Source: Candidatus Omnitrophota bacterium
Lineage (GTDB): Bacteria > CG03
Assembly: GCA_013791745.1 (NCBI GenBank)
Contig: VMTH01000153.1
Coordinates: 1 to 46,468 of the forward strand
Direction of reading: 5' to 3'
Length of the DNA: 46,468 bases
The position numbers and the translations under genes are program-made. Of the stretch, positions 1-46,468 are shown piece after piece. The notes below the pieces were generated by a model, which saw only the letters and a program-made list of their open reading frames with translations, ran no database searches and had not been told where the DNA came from. How positions within the stretch are numbered: the first letter of the stretch is position 1; every line of letters begins with the position of its first letter.

Positions 1-1
1 G

Positions 2-256
2 AGTAAAGGAAAAAGGAATATTGATATTCTGGGCCAGATAAAAAATACAGGTTCCGAAACATGGCGATCGGTGAAAGTGGAAGCCGAATATTTTGATAAA
101 CAGAATACATTCGTAGATACAAAATCAGACTACATCAGCGGCGCGGTTCCGGCGGGTGAGGAAAGGAATTTTAAAATCAGTTTCTATGGCGCCAGTGAAG
201 ACCCGCGCTATGACCATTACACTGTAAAAATAGTCAGCGCCCGAGCCGACCGGTAA
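2..256 (+). CDS. C-terminal fragment of a hypothetical protein (5' end lies outside the window)
   Basis: The frame of the listed 71..256 ORF stays open back to nt 2 (..SKGKRNIDILGQIKNTGSETWRS..), so the listed GTG is probably internal. TAA stop at 254-256. No recognisable motif. Confidence 0.4.
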   Translation, partial: SKGKRNIDILGQIKNTGSETWRSVKVEAEYFDKQNTFVDTKSDYISGAVPAGEERNFKISFYGASEDPRYDHYTVKIVSARADR

Positions 257-399
257 AAATAAGCCTCTACGGCAGAGGGAAGTAAGCGGTTTCTGTTCCC
301 GGAACCGGCGTTACTCTGTTGTAAAAGAAGATCTATTTTTTCCTGAAGCTGAGCCCCGTCGCGCCGGATCCTTCAGCGGTTCCGCGCTCGCTCGCCCGC

Positions 400-870
400 T
401 TATTTTTGCAGCGCGTTTTTGTTCAGTCGGAATATGACCGGCACTTCGTCGCAGTCCGGGAACAGCGGGCAGTTTATGCAGTCCTTCCACACTTTCTGAG
501 GCAGTTTGTTTTTCGCCACCCGTTTAAAGCCGAGGCGTTTAAAAAAGGCCGCCTCTCTGGTAAGAGCGAAAACATTGGGTATGTTGAGGTTGCCGGCATC
601 TTCAAGGGTTTTCTGAACCAGTTTCCGGCCTATGCCTTTTTTTCTGTGGCGGGCGTCAACAACAAGGGAGCGGACCTCGGCCATATCCTCCCAGACGATG
701 TGCAGCGCGACAATGCCGACTATTTTGCCCTTTACGCGGTAAACGAAAAATTCCCTGATGCGCTCATAGATGTCAACGAGCGACCTCGGCAGCACAACGC
801 TTTTTGCTGCGTTTTTTCTGATTATCTCATAAACCTGCTTTGCATCCTGGACATTGGCCCTTGTTATCAT
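400..870 (-). CDS. GNAT-family N-acetyltransferase (ArgA-like amino-acid N-acetyltransferase type)
   Basis: Acetyl-CoA motif R-x-x-G-x-G (HRKKGIGRKLV) and the C-terminal LPQKVWKDCINCPLFPDCDE typical of short ArgA-like GNATs. I prefer the start at MITRANV (nt 870), which forms an ATGA overlap with the nadK stop. The listed N-terminal extension to 987 overlaps nadK. Confidence 0.75.
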   Translation of the reverse strand: MITRANVQDAKQVYEIIRKNAAKSVVLPRSLVDIYERIREFFVYRVKGKIVGIVALHIVWEDMAEVRSLVVDARHRKKGIGRKLVQKTLEDAGNLNIPNVFALTREAAFFKRLGFKRVAKNKLPQKVWKDCINCPLFPDCDEVPVIFRLNKNALQK

Positions 871-1586
871 CTTTTGCCTCCTGTTTTTGCTGTTTCGGGA
901 AATATTATTCGGCACATGGCTGTTTTGCGGCTTATTTTTGTCAGCGGTAAAGCGGGTTTGATCAGACAGCCGTCGGCTATTTCCCACACATCTCCCTGTT
1001 TGTTCAGTATCTCCACGGTTATGGTATGGTTTTGTCCGATAATGATTCCTTTTCCATCGCCGCGAAAGGGCAAAAGGGGTGTTATGGCCGTTTTTTTTGA
1101 TTCCAGGGCGAGCGCCTTTCCTCCGGCTGCCTTGTTGTAGGCAGTTGAACCTATTGGCGTGGCTACAATGACCCCGTCACCCTCGGAGCTTATGCTTTTT
1201 TTACCGGCAGTTACCCTATATTTCATGGTGCGGGCCACTTTGCCCGTTTTAATAACGATGTCGTTGAAAGCTATCATTGAGCTTTGAAGATAAGGAGGAC
1301 GGTATTTTAGTGTTTTCAGCGTGTTTGTTATTATTCCGGGCGTGTCGCCGATCCTGAACCCGCCCGTGTGAGTGTTTTCTCCCATGGGGAAAAAATAGAC
1401 AGACACTCTTTTTGAGCGGACTTCGCGAAGAGTTTTTAAAAGCCAGCCGTCGCCGCCGAGCACAAAAGCTGTGTCAAATTCCGAGCGTGATACGCTTATC
1501 CCCGACTTTTTCAGAATTTTCCTCAGATCGATGAGATTTTTTCTGACTTTTTCTCTGCCCGTGTTGGCAAAAATCGCTATTTTCAT
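867..1586 (-). CDS. nadK: NAD+ kinase
   Basis: GGDG motif (VLGGDGWLLKTL) and the conserved ATPIGSTAYNKAAGG block. ATGA overlaps at both ends. Confidence 0.9.
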   Translation of the reverse strand: MKIAIFANTGREKVRKNLIDLRKILKKSGISVSRSEFDTAFVLGGDGWLLKTLREVRSKRVSVYFFPMGENTHTGGFRIGDTPGIITNTLKTLKYRPPYLQSSMIAFNDIVIKTGKVARTMKYRVTAGKKSISSEGDGVIVATPIGSTAYNKAAGGKALALESKKTAITPLLPFRGDGKGIIIGQNHTITVEILNKQGDVWEIADGCLIKPALPLTKISRKTAMCRIIFPETAKTGGKR

Positions 1587-2767
1587 TTCACGCGTTCGTC
1601 AACAAGGGTATTTTTAACAGAAGACATGCTGTTGGACTGTAAAACCGCGCTGCTGCGGTTCATAAGTTTAATGGCGGTATCGCAAGCGCTGAAGCTGTTG
1701 GATGTTATGCGGCCGCGGGAAAGCTCTGAAAGGCGTATTCCCTCTTTACCGCTTATTGTGTTGTTGCTGATGGTGCCGGAGGCGCTGTCACGCAGGATGA
1801 CCGCAGTATCGTTGCCTGTAAAGACATTATCGTGTATGACGCTCCGCGAGGAGCCGGCGGCCGAAACGGCGGCCCCGTTGGATCTCAGCGCGCTGTTTTT
1901 TATCGTGCCCGCACCCTCATCCTGAAAAAAAACGCCGCTGACATTTTTCATGATCCTGCTGCCGTCGATTACAATAGAGGCTTTTGACCAGGCGGATATT
2001 CCGGCGCCGTTGCCGAGAATGGAACATGACAGTATCTTCGCTCTGGAAATGCCGCCCGCGGCTATGCCGGCGTTGTTGCCCTCAATTCTGCAGCCCGTGA
2101 TAACAGGCGCGGAATTCCCCTCGCAGAATATGCCCGCCATTTTGGAGAAAAGCACCGATGAGCTGGATATTTCAGGCGCGGCGAAATCCGCCACGCCTAT
2201 GGCGTGCCGGCAGTTCTCAAAAACGCAGTCTGTTATTTTCCCGCCCGCGAGATCCCAGTATCCTATGGCGGCGAGTTCCGCGTCGCGGAAGGAGCTGCCG
2301 GTTATGGCGGGCTTGTTTTCTCCGTAAACCCGCACAGGCACATCTCCGCCTGTGAATTCCGCGTGAGAGATCTCCGAGGGGTTATTTCCGAGGAGCACGA
2401 TGCCGCCGAAGGAGGGCGAGCCTATGAACCTCACCGGTTTTGCGGCCGTGCCGCGGATATTGAGTTTGCCCTCTACAAGTATCTCTATTTTGTCGTTCTG
2501 GAGAATGTTGAAGGGGCCCGCTGCCTCTTCGCGTATATAACGCACCTGCTTATCGGCTTTGCCGGCGTAATAAATAATGGTTCCCGCCTCCACTGTCAGC
2601 GCTGCTCTTCTCTCCACAACAACATCCCCGGTGAGTTTCACCCTGCCTTTCCAGACGGTGTCAGAGGCGATCGATCCCGACTGCCGGCGGCGGCATGATC
2701 CGAAGGCGGCGCTTACGGCGATTCCCGCGGCGGCAAGGATCAAAAACACGTAAATTGTTTTTTTCAT
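1583..2767 (-). CDS. Secreted right-handed parallel beta-helix repeat protein (NosD/CASH-like)
   Basis: N-terminal signal/anchor (MKKTIYVFLILAAAGIAVSAA). Then many about 22-aa G/N/A/I-rich repeats (..GNNAGIAAGG.., ..GNGAGISAW.., ..SNGAAVSAAG.., ..GNDTAVIL..) typical of pectin-lyase-fold proteins. Confidence 0.7.
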   Translation of the reverse strand: MKKTIYVFLILAAAGIAVSAAFGSCRRRQSGSIASDTVWKGRVKLTGDVVVERRAALTVEAGTIIYYAGKADKQVRYIREEAAGPFNILQNDKIEILVEGKLNIRGTAAKPVRFIGSPSFGGIVLLGNNPSEISHAEFTGGDVPVRVYGENKPAITGSSFRDAELAAIGYWDLAGGKITDCVFENCRHAIGVADFAAPEISSSSVLFSKMAGIFCEGNSAPVITGCRIEGNNAGIAAGGISRAKILSCSILGNGAGISAWSKASIVIDGSRIMKNVSGVFFQDEGAGTIKNSALRSNGAAVSAAGSSRSVIHDNVFTGNDTAVILRDSASGTISNNTISGKEGIRLSELSRGRITSNSFSACDTAIKLMNRSSAVLQSNSMSSVKNTLVDERVK

Positions 2768-2861
2768 AGCTTTGATTTTAATACTTTTTGAACCTATTGT
2801 AAACGATTAGGGGCTGGCAAAATCTGGCACGCGTTTATGTGTTCTGGCTGAAAATTCGCAG

Positions 2862-3314
2862 TTACTCTATAGGTTCATACGTAACTACAAATTTTTTTGC
2901 CGCCCCGTCTTTGCTATATTCGAGAGTTACCACGGTGCGCCTTTTTTTCTGTATATCAAAATACAGATAATCCGGCTGGCGCAGCGCTTCGTCCATACTC
3001 CATGTTTTCAAAGATTCATGATAAATATATCTTTCCACCCTTAACAAATGCCGGTCCTCTATCAGCTTGGCCTCAAATTTTTTTTTCTGAGAACGTAATG
3101 CCACATTAGTGGAGCCGCTGTATTTTTTATCTATAAATATTTTGTAATAATTCTGAGTATCGGTCTCCGCCGATACGATCTCGTTGTCATAACTTACAAA
3201 CTTGAAATTACTGCTGTCTGTATTTTTTTTCTCCTCAAAATCCTTTTGCGGCGGCACGCTCGCGCAGGCGAACAAAAACACTGACATCGAAAGTAAAGTT
3301 AATTTTTTTAGCAT
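2862..3314 (-). CDS. Small lipoprotein, function unknown
   Basis: Signal peptide with lipobox (LLSMSVFLFAC). 16-nt gap to the upstream PPC-domain gene. No other motif. Confidence 0.6.
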   Translation of the reverse strand: MLKKLTLLSMSVFLFACASVPPQKDFEEKKNTDSSNFKFVSYDNEIVSAETDTQNYYKIFIDKKYSGSTNVALRSQKKKFEAKLIEDRHLLRVERYIYHESLKTWSMDEALRQPDYLYFDIQKKRRTVVTLEYSKDGAAKKFVVTYEPIE

Positions 3315-3330
3315 AATAGCGCCTCCTATT

Positions 3331-4932
3331 TCAATTCTGTGAAACCGTTAATACATACTCATCTCTCACATTGCTCTCTCGTGAATCCGCTCCCCTGAGT
3401 TTTAGAATGCAGTCTTCCCCTGCAGGAAGTTTAAATACTCCCTCAAGCATCTTGCCCGGATTTTCCGAAGTCAAAATTTTGGATTGGCCATCGGGATAAA
3501 GCATTTCCATTACAATTCTGATTCCGGGAACGCCTGTTACCGAGCATTTAAGTGAAACCTCTGAATAAACATTCAGCTTGAAGCAGTCGACGTCCTCTCT
3601 TGGGGCAAGATAACCCGCGATTTTACTGCCCACCTCCAATAATTCGGCGTCTGCTTCCTTATTATTGGGTTCAAATTCCTTTCCCTTGTCATACGGATTG
3701 AACGTGATAGTGGTTTTATAGGGATCTCTTGCATTTGAATTCTTGCCGGAATCATCTGCGATCACCAGATAATAAGTTTTATCCGGGATAATACCCATAT
3801 TGCTAATCGTTTCAGTTGCTTCCTTACCCATATTGTTTATGGTTTTCAGGACATCTCCCATCTCGTCACATATTTTCATTACAATATCTAAATTTTCCGC
3901 GCTTTCGGTTTTAACATGCATGATATGCTTACGACCCGTTAGCCGTATCTTATACCAATCCTGATCCCCCGCCGGATTTATATATCCCGAAATCAGATTG
4001 CCCGGATCGCCGATGACTTTTGTCGAGATTTCAGACGCTATACTTCTGTTGTCATTAGGCTCCCTTTCGCTATTACCGGCATAGGACCTGAAATTAGTCC
4101 GCAATGTATATGGCACGGTGAAACTGCCTGAATTATTTTTAGCTTTTATCAGCAGGGTATAGTAAGCGGGGCCTTTCACGCCGAGATAATGATAACTTTC
4201 GCCCTGCCCATCGCCGTAATTGTCTATTTCAACCAGCTTATAATCATTTTCGTCATATACGCTCATCGCACTGTCTACAAACGGTACGCCCGAAATATCA
4301 AAATCCAATATAGAATCGCCTTTCGCGACCTCAATGCGATACCAGTCTTCTTCATCACTGTAGTTGCCGCCAATATTCCATATTTTTTGAGGATTAAAAA
4401 ATCCGGTTATTTCCATATTTAACTTCAGACTCGCGGCTTTTACCTTTTTATCGTTCGGTTCCCGTTCGATATTCGCTTTGTCTTGGATTTCCAATATCAC
4501 CGTATAGCCACTCGTTGATTTGATGACGGCGCTGGCGCTGAAAAGACCCTGGAACCGCAAAAAATAAATATCGCCTTCTTTTACCCCCAGATTCATTAGA
4601 TTTTCTTTTTCTCCCGCCGGCGAATCGTTAATCCCTTTTATAAAATCATATTTTGCGTTAAACACCATGAATCCCATATCTATGCCCGTAGCGGGAGCCA
4701 GAGTGATTGACAAATTCTTTTCAGTATTTTCTTCGTCCTTGGAAGTTTTGGGAATCGTGACTTTATAAATATCCACATCATTTTTGTCTTTCAGGAATCC
4801 GATGATTTCGGTTTTTTGCTTCGCTTTAATTTCGGTGGCATGGTTAAAATCGTCATTGGGTTCCGTTTCTGCTATTCTGGCCACTGAACATGAACACAAT
4901 ACCAGTAAACAGGCTAATAAAATTTTTTTCAT
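3331..4932 (-). CDS. Lipoprotein built from four tandem pre-peptidase C-terminal (PPC)-like domains, with no catalytic domain
   Basis: Lipobox LLVLCSC. Four repeats each open with E(P/T)EPN(D/N)xxxxA and carry D-x-D/W-Y/F-K/R. The pairs are EPNDDFNHATEI..DVDIYKV, REPNDKKVKAASL..EEDWYRIEV, EREPNDNRSIASEI..DQDWYKIRL and EFEPNNKEADAELL..DVDCFKLNV. Confidence 0.65.
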   Translation of the reverse strand: MKKILLACLLVLCSCSVARIAETEPNDDFNHATEIKAKQKTEIIGFLKDKNDVDIYKVTIPKTSKDEENTEKNLSITLAPATGIDMGFMVFNAKYDFIKGINDSPAGEKENLMNLGVKEGDIYFLRFQGLFSASAVIKSTSGYTVILEIQDKANIEREPNDKKVKAASLKLNMEITGFFNPQKIWNIGGNYSDEEDWYRIEVAKGDSILDFDISGVPFVDSAMSVYDENDYKLVEIDNYGDGQGESYHYLGVKGPAYYTLLIKAKNNSGSFTVPYTLRTNFRSYAGNSEREPNDNRSIASEISTKVIGDPGNLISGYINPAGDQDWYKIRLTGRKHIMHVKTESAENLDIVMKICDEMGDVLKTINNMGKEATETISNMGIIPDKTYYLVIADDSGKNSNARDPYKTTITFNPYDKGKEFEPNNKEADAELLEVGSKIAGYLAPREDVDCFKLNVYSEVSLKCSVTGVPGIRIVMEMLYPDGQSKILTSENPGKMLEGVFKLPAGEDCILKLRGADSRESNVRDEYVLTVSQN

Positions 4933-4950
4933 CTCGGATCCTCCTAAATG

Positions 4951-7900
4951 TTATCTAAACTTCAGCGGATATTCACCAAATATTAAAGGATATTTATCAT
5001 CAAACGGGCACTCTTTCGACGGTTTTACCAGTAAATAATCTTTAGCATAGGCCAGCCTGTTTTTGTTTTTCACAAAATAATCCCGCTCTCCCTGCAGATT
5101 AAAAACGCCTGTTCCATAAAGAACATACAAACTTTCCGCGCAAGCATCGGAAGCCGGAGCGATGAACACATTCTTCAGCTCATTTGCGCCGCCTAAAGCG
5201 TAAACATATTCCTCAAAACTATTGGGCTTTTGCCGGTTTAATTTCAAGATATACAGCGCTCCTCTTTTTACGCACCCTATGTTATCAATTTTTTCACCCG
5301 AAATAAATAGGGCTATCTCATCAATTCGATCGCCGTCTAAGTCCAGCGCCGTTATCCTTTCTATTTTGACCGCTCTGCGTATGCTGTCTGATTTAATTTT
5401 TTTGCCGTTTATATATAAAGCTTCGCCCGCCTTTACGCTCACATAATCGCTTTGCACGGTGCCATCCAAATCGGCCAAACAGCCCAGTTCGTCTTCTGTT
5501 TTAAATTTCAGGTTTACGGAAGACTGATTTAAAATATCACCGGCTGAAGGTATAGCGCCGCCGTAATAAACACACAGCCCTCCGCCAGTAACGGCAATAT
5601 CATCTATCCCGTCGCCGTTAAAATCACCGCTCTGCAGTTTACTGCCCGACAAGCCTGTTTTCTCCGAGCTTGTGAGGTAGACATCGGGATAGGTGGCGTT
5701 GAAAGACCAGTCTCCCGTTATCCTGGTACCGCCGTATATGCCGCACAATTTGTCCGCCTGAGCTTTATCATCGTAAACAATTGTGAAAAATATATCTTCA
5801 ATGCCGTCGCCGTTGAAATCTCCCGCGCACAAAGCGCCTATTTTCGCCGTATCATTTTGTTCGGGGACGATTTTTACGCTGTTGGCGTCATCAAAATGGA
5901 AGTCCCCGCGGTTGTGTAGGGTACGGCCGTATATGATTTTCAATCCGTCTTCGGCCGCATAAACGAGATCGTTTTTGTTATCGTTATCCGCGTCCACAAA
6001 AGCAAAACCCGCATCTGAGATATTTATCCCCTTTAATCTGTTGATATTATTGCCCTCTGATCGGTGCAGGGAATACATGGCTGTCGAAGAGTTCTCAGGT
6101 GTATATGTCACGCGGCTGCTCTTTCTATCCACAAAAAGATTTTTTGCGAGGGTAAGAATGAGTTTGGCGGCTAAATCGCTCCGGCTAACGGCCAAATCGT
6201 TCCCGCTCAAACTTTGAAACCAGTTACGCATTTCCTTCATATCGCCAGCCCGCATCGTTCCCGGGTGGGTCATGGCAGGCAATGCCTCTTCATAGGAACG
6301 CTCAAGCTCACCCATCTTAAAATAAAGGTATGCTCTATTCAGAGAGATGTGCACGGAAGTATAAGAGTCTTGTTGCAGTTCTTTTAAGTATTGTTCCGCG
6401 GTCGCGTATTTGCCGAGCTTGATATACGCCGCCGCTATATTATTTTTTATAATCGTTTTCTTGTTATCCGGTGCTTTATCGAGCATTTTTTTGAAACCCC
6501 GCAGAGCGCTTTTGTATTTACCTTTTTCGTATTTGCTAAGAGCTGTTATAAATTCGTTGCTAAGAGCGATCTCCTGATTTTGCTCTTTGCTTCTTGTGGT
6601 ATCAGTCTTGTGTTTAACGGAAAGTTCCTGATGTGCCGCGGGCGTTCGCAGGTAGTATCGCTCCAATAAGCGTAAGCTGCGATTAAAATAACCATGATGG
6701 GGGAAATACAGTAATCCTATAATCGTAAAAATCGCTATTCCCGCGGCATTTTTCATCCAATAGCGTTTTGCCGCTTTTCTCGAGGTTCTTATCAGCCATA
6801 GGGCATTCAGTAATATCCCGCCTATGATAACGAAAGGCATTAGCAGCACTATACCTCTCGCAATAAAATAACTTATGCTGTTTGATAAACTTCCCTGTGA
6901 GGTGTGAATAACTATAATGTGCCGGAACAGCGGGAACAGCCTTAAAAGCGGGTTATGTGTTATCAATTCTATTATGGGAAACCGACCGCCATAAAAAATA
7001 AAGCGGAAGCTCGCCATTATCCATACAAATATCAGGCCTGCGCCGAACCAGCCCAACAGGGCGGAGCTAAGTTTTTTCTTGTCTGCCGGAACGGCACTTT
7101 TTTTGATTTTCATCCATTTGTATGCTGCAGACATCGCAAAAATCAATAAAGGCAAACTCACCCACAAAAAAGGAAGCCTTTTGCCGTCGGGGTTAGTTCT
7201 TTTGACCGTTTTGGTTGGGCGTTGTTTTACCGGAGCGGCAGGTTTTACTTCACTCTTGGTCATGGCGGAGTTTGCTGTGCTGGTGTAGAGCTGCCGTATT
7301 TCAGTGGCTGTTAATGCCCTATTGTAGATTACTGTTTCGTCGATGAGACCTTTCCAATTAGATACTGTTCCTGTGGTGGTTCCTGCAATACGTATCTTTG
7401 TACTCCCAATAATAGTGCCTGGCGCAGAAAGCCCACTGCCATACTCAATTCCATTAACGTACAACCTTATAGTTGAACCATCATAAGTAGCAACAAGATA
7501 AGTCCATTGTCCTACGTTTACAGGCGGTCCACCGTAAAGTTTTAAAACACCATTGATATTAGCATAGATTCTATATGTGTGAGTGTTCCAGATGGTGAAC
7601 AAATTAAAACCACCATTATATTTTGTATCTGAAACAACAATTCCTCTATTAACATCCATTACCGCCGGATTAACCCACAAAGAATAGGTTACACTATTTG
7701 TCGGCAATAAATCCGGCTCACTTCCACAATCAACATAATCATTACTACCATCAAAATTCAGCGCTTGACCGTATTTGCCTTCATCCCAACTCGCTCCGTA
7801 TATCGTTCCGTCATTTCCTTTCCCGCTTTTATCGTTCAATATATTCCCCGAACCCTCGTCGAAATTCCAGCGCGCGACAAGACCTTCCGGTTTGGCATCT

Positions 7901-9678
7901 TGCGGCTGGTTATATTTTGATTCACTTTTGGCTAATTTGTCTCCTCCACAAAAAGAAGTGTAATATACTGTGTCAAGATGACCGCCACCGCTATTTCCCC
8001 CTGTGATATAGAGATAACCATTATTAACCACACTGGAATGACCAAGCAAAGAAACGAGAATTTTGTTGGGTGAAGTTGTAAAATTTCCAATGCTTCCGTC
8101 TGAGTTTATTTTTGCGTAATATACTGTGTTCAAAGTACCGGTAGCTACGCTCCCTCCGGTGATATAAAGATAACCATTATAAACCACGCTGACATGACCA
8201 TACAAAGAAGCGGGAATTTTGTTGGTTGAAGTGGTAAAACTTTCTATAGAGCCGTCAGAATTTATTTTCGCGTAATATAACGTGTTCTGATTACTGCTAC
8301 CGGTATTTCCCCCTGTAATGTAGAGATAGCCATTATTAACCACACTGGAATGAAGAGTCAAATTAGTGGGAATATTATTGGTTGAAGTTGTAAAACTTCC
8401 GATGCTTCCGTCTGAATTTATTTTCGCATAATATACTGTGTTCTGCTGACCGCGGCGGCTGGATCCCCCTGTGATGTACAAATAACCATTATTAACCACA
8501 CTGGAATGAGCATACAAAGAAGCGGGAATTTTGTTAGGAGAAGTTGTAAAACTTCCAATGCTTCCGTCTGAATTTATTTTCGCATAATATACTGTGTTCT
8601 GCTGAGCACTGCTGACATTCCATCCCCCCGTGATGTAGAGATAGCCATTACAAACTACGCTGGAATGAGCATACAAAGAAACAGGAATTTTGTTGGGAGA
8701 AGTTGCAAAACTCCCTAAGCTGCCGTCGGGGTTTATCTTTGCATAATACACGGTGTCACTGCTATTGCTTCCTCCAGTGATATAAAGATAGCCATTATTA
8801 ACCACACTGGAATGACTACTCACAGGAGCGGGAATTTTGCTGGATGATTTGATAAATGAATTGATTTCTCCGTTCCCATTATTATCAGCAATTTTTACCT
8901 GCGCGGTATTACCTTTTGATTCTGCATCCGGCGCTTTTTTATTCTTTGATTTTTCTTTGAATAAATTATAACTTTCCCTAATTTCATTCGCCGTCAACGC
9001 GCGTTTGTGTATCGTGACCTCGTCAAGGAGGCCTTTCCAATAATAGGGATAATTTCTATACGCAGGTTCAATTCCTATTGTAAGAGGAGATGGGCTATTT
9101 ACAGTACTTCCACCGCTCACATCAACAGAAATATCCAGGAGAGAGTTTATATAAATTCTGGAACTTGTCCCGTCATGCACCGCCACGATATGCTGCCATT
9201 TATCAGGCTCTAAAATCGCATTACTCTCTATAATATGCGGGTCAAAGCCCTCAACAATAAAACGCACTCGTCCATTATACAAGTCCAATCTATAATTGCG
9301 GAAAGCCTTATCTCCCTTTGAAACTATCATACGGCACTCCGATGCTGTATCATACGGAAAAACCCAGGCTTCTATACTAAGCGGCGGATGCATATTCACA
9401 CTCGCACTGTTGCCGCAATTAACATAATCATTCACCCCGTCAAAACTCAGCGCTTGCCCGTATTTGCCTTCCGTCCAGCTTGCGCCGTATATCGTCCCGT
9501 CGTTGCCGTTGCCGCTGATGTCGTGTAATAAACTGCCTTGTCCCTCGTCGAAATTCCAGTGCGCAATAATATCTTTGTCAACAGCAGATAGAAGGTTAGC
9601 GGAAAATAAAATAGTAAAACAGCATAAATGGACAAATTTATTGTTTAATTGCATATGCATTGCAGATGATGTTAACAT
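4951..9678 (-). CDS. Giant (1575 aa) multidomain envelope protein: signal peptide, LamG-like domain, 6 Kelch-like blades, second LamG-like domain, multi-pass TM block, TPR, FG-GAP/VCBS-like repeats
   Basis: LamG/concanavalin-like signatures occur twice (HWNFDEGQGSLLHDISGNGNDGTIYGASW..LDEVTIHKRALTANEI and RWNFDEGSGNILNDKSGKGNDGTIYGASW..IDETVIYNRALTATEI). Six GYLYITGG..TVYYAKINSDGS blades. About five hydrophobic helices at about nt 6690-7180. TPR-like KGKYKSALRGFKKML..LGKYATAEQYL. DFNGDGIEDI, GDFNGDGIDDIAV and LDLDGDRIDEIAL repeats. The start may be the internal Met at 9660 or 9654. Confidence 0.85.
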   Translation of the reverse strand: MLTSSAMHMQLNNKFVHLCCFTILFSANLLSAVDKDIIAHWNFDEGQGSLLHDISGNGNDGTIYGASWTEGKYGQALSFDGVNDYVNCGNSASVNMHPPLSIEAWVFPYDTASECRMIVSKGDKAFRNYRLDLYNGRVRFIVEGFDPHIIESNAILEPDKWQHIVAVHDGTSSRIYINSLLDISVDVSGGSTVNSPSPLTIGIEPAYRNYPYYWKGLLDEVTIHKRALTANEIRESYNLFKEKSKNKKAPDAESKGNTAQVKIADNNGNGEINSFIKSSSKIPAPVSSHSSVVNNGYLYITGGSNSSDTVYYAKINPDGSLGSFATSPNKIPVSLYAHSSVVCNGYLYITGGWNVSSAQQNTVYYAKINSDGSIGSFTTSPNKIPASLYAHSSVVNNGYLYITGGSSRRGQQNTVYYAKINSDGSIGSFTTSTNNIPTNLTLHSSVVNNGYLYITGGNTGSSNQNTLYYAKINSDGSIESFTTSTNKIPASLYGHVSVVYNGYLYITGGSVATGTLNTVYYAKINSDGSIGNFTTSPNKILVSLLGHSSVVNNGYLYITGGNSGGGHLDTVYYTSFCGGDKLAKSESKYNQPQDAKPEGLVARWNFDEGSGNILNDKSGKGNDGTIYGASWDEGKYGQALNFDGSNDYVDCGSEPDLLPTNSVTYSLWVNPAVMDVNRGIVVSDTKYNGGFNLFTIWNTHTYRIYANINGVLKLYGGPPVNVGQWTYLVATYDGSTIRLYVNGIEYGSGLSAPGTIIGSTKIRIAGTTTGTVSNWKGLIDETVIYNRALTATEIRQLYTSTANSAMTKSEVKPAAPVKQRPTKTVKRTNPDGKRLPFLWVSLPLLIFAMSAAYKWMKIKKSAVPADKKKLSSALLGWFGAGLIFVWIMASFRFIFYGGRFPIIELITHNPLLRLFPLFRHIIVIHTSQGSLSNSISYFIARGIVLLMPFVIIGGILLNALWLIRTSRKAAKRYWMKNAAGIAIFTIIGLLYFPHHGYFNRSLRLLERYYLRTPAAHQELSVKHKTDTTRSKEQNQEIALSNEFITALSKYEKGKYKSALRGFKKMLDKAPDNKKTIIKNNIAAAYIKLGKYATAEQYLKELQQDSYTSVHISLNRAYLYFKMGELERSYEEALPAMTHPGTMRAGDMKEMRNWFQSLSGNDLAVSRSDLAAKLILTLAKNLFVDRKSSRVTYTPENSSTAMYSLHRSEGNNINRLKGINISDAGFAFVDADNDNKNDLVYAAEDGLKIIYGRTLHNRGDFHFDDANSVKIVPEQNDTAKIGALCAGDFNGDGIEDIFFTIVYDDKAQADKLCGIYGGTRITGDWSFNATYPDVYLTSSEKTGLSGSKLQSGDFNGDGIDDIAVTGGGLCVYYGGAIPSAGDILNQSSVNLKFKTEDELGCLADLDGTVQSDYVSVKAGEALYINGKKIKSDSIRRAVKIERITALDLDGDRIDEIALFISGEKIDNIGCVKRGALYILKLNRQKPNSFEEYVYALGGANELKNVFIAPASDACAESLYVLYGTGVFNLQGERDYFVKNKNRLAYAKDYLLVKPSKECPFDDKYPLIFGEYPLKFR
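7950..8860 (-). repeat. Six tandem, highly similar about 156-nt coding repeats (Kelch-like blades) inside the giant gene
   Basis: The anchor string ccatta(t/c)(t/a)aa(c/a)c recurs at 8018, 8174, 8330, 8486, 8645 and 8792 (spacings 156, 156, 156, 159, 147 nt). Long near-identical stretches lie between copies, e.g. gcttccgtctgaatttattttcgcataatatactgtgttctgctga. Confidence 0.85.
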
Positions 9679-9801
9679 TTACCGGCTCAAATAACAATAA
9701 TAATATAGCACCGCATACTGCATGAAACATTGATGCTCGATAACATGGTTGATCTGAAACGAGGGCCGGCCGTTTTCAGGAGTTGTTCTCTTGGACAGAA
9801 T

Positions 9802-10554
9802 TCAAGTGTTTTGGGGCTTCCGCTCAAAAAAACGCTGAAGATAGGCCAGCGCCAGGCCCCGCCATTTTCCCCAGAGTTTTTTTGAGGCTTTATCAAGATC
9901 CGAGTTTATGCGGTAGTTTTCTCTCATTATTTTTTCGGTTAGGCAGTCTATGTAAAAAGCGCCGTAATTTCTTTTCTGGAATATTTCAAAAAGATTCAGG
10001 GAATACGGCCCTATCCCTTTTATTTTGCCGAGAGGAGTTTTCCCATACCCGGCAGCGAGGTTTTTAAGATACGCGCTTTTGTAGCCCAGCCGGAATCCGT
10101 CCAGGTTCCCGAGATAGCTCTCCTGTTTGAAATTCAGTTTTTCATAGAGCCTGAGCATTTGATCGCGGTAATGCGTATAGGAATTATTCTGCGAGACAAC
10201 GGCCCCGACCAGGGCCTCGAAATCGGAATAAGCCGAAATTATCCTTGTGCCTTTTATGCGCGGCAGAAAATTTTTCAAAACCCTGTCGCGTGAGCAGAGA
10301 GTCTTGAATTCAGTCAAGTCCTCATCCGCGCCGAAGCAATAGCGCAGGCGCTTTTTTATTATTTTTTTCTCTTTGTCGCCCAAAGAACAGTCAGCGCTCA
10401 CGGATAAGATGCTGTTTTTCTGCGCAAAGCCCAGGGTGAGGATTTTTCCCCCCGCGAGGATCCTGCGTTCCGGCTTGCGTCCGTAAAAGAAATAAAAAAG
10501 GCCAGATTTAAAAGTCTTATCAAAGTCGATATCTTTTAATTTTATTGAGAACAT
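9802..10554 (-). CDS. HhH-GPD superfamily DNA glycosylase (Ogg/AlkA-like)
   Basis: N-terminal FDKTFKSGLFYFF resembles the Ogg DLxxTLxSGQxFRW motif. FEALVGAVVSQNNS core. Helix-hairpin-helix LGKIKGIGPYSLNLFEIF followed by the conserved Asp (AFYIDCLT). Confidence 0.6.
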   Translation of the reverse strand: MFSIKLKDIDFDKTFKSGLFYFFYGRKPERRILAGGKILTLGFAQKNSILSVSADCSLGDKEKKIIKKRLRYCFGADEDLTEFKTLCSRDRVLKNFLPRIKGTRIISAYSDFEALVGAVVSQNNSYTHYRDQMLRLYEKLNFKQESYLGNLDGFRLGYKSAYLKNLAAGYGKTPLGKIKGIGPYSLNLFEIFQKRNYGAFYIDCLTEKIMRENYRINSDLDKASKKLWGKWRGLALAYLQRFFERKPQNT

Positions 10555-10654
10555 GAAACAATGATAACATAAAAATGAGCGAAAATTAACATCCCTTCCG
10601 GGCAGCGGTTTTGTATGGCGCCGCTGTCCCTCCCTGGAGCCGGCCCTTCTGCGG

Positions 10655-10682
10655 TTGACTAAAAATCTTATTTTGGTAAAAT
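10655..10682 (+). promoter_or_regulatory. Sigma70-type promoter upstream of the first crp-family gene
   Basis: -35 TTGACT (10655-10660), 16-nt spacer, extended -10 TGgTAAAAT (10674-10682). About 50 nt upstream of the ATG at 10735. Confidence 0.45.
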
Positions 10683-10734
10683 AGAAAAAGCTGGCGGCTG
10701 CTTTGTTTGCCGCAAAAGGCGGGTTAACCCATTA

Positions 10735-11415
10735 ATGAATAAAAAAATACAGATATTGCAGAAGATCGAGGCGTTCAGGGGCATTGCGCCGTCAGATTTG
10801 GAAAGCATTCTTGACTTCGGAAAATTCGTACAATTCAAGAACAGGGCTGTCGTAATTAAGGAAGATGAGCCCGGCCATCATATCTATTTTGTGGTGAAAG
10901 GCCGCGCGATGGTGTACAAAACATCCGACGACGGGAAAATAAAATCGCTGTCTATCGTCAACGAAGGCGAGCTCTTCGGGGAAATGGCGATCATAACCAA
11001 TTTGCCGCGATCCGCTTCCGTAAAAGCTATTGGACCGCTGACGCTTTTAAAACTTGACGCCGTTAATTTTAAGAAGCTGCTGAAAGATAATTCCTCCATT
11101 GCCATGTCGGTGCTGGCGAGTCTCTGCCAGCGGCTGCAGGACACCAACAAGCACATAGAGGTGCTCTTTTATCAGAGCGTTCCCGAGCGCACGGTCAAAG
11201 CTCTTGTGATGCTGGCCTCTTCCAAAGGCTCTGTGAAGACCCGCCGCCGGCGGCTTGTGCTGACCCAGCAGGAGCTCGCCGAGCTTGTGGGCTCCGCCAG
11301 AGAAGTGGTGAACCGGACGCTGCAGATCTTAAAGAGGGACGGTATGCTCGTGCTCAAAAAAGGGGCGATAGAGATTCCCGACCTGAACAAACTGAAAGAG
11401 TATAAAATAAACTGA
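10735..11415 (+). CDS. Crp/Fnr-family transcriptional regulator (cNMP-binding domain plus C-terminal HTH)
   Basis: cNMP pocket FGEMAIITNLPRSASVKA. HTH LTQQELAELVGSAREVVNRTLQILKRDGML. Confidence 0.85.
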   Translation: MNKKIQILQKIEAFRGIAPSDLESILDFGKFVQFKNRAVVIKEDEPGHHIYFVVKGRAMVYKTSDDGKIKSLSIVNEGELFGEMAIITNLPRSASVKAIGPLTLLKLDAVNFKKLLKDNSSIAMSVLASLCQRLQDTNKHIEVLFYQSVPERTVKALVMLASSKGSVKTRRRRLVLTQQELAELVGSAREVVNRTLQILKRDGMLVLKKGAIEIPDLNKLKEYKIN

Positions 11416-11418
11416 CCT

Positions 11419-12408
11419 ATGACTAAAAAAAATTTCGCGGGACGGACGCTTGCGGCGATTTTATTTTTGGGCTCTTTCGCGGCGGCGGAGAAACTGCCCG
11501 ATTTGTTCCCCTATAACGCTTATGACGGATACAATCCCGGTGTGAGGAGCGCCGCCATGGGCGGTGCCGGGCTTTGTTCGGTGCTCGACGCCTCGGCCGT
11601 GTATTTTAATCCGGCCGGACTTTACGGCGGGACCAACATGAGCCTTATTTCTTTCAATGTGCGGCAATCGCCAAAGGAATTGGCCGATCAATATGATATC
11701 CTCGGCGGCCGCGCGCTCACCTTCCTGGGCTTCAGGGGCGGCGGCATGGCTGTGGCGTGGCAGCCGCTTTCCAACATGATCTCAACCGGCACAGCGTCCT
11801 CAGCCCTCGAGGTCAAGGTCAACAAGTTCACCATGTCTTTTTCCAACAATGTCGGCGGCGGCATGAATTTCGGAATGAACATAAATTATTTTTCCGGATA
11901 CATGGGCTTTACCTCTTCCTCGTCGGCAAAAATTTCAGACGCCAACGGTTACGGTATTGACTGGGGCATCACTTACAGGGCTCATCCGAACATCACTTTC
12001 GCGGCGTCGCTGTTCAATTCCCCCTCATCCATCTCCTGGAGCGGCTATGATGCCCACGACCTGCCCGTGATCAGGCGCACGGGGGCGATGGTTCAGTTGA
12101 GCCGCCTCCTGACAGTGTCATCCGAAATGGAGCTCCGCAAATACGGCAAAGCCCGCGGCGACGGCAAAAAAAATATAAAAATATACCACGCCGGCCTGGA
12201 ACAGAGCATAGGGGATATTATTTTTCTCAGAGGCGGGATCTTCGGTGAGGATCTCAATGATAATAATAAGACAGGGTATTCTGCCGGCATAGGCTGGTAT
12301 CAGGACAGAGTGAATGTGGATATATCCTGGCAGAAAGAGTACCCGCCGATGTCTTCCCATGACGAATATCTGGAAACATTTTCCTTTTCGGTCAATTCGC
12401 CGTTCTAA
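11419..12408 (+). CDS. Putative outer-membrane beta-barrel protein
   Basis: Signal peptide (LAAILFLGSFAAA), alternating Gly/aromatic beta-strand-like composition, C-terminal aromatic residue (..SVNSPF). 3-nt gap after crp. Confidence 0.5.
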   Translation: MTKKNFAGRTLAAILFLGSFAAAEKLPDLFPYNAYDGYNPGVRSAAMGGAGLCSVLDASAVYFNPAGLYGGTNMSLISFNVRQSPKELADQYDILGGRALTFLGFRGGGMAVAWQPLSNMISTGTASSALEVKVNKFTMSFSNNVGGGMNFGMNINYFSGYMGFTSSSSAKISDANGYGIDWGITYRAHPNITFAASLFNSPSSISWSGYDAHDLPVIRRTGAMVQLSRLLTVSSEMELRKYGKARGDGKKNIKIYHAGLEQSIGDIIFLRGGIFGEDLNDNNKTGYSAGIGWYQDRVNVDISWQKEYPPMSSHDEYLETFSFSVNSPF

Positions 12409-12435
12409 ATTTACAAACCCGTTCCAGCGCATAAA

Positions 12436-13848
12436 ATGCTGACAAAAAAAATAGAGCTTGAAAAACTGCTCGCCGCCGCGCAGGATAAAGATTTCGTTCA
12501 TCTCGCTTTTGACTGGGCCGAAAAACATCACCTCCCACAGCAGAGGCTCGATGGGTCACCGTACATATTGCATCCCTACCGCGTGGCGCTGGAATTGGGA
12601 AAGTGGAGGATGGACGACACGGCACTGATAGCGGGGCTTCTGCACGATCTTGTGGAGGACACGGATGTCAGCGTGGAAGAGATCGAATCCGAGTTCGGCG
12701 CTGAGATATCTTCAATTGTGGCGGCCCTCACGAAAATTAAAGAGCTGCCCTCTTTTTCCAAGGACACGGAAAATCTCAGACAGCTCATACTCGCCATGGG
12801 TAAAGACGTGAGGGTCATAATCATAAGGCTTGCGGATAAACTTGACAATATGCGTACGGCGGAATTTCTTGAGGCCTCCCGCAGAGAGGGTTTCGCCAAA
12901 GGGGTTCTTGAGATATACGCGCCTCTGGCGCACCGCCTGGGAATGAATATCGTCAAGGCCGAGCTCGAGGACAGGGCTTTCGCCGTGCTGCATGAGGGCG
13001 AATACAAAAAAATACAGGAAAGGCTCCGCCTTCTTCATCCGCGGGCCAGCCAGACGATAAAAAAGGTGGAGCATGAGTTATCGCATAAATTTCACGCCAG
13101 CGGCCTCACGGATGTTATTATCCAGGCGAGAGTGAAAAGCCCTCTGAGCATTTACCGAAAAATGCGGAAACAGAGCAAGGGCATAGACGAACTCGAGGAT
13201 ATTGTCGCCGTGCGCGTTATCAACGAGAATAAAGCGGACTGCTACAAAACGCTCGCCCTGCTGCATGAAATATATGTTCCGGTGGAAGGATCTTTTACGG
13301 ATTACATATCTTACCCCAAATTAAATATGTATCAGTCAATACACACGACCTGCGATGTCGGCGGGGAAATCATTGAGTTTCAGATCAGGACAGGCGATAT
13401 GCACAGGACCAGCGAATACGGCATCGCTGCGCACTGGAGGTACAAAGACATGTCCGCTCTCGCCGCTAAGGGGCTGAAAAACTGGCTGGATTCATTCTAC
13501 GAATGGCAGATGGACAAGCTTTCAAGGGATGAATTCATACACAACCTCAAAACAGAGCTGAGCTATGACGAGATCTTCGTTCTCACGCCCAAAGGCGATG
13601 TGAAAAGGCTCCTCAACGGTTCCTCGGCGATAGATTTCGCGTATGCCGTGCACAGCGACATAGGAGATCATTTCAGGGGCTGTCTGGTTAACGGTGTTAT
13701 GCAGCCGATGGGTTATATTCTCAAAAGCGGCGACCGCGTTGAGATCCTGACAGCCAAACGCGCGCACCCGTCAAGCGACTGGCTGAAAATAGCGAGAAAG
13801 CCTTCGGCAAGATACAAGATCCGCCGGCGGTTAAGAAGCGGGGATTGA
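12436..13848 (+). CDS. rel: RelA/SpoT-homologue (p)ppGpp synthetase/hydrolase, short form (HD-SYNTH-TGS only)
   Basis: HD motifs HPYRVA..LLHDLVEDT. Synthetase motifs RVKSPLSIYRKM, YQSIHT, EFQIRT..AHWRYK. TGS IFVLTPKGD..GDRVEILT. The protein stops about 25 aa after TGS. Confidence 0.9.
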   Translation: MLTKKIELEKLLAAAQDKDFVHLAFDWAEKHHLPQQRLDGSPYILHPYRVALELGKWRMDDTALIAGLLHDLVEDTDVSVEEIESEFGAEISSIVAALTKIKELPSFSKDTENLRQLILAMGKDVRVIIIRLADKLDNMRTAEFLEASRREGFAKGVLEIYAPLAHRLGMNIVKAELEDRAFAVLHEGEYKKIQERLRLLHPRASQTIKKVEHELSHKFHASGLTDVIIQARVKSPLSIYRKMRKQSKGIDELEDIVAVRVINENKADCYKTLALLHEIYVPVEGSFTDYISYPKLNMYQSIHTTCDVGGEIIEFQIRTGDMHRTSEYGIAAHWRYKDMSALAAKGLKNWLDSFYEWQMDKLSRDEFIHNLKTELSYDEIFVLTPKGDVKRLLNGSSAIDFAYAVHSDIGDHFRGCLVNGVMQPMGYILKSGDRVEILTAKRAHPSSDWLKIARKPSARYKIRRRLRSGD

Positions 13849-13852
13849 AGTA

Positions 13853-14035
13853 TTAGACCTTGCGCACGTTTTTGAAACAGGAAACGCACACGTAGCCCGA
13901 CTGTGTTTTGTTGTTATATTCAAAGCGGATTTTCTGGAGATTCACGCCCCATGTCCGCCTTGTCGCGCGATTGGACTTACTGCGGTTGTTGCCCGCCATG
14001 GCTTTTTTTCCGCACACGCTGCATATTTTTGACAT
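13853..14035 (-). CDS. rpmB: 50S ribosomal protein L28
   Basis: MSKICSVCGKKAMAGNNRSKSNRATRRTWGVNLQK.. matches the L28 pattern. GGAGG lies 8 nt upstream of this ATG. The listed start at 14089 is an upstream extension. Confidence 0.9.
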   Translation of the reverse strand: MSKICSVCGKKAMAGNNRSKSNRATRRTWGVNLQKIRFEYNNKTQSGYVCVSCFKNVRKV

Positions 14036-14131
14036 AATTTTTATTCCTCCACTTTGGAGAATGCTATAAAATTTTCTAAAATTACGCAAGCATTCAACCG
14101 AAATTAAAAATAAGTTGGAGAAGGATTCTTT

Positions 14132-16234
14132 ATGGACAAAACCGATGTGAGATATATAAAAGGCGTGGGCCCGGGAAACGCTTTGCTGCTGGAAAAAATA
14201 GGCATACGCTCGGTAGAAGATATGTTCGCTTATCTGCCTTTCAGGATGGAAGACAGAAGGAATTATATTTCTGCGCGCGAATTAACGGCTGTCCTGCCCT
14301 CGGATGAGAGTTTTTTTGTCGCCGGAACGGTCAAAAAAATAACCGGCGGAAAATCTCCGCGCCGGCGCGCGCGTATTGTTGAGATCACGCTGGAAGACAA
14401 AGCCGGCACCGGTAATATACGTCTTCTCGCTTTTCAGAACAGGGTCAAATATATACTGGCTGTTATTGAGATCGGCCAGGAGATAGCCGTTTACGGGAAA
14501 GTGGAGCTTCTCGCGGAAGGTTTGACGATGAGCAATTTTGATTTCGAGGTGCTCAAAGCCGGAGAGAAGAGCCTCTCGTTTTTCCGCAGGGTGCCGGTTT
14601 ACCGGCTGACAAAGGGCATAAGCATCAAGCGCTTCAGGCGCTGGATGTGGAACGCTCTGGAAAAATATTCTCAATCCGTAGAGGAATTCATTCCAGCTGA
14701 TACAAGAAAACGCCTCACTCTTCCGTCTCGCCCGTCCGCTTTCAGGAACTCGCATTTTCCGGACACGCCCCGGGCGCTCTCGGAGGCATACAGAAGGATC
14801 AAGTTTGAGGAATTTTTTATTTTTGAGTGCGCCGTGGCCTATAACCGCGCTCAAATAAAAAAAACCAGAAAAGATCTAACATACAAATTGAAAAAAAACT
14901 TATTGACGCCGTGGAAGGAATCCCTTCCTTTTGATTTCACGTCCGGCCAGAAGACAGCCATAAACGATATTTTCAGGGACATGCTCTCCCCTTTCCCGAT
15001 GAACAGGCTGATCCAGGGCGATGTCGGCAGCGGCAAAACCGTGGTGGCCGCTGCCTCGGCTGTGCTCGCAAAGGAGAACGGGTATCAGACGGCTATACTC
15101 GCTCCCACGCTGCCTTTGGCCGAACAGCATTTCAAAACTCTTTCTTCCCTGTTTAGAGCCGGCGTGGTAAAAACGCTTCTTCTGACGGGCGGGATGAAAA
15201 AAGAAGACCGTCGCCTCGCTCTGGAGGAAATAAGCTCGGGAAAAGCTGATGTCGTTATCGGCACGCACGCGCTTTTCCAGGAGCATGTTAAATTCAAGAA
15301 ACTGTCGCTGGTTATAATAGATGAGCAGCAGCGCTTCGGCGTGCATCAGAAAGCCGCGCTTTCCGCCAAGGGAAGCTCGCCGGATATTCTTGTTCTCACG
15401 GCGACCCCCATACCGAGGGCTTTGTCGCTGGCTTTGTTCGGAGATCTGGACAGGAGCGAGATACGCGTGTTACCGCCGGGAAGAAAAAAAGTGGAGACCA
15501 TTCAGGGAAGTTCGCAGGAGGCCTACGGCCTGATAAGGAAACAGATAGATAAGGGTTTTCAGGCTTTTGTGGTTTATCCCTGTATAGAGGAAAATGAAAC
15601 GCAGGAAGATTATTCCGCGAAAGCCGCGTATAAATATCTTTCGGATGAGGTTTTCCCGGATTACAGGGTGACACTCCTTCACGGCCGCATGATGCCCGCG
15701 GCCAAGAGCGCGGCAATGGAAAAGTTTGCCGCCGGGAAAGCGGACATTCTCGTCTCCACAACGGTCATTGAGGTGGGTGTGGATATCCCGCGCGCGACAT
15801 TTATGCTCATTGAAAATGCCCAGATGTACGGCCTGAGCACCCTGCATCAGCTCCGCGGCAGAATAGGGCGCGGCGGAGAAAAATCCTGCTGCTTTGTGAC
15901 GGTTGCGGGCGCGGACTCTCTGGCTCTTGAGCGTATATCCTGCTTCCTGAAAAGCTCCGACGGTTTTGAGCTGGCGGAAAAAGATCTTGAGCTGCGCGGG
16001 GCCGGACAGTACTTCGGCTCGGCGCAGCACGGGATGATGGATATCAGCTTTAATTACAATAAAGCGCTGGAAGAAAAATTTCCGGATTTGTCGGACATCG
16101 CTGTCCTGAACGCCGCGCGGGAGGAGGCTTTTCCACTTCTGGAAAAAGACCCTGCGCTGCGGAATAACCGGGCGCTGAAAACAAGGTTAATGGCGCGTTT
16201 TTCGGAGGGCTTTAATCTTGCAAAGGTCTCTTAA
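14132..16234 (+). CDS. recG: ATP-dependent DNA helicase RecG
   Basis: Wedge/OB N-terminus, Walker A GDVGSGKT, motif II DEQQRFG, TATPIPR, QLRGRIGRG. Confidence 0.95.
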   Translation: MDKTDVRYIKGVGPGNALLLEKIGIRSVEDMFAYLPFRMEDRRNYISARELTAVLPSDESFFVAGTVKKITGGKSPRRRARIVEITLEDKAGTGNIRLLAFQNRVKYILAVIEIGQEIAVYGKVELLAEGLTMSNFDFEVLKAGEKSLSFFRRVPVYRLTKGISIKRFRRWMWNALEKYSQSVEEFIPADTRKRLTLPSRPSAFRNSHFPDTPRALSEAYRRIKFEEFFIFECAVAYNRAQIKKTRKDLTYKLKKNLLTPWKESLPFDFTSGQKTAINDIFRDMLSPFPMNRLIQGDVGSGKTVVAAASAVLAKENGYQTAILAPTLPLAEQHFKTLSSLFRAGVVKTLLLTGGMKKEDRRLALEEISSGKADVVIGTHALFQEHVKFKKLSLVIIDEQQRFGVHQKAALSAKGSSPDILVLTATPIPRALSLALFGDLDRSEIRVLPPGRKKVETIQGSSQEAYGLIRKQIDKGFQAFVVYPCIEENETQEDYSAKAAYKYLSDEVFPDYRVTLLHGRMMPAAKSAAMEKFAAGKADILVSTTVIEVGVDIPRATFMLIENAQMYGLSTLHQLRGRIGRGGEKSCCFVTVAGADSLALERISCFLKSSDGFELAEKDLELRGAGQYFGSAQHGMMDISFNYNKALEEKFPDLSDIAVLNAAREEAFPLLEKDPALRNNRALKTRLMARFSEGFNLAKVS

Positions 16235-17270
16235 AAATAATATCATAAAGATTATGATGAAAATTGACAGAATTCTGATTTTATCTGCGGTATGTATTGC
16301 AGGAACATTGTACGCGTCTCTCGCGAATGATCTGCAAAAAGACATTGTTTCCGACACGCCCCTTGTCCGTCGCCGCGCGGTGTATTCCATTATTCACTCC
16401 ACTCTTCCCCCCGTTACGGCCATGAATCTTCTGGGCGTGGCGGCCTCGGATGATGATCTGCTCGTGAGGAGGCTCGCCGTATCCGGGATCACCCAGTTCA
16501 GCCGCTTTTTCGCCGAGGCCCGTATTGATCCCGTTATGGAGGTGGATGTCTCTACCTCCGTGGTTACGGATGAGCTCACGGAAGATACCACCTCACAGCA
16601 GGAAATAACCTTGACGAGCATAGCGCTGGATATATTGAGAACCGCTTTGAGTGACAGCGCCGCGGTCATAAGGGCCGACGCCGTCCGCGTGCTGAGCGCC
16701 TTTCCCGCCTCTATCGCGGGAGGGGATGTTCTTTCTATGCTGGACGATTCCAGTTTTATAGTCGTAAAAGAGGCTCTCCGCGCGGCCGCGAATCTGCGAA
16801 TGGCCGGGGCCGCCGAGAAAGTGGATGACTTGCTGAAACACAAGGGCGAGATCGTCAGAGTCGCCGCCGCGGAGTTTGCCGGAAATATGCGGCTGGAAGA
16901 ATACTTTAAACAATTGCAGAAGATGGCCTCCAAAGATAAGTCGGCGGAAGCGCGGAAAACAGCGCTTCAGGCGATGATTAAAATACGCCCTGAGGAAAGC
17001 GGCGCGATCTTAAAAGATTATCTGGAAGAGAAAGATATGAACATAGCGCTCGAGGCTGCTCTTCTGCTGGCAAGAGATTCTGATTATTCCGGCAAAAAAA
17101 CCGTATTTTCGGCGCTGGAAAGCAAGGATCCGGGAATTCGCCTGGCAGCGGCGAAAGTGCTGCTATATTATGATGACGAAGAGAGCCGCGGACTTTTCAG
17201 GAGTCTTCTGAATGACAGTGACTCCGAAGTGAGAAGTTTCGCCGAGAAGAATAACAGGAGGGAACAATGA
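16218..17270 (+). CDS. HEAT-repeat (PBS-lyase-type) protein with N-terminal membrane anchor
   Basis: Repeated ..D..xVRxxAxxxL.. units (LVRRRAVYSI, LVRRLAVSGI, VIRADAVRVL, IVRVAAAEFAGNM, GIRLAAAKVL, EVRSFAEK). TTG start at 16218 with GGAGG 8 nt upstream; ATG at 16251 is an alternative. Confidence 0.7.
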   Translation: MQRSLKNNIIKIMMKIDRILILSAVCIAGTLYASLANDLQKDIVSDTPLVRRRAVYSIIHSTLPPVTAMNLLGVAASDDDLLVRRLAVSGITQFSRFFAEARIDPVMEVDVSTSVVTDELTEDTTSQQEITLTSIALDILRTALSDSAAVIRADAVRVLSAFPASIAGGDVLSMLDDSSFIVVKEALRAAANLRMAGAAEKVDDLLKHKGEIVRVAAAEFAGNMRLEEYFKQLQKMASKDKSAEARKTALQAMIKIRPEESGAILKDYLEEKDMNIALEAALLLARDSDYSGKKTVFSALESKDPGIRLAAAKVLLYYDDEESRGLFRSLLNDSDSEVRSFAEKNNRREQ

Positions 17271-18211
17271 GGATAATTATCGCGCTTGTTTTATGCACCG
17301 GACTGGCCCTTGCCCAGCAGGGAGGAGCTGAAAATCAGTTTAAGCTCATGAAAAGCACATCGCCCGCCGTGCGCCGTGAAGCCGTCAGGGACATAGGCAG
17401 AATGAGACAGCCTTCTTCCGTGAATATTCTCTGCGAAGCGCTTGAAAACGACGCTGATTTCGGCGTGCGCGCCATGGCGGCGGAAGCTCTCGGCAATATG
17501 CGCAGTAAGGAGGCCGTTCCATCTCTGGTGAAGGCACTCAATGACAAAAACAGAAATGTCCGGTCGTCGGCCATCGTGGCCTTTGGTTATATAAGGGATA
17601 AAAATTCCGTTCAGCCGCTCGTGGAATATTTAAAGAAGGAAACTGACCTCGGTTTGCGCCTGTCGGCTGTCAATGTCCTGGGGGTTATAGGCTCCGATGA
17701 AGCAGGCCCGGCCCTGATAGAGATGCTTGAAGGCCAAAATCCCCGCCTGAGTTCCGTTGCCGCGCAGTCTCTCGGCAGGATGCGCTATTCACAAGCGGCC
17801 AAGCCACTGATGAAAGTTGCCGCTAAAAGCAAGGAAGAGTCTTCGCGTATCGCGGCCATAAAAGCCCTGGGCGAGGTAAGGAACCCCGAAGCCGTTAAAA
17901 CCCTTGAGGAGCTGCTGGAAAAGGAAAAATCTCAGGATGTTCAGTATGCCCTTGTGTATTCTCTCGCTCAGCTGGGCAGTGACAAAGGTTTCGCCTTAGC
18001 CCTTGACGCCGCCAAATCGGAAAACATAGAAACAAAAAGAAACGGCATCCGCGCGCTCGGACTGATGAAGCAGAAAACAAAAGAAATTGAAAATATAGTT
18101 ATTGAGGCATCAAAAAGCGAGAATACCGGGCTGAAAAGAGACGCCGAGGCAACGGCTTCTTATCTGGATATAAAGCTGCCGCCGCCCGAAAAAACGCCGT
18201 CAAAAAAATAG
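17267..18211 (+). CDS. HEAT-repeat (PBS-lyase-type) protein with signal peptide
   Basis: Signal MRIIIALVLCTGLALA. Regular about 31-aa repeats (AVRREAVRDIGRM, GVRAMAAEALGNM, NVRSSAIVAFGYI, GLRLSAVNVLGVI ...). ATGA overlap with the previous gene. Confidence 0.75.
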   Translation: MRIIIALVLCTGLALAQQGGAENQFKLMKSTSPAVRREAVRDIGRMRQPSSVNILCEALENDADFGVRAMAAEALGNMRSKEAVPSLVKALNDKNRNVRSSAIVAFGYIRDKNSVQPLVEYLKKETDLGLRLSAVNVLGVIGSDEAGPALIEMLEGQNPRLSSVAAQSLGRMRYSQAAKPLMKVAAKSKEESSRIAAIKALGEVRNPEAVKTLEELLEKEKSQDVQYALVYSLAQLGSDKGFALALDAAKSENIETKRNGIRALGLMKQKTKEIENIVIEASKSENTGLKRDAEATASYLDIKLPPPEKTPSKK

Positions 18212-18288
18212 TTTAAACCTTTGCCTTCTTTGTCTCGGCGAGGAGGTATGCTAATTTTATTTTTGGAATATTGTTCAGGAGGATAGTG

Positions 18289-20772
18289 ATGAAACAGACA
18301 ATGACTGAGATGCAGTTCAAAGCGGAATTGGCCAAATGCGAATATTGCGAGGAAAGGCCCTGCGAATCCGCTTGCCCGGCGAATTGTTCGCCTTTTGAAT
18401 TTATAATGGCCTCGAAAGAGGGCGAAGCTCAGGATTATCTGCGAGCCGCATCCGCGATAATGAAGAGCAATCCGCTCGGCGGCGTCTGCGGCACGGTTTG
18501 TCCCGACAGGCACTGCATGGCGAAATGTTCGCACAAGGATTTTGACGGTTCCGTCAAAATACCCGAGGTGCAGGCCTACATAATACAGAAGGCCGGGGAG
18601 TTGGGCGGTATCCCGTGTTTTAATAAAGCGAAACCAAAAGGGGAAAAAATAGCTGTCATCGGCGCCGGGCCCGCCGGACTTGCCGCGGCGGCGGTGCTCT
18701 CGCAGAAGGGCTATCAGGTCGCTGTCTTTGAGAAAAACCGCCTTCCCGGCGGAGCCTGTAATCTCATACCCGCTTTCAGGCTGGACAGGAAGATCATCAA
18801 GACGGATATAGATTTCATAAAAGCGCTCGGAAGCATAGAGATACGCACAGGTCAGGCGGTGAAAGAAGCGACGGACCTGCTCAAAAAAGGTTATAAGGCC
18901 GTTATTTCGGCCACGGGTCTCTGGGCGCCGATTCTTCCCGGAATTGAAAATCAGGGCAAGGCTGTCAATGTCATAGACTATTTGATCAATCCGAAAAAAT
19001 ACAAATTCGCGGGCAAAGTCGCTGTCATAGGCGGTGGGGCATCCGCGGTTGACTGCGCGGTGACGGCGAAAAAAAACGGCGCCTCAAAGGTGGAGATGTT
19101 TATCCTTGAAACAGTTTCCGAGATGCCGCTGAGCGCCAAGGAAAGAGTAGAGCTCCTTGAAAACGGCATTGAACTGACCAACAGAACATCGGTGACGGCG
19201 ATAAAGACAAAGAGCGGAAAAATTTCAGGGCTCACAACGGTAAAGGTCGATCTTGCCGCCGGCAAAAAATTCGCGCTCAAAGATCTGAAGACGATCCCCG
19301 GCACGGAGCAGTCAAGAAACGACATCAAAAATGTGATCATCGCCATAGGCACCCGCGCCGAAAAACGTTTTGCCACGGCGAAAGGAGTTTTCTCTGCGGG
19401 AGATTATGCCAACGGCCCCACGACGGTTGTCGAGGCTGTCGCTTCCGGAAAAAACGCCGCGGAAGATGCCGCGGCTTATCTTGCCGGCAAAAAAGCATCG
19501 AAGGTGAAAAAGGATGTTAAGAGCACCGTGGAGATCAGCGGCTATGAGCCGCTCCCCGTTTCTCTTGAGACGGATTTCTTCGGCAGAAAAATAAATTCAC
19601 CGTTTCTGCTTTCTGCGGCCCCCCCGTCGGACGGTTATGACCAGATGAAGAAAGCTTATGAAGCCGGCTGGGCGGGCGGAATTATGAAGACCGCTTTTGA
19701 CGGTGGCGGTATACACATCCCCGGCGAATATATGCATACTTTCAACGACACAACTTACGGCAATTGTGATAATGTGTCAGGGCACACCCTGACAAGAGTC
19801 TGTGGAGAGGTAAAAAAACTGGTAAAAGAATTTCCGGATAGGCTGACAATGGCTTCAACTGGAGGCCCTGTCACAGGAAACGATAAGGAAGACAAAAAAG
19901 GCTGGCAGGCCAACACGAAGAAACTTGAAAACGCCGGAGTTATGGGTATAGAGTATTCTCTTTCCTGTCCTCAGGGCGGCGACGGCACCGAGGGAGATAT
20001 CGTTTCGCAGAACGCCGCGCTCACGGCCAGGATAATAGACTGGGTGATGGAAGTGTCAGACCCGAAAATACCGAAACTCTTCAAGCTCACCGGCGCGGTC
20101 ACCTCTATTGTTCCGATAGCCAGGGCCATCAAGGAAGTGTTTGACAAATATCCCGGTAAGAAAGCCGGCATCACACTCGCCAACACTTTCCCCGTCGTGG
20201 ATTTCAGGCCCGGCAAAAAAGGCAAATGGGATGAAGCCATTGTTTTCGGTATGAGCGGCGAGGCGGTGGCCCCGATAAGCTATAACAACCTGGTATGCGC
20301 GATGCCTGTGGGGCTTTCAATATCCGGCAACGGCGGGCCTATGAATTACAAACAGGCGTCTCATTTTCTCGCCATCGGCGTGAAGACCGTGCAGTTCTGC
20401 ACGATGCCGACAAAATACGGCTACGGTATATACGATGAACTTTGCAGCGGCGTGAGTTATCTTATGAAGCAGAGAGGGATCAAATCCATGAAAGATCTCA
20501 TAGGAATAGCCCAGCCCAATCCCATAACAGGTTTTATGGATATTTCACCGACGAAAAAAATATCGTCGCTTATAGATAAGGAAATTTGTCTCAGCTGCGG
20601 CAACTGCGCGCGCTGTCCCTACCAGGCGATCTCGCTCGACAAAGACGGCTTCCCGGAGATCGACCCCGCGAAATGCATCGGCTGTTCCATCTGTACGAAG
20701 AAATGCTTTACCGGCGCTCTTGAGATGAGAAAGAGAACTCCGAAAGAAATGAAACAGCTCAAAGAAGATTAA
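18289..20772 (+). CDS. Fused dihydropyrimidine-dehydrogenase-like Fe-S flavoprotein (GltD/PreT-like module + PreA/DHOD-like TIM barrel + 2x[4Fe-4S] ferredoxin tail)
   Basis: N-terminal Cys clusters (CEYCEERPCESACP, CGTVCPDRHC). Two Rossmann motifs (KIAVIGAGPAGLAAA, KVAVIGGGASAVDCA). PreA-like barrel with active-site LSCPQGG. C-terminal CLSCGNCARCP and CIGCSICTKKC. ATG 18289 has AGGAGG 6 nt upstream; the listed TTG 18271 is less likely. Confidence 0.75.
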   Translation: MKQTMTEMQFKAELAKCEYCEERPCESACPANCSPFEFIMASKEGEAQDYLRAASAIMKSNPLGGVCGTVCPDRHCMAKCSHKDFDGSVKIPEVQAYIIQKAGELGGIPCFNKAKPKGEKIAVIGAGPAGLAAAAVLSQKGYQVAVFEKNRLPGGACNLIPAFRLDRKIIKTDIDFIKALGSIEIRTGQAVKEATDLLKKGYKAVISATGLWAPILPGIENQGKAVNVIDYLINPKKYKFAGKVAVIGGGASAVDCAVTAKKNGASKVEMFILETVSEMPLSAKERVELLENGIELTNRTSVTAIKTKSGKISGLTTVKVDLAAGKKFALKDLKTIPGTEQSRNDIKNVIIAIGTRAEKRFATAKGVFSAGDYANGPTTVVEAVASGKNAAEDAAAYLAGKKASKVKKDVKSTVEISGYEPLPVSLETDFFGRKINSPFLLSAAPPSDGYDQMKKAYEAGWAGGIMKTAFDGGGIHIPGEYMHTFNDTTYGNCDNVSGHTLTRVCGEVKKLVKEFPDRLTMASTGGPVTGNDKEDKKGWQANTKKLENAGVMGIEYSLSCPQGGDGTEGDIVSQNAALTARIIDWVMEVSDPKIPKLFKLTGAVTSIVPIARAIKEVFDKYPGKKAGITLANTFPVVDFRPGKKGKWDEAIVFGMSGEAVAPISYNNLVCAMPVGLSISGNGGPMNYKQASHFLAIGVKTVQFCTMPTKYGYGIYDELCSGVSYLMKQRGIKSMKDLIGIAQPNPITGFMDISPTKKISSLIDKEICLSCGNCARCPYQAISLDKDGFPEIDPAKCIGCSICTKKCFTGALEMRKRTPKEMKQLKED

Positions 20773-20910
20773 AATAACTGCAAATTTGGCGAATGGAGAA
20801 ATTAGAACGCATGGCTATGTCGAATTTCTTGAAGCTGAAAAATGTTTAAAAAATGCAGATGTATTTAAGATTTCTGTTGATGAATTGAACGGAAGAAATA
20901 AGGAGATAAA

Positions 20911-21783
20911 ATGAGCAGAAAAAATTCAAAAGCAGAATTTGTTAAATGGCTCGGGCCACTTTTAGATGCATTGCGAGATTTAGGGGATTCGGGTAAGCCA
21001 AGGGAGGTTTCAAATAAAATTGCTGAGAATTTAAGTTTACCGGATGATTTATTAGATGAGATTTTAAAATCAGGTATAAACAAATTTCATAATCAAGTGG
21101 CATGGGCAAGACGATACCTTGTTTGGGAAGGTTTGTTGGATTCTTCAAAATATGGAACTTGGAAACTTACGGAGGAAGGGAAGAAAACACATTTAAATGA
21201 CGAAGAAGCAAGAAATATATTTTTAAAATGGGTTGAAATATATCAAAGGGCAAGAAAGGAAAAAGAAAGCTCTAAAATAATTGAAGATCAAGAAGAAAAA
21301 ACTCCTGAAGAATATCAAAAAGAAACTCCTGCTGATTTACTTTACACATTACAGAATTTATCGCCGTCAGGATTTGAAAAAATATGCAAGGAATTATTGA
21401 GAGAACATGGTTTTGACAATGTTGTTGTTACCGGCGCATCTCACGACGGCGGAATTGATGGATACGGTACATTAGAACTAAATCCTTTTGTTAGTTTTAA
21501 AGTTATTTTTCAATGTAAAAAATATCAGGGTTCTGTATCTAGGGCGCAAGTAGGAGATTTTAGAAATGCTATGATCGGTCGGGCTGAAAAGGGGATAATT
21601 CTGACAACCGGATCTTTCACGAGTGAAGCGATAAAAGAAGCAAATAGGGAAGGTGCTCCGCCAATAGAATTAGTAGACGGGAATAAATTAATTGAAATGT
21701 TTGAAAAAGTAGAATTAGGGGTTAATGCTAAAGTCGTATATGAGGTTGATGTAGAATATTTTAAAAAATATATTGACGAATGA
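20911..21783 (+). CDS. mrr: Mrr-family type IV (modification-dependent) restriction endonuclease
   Basis: Mrr_N-like winged-helix N-terminus (FVKWLGPLLDALRDLGDSGKPREVSNKIAE). Mrr_cat core with D..QxK (GGIDGYG..VIFQCKKY). AAGGAG RBS 6 nt upstream. Confidence 0.85.
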   Translation: MSRKNSKAEFVKWLGPLLDALRDLGDSGKPREVSNKIAENLSLPDDLLDEILKSGINKFHNQVAWARRYLVWEGLLDSSKYGTWKLTEEGKKTHLNDEEARNIFLKWVEIYQRARKEKESSKIIEDQEEKTPEEYQKETPADLLYTLQNLSPSGFEKICKELLREHGFDNVVVTGASHDGGIDGYGTLELNPFVSFKVIFQCKKYQGSVSRAQVGDFRNAMIGRAEKGIILTTGSFTSEAIKEANREGAPPIELVDGNKLIEMFEKVELGVNAKVVYEVDVEYFKKYIDE

Positions 21784-21872
21784 TCTTTTTAGAGCAGTTC
21801 CCTTTGCAATTTCTAATCTTGTCAATAATAGTTTTCATTCCCTGTCTATTGTAAGCCTGCAACCAATCAGCA

Positions 21873-23432
21873 TTATTTGCGCTGGTCGGGCTTGGCCGTT
21901 CTTGGCCCGGCCCACTTAGAATAAATTTTCTTAAAGTCGGCATAAAGTTTCCGCAACAGCTGAAGTTCTTTTTTCTTGACCAATCTCCCATGCATTATCT
22001 TATTTCTAATCGGAATAATTTCACTTATCCAAGACAGGAGTTTATCTTTGTTTCTGTTTCTCTCAGTAAGAAAATACTTTCCGAATATGCCCTGCCAATT
22101 TGCTTTTGTTTTTATTATTTTCTGCAAATCCTTTAAATACATATACGCAAAGGACTCATAAAGGCATGAATCATCCTCTCTTCTCGCCGCACAAGTTTTC
22201 TTAATTTCTCCATCCGCAACACCACTAACCCACCATTTTTTAGTACCATACAAACTCTTTAAGTTTTCCTTAACAAATTTGCGGAGCATTGTCTCCAACG
22301 ATAATACAAGCTCATATCCCGGCGTATTATAATTACTTACCTTTTCCAGTAAATCTTCTGTCCGCGTGCCAGCTTTAATTTTCCTAATTTTCTTATGGGT
22401 CTTTACCCATTTAATAAATTTTCCGCACTTTTTAGTAAATGCTTTTTGTTGCTCATCTTCCCCCACTTCTTGTAGGTATTTCTGAGCATTATCATATTTC
22501 CCTAAAATCGTGCATTCAAAAAGCCTTGCTATTTTCTCATATGTTTTTCTTATGTTTTTTTTCTCTCTTTCTGTGCGCCGCAATACCATTATATCCATAT
22601 AGGCATTTGAGATTATATTATCTATTTGCCCCTCAGATCTTTCAAGTAACGCATTGACACAAAGCTCTATTCTGTCGTCAATGGTTGTGATACTTTTTAC
22701 AACACCGTCAAAATAATATAATTCCTCTTGCCATTTAATCTGCTGTTTGAATTCAGAATCATCTATTTTATTATGCAAATTAAATTCCTTCAATCTCATA
22801 TAAAGCTCAAAGGCGTCTAACACCTTCCCTTTGCTGAAATAATTATCGGCCAGTATTAACGAACTTATATATCTATCCCCGTCATTAAGATCCTCATCCA
22901 ACAAAAATTGTTTACCATAAATTTTTTCAATTAACAGAGAGATTGAAATATTTTGCATTCCCAAAAAACCGCAAAACATCCAACAGAAGGCAGCTTCTAA
23001 AGCTTTATCAAAAACTAAGTCGATTCGTTTCAATATAAATATCATTAATCTTTGAAGATTGCCTAAATATGCATCTCTATTTTCAAGATGGCTATTGTCA
23101 TCTGCCAAATAATTATCATAACCCATAAGGTGACCTACTGCATTCATATACTCATTAAAATCGTTCCACCCCTTTTTTATACCCTCTTCAAAAATTGGCT
23201 CGAAATTCGTGTCGGCAAATATATTCGAAAACAAATATGCGAAATATAGATTCTTATCCTGTGGATTTTTATGGAATTTTCGTTCAATATTAGTTATTGT
23301 TTTTGTGTCTATTCTCAACTCAGATTTAGTGGTGCCAACAATATGGGGCAACCATCCCCTCTCCCATTCATAATGGTATTCGGCTTTATTAACTGGACAA
23401 GCTACTCTTGCGTTTGGAGCAATTTTAATCAT
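21873..23432 (-). CDS. Unknown about 385-aa N-terminal region fused to a C-terminal Swt1-like HEPN (predicted RNase) domain
   Basis: The C-terminus reads LETMLRKFVKENLKSLYGTKKWWVSG..YLKDLQKIIKTKANWQGIFGKYF..IIPIRNKIMHGRL. The Rx4H catalytic motif RNKIMH lies at nt 21990-22007. No motif is recognised in the N-terminal part. Confidence 0.7.
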   Translation of the reverse strand: MIKIAPNARVACPVNKAEYHYEWERGWLPHIVGTTKSELRIDTKTITNIERKFHKNPQDKNLYFAYLFSNIFADTNFEPIFEEGIKKGWNDFNEYMNAVGHLMGYDNYLADDNSHLENRDAYLGNLQRLMIFILKRIDLVFDKALEAAFCWMFCGFLGMQNISISLLIEKIYGKQFLLDEDLNDGDRYISSLILADNYFSKGKVLDAFELYMRLKEFNLHNKIDDSEFKQQIKWQEELYYFDGVVKSITTIDDRIELCVNALLERSEGQIDNIISNAYMDIMVLRRTEREKKNIRKTYEKIARLFECTILGKYDNAQKYLQEVGEDEQQKAFTKKCGKFIKWVKTHKKIRKIKAGTRTEDLLEKVSNYNTPGYELVLSLETMLRKFVKENLKSLYGTKKWWVSGVADGEIKKTCAARREDDSCLYESFAYMYLKDLQKIIKTKANWQGIFGKYFLTERNRNKDKLLSWISEIIPIRNKIMHGRLVKKKELQLLRKLYADFKKIYSKWAGPRTAKPDQRK

Positions 23433-23570
23433 ATTTTTATCATGGCATTACCGTCTATTTTCCCCGTGCGTTCGGTAGATGGCGTTCGCCTGGAGCGGGG
23501 CGACAATTTTGTTGCGACCAAACATCATAAATTTTCTGAAATATAAACATTTTTTCATTCTGAAGCCATT

Positions 23571-24452
23571 TTAGTAATGATAGCCAATGAAAAAACCGAA
23601 ATGTCCGCCCCCAGCGTTACCACTCCAGTCTCCTATAGTTATTTTTGCATACGACGATTTCATTTCTAATCCTATGTTAAAACTTTCATTTAGTGTCCAG
23701 TACACACCGCCCCCTATCCAATAACCCGTACCGCTATCAGAGATGGAACCCAAATCATATCCACCGGAAGAATATGTCACTTCGCCTCTGATAAAAGAAA
23801 TTCCTCCGCCAATAAATGGTCGAACATTTAAATTTCGATCCCAAATTTTGCGAATTCCTATATTCAGCTCGGAGAGTTTAGCCTCACAATCTATCCAGCC
23901 ATAGTAATAGAAAGTTCCTTCTCCAATGGAATTTGAATAGTCGACAACAAGACTCACCGGCCAATGCTGTTCTTTAAAGTCAAAAGCTATACCTGCTTCA
24001 TCTTGTTCCTCTACAGGCGTCCAGTCTTCTTCCTTTAAGGCCTTCGCCCCGAAATAAATGTTAATATTCCCAGTCCAGTTTTCCTGTTGATATTGGCTGT
24101 TTCTTTTAGGTTGTCGAAGATTTTCTTTTTCTTCTGCCTCAATTGTTTTTTCCAATTTTCTGATTTCATCATCAAGGTCTTTAGCAGGTTTTTCTTCGCT
24201 TTGTTGAAGCAATCTTAAATTTTCCTCAACTGGAATAAGATACATGGAATCAATGCCTTTAGTTTCATATTTCTGAATTAGTCTATTTAAGAAATTTATC
24301 TGAGCGCTCTTTCCTGCCGGCTTTATAACTCGTTCATAATATTGCATATCACTCGCAAGAGATTCTTTTAAATCTTCTTGCGCGGCATGCGCTGAATTTG
24401 AGGAAAATATAAATACTCCGCACAAAACAGACAATAAAAAAAACTTGTTCAT
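23571..24452 (-). CDS. Secreted protein: charged coiled-coil-like N-terminal half plus small C-terminal OMP-type beta-barrel
   Basis: Signal peptide ..SSNSAHA/AQ. E/K-rich segment (EEKPAKDLDDEIRKLEKTIEAEEKENL). C-terminal alternating Gly/aromatic strands ending GFFIGYHY. GGAGG RBS. Confidence 0.55.
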   Translation of the reverse strand: MNKFFLLSVLCGVFIFSSNSAHAAQEDLKESLASDMQYYERVIKPAGKSAQINFLNRLIQKYETKGIDSMYLIPVEENLRLLQQSEEKPAKDLDDEIRKLEKTIEAEEKENLRQPKRNSQYQQENWTGNINIYFGAKALKEEDWTPVEEQDEAGIAFDFKEQHWPVSLVVDYSNSIGEGTFYYYGWIDCEAKLSELNIGIRKIWDRNLNVRPFIGGGISFIRGEVTYSSGGYDLGSISDSGTGYWIGGGVYWTLNESFNIGLEMKSSYAKITIGDWSGNAGGGHFGFFIGYHY

Positions 24453-24536
24453 TTTTTCCTCCCTCTATCAAATTTAACTTTTTTGGAATATATTCGCAAG
24501 GTTCAAGCAAAACCTGATTTTATTTCTCTGCGGGCA

Positions 24537-25124
24537 TCAGCTCGGGACGCAGTCGTTTATGATACTCAGCATATCCTGAAGTGTGTCATAACCTTCGGGA
24601 AGGGCCATCCACCATCGGAAGAACACAATATTTGAGCCGCTTTTAAATTTGAATTCTTCGATTGTGCCGTCGCATCCTATGGAGGCATTCGCGGATGAGT
24701 TTATCAAACCTTTTCTGCTATGGACCAGATCTTTTAGGAGATTGAGGACTTCCATCGCTTTTTCTTTGGAGATTTCAGCTTCGGTTTTGGGAATAGGTCC
24801 GCCCCTGCGACGTTCATCATAGGAGTAACCGTCTCTTTTAAATTCTTCGCATGCTGCAAAGTATTTGTCTTTGCGCCTGTAAATGCCCGTCTGCCATGGC
24901 CTGTGGAAAGACGGCAGTGTGATAAATTCAAGACGCTCAAAGTCTTCTATATTATCAGAAAATATGATCTTTTCCTCCAACATGGCTTCCGGCCGATAAG
25001 GTTTCCATTTTTTATGGATTGTTTTGCCTGTCTTAGCGCTCCATTCCGTGCATTCGCCACCGCCTAATTTTGTTTGCAGGCCGTATTTCGGCCTAATCCT
25101 TTTGAATCCCAGTTCTTCTTTCAT
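24537..25124 (-). CDS. Hypothetical cytoplasmic protein (195 aa), no recognisable domain
   Basis: ORF with GGGAG RBS 7 nt upstream of the ATG. No signal peptide. No motif recognised. Confidence 0.5.
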   Translation of the reverse strand: MKEELGFKRIRPKYGLQTKLGGGECTEWSAKTGKTIHKKWKPYRPEAMLEEKIIFSDNIEDFERLEFITLPSFHRPWQTGIYRRKDKYFAACEEFKRDGYSYDERRRGGPIPKTEAEISKEKAMEVLNLLKDLVHSRKGLINSSANASIGCDGTIEEFKFKSGSNIVFFRWWMALPEGYDTLQDMLSIINDCVPS

Positions 25125-25427
25125 AATTTTCTCCCTTCATTCAGTTCCGCAACGGGCCAAAAATATTATCAATAGCCCGCGCCGCCAAAGAAATAACTAT
25201 TTTTGCACCCCCCCCTATATATGTATGGTGCATTGGAGGCCTAAACGTTACATCTTGTTGGCCAAATGTCCAAAATTTCAACATGGGAAGTGATATTAGT
25301 TACTGTGTGGAAATGGTTATTTTTTCTCATCTGATTCAAAAGCGTGAAGATTGCTTGTTTTTTAGCTAATGTTCACGGTTATGGTGACACAAGCGTGAAA
25401 AGATGTATCGCGCAATCGCGTACTGAT

Positions 25428-25871
25428 TTAGAAGGACCAGTTAATAAAAGGCATAACAGGTAAGACGCCGCCTTTGTCTATTATGTTGATGAGACCGATT
25501 TGCAGGCCCTTTAAACTCCCGGCATAATTTACCACGCCAAGTTGCAGGCCTTTTGCATTTCCGGCATAATTCACAAATCCCATTTGCAGGCCGCTGAAAT
25601 CCCCCTTACTGATATTTCCTAAAAAATTATACTGCCAGCCGGTGAACGATGAATCCGCCAAGCCAACCAGGCCCAGGTCCACCCCCTCCACGGATTCATT
25701 GCGGCCGTAAAGAAAGTTGAGGCGCAAACCCGATATAGATGTTTCAGCGCTTACAAGCTGTACCGGATCAACCAGCGCCAGCTGCAGGGGTTTTGTGCCT
25801 GCCTGTGCCGCTGCCGCAAAAGCGAGCGCAATAATGATCGTTTCAAGCAAAGTCTTAAAATTTCTTTTCAT
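25428..25871 (-). CDS. Small secreted protein with tandem G-L-Q-x-G-x-x-N-x-A repeats
   Basis: Signal peptide (IIIALAFAAAAQA). Repeats GLRLNFLYGRN, GVDLGLVGLAD, GLQMGFVNYAGNAK, GLQLGVVNYAGSLK, GLQIGLINIID. GGGAGG RBS. Confidence 0.6.
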   Translation of the reverse strand: MKRNFKTLLETIIIALAFAAAAQAGTKPLQLALVDPVQLVSAETSISGLRLNFLYGRNESVEGVDLGLVGLADSSFTGWQYNFLGNISKGDFSGLQMGFVNYAGNAKGLQLGVVNYAGSLKGLQIGLINIIDKGGVLPVMPFINWSF

Positions 25872-26020
25872 TTCACACCTCCCGATAGTTCAATTGTCGC
25901 AATAGTGCTCCCATAATACAAGGGTCGCTTTAATGGCCCGGAGACTAAAAAATAGTATCTGCGCCTCGGCGGCTTTTCCTTTTTGTGTTCAGTATCATTG
26001 TAGTCAAGCAAAGTGATAAT

Positions 26021-26049
26021 TCGCCATTTTTTTTATTTTGTGTTAAAAT
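26021..26049 (+). promoter_or_regulatory. Possible extended -10 promoter for the zinc-ribbon/ssnA gene pair
   Basis: -35-like TCGCCA (26021-26026), 17-nt spacer counted to the -10 hexamer TAAAAT (26044-26049), which carries the extended TGt at 26041-26043. About 50 nt upstream of the ATG at 26099. Confidence 0.35.
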
Positions 26050-26098
26050 GACAAGCATGGCCCTGAAGATTTTAGGCCGGAAAGGCACGGAGGAATAA

Positions 26099-26521
26099 AT
26101 GGATTGTCCTAAATGTAAAAAACTTCTGAGCAGCGGGATTTTCGCTGATGTCGTTTATCACAAGTGCGAAAGCTGCGGCGGGTTCTGGTTTGATAAGGAC
26201 GAGCTGAAAGAAATCAAAAAACAGAAAGACTGGTTCAAGCTGGATTCCGGAGTCAGCGGTGCGACATCAAAATCCTACAGGGGCGAATTGAAATGTCCGC
26301 GCTGCGATGAGAAACTGCACACCATAGAATACGCACAGGAAAGCGGTATCAAGGTCGATATCTGTTCCGGATGTGACGGGCTGTGGCTGGATTCGGGGGA
26401 ACTCAAAGCCATACATGAGGCGTGTGCGACCTGGATAGAAAAGCTGAAAGAAAAAGCGGAAGAAGAATTAATAGCGATAGAACTTTTTTTAATAGAAGCG
26501 GGGAAGTTTTCGCCGCAGTAA
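26099..26521 (+). CDS. Double zinc-ribbon protein (two zf-TFIIB-type CxxC..CxxCxGxWxD modules)
   Basis: CPKCKK..CESCGGFWFDKDELKEI and CPRCDE..CSGCDGLWLDSGELKAI. GGAGG RBS. Confidence 0.65.
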   Translation: MDCPKCKKLLSSGIFADVVYHKCESCGGFWFDKDELKEIKKQKDWFKLDSGVSGATSKSYRGELKCPRCDEKLHTIEYAQESGIKVDICSGCDGLWLDSGELKAIHEACATWIEKLKEKAEEELIAIELFLIEAGKFSPQ

Positions 26522-26534
26522 ATAAGGAGAATTT

Positions 26535-27875
26535 ATGAGCAGGATTTTAATCAAGAACGGGACCGTGTTTGACGGAAAGAATGTGAGAAAAGCGGATATC
26601 TATATCAAAGACGGCAAGATTGACGCCGTCGCTTCCAAAATTAAAAGATCGGGCGTGCAGGTGATAGACGCTTCCGGCAAAGTTGTTCTGCCGGGTTTTA
26701 TATGCGCGCATCATCATCTTTATTCCACGATGGCCCGCGGCATGGGAATTCCGGGAACGCCCGCGAAAAATTTTCAGGAAGTGTTAGACAGATTGTGGTG
26801 GCCGCTGGACAGGGCGCTGGATAAGGAAGACCTTTATCTTTCGGCCCTTTACGCTCTCGGCGAATGCATACGCTGGGGCACAACGACGATAATAGATCAT
26901 CACGAGAGCCAGAATTTTCAGAAAGGTTCGCTTGATACTCTGATGAAAGCCTGCGAGAAAGCCGGCATCCGCGCCGCGCTTACGCTCGGCTCAAGCGACA
27001 GATACGGCAAGGGCATGGAAGGCGTCGAGGAGAATGAAAGGTTCCTGAAAAAACTTAAAAAAGAAAAACACCCGCTGATACAGTGCATGGTAGGACTTCA
27101 CGCGGCTTTTACCGCAAATGATAAAACCTTAAAGGCCTCAGCCGATCTGGCGAAAAAATACAATTGCGGTTTGCATATCCATGTGGCGGAAGCCAAATCG
27201 GACGAAGACGCCTCGGTGAAAAAACACAGAATGAGAGTTGTTGAGAGACTGAATAAATTAGGCGCTCTCGGTAAAAAAACGATACTCGTGCACTGCGTTC
27301 ACACAAACGACAAAGAGGCGGCGCTTATCAAAAAAACAGATTCCATTGTTGTGCACAACTCCGAATCCAATATGAACAACGCTGTGGGCTGGTCTGATGT
27401 GCTGACCTTTCTCAAAAAGGGCGTTCTCACCGGTCTCGGCAGCGATGGCATGAGTTCCAATATGCTCCAGCAGCTCCGCTGCGCTTATCTGATAGCGCGT
27501 CACGCCAAAGGCGATCCGAGGGTGGGGTTTATGGAAGCTCCGACGATGTTATTGCAGAACAACGCGCAAATCGCTTCCCGCATATTCGGCGGTTCCTTCG
27601 GCTCAATAGCGAAGGGAAAGGTCGCGGACATCGCCATTATGGATTATTTTCCGCCCACGCCTCTTAATTCCGGAAATTTCCTCGGCCATCTTATTTTCGG
27701 CCTTGTTAACTGCCAGGTGGACACGACAATCGCGAGCGGGAGGATTCTCATGAAGAACAAGAAGATCCTTGCTTTCGACGAGAAAAAACTTTCCGAAGCC
27801 ATATCCAAAAGGGCTCCGGAGTTCTGGAAAAGATTCAACAAAGAGGCAACAACAAAAAAGAGCTGGAAAGTCTGA
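26535..27875 (+). CDS. ssnA: SsnA-type amidohydrolase (chlorohydrolase/aminohydrolase superfamily)
   Basis: HxH metal motif (FICAHHHLY). The blocks LWWPLDRALDKEDLY, IIDHHES, GVEENERF, HNSESNMNNAVGW and DYFPPTPL match my recollection of E. coli SsnA. Confidence 0.7.
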   Translation: MSRILIKNGTVFDGKNVRKADIYIKDGKIDAVASKIKRSGVQVIDASGKVVLPGFICAHHHLYSTMARGMGIPGTPAKNFQEVLDRLWWPLDRALDKEDLYLSALYALGECIRWGTTTIIDHHESQNFQKGSLDTLMKACEKAGIRAALTLGSSDRYGKGMEGVEENERFLKKLKKEKHPLIQCMVGLHAAFTANDKTLKASADLAKKYNCGLHIHVAEAKSDEDASVKKHRMRVVERLNKLGALGKKTILVHCVHTNDKEAALIKKTDSIVVHNSESNMNNAVGWSDVLTFLKKGVLTGLGSDGMSSNMLQQLRCAYLIARHAKGDPRVGFMEAPTMLLQNNAQIASRIFGGSFGSIAKGKVADIAIMDYFPPTPLNSGNFLGHLIFGLVNCQVDTTIASGRILMKNKKILAFDEKKLSEAISKRAPEFWKRFNKEATTKKSWKV

Positions 27876-27897
27876 GTTCGGGAAATTGTAACAGATT

Positions 27898-28611
27898 ATG
27901 AATGGGCTTGATCGCGGCAAAATAGCAAGGCGCAGGTTTATTCAGTGGTGCCTTTTGCCGATTGTACCGATTACTATTGCTTTGGGCTGGAAATACCCCT
28001 TGCTTGGTTTCAGCGTTTTGCTGGTCATGATAACAGCGATGGCGGGTGGTGTTTTAGGGGGGCGCTATGTTTGCGGAACTTTGTGTCCGCGCGGCAGTTT
28101 TTTTGACAGAATTGTCCAAAAAATCAGTTTTAACTCCCCAATCCCGACCGCCTTCAGAAATAAAAAATTCAGATGGCTCCTTTTTGCGGCTATGATGGGG
28201 TTCATGATTTTCCGCATTTCTCAAAATCCAACCAGTATGGTGCATTGGGGGCGGGTGTTTTGGCTCATGTGTGTTATCACCACAGTCATAGGATTGACTG
28301 TGGGCATACTTATTCATCCGCGGGCGTGGTGCGCTTTTTGTCCCATGGGGACGATGCAGAACGCTTTGGGCGGCAGGAAATATCAACTTAAGATTGACGC
28401 AGAAGCCTGTCTGGAATGCGGGCTGTGTGAAAAGGCCTGCCCTCTCTCTCTGCCCATTGTTAAATACAAAAATGACGGGTTTGTGCAGAATACGGATTGT
28501 CTGAATTGCCCGGAATGTGCCGCGGCCTGTCCCGTAAATGCTTTGACACGAACTGCAAGCAAATCAACTTTAGTATCATCGGAAGCTTCTCAATATGATA
28601 ATGTCAACTAA
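27898..28611 (+). CDS. Membrane-bound 4Fe-4S protein (NapH/MauN-like)
   Basis: Several TM helices, CGTLCPRG and CAFCPMG motifs, and a C-terminal 2x[4Fe-4S] ferredoxin (CLECGLCEKACP, CLNCPECAAACP). Confidence 0.7.
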   Translation: MNGLDRGKIARRRFIQWCLLPIVPITIALGWKYPLLGFSVLLVMITAMAGGVLGGRYVCGTLCPRGSFFDRIVQKISFNSPIPTAFRNKKFRWLLFAAMMGFMIFRISQNPTSMVHWGRVFWLMCVITTVIGLTVGILIHPRAWCAFCPMGTMQNALGGRKYQLKIDAEACLECGLCEKACPLSLPIVKYKNDGFVQNTDCLNCPECAAACPVNALTRTASKSTLVSSEASQYDNVN

Positions 28612-28659
28612 GCCGGTTTATTCATAATGAGGAACGCCAAAGGAATTCAATAAGCGGGT

Positions 28660-29397
28660 ATGTCATATAAAAATATATTTACTAAGTTGATTAAAGAAAT
28701 CCGCTGTTTTATTGTACTTTTGATTTCGATATCCGGTTATGTGGTAAAACATAAGACTATCCCCAGAACAATCGCGATACTGTTCTCGCTTGCTTTTTCT
28801 ATATATATCGTCAAATACCAGCCGCATAATTATAAATTAGCCATTTGCTATTTTATATTGATTGAAACCGTTTACATAAGTTTCATCACGCTCGTTCTTT
28901 CAGAAAACGGTTTTCGTCATTGGTTTATTAAAACGGCGGGTAATGAACATGAAGGATATTTGGTTTTCGAAGCGATACTTGGTTTGATATTTTTTCATAA
29001 TGCGTCAAGTATAGGATATATTGCCTCATCAACCCCGGGAAATTTGCTGGGGTTTTTGCCTAAAAGTTTTTTATTTGTAATATCGGTGATATTGTTCATA
29101 TTCGGCTTTTCCATGAAAATATGGGCGGCAAAGGCGGTATCAATAGATATTTATTATTGGAAAGACATGTTCCTCGGGAGAAAAATCACCGACTTTGTAG
29201 ACGCCGGACCCTATAAATATTTCAACAATCCGATGTATGGTGTCGGGCAACTTACGGGATACGCGCTCGCCATTTGCTATGGTTCAAGATACGGTTTAAC
29301 CGCGGTTATATTAAATCAGATATTATTGTTCTCATTTTTTTATGCGGTAGAGACAAAATTTATTAAAAGAGTTTGCCTAGGCGGCTTTAGTGCTTGA
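28660..29397 (+). CDS. Polytopic membrane protein, phospholipid/isoprenylcysteine methyltransferase-like (PEMT/ICMT family)
   Basis: Multi-TM. C-terminal AGPYKYFNNPMYGVGQLTGYALAI resembles the GPY..(R/N)xPMY signature. AT-rich gene whose 3' end overlaps the purH 3' end by 11 nt (convergent). Confidence 0.5.
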   Translation: MSYKNIFTKLIKEIRCFIVLLISISGYVVKHKTIPRTIAILFSLAFSIYIVKYQPHNYKLAICYFILIETVYISFITLVLSENGFRHWFIKTAGNEHEGYLVFEAILGLIFFHNASSIGYIASSTPGNLLGFLPKSFLFVISVILFIFGFSMKIWAAKAVSIDIYYWKDMFLGRKITDFVDAGPYKYFNNPMYGVGQLTGYALAICYGSRYGLTAVILNQILLFSFFYAVETKFIKRVCLGGFSA

Positions 29398-30547
29398 AAA
29401 CCCGGTGGCCGGTGAAGAGCATTATCATGCCCAGTTTGTCGGCTGCTTTTGTCACTTCCGCGTCGCGGATTGAGCCGCCCGGCTGTATTATGGCTTTGAT
29501 CCCTATTTTTTTGGCCAGTTTTATTGAATCGTCAAAAGGGAAAAAACCGTCGGTGGCAAGAACCATATTTTCTTGTTTCTTTAAATAGCTGCCGCAGATC
29601 TCAATAGCCCGCACCCTGGCCTGAGCGCCGCCGCAGACGGCGAGAGTTTGGCCCTGCGCGGCTATGACAACAGCGTTGGAGGTGGTATTTTTCACGATCT
29701 TCCACGCGAATTCAAGGTCTCTCATCAGGTTTTTGCCGGCTTTCTTTTTTGTCACTGTGACCGGGCGGAAGGAGGGATTCCCTTTATTTTCCGTCACGGT
29801 GCCGAACACGGAGCTTTTGACTGTCGCCACGGCACGCCTGTCCGGGGCTTTGAAAAGAACCGTGTTTTTCCGGCAAAAGGCCGCAAGCGCTTCGCGGGAA
29901 AAATCAGGCGCCACTATACATTCCACAAATTTCTTTGACAGAAACGCGGCACAGTCTTTATCCACACGGCGGTTAAAGGCGTAAACGCCGCCCCATGCGC
30001 TCAAGGGGTCAGCGCCGTAAGCTTTTTTTAAAGCCGGAAGTGATTTTTCCGCCATGGCCGCTCCCGAGGCGTTTCTGTGCTTGATCACGGCGCAGGCGGG
30101 TTTTTTGAATTCGTTCACTATATTATACGCCGCCTCCATATCAAAGATGTTGTTGGAGGACATCTGCTTCCCTGAAATCTGAGAACAACCTCTGGCAAAA
30201 ATAACTTCCGCTTTATCCATGGGGTTTTCACCGTATCTGAGTTTTTGAGTTCCCGTCCTTTCCGGCGTTGCCGGAGCCGCTAGCCGCAATACCCTGCTGT
30301 CATAATCCGAGGTGAGTTTGAAAACTTTCATCGCGAGTTTTGCCGAAATATCGCAGGGGACAAAACCTTTGTCACGCAGCTGGGCAATGATAAGTTTGTA
30401 GTCGTCTGGATCGCAGACCGGAATTACGGAAGAGCAGTTTTTCGCCGCCGCCCGCAAGAGCGCTATGCCCCCGATGTCTATGCTTTCGGGAAGTTTATTC
30501 AGTTTATAAGGAGTGACGCAGACAAGCTCTATGGCTTTGATATTCAA
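29387..30547 (-). CDS. purH: PurH, AICAR transformylase portion (longest intact ORF of an interrupted purH frame)
   Basis: [23 protein letters not shown] (KH catalytic pair), [34 protein letters not shown], C-terminal FTGHRVFKH. Confidence 0.85.
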   Translation of the reverse strand: [386 protein letters not shown]

Positions 30548-30850
30548 TAGCCGCAGCTGTCACCGGTGTGAGGCGTTGGAATTGTCGGCGAGGATTCCCG
30601 CGAAAATTTCACGGCTCAAAGTCTTCACACGGCCGTTAAGGATCTCGCCGAGCGGTTCCGAGGCGGCTTGTTTGACGGGGATTTTTCTTTCTTTGAGATA
30701 TTTATAGGTGCCGCCGGTGGCGAGCAGCTCAGCTCCCTGTGACGCGAGAGCTTTAGCGAAAAGTCACAGGCCCTTTTTATCGCTGACACTTATGAGCGCT
30801 CTTTTTATCTGTATGCCGCCTTGCACCTTCGTTAATCGCTTAAACGGCAT
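30548..30850 (-). pseudogene. purH: N-terminal MGS/IMP-cyclohydrolase part of purH, same frame as the downstream ORF but broken by two in-frame TGA codons
   Basis: The minus-strand frame reads (M)[88 protein letters not shown]. TGA at 30764-30766 and 30560-30562. Possible starts are ATG 30850 or GTG 30826. Confidence 0.7.
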
Positions 30851-31169
30851 TCTCGCCGTATTCGCCCGTGCGTATCCTCACGGTTTCATGTATGTCGTAA
30901 ATAAATATTTTTCCATCGCCCAAATGGCCGGTCTGCGTCGTCTCTATAATAAGATCCAGGGCTTTCTGCAGCTCGCTGTCTCTGACAACAAGTTCAAGTT
31001 TGATTTTAGGGAATTCAAAAAATCGTTTTTCTTTTTGCTTGAGGTCGCCCCTTTGCAGGCCTATTCCGCGCACATGCGAAACTATCATCCCCCCTATGTT
31101 AAGAGGATAAAGAATGTTTTTCACGCGTTCCAGCCGGTCCGCGGGAAAGATAGCGTCTATTTTTTTCAT
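30840..31169 (-). CDS. P-II-family signal-transduction protein with a divergent, shortened T-loop
   Basis: MKKIDAIFPADRLERVKN.. and the B-loop signature TQTGHLGDGKIFIYD. The T-loop reads RGIGLQRGDLKQKEKRFFEF and lacks the YRGAEY uridylylation signature. Confidence 0.85.
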   Translation of the reverse strand: MKKIDAIFPADRLERVKNILYPLNIGGMIVSHVRGIGLQRGDLKQKEKRFFEFPKIKLELVVRDSELQKALDLIIETTQTGHLGDGKIFIYDIHETVRIRTGEYGENAV

Positions 31170-31179
31170 GAAAAGAGGG

Positions 31180-31875
31180 TCAGTATATGACCTTTTTCAG
31201 GCTCGCGGGGTCCAGTATCTCTATTATTCCCCGCCGGCATTTTACATATCGCAGGGCTTCCAGTTTTGACAGCACCCTGGATATGACCTCTCTTGAAGAT
31301 CCGACATTGTTCGCTATTTCAGAATGCGTGAGCGGAAAATTAATGTAAGTTCTTCCTCCTTTTTTAATGCCGTACTCCGCGGCGAATTCAAGGAGAGTGA
31401 AGGCCGTTCTGGACAGGACCGTGTTGTATGCCAGGGATTTGATTTCATCGTCGGCTTTTTTGAGCCGGCTGATCAATGTGCTTATTATTTTGAGCAGAAC
31501 GGATATGTTGCCTGAGGCAAACTCCTTGAAATCTTTTGCCCGTATGATGAGTATTTTGCAGTTGGCCATGGCTTGCGCCGACGCCGAACGCACCCCGCCG
31601 CCGAAAATAATCATTTCTCCGAAGATGTCGCCTTTATTAAGATAAGACAGCACCTTGATATGGCCGGTGCTGGAGCTTTTGTAAATTTTTATTCTGCCGG
31701 CGATAACGAAAAAAAGCATTTTTCCCTGCGATTTTTCCGAAACGATGATCGAGCCATTTTTAAAACTTTTCAGTTCGCTTATTTGTCCGAGAAGCGCGAG
31801 GTGATTCGCGGGAAGCGCGGAGAAGACCGGAATCTTTTTCAGTATATCTTTTTCAACCATGGCGCAGTTTAGCAA
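31180..31875 (-). CDS. Crp/Fnr-family transcriptional regulator (second paralogue)
   Basis: cNMP pocket FGEMIIFGGGVRSASAQA. HTH LTHSEIANNVGSSREVISRVLSKLEALRYV. 7-nt overlap with the cyclase gene. Confidence 0.85.
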   Translation of the reverse strand: MLNCAMVEKDILKKIPVFSALPANHLALLGQISELKSFKNGSIIVSEKSQGKMLFFVIAGRIKIYKSSSTGHIKVLSYLNKGDIFGEMIIFGGGVRSASAQAMANCKILIIRAKDFKEFASGNISVLLKIISTLISRLKKADDEIKSLAYNTVLSRTAFTLLEFAAEYGIKKGGRTYINFPLTHSEIANNVGSSREVISRVLSKLEALRYVKCRRGIIEILDPASLKKVIY

Positions 31876-33791
31876 ATTTTAAGGACTTCATAAACCTTTA
31901 CCGCTTTTTGTTTGCCTTTTACGGACAGCGGTTCCAGCAATTTCACTTCCACAATGTCTTTTACTTCCTTATATGTTGCCTCGGATATAAGGATTTTTCC
32001 CGCGGGGGCATTCTCCTCCAGACGGGCGGCCAGATTGACATTGTCGCCGATGACCGTGTAATCGGAATAACTTGCCGAACCCATATTCCCCACAACGACA
32101 AAACCCGTGTTTATGCCCATGCCTATGCCTATCTGTTTCCGGCCCTCGGACTCCCATCGGCTGCAGAGCTCTTTAACTTTGGCCTGCATCTCGCAGGCGC
32201 ATCGCACGGCCAGTTCCGCGTGATTGGGGAAATATTTGGGCGCTCCCCATATAGCCATTATCGCGTCGCCTATGAATTTGTCAAGAGTGCCCTGATGCTT
32301 AAAGATAATTTCCGTCATTTCCGTGAGATATTCGTTGAGAATCTTTACGACCTCTTCCGGCTCCATGTTTTCGCTCATGGATGTAAAACCGCGGATGTCG
32401 GAAAAAAAGACGCTCAGCCATTCTTTTTTTCCTTTCATGTTGAGCATCTCCGGATTTTTTATCAGCTCGTCCACAACCTGAGAGGAGACATAGCGCTGGA
32501 AGGTGCTCTTTATGAATTTTTTTTCTTTTTCCTCAGTCGCGAATCTGAAAATCGTGATTCCCAGATAAGAGAAGAGCCCCGCGCTCAGAGGGTAGAACAA
32601 GGGAACAATGACAAGGCGGACAAACAGGATGTATGAGATCAGCGCCCATGCCGCCATGACAACGGCCGAAAAAATCGCGCCCTGCGTCGGCGAAAATTTC
32701 GGAGAAAAAGCGGTGATCAGCATGCCTATAAAAAAGACTATGAGAAAATCCGCCCACGGCGCTGTCGCTCTCATGAAAGACCTGTCAACGATATTGGCAA
32801 AAGTCGCGGCCACAACACCGACCATGGGGAAAAGCGGGGAAAATGGAGTGGGCCGTAAATCCACGGTGCCGGTGGCGGTCAAACCCACAAAAAGAGCCTT
32901 GCCGGCCACATCTTTGAGTTTGGCCGCTTCCGGTTCCTCTCTGTAAGTGTCTATCACCTCAAGAAAACTCATGGGATTGTAGCGCTCGATGCCGCCGGGG
33001 TAATTCAGAAGCATCTGGTTTCTTTCATCAACCGGTATCCGGAACGCGCCGCCATCGCTTTTTTTGATACTTATAAATTTGCCCGGATGTATTTCTATGT
33101 CTGAATTATCTACGCCGAGATAATTCATGGCCATTATAAAAGCTATATGGGGATATATTTTCCCGTCATGGTTGATAACGAGCGCCACGCGCCGGGTCAT
33201 GCCGTCCCTGTCCGGCACGGCGTTGGCGTAACCGCTTCCGGCTACAGCGCCCGAAAAACGCGTTATTGGCAGGACGAGCTCGACGGCGTTATAGAAACTC
33301 GCGAGCGGGTGACCGGGTATGGCGATCTTATCTAGCAGCATTTTCTGGAACGGGTCGGTTATTGCTTCAGGTTCCCCCTCATCTATGATGCAGAACATCG
33401 GAAAATATGTTTTCAGTTTTTTCAGCTGTCCCGCGAGTATCTGGTCATCCTCGGGATAATTGTCTTTTTCCGTGAACAGGACATCATACATCACCATAGC
33501 AGGATTGTATTTTGAGAGGATGTTCAGAAGGATCGCGTGGTAGCGCCTCCGCCACGGCCATCTTCCCATAGCCTTGTCGTTGACGCTCTCGTCGCCCATG
33601 CAGATGATCTTCACTTTTTCCGAGGCCTCTCTCTCCCCTCTCAGGAAGAAACGGAAGTCCTGTGTCTTGTATTCAAAGATTTTGAACACTCCGAAAAAAG
33701 AAAAGAGCGAAAATAAAAGAGTGACTGCTGCACCTATAAGAAACGCGCGCAGCGTGTTTTTTTCCAGTTTGATATTTTTAAAATTAATCAT
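31869..33791 (-). CDS. CHASE2-sensor class III adenylate cyclase
   Basis: N-terminal TM, CHASE2 hallmark GRWPWRRRYHAILLN..MYDVLFTE, three to four TM helices, cyclase core FFSDIRGFTSMSE, KFIGDAIMAIWGAP, YTVIGDNVNLAARLE. The Lys in KFIGD and Thr in YTVIG suggest ATP specificity. Confidence 0.85.
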   Translation of the reverse strand: MINFKNIKLEKNTLRAFLIGAAVTLLFSLFSFFGVFKIFEYKTQDFRFFLRGEREASEKVKIICMGDESVNDKAMGRWPWRRRYHAILLNILSKYNPAMVMYDVLFTEKDNYPEDDQILAGQLKKLKTYFPMFCIIDEGEPEAITDPFQKMLLDKIAIPGHPLASFYNAVELVLPITRFSGAVAGSGYANAVPDRDGMTRRVALVINHDGKIYPHIAFIMAMNYLGVDNSDIEIHPGKFISIKKSDGGAFRIPVDERNQMLLNYPGGIERYNPMSFLEVIDTYREEPEAAKLKDVAGKALFVGLTATGTVDLRPTPFSPLFPMVGVVAATFANIVDRSFMRATAPWADFLIVFFIGMLITAFSPKFSPTQGAIFSAVVMAAWALISYILFVRLVIVPLFYPLSAGLFSYLGITIFRFATEEKEKKFIKSTFQRYVSSQVVDELIKNPEMLNMKGKKEWLSVFFSDIRGFTSMSENMEPEEVVKILNEYLTEMTEIIFKHQGTLDKFIGDAIMAIWGAPKYFPNHAELAVRCACEMQAKVKELCSRWESEGRKQIGIGMGINTGFVVVGNMGSASYSDYTVIGDNVNLAARLEENAPAGKILISEATYKEVKDIVEVKLLEPLSVKGKQKAVKVYEVLKIC

Positions 33792-33812
33792 AAGGCTTAC
33801 CGCATTATAAAA

Positions 33813-35120
33813 TTATTCGCCGCCTACCACAACCTCAGGAAGCAGGGTGTCCGGCATCCCGTCGGAAACGGGGGCACCCTGGCCGTCTTTTCCGCAGGTG
33901 CCGTTATCCCAGCCCACAGCTCCCCCGACACACTGAATGTTTCTAAGTATTTCCGGGCCGTTTCCGGCAAGAGTGGCTCTCCTTATAAGCGGCCCGATGC
34001 TTCCGCCTTCGATCAGATAGCCCTCCGTGACCTCAAAAACGAAATCACCGTTGGCCGGGTTCACCTGGCCTCCGCCCATTTTTTTAACGAGAATACCTTT
34101 GCCGGCTTTTTTCAGCAGATCGTTGAAATCATAGTCGCCTCCCGCCAGATAAGTGATTCCCATGCGCGGGATGGGCTTATCCTTGAAAGACGCCCGCCGC
34201 CCGTGGCCGTTTGATTCCGTTTTCAGGAACCGCGCCTCTTTTCTGTCCATAAGATATGTTTTCAGGATGCCTTTTTCTATAAGAACGCTACGGGAGGCCT
34301 GGACCCCTTCATCATCAAACAGATAGGATCCGTTTTTCCCCGGGATGGTGGGGTCGTCTATAATGGTCACGGCGCCAGACGCTATTTTTTTCCCGACGGC
34401 GCCGGCGTAAACGGGAGAGATCCCCTGCCTGACGGCGTCGGCTTCAAGAGAATGGCCGATCGCCTCGTGAATAAGAGTGCCGCCGGCTTCGTTTTTTATC
34501 AAAACCGGCATCCGGCCCGTGGGTGCGCTTTCCGCCTCAAGAAGGGCAATAGCCGTCTCCAGCGCGACATTGCTCTTTTTGACGCAATCGTCAAGAAAAT
34601 CGCTGGATTTCGGCTCGACAGCTATAACGCTGGAAGAAAAAGTTTCCTTTTTGTCTCCGCGGGCGGTGATCACGGAGATGAAGAATTTCATGCGGTACCT
34701 GTCGTTCAGCAGTGTTTTTCGGCCGTTGAAGATCCCGAAGGCCGAGTCGCTCACCCCGAAAGCGATGTCTATGTTTTTCACGCAGAGCTTTCCGCGCTCT
34801 CTGAGTGAGCCGTCCAGCTCCCGCAGGAAGAGCTTTATTTTTTCATTATCAAAATCAGCTTCGGGTTCCCGCAGGCCTATATCTATCCCGTGAGACACCA
34901 GCTCGTCTGTCAGCTCCGGCGTGATCTCGCAGTTCTGCAAATGCGAAAAATCCCCGGTGACTTTTCTGAAACCGGCTCCTTTAACGGCGCCGGTTTCGCT
35001 GTGCTTGACTTTTGAAAGAGTGAAAAATATTCCGGCAGTCTTTGACGCCTGGAAAAAAATATCACGGAAATCGCATCTGTCATTTAAAAAAGATTTTACC
35101 ATTTTGGGCCCGCTTGTCAT
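33813..35120 (-). CDS. tldD: TldD-family metalloprotease
   Basis: HExxxH (HEAIGHSLEAD) and the C-terminal GTCGKDGQGAPVSDG block. Confidence 0.85.
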   Translation of the reverse strand: MTSGPKMVKSFLNDRCDFRDIFFQASKTAGIFFTLSKVKHSETGAVKGAGFRKVTGDFSHLQNCEITPELTDELVSHGIDIGLREPEADFDNEKIKLFLRELDGSLRERGKLCVKNIDIAFGVSDSAFGIFNGRKTLLNDRYRMKFFISVITARGDKKETFSSSVIAVEPKSSDFLDDCVKKSNVALETAIALLEAESAPTGRMPVLIKNEAGGTLIHEAIGHSLEADAVRQGISPVYAGAVGKKIASGAVTIIDDPTIPGKNGSYLFDDEGVQASRSVLIEKGILKTYLMDRKEARFLKTESNGHGRRASFKDKPIPRMGITYLAGGDYDFNDLLKKAGKGILVKKMGGGQVNPANGDFVFEVTEGYLIEGGSIGPLIRRATLAGNGPEILRNIQCVGGAVGWDNGTCGKDGQGAPVSDGMPDTLLPEVVVGGE

Positions 35121-36040
35121 TTTTTCCTCTTTTTCTCGTATTTTTTCTTTCTGTGCTGCTCAAAATATTTCGAAAAATTATGTTTGCCGTCGGCGTCCAG
35201 CACAAAAAACAGCAACTCTGTATCATCCGGTTCCACGGCCGCCGCAAGGGACATTTTTCCCGGATTGCATATCGGCGCCGGCGGAAGGCCTCTGTGCCGG
35301 TAGGTGTTGAAGGGGGATTCAAACAAGGTGTCTTCTATACTGAGAGGTTTTTGCCATTTGTTTAAAGCGTAACGCACGGTGGAACATGACTCGAGCCTCA
35401 TCCTTTTTTTCAGGCGGTTATGGAAAATACCGGATATTAAAAATTTTTCATCATCGCCCCCGGCTTCTTTTTCTATAATGCTGGCCAAAATCAGCGCCTG
35501 ATGCGGTGTCAGGCCCGAGGCGGCGGCTTTATCGGATAAATTCAATTCTGAAACTATTTTATCAAACTGCGATTTGAAAATACCGCAGATGCGTTTGGGG
35601 CAATCCCCCGGAGGTAAATAATATGTTTCCGGGAAAAGATAGCCCTCTAGTTTGTTTTTTTTGGCGTATTCCGCGAATTCAAAGGCTTCGGCGATGCCTT
35701 CGGCTTCAAGGCGCTCGGCAATCTGCCCGGCGCGAAATCCCTCGGGGATCGTCACCTTAATGAGGATACCGATCCCTTTGTTCAACTCCGCTATCGCATT
35801 GAAGACAGGGGAGTTCCGGTAAAACATATAGGTGCCGTATCGCAGCTGCCTGTCCAGTTTTAAAATTTTAACAGCTCCCAGGAAAAGCCGTTTTCTGTAA
35901 AGCACGCCATCACCCGCCAGTTGTTCGGATAAAGCCGCCGCCGAAATGCCCTGGGGGATTCTTACAAAAACGCTCTGTTCCCATCCCGAGCTCAGCCAAA
36001 GCGCGGAAAGCAGGAGGAGTGTGGCCGCGCGCGGGATCAT
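35117..36040 (-). CDS. mltG: Endolytic murein transglycosylase MltG (YceG-like)
   Basis: N-terminal anchor, IPEGFRAGQIAERL, EGYLFPETYYLP, ASIIEKEA, SPFNTYRHRGLPPAPICNPG. Confidence 0.9.
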   Translation of the reverse strand: MIPRAATLLLLSALWLSSGWEQSVFVRIPQGISAAALSEQLAGDGVLYRKRLFLGAVKILKLDRQLRYGTYMFYRNSPVFNAIAELNKGIGILIKVTIPEGFRAGQIAERLEAEGIAEAFEFAEYAKKNKLEGYLFPETYYLPPGDCPKRICGIFKSQFDKIVSELNLSDKAAASGLTPHQALILASIIEKEAGGDDEKFLISGIFHNRLKKRMRLESCSTVRYALNKWQKPLSIEDTLFESPFNTYRHRGLPPAPICNPGKMSLAAAVEPDDTELLFFVLDADGKHNFSKYFEQHRKKKYEKKRKK

Positions 36041-36678
36041 TCAAAACACTCCGCGCTTTTACGGCTCTGCAATTCGCTGATGGATAGAGCCGTGATACCG
36101 TTTCTGCTGAAGTAACTTAGTATACGCGGGAGCGCCGTGATGGTCTGGGCTGTACCGCTGTGCATAAGAATGATGTCCCCGTCTTCAGCGCCCACGGCTT
36201 CTTCATAGATTTTCTGGGCAGGCTTGTAGATATCGTCCGTGTTGATCGTCCAGAGAATGATCTCAAGGCCGTGCATGTTCTCAAGCGTGTCAAAATAATA
36301 TCTGCCCCCGGGCGGCCGGAAATACTTGATCTTTTCTCCGGTTATATTCTCCAAAAGTCTCGTGGTTGATCCCACTTCTTTTCTTATGTCCTCCGCGGCC
36401 AGATAAATAAGGCGCGGGTGAGTGTAAGTGTGATTTCCTATCTCGCTTCCGGCATCCCGAATGGCCCGCACGAGGTGAGGGTATTTCTCCGCCTGTTTCC
36501 CGACGAGGAAAAATGTACCTTTCACGGAATAACTGTCGAGTATCTCAAGAATTTTTTTTGTGTAATACGGATGCGGGCCGTCGTCAAAGGTGAGCGCGAT
36601 TTTCGCTCCGGCTGCGGCGTTTGCGGAAAGCAGCAGAAAAACAAACAACAATTTATTTTGTTGATGGCGAAATTTCAA
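36037..36678 (-). CDS. Polysaccharide deacetylase (NodB homology domain)
   Basis: Signal peptide, TFDDGP, GTFFLVG, GNHTYTHP motifs. Confidence 0.85.
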   Translation of the reverse strand: MKFRHQQNKLLFVFLLLSANAAAGAKIALTFDDGPHPYYTKKILEILDSYSVKGTFFLVGKQAEKYPHLVRAIRDAGSEIGNHTYTHPRLIYLAAEDIRKEVGSTTRLLENITGEKIKYFRPPGGRYYFDTLENMHGLEIILWTINTDDIYKPAQKIYEEAVGAEDGDIILMHSGTAQTITALPRILSYFSRNGITALSISELQSRKSAECFE

Positions 36679-36679
36679 T

Positions 36680-37141
36680 TCACAGTTCCCTGATTTTGTT
36701 GATTAGAGCGGTCGTGGAGCGGTTTTTTCTGAGTTTTACTGTTTTGACTTTGCCGCCGTAAGATCTGACAAAGGGCGAGCCGATAATCTCCGGCGCTCTC
36801 CAGTCTCCGCCTTTTACAAGAACGTCAGGCTTTATTTTTTTTATGACCCGCAGCGGGGTTTTTTCTTTAAAACCGAAAACGGCGTCAACGGATTTCAGGG
36901 CGTTCAGCACCGCGGCCCGCTCGGTAAAGCTGTTCACAGGCCGGCCGGGTTTTATGGCCCGCACCGAAGAGGACTCGTTCAGGCCTACAATAAGAATGTC
37001 GCCGAAAGATTTTGCTTCATTCAGAAGTTTTATATGCCCTGAATGAATTATGTCAAAACAGCCGTTTGTGAACACGACTTTTTTACCGCCCGCTCGGCCG
37101 CGCCGGGCCAATTCCGCCGCCGCGGAAAGTTTACATATCAT
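36680..37141 (-). CDS. hldC: D-glycero-beta-D-manno-heptose 1-phosphate adenylyltransferase (RfaE domain II type cytidylyltransferase)
   Basis: VVFTNGCFDIIHSGHIKLLNEAKSFGDILIVGLNESSSVR..KPDVLVKGGDW. Confidence 0.8.
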   Translation of the reverse strand: MICKLSAAAELARRGRAGGKKVVFTNGCFDIIHSGHIKLLNEAKSFGDILIVGLNESSSVRAIKPGRPVNSFTERAAVLNALKSVDAVFGFKEKTPLRVIKKIKPDVLVKGGDWRAPEIIGSPFVRSYGGKVKTVKLRKNRSTTALINKIREL

Positions 37142-37688
37142 TTTCCAAAAGCCCGCAGATCGTGTGTAAAATCAGAGCGTGGGCTTCCTGTATTCTGGCC
37201 GTTTTCCGGGAGGGCACGGCTATGGTGACATCCGCGGGGCCCCCCGCGCGCAATCCGGTTTTGCCGGTTAACGCGATGATTTTGATTTTTTTCTTTCTCG
37301 CGCTCCGGCAGGCCTCGATGATGTTGTTGGATTTACCGCTCGTTGTAATTGCGATAACAGCATCCCGAACGGATCCGAGGGCCTGTATCTGCCGGGAAAA
37401 AATATTTTTGTATCCGAGGTCATTACCTACCGCTGTCAGGATAGAGGTGTCGGTGTTAAGGGATATCGCGGGAAGGGCCTTTCTGTCTTTTTCAAAACGG
37501 CCCACGAGTTCCGCGGCGAAATGATTCGCGTCCGCGGCTGATCCGCCGTTTCCGAATATCAGGATCCTACCCTTTTTTTTCAGGACGCTTTTGATTATTT
37601 TAACGGCTTTTGCTATATCCGGGGAACATTCGTTTAATCTGCCCAGGAGTTGCGTCAGTTCCGCTATGTTATCGGAAAGCATTATCAT
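37131..37688 (-). CDS. gmhA: Phosphoheptose isomerase (SIS domain)
   Basis: FGNGGSAADANHFAAELVGRF, ALPAISL, ITTSGKSNNI. Confidence 0.85.
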   Translation of the reverse strand: MIMLSDNIAELTQLLGRLNECSPDIAKAVKIIKSVLKKKGRILIFGNGGSAADANHFAAELVGRFEKDRKALPAISLNTDTSILTAVGNDLGYKNIFSRQIQALGSVRDAVIAITTSGKSNNIIEACRSARKKKIKIIALTGKTGLRAGGPADVTIAVPSRKTARIQEAHALILHTICGLLENDM

Positions 37689-39013
37689 TTCATGTTCCCT
37701 ATGAAATCCGTTGTGTAGCAGCCTTTTATAAAATTTTCGTCCTGGAGGATTTTCTGATGAAGCGCTATATTTGTCGTCACGCCTTCTATTTTGAGTTCCA
37801 TCAGCGCGCGCTTCATTCTCTCTATGGCTTCTGCCCTGTCGCGGCCGTAAGTGATGATTTTGGCTATCATGGAATCATAGAACGGCGATATTTCCGAACC
37901 GTTGGTCATCGCCGTGTCCACGCGTACCCCCGGGCCGCCCGGCAGGATGAGCTTTTCTATTTTTCCCGCCGACGGCATATAATTTTCGTCTTCGGAGTTG
38001 ATCCTGCACTCCACGGCATGGCATATCTCTTTTACGTCATCCTGGCCGAGGGGCAGGTCTTGGCCCGCGGCGAGAGCGATCTGCATTTTTACCAGATCAA
38101 TGTCGGATACAAGTTCGGTCACGGGATGTTCGACCTGTATTCTGGCGTTCATCTCCATGAAATAAAAATCGTTTTTTGAAACAAGGAATTCGACAGTACC
38201 CACGGTGGTGTAATTGATCAGTTTTGCCACGCGGCAGGCTGTCTCACCGAGTTTTTTTCTCAGTTTCGCGTTTATCTGCGGCGAAGGGCCCTCTTCAAGG
38301 ACTTTCTGGTGGTTTCTCTGTATTGAGCAGTCCCTCTCGGGGAAGTAGAGCACTCTGCCTTTTTTGTCGGCGGCGATCTGTATCTCTATATGGCGCGGTG
38401 ACTCTATGTATTTCTCAACATAAAGCCCTGCGTTTGAGAAAGCGTTTTTCGCTTCGGCTCCGGCGAGTTCAAAGGCCTGCTCTATATCTTTCTCGCCGCG
38501 GACGATCCTCATGCCTTTTCCGCCGCCGCCGGCGGTGGCCTTTATTATAACCGGGTATTTGATGGCCGCGGCGATCTTTTTCGCTTCCGCGGCGTTGGCC
38601 ACTATGCCTTTTGAGCCCGGCACAACGGGTATTTTTTTCCGTTTAACAAGGTCTATGATCTCTGCTTTCTGCCCGGCCAGCGCGATCGTTTCCGCCGAGG
38701 GGCCTATGAAGCTCAGGCCGTAAGAGGCGCAAATCTCGGCGAAATGAGGGTTTTCGGCGAGAAATCCGTATCCCGGATGGACGGCGTCGCATTTTTTGAC
38801 AAGGGCCGCGCTTATTATCTGCGAAACATTCAGATAACTTGAAGCCGCCGCCGCGGGGCCTATACAGATGCAATCATCCGCCAGGCTGCAGTAAAAATTG
38901 TTCTTATCCGCTTCCGAGCACACGGCAACGGATTTAACAGACATTTCTCTCAGCGCCCTTATGATCCGCAGGGCGATCTCGCCCCTGTTGGCGACGAGTA
39001 CTTTTTTAAACAT
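37685..39013 (-). CDS. accC: Acetyl-CoA carboxylase, biotin carboxylase subunit
   Basis: MFKKVLVANRGEIALRIIRA.., ATP-grasp GGGGKGMRIV, EMNARIQVEHPVTE. Confidence 0.95.
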   Translation of the reverse strand: MFKKVLVANRGEIALRIIRALREMSVKSVAVCSEADKNNFYCSLADDCICIGPAAAASSYLNVSQIISAALVKKCDAVHPGYGFLAENPHFAEICASYGLSFIGPSAETIALAGQKAEIIDLVKRKKIPVVPGSKGIVANAAEAKKIAAAIKYPVIIKATAGGGGKGMRIVRGEKDIEQAFELAGAEAKNAFSNAGLYVEKYIESPRHIEIQIAADKKGRVLYFPERDCSIQRNHQKVLEEGPSPQINAKLRKKLGETACRVAKLINYTTVGTVEFLVSKNDFYFMEMNARIQVEHPVTELVSDIDLVKMQIALAAGQDLPLGQDDVKEICHAVECRINSEDENYMPSAGKIEKLILPGGPGVRVDTAMTNGSEISPFYDSMIAKIITYGRDRAEAIERMKRALMELKIEGVTTNIALHQKILQDENFIKGCYTTDFIGNMK

Positions 39014-39494
39014 TTTCTTCCTCTACTTCAAAGAGCTTCTGTCCCCACTCAACGACTTCCCTGTCTTTGCAGAAAACCGCGCCGATTTTCAGGTCTGCGT
39101 CGGCCATTATTTCCTGCATGATGCCCATGGAATTCACCCAGCCCAGCTTCCGGCCTTTTTTCACTTTCTTGCCGACAGAGGCAAGCAGCGTATCCCTCTC
39201 GCTTATGTGGAAAGTGCCCACAGCGGGCGATTTAAGGATTTTAGTGCGGAGCTGAGGAGGTAGAGTGTTTTCGGCGCCTGGCTGCGGGCCTGTTTCTCCT
39301 GCAGTTTCCGTATCCGATGTGTTTTCCGCTTCTCCCAGTATAACAGCCACAGGCTCTTTCTTGAGCACTATGTGCATATCGCCCTTGCTGTATTCAAATT
39401 CGCAGACATCGGTTTCGCCCAGGACTTCCATTATTTTTTTTAAATTTAATTCTTCCTCCGGGCCCGACTGTTCCGCTGCTGAGTTTTTTCTCAT
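39006..39494 (-). CDS. accB: Biotin carboxyl carrier protein-like (AccB homologue lacking the biotinyl-lysine)
   Basis: Position between efp and accC. The C-terminal biotinyl-domain fold is alignable to E. coli ..[20 protein letters not shown].., but here reads ..GRKLGWVNSMGIMQEIMAD.. (Gly codon at 39123-39125 where Lys is expected). Confidence 0.75.
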   Translation of the reverse strand: MRKNSAAEQSGPEEELNLKKIMEVLGETDVCEFEYSKGDMHIVLKKEPVAVILGEAENTSDTETAGETGPQPGAENTLPPQLRTKILKSPAVGTFHISERDTLLASVGKKVKKGRKLGWVNSMGIMQEIMADADLKIGAVFCKDREVVEWGQKLFEVEEENV

Positions 39495-39503
39495 TGATGC
39501 CTG

Positions 39504-40058
39504 CTATGTCCTTTCCAGATATTTACCGGTGCGGGTGTCAATTTTTATCCTGTCGCCCTCGTTTATAAAAAGCGGCACCTTCACCTCAAGGCCGTTTTTA
39601 AGCCTGGCCGGTTTTTGCACGTTTGAAACGGTGTCGCCCCGGGCTCCGGGTTCTGTGTATACCACTTCCATTTCAACGGAAGGCGGGAGTTCAACGTCTA
39701 TGATCTTTCCCTCTGTCATGACAATAACCACTTTCATGCCTTCCACGAGGAATTGCTCGCTCAGTCCGATGGTGCCTTTCCTTATTTCCTGCTGCTCGTA
39801 GTCGGCATCCATGAAAACGAGGCTGTCTCCCGATTCATATGAATAGTTGACGGAGGTGCGCGTCACTTCAGGGGATTCGAATTTTTCCCCGCCCCGGAAA
39901 GTTCTTTCAATGGTCGCGCCGCCGAAAACGTCTTTCATCTTCACTCTCATTATCGCGGGGCCTTTGCCCGGCTTGTGATGCTGAAACCATATTATGCGGT
40001 AGAGCTTGTCGCCCACCTTTATATAGACGCCGTTTGAAAAATCAGAAGTACTTATCAT
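39504..40058 (-). CDS. efp: Elongation factor P
   Basis: MISTSDFSNGVYIKV..HHKPGKGPAIMRVKMKD.. Typical EF-P N-terminus and KPGKG loop. Confidence 0.95.
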   Translation of the reverse strand: MISTSDFSNGVYIKVGDKLYRIIWFQHHKPGKGPAIMRVKMKDVFGGATIERTFRGGEKFESPEVTRTSVNYSYESGDSLVFMDADYEQQEIRKGTIGLSEQFLVEGMKVVIVMTEGKIIDVELPPSVEMEVVYTEPGARGDTVSNVQKPARLKNGLEVKVPLFINEGDRIKIDTRTGKYLERT

Positions 40059-41038
40059 CCTAAAACCCTCGCTTTGTCCTCCAGGACATAAACATCTTCC
40101 ACCCGCACCCCGCCGATGCCGCTGAAATAAAGGCCCGGCTCAAGAGTGAAAACCATCCCTTTCTCAAATTTTGCCCTTTCCCGGCAATTTATGGCTGGCC
40201 ATTCATGGACATCAAGCCCTATGCCGTGGCCGGCGGAATGGAGTATGTTTTTTTCAAAACCCTGATCGGCGAGATATTTTTTTATCATCCTGCCTATCCC
40301 GCCTATCTCCGCGCCCGGCACAATATGCGGCAAGGCCGTCTCTCTTGCCTTTTTCACCGCCGCGTAAGCCCTGCCTAAAAGAGTTTTTATGTTAAATAAT
40401 CCCTTCATTCTCGTCAAGTCAGCGCGATAATCCTTATATATGACACCCATGTCTATGAGCGCTGCGCCGCGCCGTGAGTATTTTTTTCCGGAAGGGATGT
40501 GGTGGGGATATGCGCTGTTCGCGCCGAAAGCGACAATAGGCTCAAACGCCGGCCCGCCGGATAGAGAGTGCGCGCGCGCGGATATATAAGAGGCGGCGTC
40601 TCTCTCGCTCATTCCCTCTGTCAAACGCACTCCGGAGCAGAGGCGCTTACTTATTTTTTGGGCCGTGGCTATCTTCTTTATTTCTCCGGGCTCTTTTAAT
40701 GCGCGTATCTTCGCAAAAAGCGGCTCTTTTTTAATGACAGTACAGCCGGTCATTTTCTTTAAGGCCGAAAGAGACGATACGGATATTTTGGAAGGCTCAA
40801 TGCCGGTTTTCCCCAGTTTTATATTTTTCAGTTCCGCCACAGGCACTGTCCATTTTTTTTTGCAGGGGGAAAGGCTGTTCAGAAAGAGCCTGGCCCCGCC
40901 TCTGTTAAAGAGGAGGTAGGCTCCATCTGTGCGCATCCCTGTAAAATAAAATATATCCGAAGGGTCGCAGGTGACGGCCGAGTCAAGGCCGTTTTGTTCC
41001 AGCAAGCGAGCGAGCCTCCCGCAGCGGAGGGTGTTCAT
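40055..41038 (-). CDS. M24-family Xaa-Pro aminopeptidase
   Basis: Metal ligand blocks ALIDMGVIYKDYRADLTR, HGIGLDVHEWP, EPGLY..GGVRVEDV. Conserved aroQ-pepP-efp neighbourhood. Confidence 0.85.
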   Translation of the reverse strand: MNTLRCGRLARLLEQNGLDSAVTCDPSDIFYFTGMRTDGAYLLFNRGGARLFLNSLSPCKKKWTVPVAELKNIKLGKTGIEPSKISVSSLSALKKMTGCTVIKKEPLFAKIRALKEPGEIKKIATAQKISKRLCSGVRLTEGMSERDAASYISARAHSLSGGPAFEPIVAFGANSAYPHHIPSGKKYSRRGAALIDMGVIYKDYRADLTRMKGLFNIKTLLGRAYAAVKKARETALPHIVPGAEIGGIGRMIKKYLADQGFEKNILHSAGHGIGLDVHEWPAINCRERAKFEKGMVFTLEPGLYFSGIGGVRVEDVYVLEDKARVLG

Positions 41039-41472
41039 TTTTTCTTTAACAGCGAAACAAGAGCCCTCAGCGCGAGCATATATGATTCAGAACCGAACCC
41101 GCTTATCTGACCGGCGCACACCGGCGCGGTCATGGATTTGGACCTGAAATCCTCTCTTGAATATATGTTGGACATGTGAGCTTCGGCAAAAGGGATCTTG
41201 GCGGCTTCTATGGCGTCTCTTATGGCCACGGATGTGTGGGTGTAGGCCGCGGGATTTATCACGGCTCCGTCATATTTTTCATCCGCGCTTCCTATCTCGG
41301 ACACTATGTCGCCTTCAGACGCGCTCTGGTAGAAGCTCACCTCCACGCCGAGTTCCTGAGCGAGCGCGCTTATTTTTTTGTTTATTTCAGCAAGCGTTTC
41401 AGCGCCGTAAACCGAGGCGTCTCTTTTACCCAGCTTATCCATGTTGGGACCGTTGATCACAAGTATTTTCAT
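41035..41472 (-). CDS. aroQ: Type II 3-dehydroquinate dehydratase
   Basis: MKILVINGPNMDKLGKRD..YG, INPAAYTHTSVAIRDA, HMSNIYSRE. GGAGG 5 nt upstream of the ATG at 41472; the listed start 41544 is an extension. Confidence 0.9.
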   Translation of the reverse strand: MKILVINGPNMDKLGKRDASVYGAETLAEINKKISALAQELGVEVSFYQSASEGDIVSEIGSADEKYDGAVINPAAYTHTSVAIRDAIEAAKIPFAEAHMSNIYSREDFRSKSMTAPVCAGQISGFGSESYMLALRALVSLLKKK

Positions 41473-41494
41473 ATTTCCTCCCGCTTTCGCATCC

Positions 41495-42418
41495 TCACAA
41501 TTTTCCATTATATAAAATTTTTTCGATTTCCGCCGCTGTTTCATCCGGGTTTTTGTTAAAAACGCTGATTCCGACGGCGCCTTTTTTTCTCCACCAGATC
41601 TCCTGTTTCCTTGAGAGCTGATGCGTTCTGAATTTTATTTTTTCCGCGGCTTCCGCCAGAGTGAGTTTTCCCCTGATGTGTTCAAGTATTTCCTTATATC
41701 CTATGGCCGAGAAAGGCGGCGCGCTTTCCGGCACTCCTCTTTTTAATATCCTCAGAACCTCCTTTACAAGTCCCTTCGCTATCATCCAGTCAACCCTTTC
41801 GTCTATCCTGCGGTAAAGTTCCTCTCTCGGCATTGAAAGAAAAAACACTTTCAGGGGAATGCCGGATATGAAATTTTTCGCCAGCGCCTCGCCGGGCGGC
41901 AGACCGGTGACGCGGCGGATCTCAAGAGCTCTTCCGACCCTGCGCGGATTTCGTTTGTCAATGGAGGAAAACATCGCGTAATCGGCTTGCTCCAATTCTT
42001 TCAGCTGCTCTTCCAGCGTCATGGCCGCGACCTCGGCGCGTATTTTCGCCGATGAAGGTATGGGAGAAATACCGTCTTTAAGAGAGCTGATGTAAAGGCC
42101 GGTTCCGCCGCATATGATAGGTAATTCGGCCCGCCGTTTGATTTTCGCCGCGATTCGCCGGGCGAGGATCACAAAATCTCCGGCAGAAAACTGTTTTTCG
42201 GGATCCCTGCATCCCACAAGATAATGCTTTATTCTTTTCCTCATCGAAGCAGGAGGTTTGGATGTGCCGATGTTGAAATATTTGTAAACGCTCTGCGAGT
42301 CGGCGTTTATTATCGCCCCGTTTGTCCTCAGCGCCAACGCGAAAGCCGTGTCGGTTTTTCCTGAAGCCGTGGAGCCGGTAATCACCGGAACCGCTGAAAC
42401 AGCCGGCGGTATCTTCAT
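41495..42418 (-). CDS. miaA: tRNA dimethylallyltransferase
   Basis: P-loop ITGSTASGKTDTA, INADSQSVYKYFNIGTSKP. The start at MKIPPAV (42418) gives an ATGA overlap with the upstream gene; the listed start 42553 is an extension. Confidence 0.9.
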   Translation of the reverse strand: MKIPPAVSAVPVITGSTASGKTDTAFALALRTNGAIINADSQSVYKYFNIGTSKPPASMRKRIKHYLVGCRDPEKQFSAGDFVILARRIAAKIKRRAELPIICGGTGLYISSLKDGISPIPSSAKIRAEVAAMTLEEQLKELEQADYAMFSSIDKRNPRRVGRALEIRRVTGLPPGEALAKNFISGIPLKVFFLSMPREELYRRIDERVDWMIAKGLVKEVLRILKRGVPESAPPFSAIGYKEILEHIRGKLTLAEAAEKIKFRTHQLSRKQEIWWRKKGAVGISVFNKNPDETAAEIEKILYNGKL

Positions 42419-42855
42419 TCTTCTATGAATTTTAAAAAAGCTTCTATGTCCAGGTCGGTGTCGGCGCAGCCGTCGCGGGAAAGGGGGAAGAACTGAACGG
42501 GTATCTTGAATTCCCCGCAGATCTTCTGGCCTAAAAACCCTTCCCATTGGCACGCGATACCTATGACACCGCCGGGCTTGTCTTTTTCAAAAAGAGAGGG
42601 TATTATTTTCCCGCCTTTGAGTATATAAACTTTTTTATATCCGAGTTCCGAGGCCTTCTTCCGGATAGTTTTGATCTTGCACGCTCCGCAGTCCGCGCAG
42701 ATAAAAAACGGGCCCGATTCTTCGGCGGCGCATTTTTTGGAATTTCTCAGGCACTGCGGGATCAGGATCATCCTTCCGGAAAAAGGGATCTTGAGAAATT
42801 TTTTCCGGTTTTTTTTATTTGTTGCAGCAACCTGTTTTGTATATTTGTCTTTCAT
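42415..42855 (-). CDS. DUF116-type Cys-rich protein
   Basis: The pattern LIPQCL..C..(x)..CADCGACKI..GG..VIGIAC..GC resembles DUF116 family members. Function unknown. Confidence 0.55.
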   Translation of the reverse strand: MKDKYTKQVAATNKKNRKKFLKIPFSGRMILIPQCLRNSKKCAAEESGPFFICADCGACKIKTIRKKASELGYKKVYILKGGKIIPSLFEKDKPGGVIGIACQWEGFLGQKICGEFKIPVQFFPLSRDGCADTDLDIEAFLKFIEE

Positions 42856-42943
42856 AATTTGCTTAACATGCCGGCAGGGAACCGCCGTTAATGGCGGTAA
42901 AATAATCTATCGCTCCCTGTTAACTTCTTCTTAAAATGTAACA

Positions 42944-43016
42944 TGCCGGGGGACGGAATCGAACCGCCGACACGCTGATTTTCAGTCAACTGCTCTACCG
43001 ACTGAGCTACCCCGGC
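42944..43016 (-). tRNA. tRNA-Phe: tRNA-Phe (anticodon GAA), 73 nt, no encoded CCA
   Basis: The minus-strand GCCGGGGTAGCTCAGTCGGTAGAGCAGTTGACTGAAAATCAGCGTGTCGGCGGTTCGATTCCGTCCCCCGGCA folds into a cloverleaf: 7-bp acceptor, GCTC/GAGC D stem, CTGAAAA anticodon loop, GGTTCGATTCC T-arm. Confidence 0.92.
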
Positions 43017-43141
43017 ATTGGCGGAGTGTATAAAATTTATGATTTCAAGTCAAAAATATACGCGGGTTATTGCCAAGGTTTTCTAATTTGGCTATAATAA
43101 GCGGTAAAGTTTTGATGGTATAGTTAAATGGAGATTTTATA

Positions 43142-44215
43142 ATGGCAAAATTACCCGAACTCAATATAGGTGATTTAAACATACCCGTCCCCATAATACA
43201 GGGCGGAATGGGTGTGAGAATATCACTTGCGCGCCTGGCCGCCGCCGTCGCCAACGAAGGCGGTGTCGGCACGATTTCCGCCGCTCTCATCGGCGGCCTC
43301 AAAAGCAATCTGACGCTGGATGACAGCACGCTGGCGGACATTAAAGAACTTGTTGAGGAACTGAAGAAGGCCTCCGCTCTTACCACCGGTGTTATCGCCG
43401 TGAATGTGATGGTGGCCCTGACAAACTATTCCGCGCTCGTCCAGGCCGCGGCTCAGAATAACGCGCAAATAATAGTTGCCGGAGCCGGACTTCCGCTGAC
43501 ACTTCCAAAACTTGTGGAAGGCACACGGGCAAAAATCATCCCCATTGTGTCTTCCGGCCGCGCCGCCGATCTGATCTGCCGGACATGGTTAAAAAAATAT
43601 GACCGTCTCCCGGACGCCATGGTCGTTGAAGGGCCGAAGGCCGGCGGCCATCTCGGTTTCCGCTTTGAAGATCTGGAGCCGGAAAGTGCCATGCCGGAGC
43701 TCGGAAACATCGTCTCCGATGTGGTGAAGGTAGCCGCGCAATACGGCAGGAACAGAAAAATACCTGTCATCGGCGGCGGGGGTGTGAGCACGGGTAAGGA
43801 TATAGCCGATATGCTCAAGCGCGGCGCTTCGGGCGTTCAGATAGCCACAAGATTTGTGCCGACTTATGAATGCGACGCCTCGGAGGCTTTCAAAGAAGCC
43901 TATGTCAACGCCAAAAAAGAGGATATAACAATAATCAAAAGCCCGGTGGGCATGCCCGGCCGTGCGCTAAATAACGATTTTATAAAACGCGCCCGGCGCG
44001 GTGAAGTCAAATTCAAATGTTTCTATCAGTGCCTCAAAACCTGCAATCCCGCGAAATCGCCCTATTGCATAGCTCAGGCGCTCATAAACGCCGCGGACGG
44101 CAAGCTCGACGAAGCCGTTGTGTTCGTCGGCGCCAACGCCTGGCGGACAGAAAAAATCGTTTCGGTGAAAGACGTTGTGAAAGAGCTCGTAACGGAAGCC
44201 GAAGCAAATCTATAA
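43142..44215 (+). CDS. Nitronate monooxygenase / FabK-like FMN oxidoreductase (NPD family)
   Basis: IPVPIIQGGMGVRIS..LAAAVANEGGVGTIS, VVEGPKAGGHLG, IPVIGGGGVSTGKDIA..GVQIATRFV. Cys-rich C-terminal insert CFYQCLKTCNP. Confidence 0.75.
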   Translation: MAKLPELNIGDLNIPVPIIQGGMGVRISLARLAAAVANEGGVGTISAALIGGLKSNLTLDDSTLADIKELVEELKKASALTTGVIAVNVMVALTNYSALVQAAAQNNAQIIVAGAGLPLTLPKLVEGTRAKIIPIVSSGRAADLICRTWLKKYDRLPDAMVVEGPKAGGHLGFRFEDLEPESAMPELGNIVSDVVKVAAQYGRNRKIPVIGGGGVSTGKDIADMLKRGASGVQIATRFVPTYECDASEAFKEAYVNAKKEDITIIKSPVGMPGRALNNDFIKRARRGEVKFKCFYQCLKTCNPAKSPYCIAQALINAADGKLDEAVVFVGANAWRTEKIVSVKDVVKELVTEAEANL

Positions 44216-44220
44216 AATTT

Positions 44221-44778
44221 CTATCCGGAAAGCAGGGAGTTTATTTTTTTCTGTATCCTTTTTCCGTATCCCGCAATTATCCGATGCAGGAGTTTTCTGT
44301 CTAATTTTTTGGCCCAAACCTGAATAATGCCTTTTATGTCCTCAATGTCCCGGTAACTTCCCGCGAGAGCTTTCATCACTATCAGATCTTCCGCCGCCGC
44401 GACATTAAGAGTGTTTTTCTGAAACTGGACTTTTTGGGCATTCTTGAAAACATTATGTTTTATGCTTCTGATGCCCGACAAAAGATCAACCCTGTTTCCA
44501 TATTTATCTGTTACTGTTATGACCATACTTATAGGGTCGTCAAAACCGCCTTTTCTGACTTCGGTAATCAAACCTTTTTTTTTCAACGCGCCACAGAGTT
44601 TATTTTCATCTTCTTTCTCAATCTGAATCACGGCATCGGCGTCCAGACTCGCGCGCGGCAGGCCGTAAACGGAAACAGCGGCGGCGCCAATAAGCAGATA
44701 AGGTATTTTTAAATTATTTAATTCATCTGCGACATCAAGCATCAGCAAAAGCGATTCGCCGTAGTTTTTAGCGCGCAA
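44221..44778 (-). CDS. Nucleotidyltransferase-fold protein (DUF2204/AbiEii-like putative toxin component)
   Basis: Minimal NTase signature IGAAAVSVYGLPRASLDADAVI (hG[GA]..G..R.T.D.D). 11-nt overlap with the upstream small ORF. Confidence 0.55.
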   Translation of the reverse strand: MRAKNYGESLLLMLDVADELNNLKIPYLLIGAAAVSVYGLPRASLDADAVIQIEKEDENKLCGALKKKGLITEVRKGGFDDPISMVITVTDKYGNRVDLLSGIRSIKHNVFKNAQKVQFQKNTLNVAAAEDLIVMKALAGSYRDIEDIKGIIQVWAKKLDRKLLHRIIAGYGKRIQKKINSLLSG

Positions 44779-45082
44779 TTTTCAAACTCCTGTTATTTTT
44801 TCCGCTAAGTGAGAGCAAAGCTATATCACGGGACAAATTAAAATACGCGGCCAAACGCACCCCCGCCGTCTTTTTTTTAGCGGCTGATATCAACTCCTGT
44901 TTAAGACGGCTCCTTAGGAGAGCGCCGTTTTTTTCTCTTGTCCACCGTATTTTCGCGGCATGTTCGGCGCTCTCCGATTTTTTTTCCGGCGTCATGCGCT
45001 TCGCCCGGGCAAGTCCCCCTCTTCGTCCGAGAAGGCGTGCTATTCCGCTGAAATCAGTGGCCTGTTTTTCATTTGCTGTCAT
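44768..45082 (-). CDS. Small basic protein, putative cognate partner (antitoxin-like) of the nucleotidyltransferase
   Basis: 104 aa with an Arg/Lys-rich GRRGGLARAKRMTPEKKSESAEHAAKIRW segment. Translationally coupled to the NTase gene. Confidence 0.4.
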   Translation of the reverse strand: MTANEKQATDFSGIARLLGRRGGLARAKRMTPEKKSESAEHAAKIRWTREKNGALLRSRLKQELISAAKKKTAGVRLAAYFNLSRDIALLSLSGKNNRSLKIAR

Positions 45083-45133
45083 ATTATCATTATATGCTTA
45101 GCGCTACGCATTGTCAAGCGAAGTGGGAGCTTG

Positions 45134-45153
45134 CAATTGTTAACTTACAATTG
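45134..45153. promoter_or_regulatory. Perfect 7-bp inverted repeat (CAATTGT-N6-ACAATTG), candidate operator upstream of the two-gene NTase module
   Basis: Read directly. It lies 52-71 nt upstream of the ATG at 45082 (minus strand). Confidence 0.3.
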
Positions 45154-45179
45154 GCTGAAATATTTGATAATATTTCAAC

Positions 45180-45296
45180 ATGGCAATATTATATGCGCAC
45201 GGCTATGGAAGCAAAACTGTTTCAACCACGGGCGTGGATACATTAAAACGAATTGCTAATGCGCTCAAAGTCAAAATTGACGATTTCACGGAGTGA
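45180..45296 (+). pseudogene. 38-codon ORF resembling only the C-terminal half of an XRE-type HTH domain (probable remnant)
   Basis: MAILYAHGYGSKTVSTTGVDTLKRIANALKVKIDDFTE*. The ..TLxxIAxALxVxIDD.. tail is typical of XRE HTH domains, but helices 1-3 are missing. An in-frame TAA lies 12 nt upstream of the ATG. Confidence 0.3.
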
Positions 45297-46468
45297 TGAA
45301 CGCTAAATCTAAAATAATAAATGTTTCATATGTCCTTTCACTTTTGTTACTTATAGGCGTTGTTGCTCCGGCTGTAGCGGAAAATAACGAACACGTATCG
45401 CTTCGAAAGAATGCCGAGAAGCTGAAGCATGATGGAAATTACAAGGAAGCTTTGGAGATATACAATAAACTGGTTATTAATCCCCTTAACAATTCGCAAA
45501 AAGTGGGAGAGGATCTTCAAATGGCCGTCCAATGTATGAGCCAACTCAACCGTATTGACGAGGCCGATCAGCTGATCGAGGACGCCGTAAAGATCCATAA
45601 AAATAATTGGCGCTTGCTTATGTCCGCCGCGCGTAGTTATTTCGACGCCCAGCATTCCGGATATATCGTCGCCGGCGAGTTTTTCAGGGGGCATCACCGA
45701 GGCGGTGGGAAATACGTAAACTCAATTGAGCGCGACAGGACCCGAGCCCTTCAACTCATGGAACAAGCCGTCACAAAAGCTGAGAAAGAATATGCCGTTG
45801 ATGAGCTTACTGATATTTATCTTGAATTTGCGCGTATGCTGGTAGGAGATCGTGGATACAACGGAGCATGGAGGCTCCAGTATTTGACAGACCTTTCCGT
45901 TTTGCCGGATTATGAAGATGGATACTGGCACTGGAGCAGCCGGTCTCAGGGAGCGCCGGTCGATGCTGACGGTAATCCTGTTTTTTACTATGTTCCTGAA
46001 AGCTATGCCAAAGCCCTGACAGATGGAGAGCGGTGGCGGTGCATGCTCAAACAGGCGATGGAGCGCAATCCCGAAAGAACAAACGAAATACAGTTGGGCT
46101 TTGCAAACTTTCTTCAACAGCAGTTTGGCGTTAATACGATGGCTTACTACGGCTGGTTCCGTGGATATAATGACGGGGACAAGAATACAAGCGGGACATA
46201 CGATTTGCCCACACTGAAAGAAAAAGAAACTATAGCACGCCTAGCTACGGGGATTAGCCGCTTCACCCTGCCGGATGAGTTCAACTTTATCAAGATATAC
46301 AAAGAAATAGCTAGGGGCAAAGATTCATTTAAGCGTTCTGCCAACTGGGCACTTGCGGACCTCTTTGAAAACAGACTACAGTTTACTAAAGCCGTCAGTT
46401 ACTGGAAAAAGGTTAATGATACAGCCAGTACTGACAGAATCAATAATATTATTGGTAATTGGGGCCGA
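45296..46468 (+). CDS. 5' part (391 codons) of a large secreted protein that runs off the window; not in the supplied ORF track
   Basis: ATG at 45296, and the frame stays open to nt 46468 (1173 nt, checked codon by codon). Signal peptide MNAKSKIINVSYVLSLLLLIGVVAPAVA/EN. TPR-like GNYKEALEIYNKLV. The two listed minus-strand ORFs here are its shadows. Confidence 0.7.
   Translation, partial: MNAKSKIINVSYVLSLLLLIGVVAPAVAENNEHVSLRKNAEKLKHDGNYKEALEIYNKLVINPLNNSQKVGEDLQMAVQCMSQLNRIDEADQLIEDAVKIHKNNWRLLMSAARSYFDAQHSGYIVAGEFFRGHHRGGGKYVNSIERDRTRALQLMEQAVTKAEKEYAVDELTDIYLEFARMLVGDRGYNGAWRLQYLTDLSVLPDYEDGYWHWSSRSQGAPVDADGNPVFYYVPESYAKALTDGERWRCMLKQAMERNPERTNEIQLGFANFLQQQFGVNTMAYYGWFRGYNDGDKNTSGTYDLPTLKEKETIARLATGISRFTLPDEFNFIKIYKEIARGKDSFKRSANWALADLFENRLQFTKAVSYWKKVNDTASTDRINNIIGNWGR

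Follow-up and report, generated by a model that had tools for sequence, protein, structure and literature searches.

What is the role of a predicted RNase gene that stands beside a restriction gene and whose product carries a long N-terminal region without recognisable relatives? The question is raised by a minus-strand gene (21873..23432) of the window, which is the whole 46,468-nucleotide stretch that was analysed. The original prediction, made from the DNA letters and translations, took the gene for an orphan defence or abortive-infection effector with a Swt1-type HEPN domain, lying in an AT-rich island and convergent with an Mrr gene across an 89-nt gap. The features needed to follow the argument are listed below.

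20773..23500, no strand: AT-rich islet of ~2.7 kb with Mrr and the HEPN gene, delimited by composition and a homology break
20911..21783, plus strand: Mrr-type type IV restriction endonuclease, 290 aa (Mrr_N 9.8e-21, Mrr_cat 6.2e-30, PADLOC mREase_IV 1.3e-27)
21784..21872, no strand: convergent intergenic spacer between Mrr and the HEPN gene, 89 nt (fold z-score 0.39)
21873..23432, minus strand: HEPN gene, complete; 519 aa consisting of the N-terminal helical module, a linker and the C-terminal HEPN domain
21909..22322, minus strand: HEPN domain of the Swt1/PDC-M34B type, residues 371-508 (Pfam, PADLOC, AF2 model)
21990..22007, minus strand: catalytic R476-N-K-I-M-H481 (Rx4H), read off the sequence and the alignment
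22281..22295, minus strand: E380-T-M-L-R384, matching the E-x3-[KR] signature of active HEPN domains (E380 and R384 invariant)
22323..22397, minus strand: Lys-rich low-confidence linker, residues 346-370 (pLDDT <50 at residues 345-370)
22398..23432, minus strand: N-terminal module, residues 1-345, predicted all-alpha (AF2 model), without database relative

The open reading frame with its ATG start, every protein string quoted from it, the RNKIMH codons, the spacer and the AT-rich composition were all found as predicted, and the same 519-aa form is present in the NCBI annotation under the name 'hypothetical protein'. A chance open reading frame is excluded by the homologues P0002 (43% identity), P0004 and P0005 (21-25%). 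We take the ATG at 23432 as the true start because the segment EY(H/D)YEWERGWL, which lies 5' of an alternative TTG start, is kept in P0002. The two genes differ by four synonymous codons in this segment, P0002 reads CTA at the position of the TTG, and an in-frame stop is located five codons 5' of the ATG. There is no transmembrane segment conserved across the family and no match of the 519-aa protein to an ATPase or P-loop family in Pfam or NCBIfam. Just one Rx4-6H motif is conserved across the family, indicating a single HEPN domain.

The C-terminal ~140 aa matched the Pfam family HEPN_Swt1 (PF18731) over residues 379-489 with 30.4 bits, above the gathering threshold of 27.5 bits, which P0002 also exceeds (32.8 bits). 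P0004 and P0005 gave no HEPN_Swt1 match at E<=1, though both align across the domain and match the PADLOC profile PDC-M34B (PDLC04592), as do all four family members. In the 519-aa protein this latter match (1.1e-9) extends over residues 363-500 and profile positions 52-186 of 192, and is a domain-level match only. In the alignment of the 519-aa protein with P0002, P0004 and P0005 (21-43% identity), E380, R384, R476, H481 and N477, the polar residue right after the conserved arginine, are invariant. Thus, the HEPN assignment and the conservation of R and H, on which the original prediction had staked itself, both held. Its E-x2-LR pattern is corrected here: the catalytic form in helix 1 is E-x3-R (E380 to R384). 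Active HEPN domains are recognised by Rx4-6H, a polar N, D or H after the R, and an upstream E-x3-[KR] (PMC3710099), and since Rx4H, N477 and E-x3-R are all present and invariant here, the protein has the sequence features described for the active form. The C-terminal domain is accordingly classified, by its sequence, as a Swt1/Abi2-clade HEPN domain with every hallmark expected of an active metal-independent RNase. For active HEPN proteins, PMC3710099 describes a four-helix up-down bundle that has an insert between helices 2 and 3 and bears the motif where helix 3 ends, and a metal-independent RNase activity that produces 2',3'-cyclic phosphate ends. The C-terminal domain is strongly basic (34 K+R, 16 D+E, net charge +18) and is modelled by AF2 with pLDDT of about 75-87 as helices 373-395, 462-480 and 487-508; residues 400-454 make up a helical insert, and the Rx4H motif is placed at the end of helix 462-480. 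A Foldseek search with this model retrieved Csm6 (5yjc_B; probability 0.63, E 0.81), which is non-significant.

Ahead of the HEPN domain, the original prediction had recognised no Walker, nuclease, TM or DNA-binding motif. The N-terminal ~345 aa were without a match in Pfam, NCBIfam, PADLOC and PHROGs, among PDB sequences and by Foldseek in PDB and BFVD, and both single-sequence and profile searches of PDB sequences gave nothing meaningful for this module. A first AF2 model built from three sequences had a pLDDT of 51; a second one from four sequences reached 62.8 overall and 81-89 at residues 40-100, with an all-helical N-terminal module. The top Foldseek matches of the module were TPR/Sel1 proteins at non-significant levels (E of at least 0.18 and TM<0.2 in PDB and BFVD), and no TPR or Sel1 Pfam profile matched it. 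Helix pairs at ~185-221 and ~297-330 are TPR-like in that the TPR residue register fits by eye only. By hhalign, no significant internal repeats were found between segments of the module (P of at least 0.023), nor any similarity of the module to the HEPN domain. Its invariant columns in the four-sequence alignment are mostly hydrophobic and include no catalytic-type residues. On the other hand, identity to P0002 is 43.5% in the module and 45.7% in the HEPN domain; judged from such close homologues, the module and the HEPN domain are conserved to the same degree, and the module thus appears to be under constraint. The linker is the least conserved segment in comparison with P0002 and P0004, whereas with P0005 its identity (22.7%) is above that of the N-terminal module (16.7%). 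A 'sensor' role for the module is suggested by elimination.

The protein proved not to be an orphan in the strict sense. An exhaustive HMMER search with the N-terminal 362 aa against 1.84 billion representative proteins recovered four true clusters (at 50% identity), P0001, P0002, P0004 and P0005, the first of which is a shorter call of the same HEPN gene; P0003 from this search was discarded as a tandem-repeat artefact. Word-indexed searches of 5.8 billion proteins, performed with the single sequence and with three- and four-sequence profiles, returned P0001 and P0002 only. No full-length relative was found in GTDB genomes, IMG/VR or JGI metagenomes scanned with the family alignment, and a second metagenome scan yielded a HEPN-domain relative (L043) alone. 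The gene is missing from the 185,579 species-representative genomes scanned, and neither the 72,556 plasmids nor the 50,697 phages searched by tblastn gave a match. The family hosts are uncultured lineages, namely Elusimicrobiota/Omnitrophota-labelled MAGs and CPR Curtissbacteria, and P0004 and P0005 additionally carry a zinc ribbon. The protein is very rare and its distribution is patchy.

The composition of the locus points to a foreign origin. GC content is 0.31-0.37 from about 20,800 to 23,500 and about 0.50 on either flank. The left boundary of the islet is exactly the stop codon of a conserved oxidoreductase gene, where the ~90% DNA identity to the closest relative genome (L005) also stops. 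In that genome, a MntA/HepT pair occupies the same site in place of Mrr and the HEPN gene, and in many relatives the oxidoreductase gene is directly followed by an amidohydrolase gene. In our reading, the HEPN gene reached this variable hotspot on an Elusimicrobiota chromosome by horizontal transfer, probably along with Mrr. There are no integrase, transposase or other mobile-element genes in the window around the islet, and no credible att-like repeats flank it. The two genes, being convergent, are not co-transcribed; no bidirectional terminator is evident in their spacer, the folding of which is not unusual, and promoter and terminator scans stayed at chance level. No ncRNA was matched in Rfam at E<=1 within 20000-26500. 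A 23-nt imperfect repeat at two RBS/start sites was also noticed, and may be due to chance.

Neighbours were informative at two family loci only, and no partner gene is common to the family loci. P0004 is flanked by Dsr1 (3e-135) and a type II restriction endonuclease (7e-15). The P0002 contig is too short to reveal neighbours, and the short contigs of P0005/P0009 hold unknowns and one DUF6794 protein but no recognisable defence gene. The nearest relative of the HEPN domain (31% identity over 133 aa, E 5e-14) is the 319-aa HEPN_Swt1 protein of L043, encoded inside a PbeA-PbeC cassette adjoining DndACDE. The genomic context is a defence island. Thus, the predicted role as a defence effector gains circumstantial support from the Mrr islet at a hotspot, from P0004 beside Dsr1 and a restriction endonuclease and from the HEPN relative within Pbe/Dnd genes, with the limit that these include just the two informative family loci. 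Two ORFs of 293 aa and 195 aa that lie upstream in the same orientation, and that had been proposed as a sensor or restraint, are poor candidates and were dropped as partners, because they are not conserved beside other family members; one resembles a secreted outer-membrane beta-barrel protein by weak matches only, and the other is of unknown type.

Several known systems resemble the protein in part. The L043 protein shares with it the pattern E-x3-R...WW...NW..IF.KYF...P(I/L)RN.I.H, matches to both PF18731 and PDC-M34B, and a position adjoining DNA-restriction genes, but its N-terminal region is unrelated. PDC-M34 itself is a candidate system only, defined as a two-gene cassette (FAM_01148>>FAM_01657); the M34A partner gave no match at E<=1 in the 519-aa protein or in four neighbouring ORFs, and membership in this system was rejected. 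ApeA is a single-protein defence system made of a sensor and a HEPN domain. Similarly, HEC-08 combines a DUF3644 HEPN domain with zinc ribbons, and mutation of the HEPN motif abolishes defence (bioRxiv 10.1101/2024.01.29.577857), while DS-11 combines CBS and HEPN, both domains being needed and mutation of the HEPN motif again abolishing defence (PMC13092281). Like our protein, these three unite in one polypeptide a single HEPN domain bearing Rx4-6H and a non-catalytic accessory domain, and the zinc ribbons of HEC-08 recall those of P0004 and P0005. They differ in the HEPN subfamily (DUF3644 and others, against Swt1-like here) and in the accessory domain, which is here a ~345-aa all-helical module without detectable relative; in HEC-08 the domain order is also opposite. 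A large alpha-helical sensor directly joined to a HEPN-like RNase without NTPase is known from helical-repeat proteins related to Avs7/Dsr1 (PMC13581612). This likeness is one of concept, as the N-terminal module has no detectable Dsr1 homology: PADLOC gave no Dsr1 match in the 519-aa protein, and an hhalign comparison with the L039 fragment of Dsr1 gave a probability of 0.2%.

Other assignments were rejected. Cas13 and other type VI effectors have two HEPN domains and an adjacent CRISPR array; here, only one conserved Rx4-6H and no array-like tandem repeats near the gene speak against them. For Abi2/AbiD/AbiF, there was no Abi_2 Pfam match at E<=1, and the ncRNA RF03085 was not found in 20000-26500. 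HepT/MntA (type VII) likewise employs a HEPN RNase toxin and occupies the same hotspot in L005, but the 519-aa protein is about four times as large and includes an N-terminal module of its own, and no HepT-like (DUF86) or NTP_transf_2 match was obtained in the gene or its neighbours.

Taken together, we lean towards the explanation that the gene product is a stand-alone HEPN RNase of defence or abortive infection, and that it is governed by an all-helical sensor or regulator of a new type in its N-terminal part; we regard this as somewhat probable. It is called stand-alone because no neighbour is common to the family loci. HEC-08, DS-11 and the Avs7/Dsr1-related proteins are precedents for defence by a single protein that unites a sensor with HEPN. 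HEPN active sites are normally formed from two domains, so that activity of the 519-aa protein should require a homodimer or a higher oligomer. The N-terminal module would keep the RNase latent and serve as the sensor or regulator: on infection it may bind a protein or nucleic acid that stems from the phage, or sense that a host factor has been lost, and the triggered module would then license dimerisation or unmasking of the HEPN domains. The released RNase would cut tRNA, rRNA or mRNA and stop translation, and the resulting abortive infection or dormancy would back up the DNA-level restriction by Mrr.

The best surviving alternative is that the protein is a selfish addiction module, that is, a self-restrained RNase that mainly stabilises the Mrr islet or its carrier element without specific anti-phage sensing, the N-terminal module acting as a cis-antitoxin. 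The classical HEPN toxin-antitoxin pair MntA/HepT in the same hotspot of L005, the common use of HEPN toxins by toxin-antitoxin systems (PMC3710099), and the patchy distribution and foreign composition all fit such a module. However, the family members have no conserved neighbour that encodes an antitoxin (MNT or other), the window around the islet lacks an integrase or transposase, and, for a simple inhibitor in cis, a conserved helical module of 345 aa is large. We consider this alternative unlikely.

Another possibility is a guard like PrrC/RloC, in which a HEPN RNase is tied to a restriction system and is thought to be a second line when restriction is evaded (PMC3710099). Here the neighbouring restriction endonuclease (Mrr, or the type II enzyme by P0004) would hold the RNase latent, a phage anti-restriction protein would fire it, and the N-terminal module would be the docking surface. 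The genetic linkage of a HEPN RNase effector to restriction genes is a true likeness: a restriction endonuclease is the immediate neighbour at both informative family loci, the L043 relative sits within the Pbe restriction cassette, Abi2/Swt1-clade HEPN domains have been reported within R-M operons (PMC3710099), and CoCoNuTs couple HEPN effectors to McrBC-like systems of type IV (PMC11090510). But Mrr and the NmeDI-like type II enzyme belong to unrelated families, which leaves no conserved specific docking partner, and no restriction endonuclease is present within the short contigs of the P0005/P0009 loci. Moreover, PrrC/RloC has an N-terminal ABC-ATPase and its gene lies within the R-M operon, whereas our gene runs towards Mrr and forms no operon with it, and its product contains no NTPase motif, ABC-ATPase or other PrrC/RloC-type regulatory domain; a PrrC-like domain architecture was rejected on these grounds, and the guard as such seems rather improbable.

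Finally, a non-defensive role, as a housekeeping RNase or as a catalytically silent HEPN protein for RNA recognition as in eukaryotic Swt1, with Mrr nearby by chance, has the precedent of the Swt1 and Las1 HEPN domains in core RNA metabolism and the P0005/P0009 neighbourhood without recognisable defence gene on its side, but it is very improbable, as the catalytic-motif residues are all invariant, and the absence of the gene from the locus in L005 and from the species-representative genomes, the rarity (just four clusters among the 1.84 billion representatives) and the foreign AT-rich composition are traits unlike those of a housekeeping gene.

Returning to the self-governed defence RNase, a bolder form of this explanation is that the N-terminal module is a new infection-sensing domain, and that the protein and its zinc-ribbon relatives constitute a new single-gene abortive-infection family whose trigger and RNA target differ from those of the HEPN systems known so far. 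We put this forward tentatively, as less probable than not. The protein might be triggered, for example, when the restriction enzyme next to it ceases to be active; this would amount to a guard that works without an ATPase.

A HEPN effector that stands beside R-M genes and carries a variable accessory domain is a general design that would not surprise a specialist, as a HEPN domain with a variable N-terminal domain in such a position is a well-described theme (PMC3710099). The locus is a clean natural case of a chromosomal hotspot with exchangeable conflict genes: of two nearly identical genomes, one has Mrr and the HEPN gene there, and the other MntA/HepT. If the protein is active, it would be a further case in which DNA restriction goes together with a HEPN back-up at the RNA level, a combination that recurs. 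It would also add one more compact one-protein RNase system of immunity or abortive infection, with a sensor domain that has no detectable relatives, from uncultured host lineages whose defence repertoires are poorly known.

The 519-aa ORF on the minus strand (21873-23432) is present with all peptide strings quoted in the original prediction, and the codons of R476-N-K-I-M-H481 map exactly to 21990-22007, where the RNKIMH motif had been placed. The Swt1-type HEPN domain claimed for its C-terminus was also recovered: HEPN_Swt1 (PF18731) is the sole Pfam match, covering residues 379-489 at 30.4 bits (gathering threshold 27.5), and in PADLOC residues 363-500 match best to the candidate family PDC-M34B (1.1e-9). 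E380, R384, R476, N477 and H481 were invariant when the protein was aligned with its family members P0002, P0004 and P0005, which are 21-43% identical to it (four sequences in all). Three features mark active HEPN domains (PMC3710099), namely the Rx4-6H motif, a polar residue directly following its R, and an E-x3-[KR] motif N-terminal to it; the window protein carries all three, and at the sequence level its HEPN RNase motif set is intact. The family members share a single conserved Rx4-6H motif, which indicates one HEPN domain. The domain is strongly basic (K+R 34 versus D+E 16). A second AlphaFold model reached pLDDT 75-87 over residues 371-508 and puts Rx4H where a long helix (462-480) ends, the position expected for HEPN helix 3; Foldseek on this model gave no significant structural match.

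The region before this domain is as unrecognisable and helical as had been supposed: residues 1-345 have no match in Pfam, NCBIfam, PADLOC, PHROGs or PDB sequences, and the module is all-helical in the AlphaFold prediction. In the four-sequence alignment, its invariant positions are mostly hydrophobic and no catalytic-type residue is conserved, and the family has no conserved TM segment; the module looks constrained but non-enzymatic. Module and HEPN domain are equally conserved between the window protein and P0002 (43.5% and 45.7% identity), whereas at longer range the module diverges faster (17-20% versus 29-36%). The best Foldseek matches of the model were TPR/Sel1-type solenoids, not significant (best E 0.18, TM <0.2), and by hhalign the module neither contains significant internal repeats nor resembles the Dsr1 sensor. 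A TPR residue register could be fitted by eye to two segments (~185-221 and 297-330); a TPR-like nature is a lead only.

An exhaustive HMMER search with a profile of residues 1-362 against 1.84 billion representative proteins returned five proteins. P0001 is this gene in a shorter call, P0002 is a homologue with 43% identity, P0003 was rejected as a tandem-repeat artefact, and P0004 (583 aa) and P0005 (578 aa) are distant relatives that share both the module and the HEPN domain behind it (motifs RNTVYH and RNTIFH) and have an N-terminal zinc ribbon (CxxC...CxxC) that the window protein lacks. The family is extremely rare, with four clusters, P0001 included, among these representatives. One P0005 relative stems from a Candidatus Curtissbacteria MAG, and tblastn found no member in 50,697 phages and 72,556 plasmids. 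The identical 519-aa protein was deposited from four MAG contigs (MBA3052884.1, MBU2529112.1, MBU3929459.1 and MBU4122844.1).

Public gene calls differ in the start (23352-23432, minus strand): automatic annotation of public assemblies starts a 492-aa product at a TTG preceded by the SD-like GAGAGGGGA, whereas the NCBI entry, named 'hypothetical protein', is the 519-aa form and begins with the ATG at 23432. This ATG lacks an SD, and five codons 5' of it there is an in-frame stop. EY(H/D)YEWERGWL, encoded 5' of the TTG, is kept in P0002 (43% identical) despite four synonymous codon differences, and P0002 has CTA in place of the TTG. Because coding-level conservation extends upstream of the TTG, we take the 519-aa reading from the ATG to be the correct one, which suggests non-SD initiation.

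The gene lies in a real and tight AT-rich island (GC 0.31-0.37 over ~20,800-23,500 versus ~0.50 in the flanks). The predicted convergent neighbour, a 290-aa ORF at 20911-21783 (gap 89 nt), is indeed a type IV restriction enzyme of the Mrr type (Mrr_N 9.8e-21, Mrr_cat 6.2e-30, PADLOC mREase_IV 1.3e-27). The insertion separates two genes by 5.8 kb:

18271-20772, DPD-like Fe-S flavin oxidoreductase, 833 aa
26535-27875, amidohydrolase, 446 aa

The amidohydrolase gene directly follows the oxidoreductase gene in many relatives across several phyla, as seen in Elusimicrobia, Deltaproteobacteria, Cloacimonadota, Ignavibacteriae and Holophaga MAGs (loci L019, L020, L026, L028, L029, L032 and L034); this conserved pair is interrupted in the window. 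DNA homology with HGW-Elusimicrobia-2, the closest relative genome, amounts to ~90% and breaks off abruptly where the oxidoreductase gene ends (stop codon at ~20772). Right after this stop (L005:7917-9312, corresponding to ~20773 on) the relative carries an MntA nucleotidyltransferase gene broken into overlapping ORFs of 69 and 111 aa, possibly a frameshift or a pseudogene, together with genes for a HepT RNase (1.6e-31) and for an unknown protein of 179 aa. The site is thus a hotspot exchanging conflict cargo. An imperfect 23-nt direct repeat (19/23), AAATAAGGAGA...ATGAGCAG, at 20896-20918 and 26520-26542 (5624 nt apart) brackets the whole inserted block, the copies spanning the ribosome-binding site (RBS) and start codon of Mrr and of the amidohydrolase, respectively. 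It is not present in locus L006, and could be a recombination scar or a chance likeness of two RBS/start contexts.

Three ORFs 5' of the HEPN gene share its orientation (23571-25871, intermediate GC of 0.34-0.45):

minus strand, 293 aa, signal peptide; weak OM beta-barrel and PorG-like matches
minus strand, 195 aa, without matches
minus strand, 147 aa, LA_2272/VC2662-family repeat lipoprotein; 42-nt tandem repeats at 25495-25604

None was found in related loci, the same strain excepted. P0004 has a Dsr1 homologue (2.9e-135) on one side and a type II restriction enzyme (7e-15) on the other, in the one-strand order Dsr1, 174-aa unknown, P0004, NmeDI_C/type II REase (L039:1-6655, 31% GC), and the P0005/P0009 neighbours are unknowns and one DUF6794 protein; the P0002 contig is too short to contribute neighbours. 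No gene neighbour is common to the loci compared, so the protein would act as a stand-alone unit, and the two upstream ORFs of 293 and 195 aa, once proposed as sensor or restraint, are unsupported as partners. The only further relative found, similar in the HEPN domain alone, is a 319-aa HEPN_Swt1 protein (53.9 bits; PDC-M34B 8e-26; 31% identity to the window domain; unrelated N-terminal part) on the JGI metagenome contig L043, inside a PbeA-PbeC cassette adjoining DndACDE. This defence island (L043:585-12968) has DndA, DndE, DndD and DndC on one strand, and on the other PbeA, PbeC, the 319-aa ORF that overlaps the PbeC end, and genes for an unknown protein of 204 aa and a HATPase_c_3 protein of 551 aa; no DndB, PbeB or PbeD was recognised within the contig.

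The remaining window genes are housekeeping (a Crp-type regulator, RelA/SpoT, RecG, PurH and others), with no integrase or transposase gene. The Crp/Fnr-type regulator (10735-11415, plus strand; cNMP_binding and HTH_Crp_2) matches PADLOC PycTIR and Pycsar effector models (1e-15) via its cyclic-nucleotide-binding domain only, which looks like a domain-level cross-hit and not a defence gene. A giant 1575-aa surface-type protein (4951-9678, minus strand; Kelch/Laminin_G_3/FG-GAP/TPR) with tandem repeats of 156 nt (312 nt) at 7987-8847 falls within a second stretch of lower GC (0.39-0.46 over 3001-10000). The oxidoreductase is 95% identical to its HGW-Elusimicrobia-2 counterpart, and the flanking genes place the window in Elusimicrobiota. 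The source MAGs are labelled 'bacterium' or 'Candidatus Omnitrophota' at NCBI; since the nearest relatives of the flanking genes are all Elusimicrobia MAGs, these labels may be inconsistent.

The motif set, the single HEPN domain, the module, the lack of a conserved partner, the foreign composition and the defence-island neighbours are the observed basis for a functional reading. HEPN RNases are normally dimers with a composite active site (PMC13092281; PMC3710099), so that RNA cutting by this protein would require oligomerisation. Most plausibly, the N-terminal module would hold the RNase latent and tie its activation to an infection cue. Once active, the RNase would cut tRNA, rRNA or mRNA and so halt translation, a second line of defence in addition to Mrr. 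We lean towards this latent, infection-triggered RNase. A selfish cis-restrained toxin or addiction module seems unlikely, and a PrrC-like guard function for the adjacent restriction enzyme slightly more so, since the REase families are unrelated between loci, the orientation to Mrr is convergent and there is no ATPase. A non-defensive role in RNA processing or RNA binding is improbable, given the extreme rarity of the family, its foreign composition and the absence of the gene from the closest genome.

With regard to known systems, PDC-M34 was rejected because its M34A partner is absent, and this and other PDC entries are candidate systems only; PrrC/RloC, HepT/MntA, Cas13 and AbiD/F were each rejected, their defining features not being found. 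The closest in working mode would be the validated one-protein sensor and HEPN systems HEC-08 and DS-11 and a likewise validated protein joining an Avs7/Dsr1-type sensor to a HEPN domain. The HEPN domain itself belongs to a known family (HEPN_Swt1, PDC-M34B-like), and Abi2/Swt1-clade HEPN domains beside R-M genes have been known since 2013 (PMC3710099). The novelty lies in the N-terminal module and the architecture, and the gene is a reasonable candidate for experimental testing.

Follow-up and report, generated by a model that had tools for sequence, protein, structure and literature searches.

A lysine-less BCCP paralogue in the accB position of an Elusimicrobiota efp-accC operon, a candidate bacterial analogue of plant BADC

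Results

Gene order and the hairpin tip of the operonic BCCP

On the minus strand of the window, by which we mean the whole 46,468-nucleotide stretch of DNA analysed, a lysine-less BCCP paralogue of 162 aa (39006..39494; identified from the ORF, profile and phmmer matches, an AF2 model and fold matches) is encoded between efp and accC. Directly upstream lies efp, for elongation factor P (39504..40058, profile match), preceded by pepP, for an M24 Xaa-Pro aminopeptidase-like protein (40055..41038); these are part of a conserved pepP-efp-BCCP-accC string. Upstream of the string and co-directional with it is aroQ, for a type II 3-dehydroquinase (41035..41544). On the other side come accC, encoding a biotin carboxylase of 442 aa (37685..39013; TIGR00514 628 bits, just over the cut-off of 626.5), and a SIS-domain (GmhA-like) gene (37131..37688), which overlaps the end of accC by 4 nt and is a neighbour outside ACC. 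All are on the minus strand. They fall within a long co-directional run at 36680-43016 (-) with start/stop overlaps of 4-8 nt, in the order aroQ, M24 peptidase, efp, BCCP, accC, SIS/GmhA-like and cytidylyltransferase-like genes.

By the ORF coordinates the BCCP stop codon (39006-39008) and the accC ATG (39013) overlap over 8 nt (39006..39013, minus strand), which suggests translational coupling of the two genes. An earlier sequence-only reading of this DNA had placed the gene in the efp-accB-accC position with an 8-nt accC overlap, and the coordinates confirm both. Taken as stop-to-stop frames, the BCCP gene and accC overlap or abut in 8/9 family orthologues, with a gap of ~145 nt in the remaining one (G006).

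The translation of the ORF at 39006-39494 (-), which contains GKKVKKGRKLGWVNSMGIMQEIMADADLKIGAVF and KKGRKLGWVNSMGIMQEIMADADLK, has a BCCP N-terminal domain (residues ~17-46) and, towards the C-terminus, a biotinyl-like domain (~83-160), the two joined by a linker of low conservation. Using phmmer against PDB sequences, we aligned it with the E. coli BCCP entries 4hr7_B, 1a6x, 3bdo and 1bdo, the alignment with 4hr7_B covering residues 17-157 (E 2.8e-7). The hairpin segment VNSMGIMQEI aligns gap-free to E. coli BCCP and puts Gly124 at the position of Lys122. The tip reads SMGIM, and the biotinyl-lysine of the (A/V/S)MKM motif is replaced by this glycine, which the translation and the E. coli BCCP alignment assign to the GGC codon at 39123..39125 (-). 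The gap-free alignment agrees with the earlier claim of an AccB homologue with glycine (GGC, 39123-39125) for the biotinyl-lysine. Its companion claim, that no other lysine lies at the tip, also stands: we found none in the window's protein at the hairpin tip or within seven residues of Gly124, the closest being K116 (8 before) and K135 (11 after). Because the hairpin tip is without lysine, the protein cannot be biotinylated at the canonical site, and since the defining BCCP feature, the biotinyl-lysine, is missing we do not count it among the carriers. The earlier description of the gene was correct in all details.

PF00364 (biotinyl/lipoyl domain) barely passes, at 22.8 bits against a cut-off of 22.1. 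TIGR00531 aligns over positions 5-155 of 156 and scores 64.5 bits, below its cut-off of 115.2, a weak test that the genome's own canonical BCCP (see below) also fails (93.5 bits) and that 7/14 control genomes pass. An AF2 model built from a 12-sequence alignment is of low confidence (pLDDT 59) and too poor for surface analysis; in it Gly124 falls in a turn, with one strand before (116-120) and one after (126-130), and the PDB structures that it matches best are the biotinyl domains of E. coli and Arabidopsis BCCP (TM 0.71-0.77, target-normalised). The thumb, TPSPDAKAF in E. coli, is shortened by 2 residues with loss of the PSP motif (FHIS--ERDTLL) in all nine family orthologues, and this loss is specific to the family: the BCCPs encoded after pnp and the other efp-linked BCCPs differ. 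Compared with E. coli AccB/BCCP (TIGR00531; 1BDO, 4HR7), the protein shares the three-part architecture, the efp-accB-accC slot and the fold; it differs in the glycine for biotinyl-lysine, in a thumb two residues shorter and without PSP, and in extra invariant tryptophans, described below.

A canonical carrier and the remaining biotin system

The genome from which the window derives (G000) is a MAG of 2.0 Mb, 97% complete and with 3.8% estimated contamination. It encodes a second, canonical BCCP (C183:9268-9747), which contains IVEAMKVMNEIE and SIVEAMKVMNEIE. The tip of this protein reads EAMKVMNEIE, its thumb is complete, and its gene shares 4 nt with the end of pnp. The genome-wide search also gave accD (C40:9725-10540), accA (C144:3062-4060) and a short (203 aa) BirA-type ligase (C186:203-814), the only biotin-protein-ligase candidate. 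This ligase aligns with positions 3-165 of 235 in TIGR00121 at 74.5 bits, under the cut-off of 83.1, and its C-terminal domain appears from the sequence to be missing. GcvH, FabF and BioY (C115:8143-8568) are present. With accD, accA, the BirA-like ligase, BioY, FabF and a separate carrier, the genome is otherwise fully equipped for ACC and the steps around it. The sequence-only reading had held that fatty-acid synthesis initiation would need explaining if the lysine-less gene were the only accB. It is not, and because a canonical BCCP is encoded after pnp the start of fatty-acid synthesis needs no special explanation.

No BioB above the family cut-off was found in this genome (best 97.5 bits vs 225), and BioY without BioB suggests biotin auxotrophy with uptake. 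Given auxotrophy, a biotin-saving advantage of a lysine-less copy is conceivable, as speculation.

The carboxylase served by AccC

The window AccC has intact catalytic motifs (GGGGKG, EMNARIQVEHPVTE and ECRINSED) and an intact ATP-grasp, and its best PDB matches are the ACC biotin carboxylases 4mv1 and 1bnc (E ~1e-145). The AccC beside the efp-linked BCCP is the only biotin carboxylase homologue in the close relatives G001, G003 and G004, where no second one was found, and in most other genomes of the phylum. Because it is the sole biotin carboxylase in those relatives, AccC of the window type must serve ACC. Judged by these sequences, the window AccC must be an ACC enzyme partnered with the pnp-linked carrier.

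G000 itself has a second biotin carboxylase of PRK08654 type at the start of a contig (C106:80-1555), and a PycB/OadA-like protein (C46:2789-4452) with its own VLEVMKMQ biotinyl domain, inside which it is cut by the contig end. The PRK08654-type carboxylase and PycB-like genes are adjacent in G002, and the pair in G000 probably makes up a pyruvate carboxylase of two subunits whose genes were separated by a break in the assembly. We also considered the window accC as the pyruvate carboxylase subunit for the PycB-like protein and rejected this, since it is the sole biotin carboxylase in close relatives and since in G002 it is the second accC that adjoins the PycB-like gene.

Two BCCP loci across Elusimicrobiota

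In 26 Elusimicrobiota genomes, all metagenome-assembled, we find two recurrent BCCP arrangements, pepP-efp-BCCP-accC (the efp slot) and rpsO-pnp-BCCP (the pnp slot). The gene order of the efp slot is kept in every phylum genome with an assembled locus. True loss of the efp-slot BCCP in G007 and G013 was rejected, efp and accC being missing there too, which indicates that the locus is unassembled; true loss of the pnp-slot BCCP in G014 was rejected in the same way, pnp also being missing. The rpsO-pnp-accB order is fixed in 20/20 genomes with an assembled locus (C183:9268-12195 in G000; L051-L059, L068-L079), and we know of no reason for a coupling of the ACC carrier to PNPase.

The tip of the pnp-slot protein reads (I/V/L)EAMK(V/L)MNE, with a full thumb, in 20/20 genomes, and its lysine is never lost. 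The efp-slot tips read S(M/L)GI in the window's family and elsewhere either ESMKIMKEI, with lysine, or ESMNIL, ESMSIL, ESMNVL and ETMNIT, without it. We built a tree of the BCCPs leaving out the tip columns. In it the pnp-slot clade (support 99/95) has lysine throughout and the efp-slot clade (support 97/88) holds 13 non-lysine and 6 lysine members, the efp-slot proteins of the window's family standing on a long stem branch. The pattern within the efp slot takes 4 state changes (bootstrap range 4-5), of which at least 3 are forced by well-supported branches. The sequences thus indicate that lysine was lost repeatedly in the efp slot, at least 3-4 times, and never in the pnp slot.

In the genomes of other phyla that served as outgroups, the BCCP of the efp/pepP-accC slot has its lysine. 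On this ground we take the efp slot to be where accB originally lay, and the pnp-linked gene to be an added copy, which retained the canonical features. As a lysine-bearing efp-slot protein stands beside the canonical copy in other Elusimicrobiota, the operonic role may have diverged before the lysine was lost.

Conservation and selection at the glycine tip

The relatives of this Elusimicrobiota MAG include 'Elusimicrobia bacterium HGW-Elusimicrobia-2'. We sampled 10 genomes of the window's family and found 9 orthologues of the efp-slot BCCP. The motif G(W/Y)(V/I)(N/D)(S/C)(M/L)GI is common to all nine, and LGWVNSMGI occurs in 13 metagenome proteins of 46-74% identity; orthologues and metagenome proteins together span 46-100% identity and share S(M/L)GI, and with it the lysine-to-glycine change. 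A wrong base at the glycine codon, or a canonical accB brought in by a contaminant, could be invoked in a MAG with the contamination estimate given above. A change from a lysine codon (AAR) to GGC requires two base changes, however, and the codon for the tip glycine differs between genomes (GGC, GGA or GGG), the residue itself occurring in independent assemblies. Since two changes are needed, and since the glycine recurs with varied codons in the nine orthologues and the 13 metagenome proteins, it is not due to chance or sequencing error. As to the canonical copy, no genome of the family is without the pnp-slot locus, and the pnp-slot proteins of the genus branch in broadly the order of their efp-slot counterparts (G000 with G003, then G004; G001 and G002 outside). 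An artefact of either kind is refuted by the orthologues, and we give it practically no credence.

Among 12 sequences (45-100% identity), G118, W119, V120, N121, S122, M123, G124, I125 and Q127 are invariant, against 44/162 positions over the whole protein, and the hairpin is its best-conserved part. The N-terminal BCCP domain is likewise rich in invariant residues in this alignment. Newly invariant in the efp-slot proteins of the window's family are W119, N/D121, S122, G124, I125 and W150, the two tryptophans being absent from canonical BCCPs. Pairwise dN/dS within the genus is 0.06-0.32 for the efp-slot BCCP, against 0.12-0.46 (canonical BCCP) and 0.03-0.05 (accC); the efp-slot gene is under purifying selection.

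These data bear on whether the gene is a decaying accB relic left after takeover by the pnp-linked copy. Repeated loss of lysine in the efp slot, a shortened thumb and a TIGR00531 score under that of the pnp-slot copy would all be consistent with decay. Yet the frame is intact in the nine family orthologues and the 13 metagenome proteins, dN/dS is similar to that of the canonical copy, and the hairpin residues stay the same even where the glycine codon changes; decay is largely refuted and we consider it very improbable. Equally slight, in our view, is the chance that the protein still carries biotin, attached at some non-canonical site or held non-covalently. Three orthologues (P0005, P0006 and P0008) do have a lysine two residues past the glycine (SMGIKQ), but the residue found there differs among orthologues (M, T, A, K, N, R, P, Q), leaving no conserved hairpin lysine. 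The biotin ligase is also strict about lysine position, a shift of one residue in E. coli BCCP abolishing biotinylation, and a canonical carrier exists.

Variable Lys/Arg-rich N-terminal tails of up to ~50 aa precede the BCCP N-terminal domain in P0005, P0008, P0010, P0013, P0014 and P0015; compared with these long basic tails of its orthologues, the window's protein has a short N-terminal tail only.

Discussion

A non-biotinylatable partner of AccC

We lean towards the view that the efp-slot protein is a non-biotinylatable partner of AccC, a bacterial analogue of plant BADC that evolved independently of it. The lysine-less paralogue would have stayed in the ancestral accB slot, where it would be made together with AccC, and the second, pnp-linked canonical BCCP would have taken over as carrier. 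The lysine-less protein retains the BCCP N-terminal domain and a predicted well-folded biotinyl-like domain, and because both are retained it most likely still binds AccC. Homology and gene linkage are what point to this binding; an effect on ACC activity is likewise inferred. The protein may thereby bind AccC, and possibly the canonical BCCP too, as a non-catalytic fifth ACC subunit, serving either as a scaffold of an AccC-BCCP subcomplex or as an occupant of carrier sites that damps activity or flux, as proposed for BADC. The sequence-only reading had pointed to negative regulation as in plants; this is kept as one option and not the sole one, an assembly ('glue') role fitting the data as well.

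One could go further and regard the Elusimicrobiota ACC as a five-subunit enzyme, in which an obligatory biotin-free BCCP paralogue accompanies AccC and the carrier comes from the rpsO-pnp operon. We put this forward tentatively, as a possibility somewhat short of even. Were it true, the operonic AccB would have an essential structural or regulatory role separable from biotin carrying, and bacteria would have converged on the plant BADC solution; biotin saving in an auxotroph may add selection.

The protein could instead be a regulator or chaperone of AccC alone, outside the working holoenzyme. E. coli AccB has non-carrier functions, autoregulation of accBC and stabilisation of AccC. The conserved N-terminal domain, the 8-nt overlap with accC and a carrier encoded elsewhere all accord with such a role; conservation nevertheless peaks in the biotinyl-like hairpin, which a role confined to the N-terminal domain would not need, and we think this explanation unlikely.

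The combination of a Gly-Ile tip with the new tryptophans (W119 and W150) could reflect binding to a new partner that has nothing to do with ACC. In that event the protein would be a barrel-sandwich adaptor docking on a non-ACC partner, its proximity to accC merely historical. Besides the newly invariant residues W119, N/D121, S122, G124, I125 and W150, the shortened thumb and the long stem branch fit an adaptor of this kind. But throughout the phylum every assembled locus retains the link with accC, no other partner gene is conserved nearby and the N-terminal BCCP domain is kept, which makes such an adaptor improbable, a little more so than a dedicated regulator of AccC.

Relation to plant BADC

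If the efp-slot protein is a partner of AccC, as we favour, its closest functional parallel is BADC, as the sequence-only reading had proposed: both are lysine-less BCCP homologues beside a canonical BCCP. BADC (Arabidopsis BADC1-3, from the plastid heteromeric ACC of plants and green algae) is similarly BCCP-derived and without the biotinyl-lysine. The expected action would also be the same, that of a non-catalytic subunit binding BC and/or BCCP. It differs from BADC in being bacterial and encoded in an operon with accC, with which it is probably translationally coupled, and its S(M/L)GI tip is its own and not that of BADC. For plant BADC an inhibitor role was proposed, and later plant work supports an assembly ('glue') role as well. 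Since tree and synteny place its origin inside the efp-slot accB lineage of Elusimicrobiota, the protein would be an analogue and not a member of the plant clade. We infer this independent origin from the Elusimicrobiota tree and synteny.

That no bacterial equivalent had been described agrees with the literature we searched, in which we found no bacterial lysine-less AccB and in which BADC is called 'unique to the plant htACCase' (PMC11926652). Non-biotinylated BCCP-like subunits have been seen as a plant speciality, and a bacterial, operon-encoded analogue would change that. What the present analysis adds is the phylum-wide pnp-linked canonical carrier, the loss of lysine in the efp slot only, and the finding that the adjoining AccC is the sole biotin carboxylase in close relatives. 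In effect, Elusimicrobiota offer a clean natural experiment: of their two paralogous BCCP loci, one has lost the lysine repeatedly and the other never has. If our reading is true, the carrier and non-carrier roles of AccB are separable, and a simple system, reconstitutable in E. coli, would be at hand for the question of scaffold versus restraint that is still disputed in plants. For annotation, the 'accB'-slot gene of these genomes should not be named the ACC carrier; the gene that encodes the true carrier is the one linked to pnp.

Other BCCP-like proteins without the tip lysine

When 1.84 billion representative proteins were searched with a profile, only 6 clusters came out at E<1e-30, and this particular Gly-tipped clade is therefore small. 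Among the best 150 profile hits, 13 clusters outside the clade are also without the tip lysine, a count that is no estimate of frequency, the ranking being biased by the glycine in the profile. A quick tree suggested a common origin with Gly-tipped proteins elsewhere (support 87); we do not accept this, as that tree included the tip columns and had long branches. BCCP-like proteins with R, N, S or G at the tip for lysine include P0026, P0037, P0067, P0078, P0079, P0090, P0108, P0113, P0115, P0131, P0133 and P0155, and the loci L041 (G033) and L046 (G037) likewise encode BCCP-like proteins without the tip lysine.
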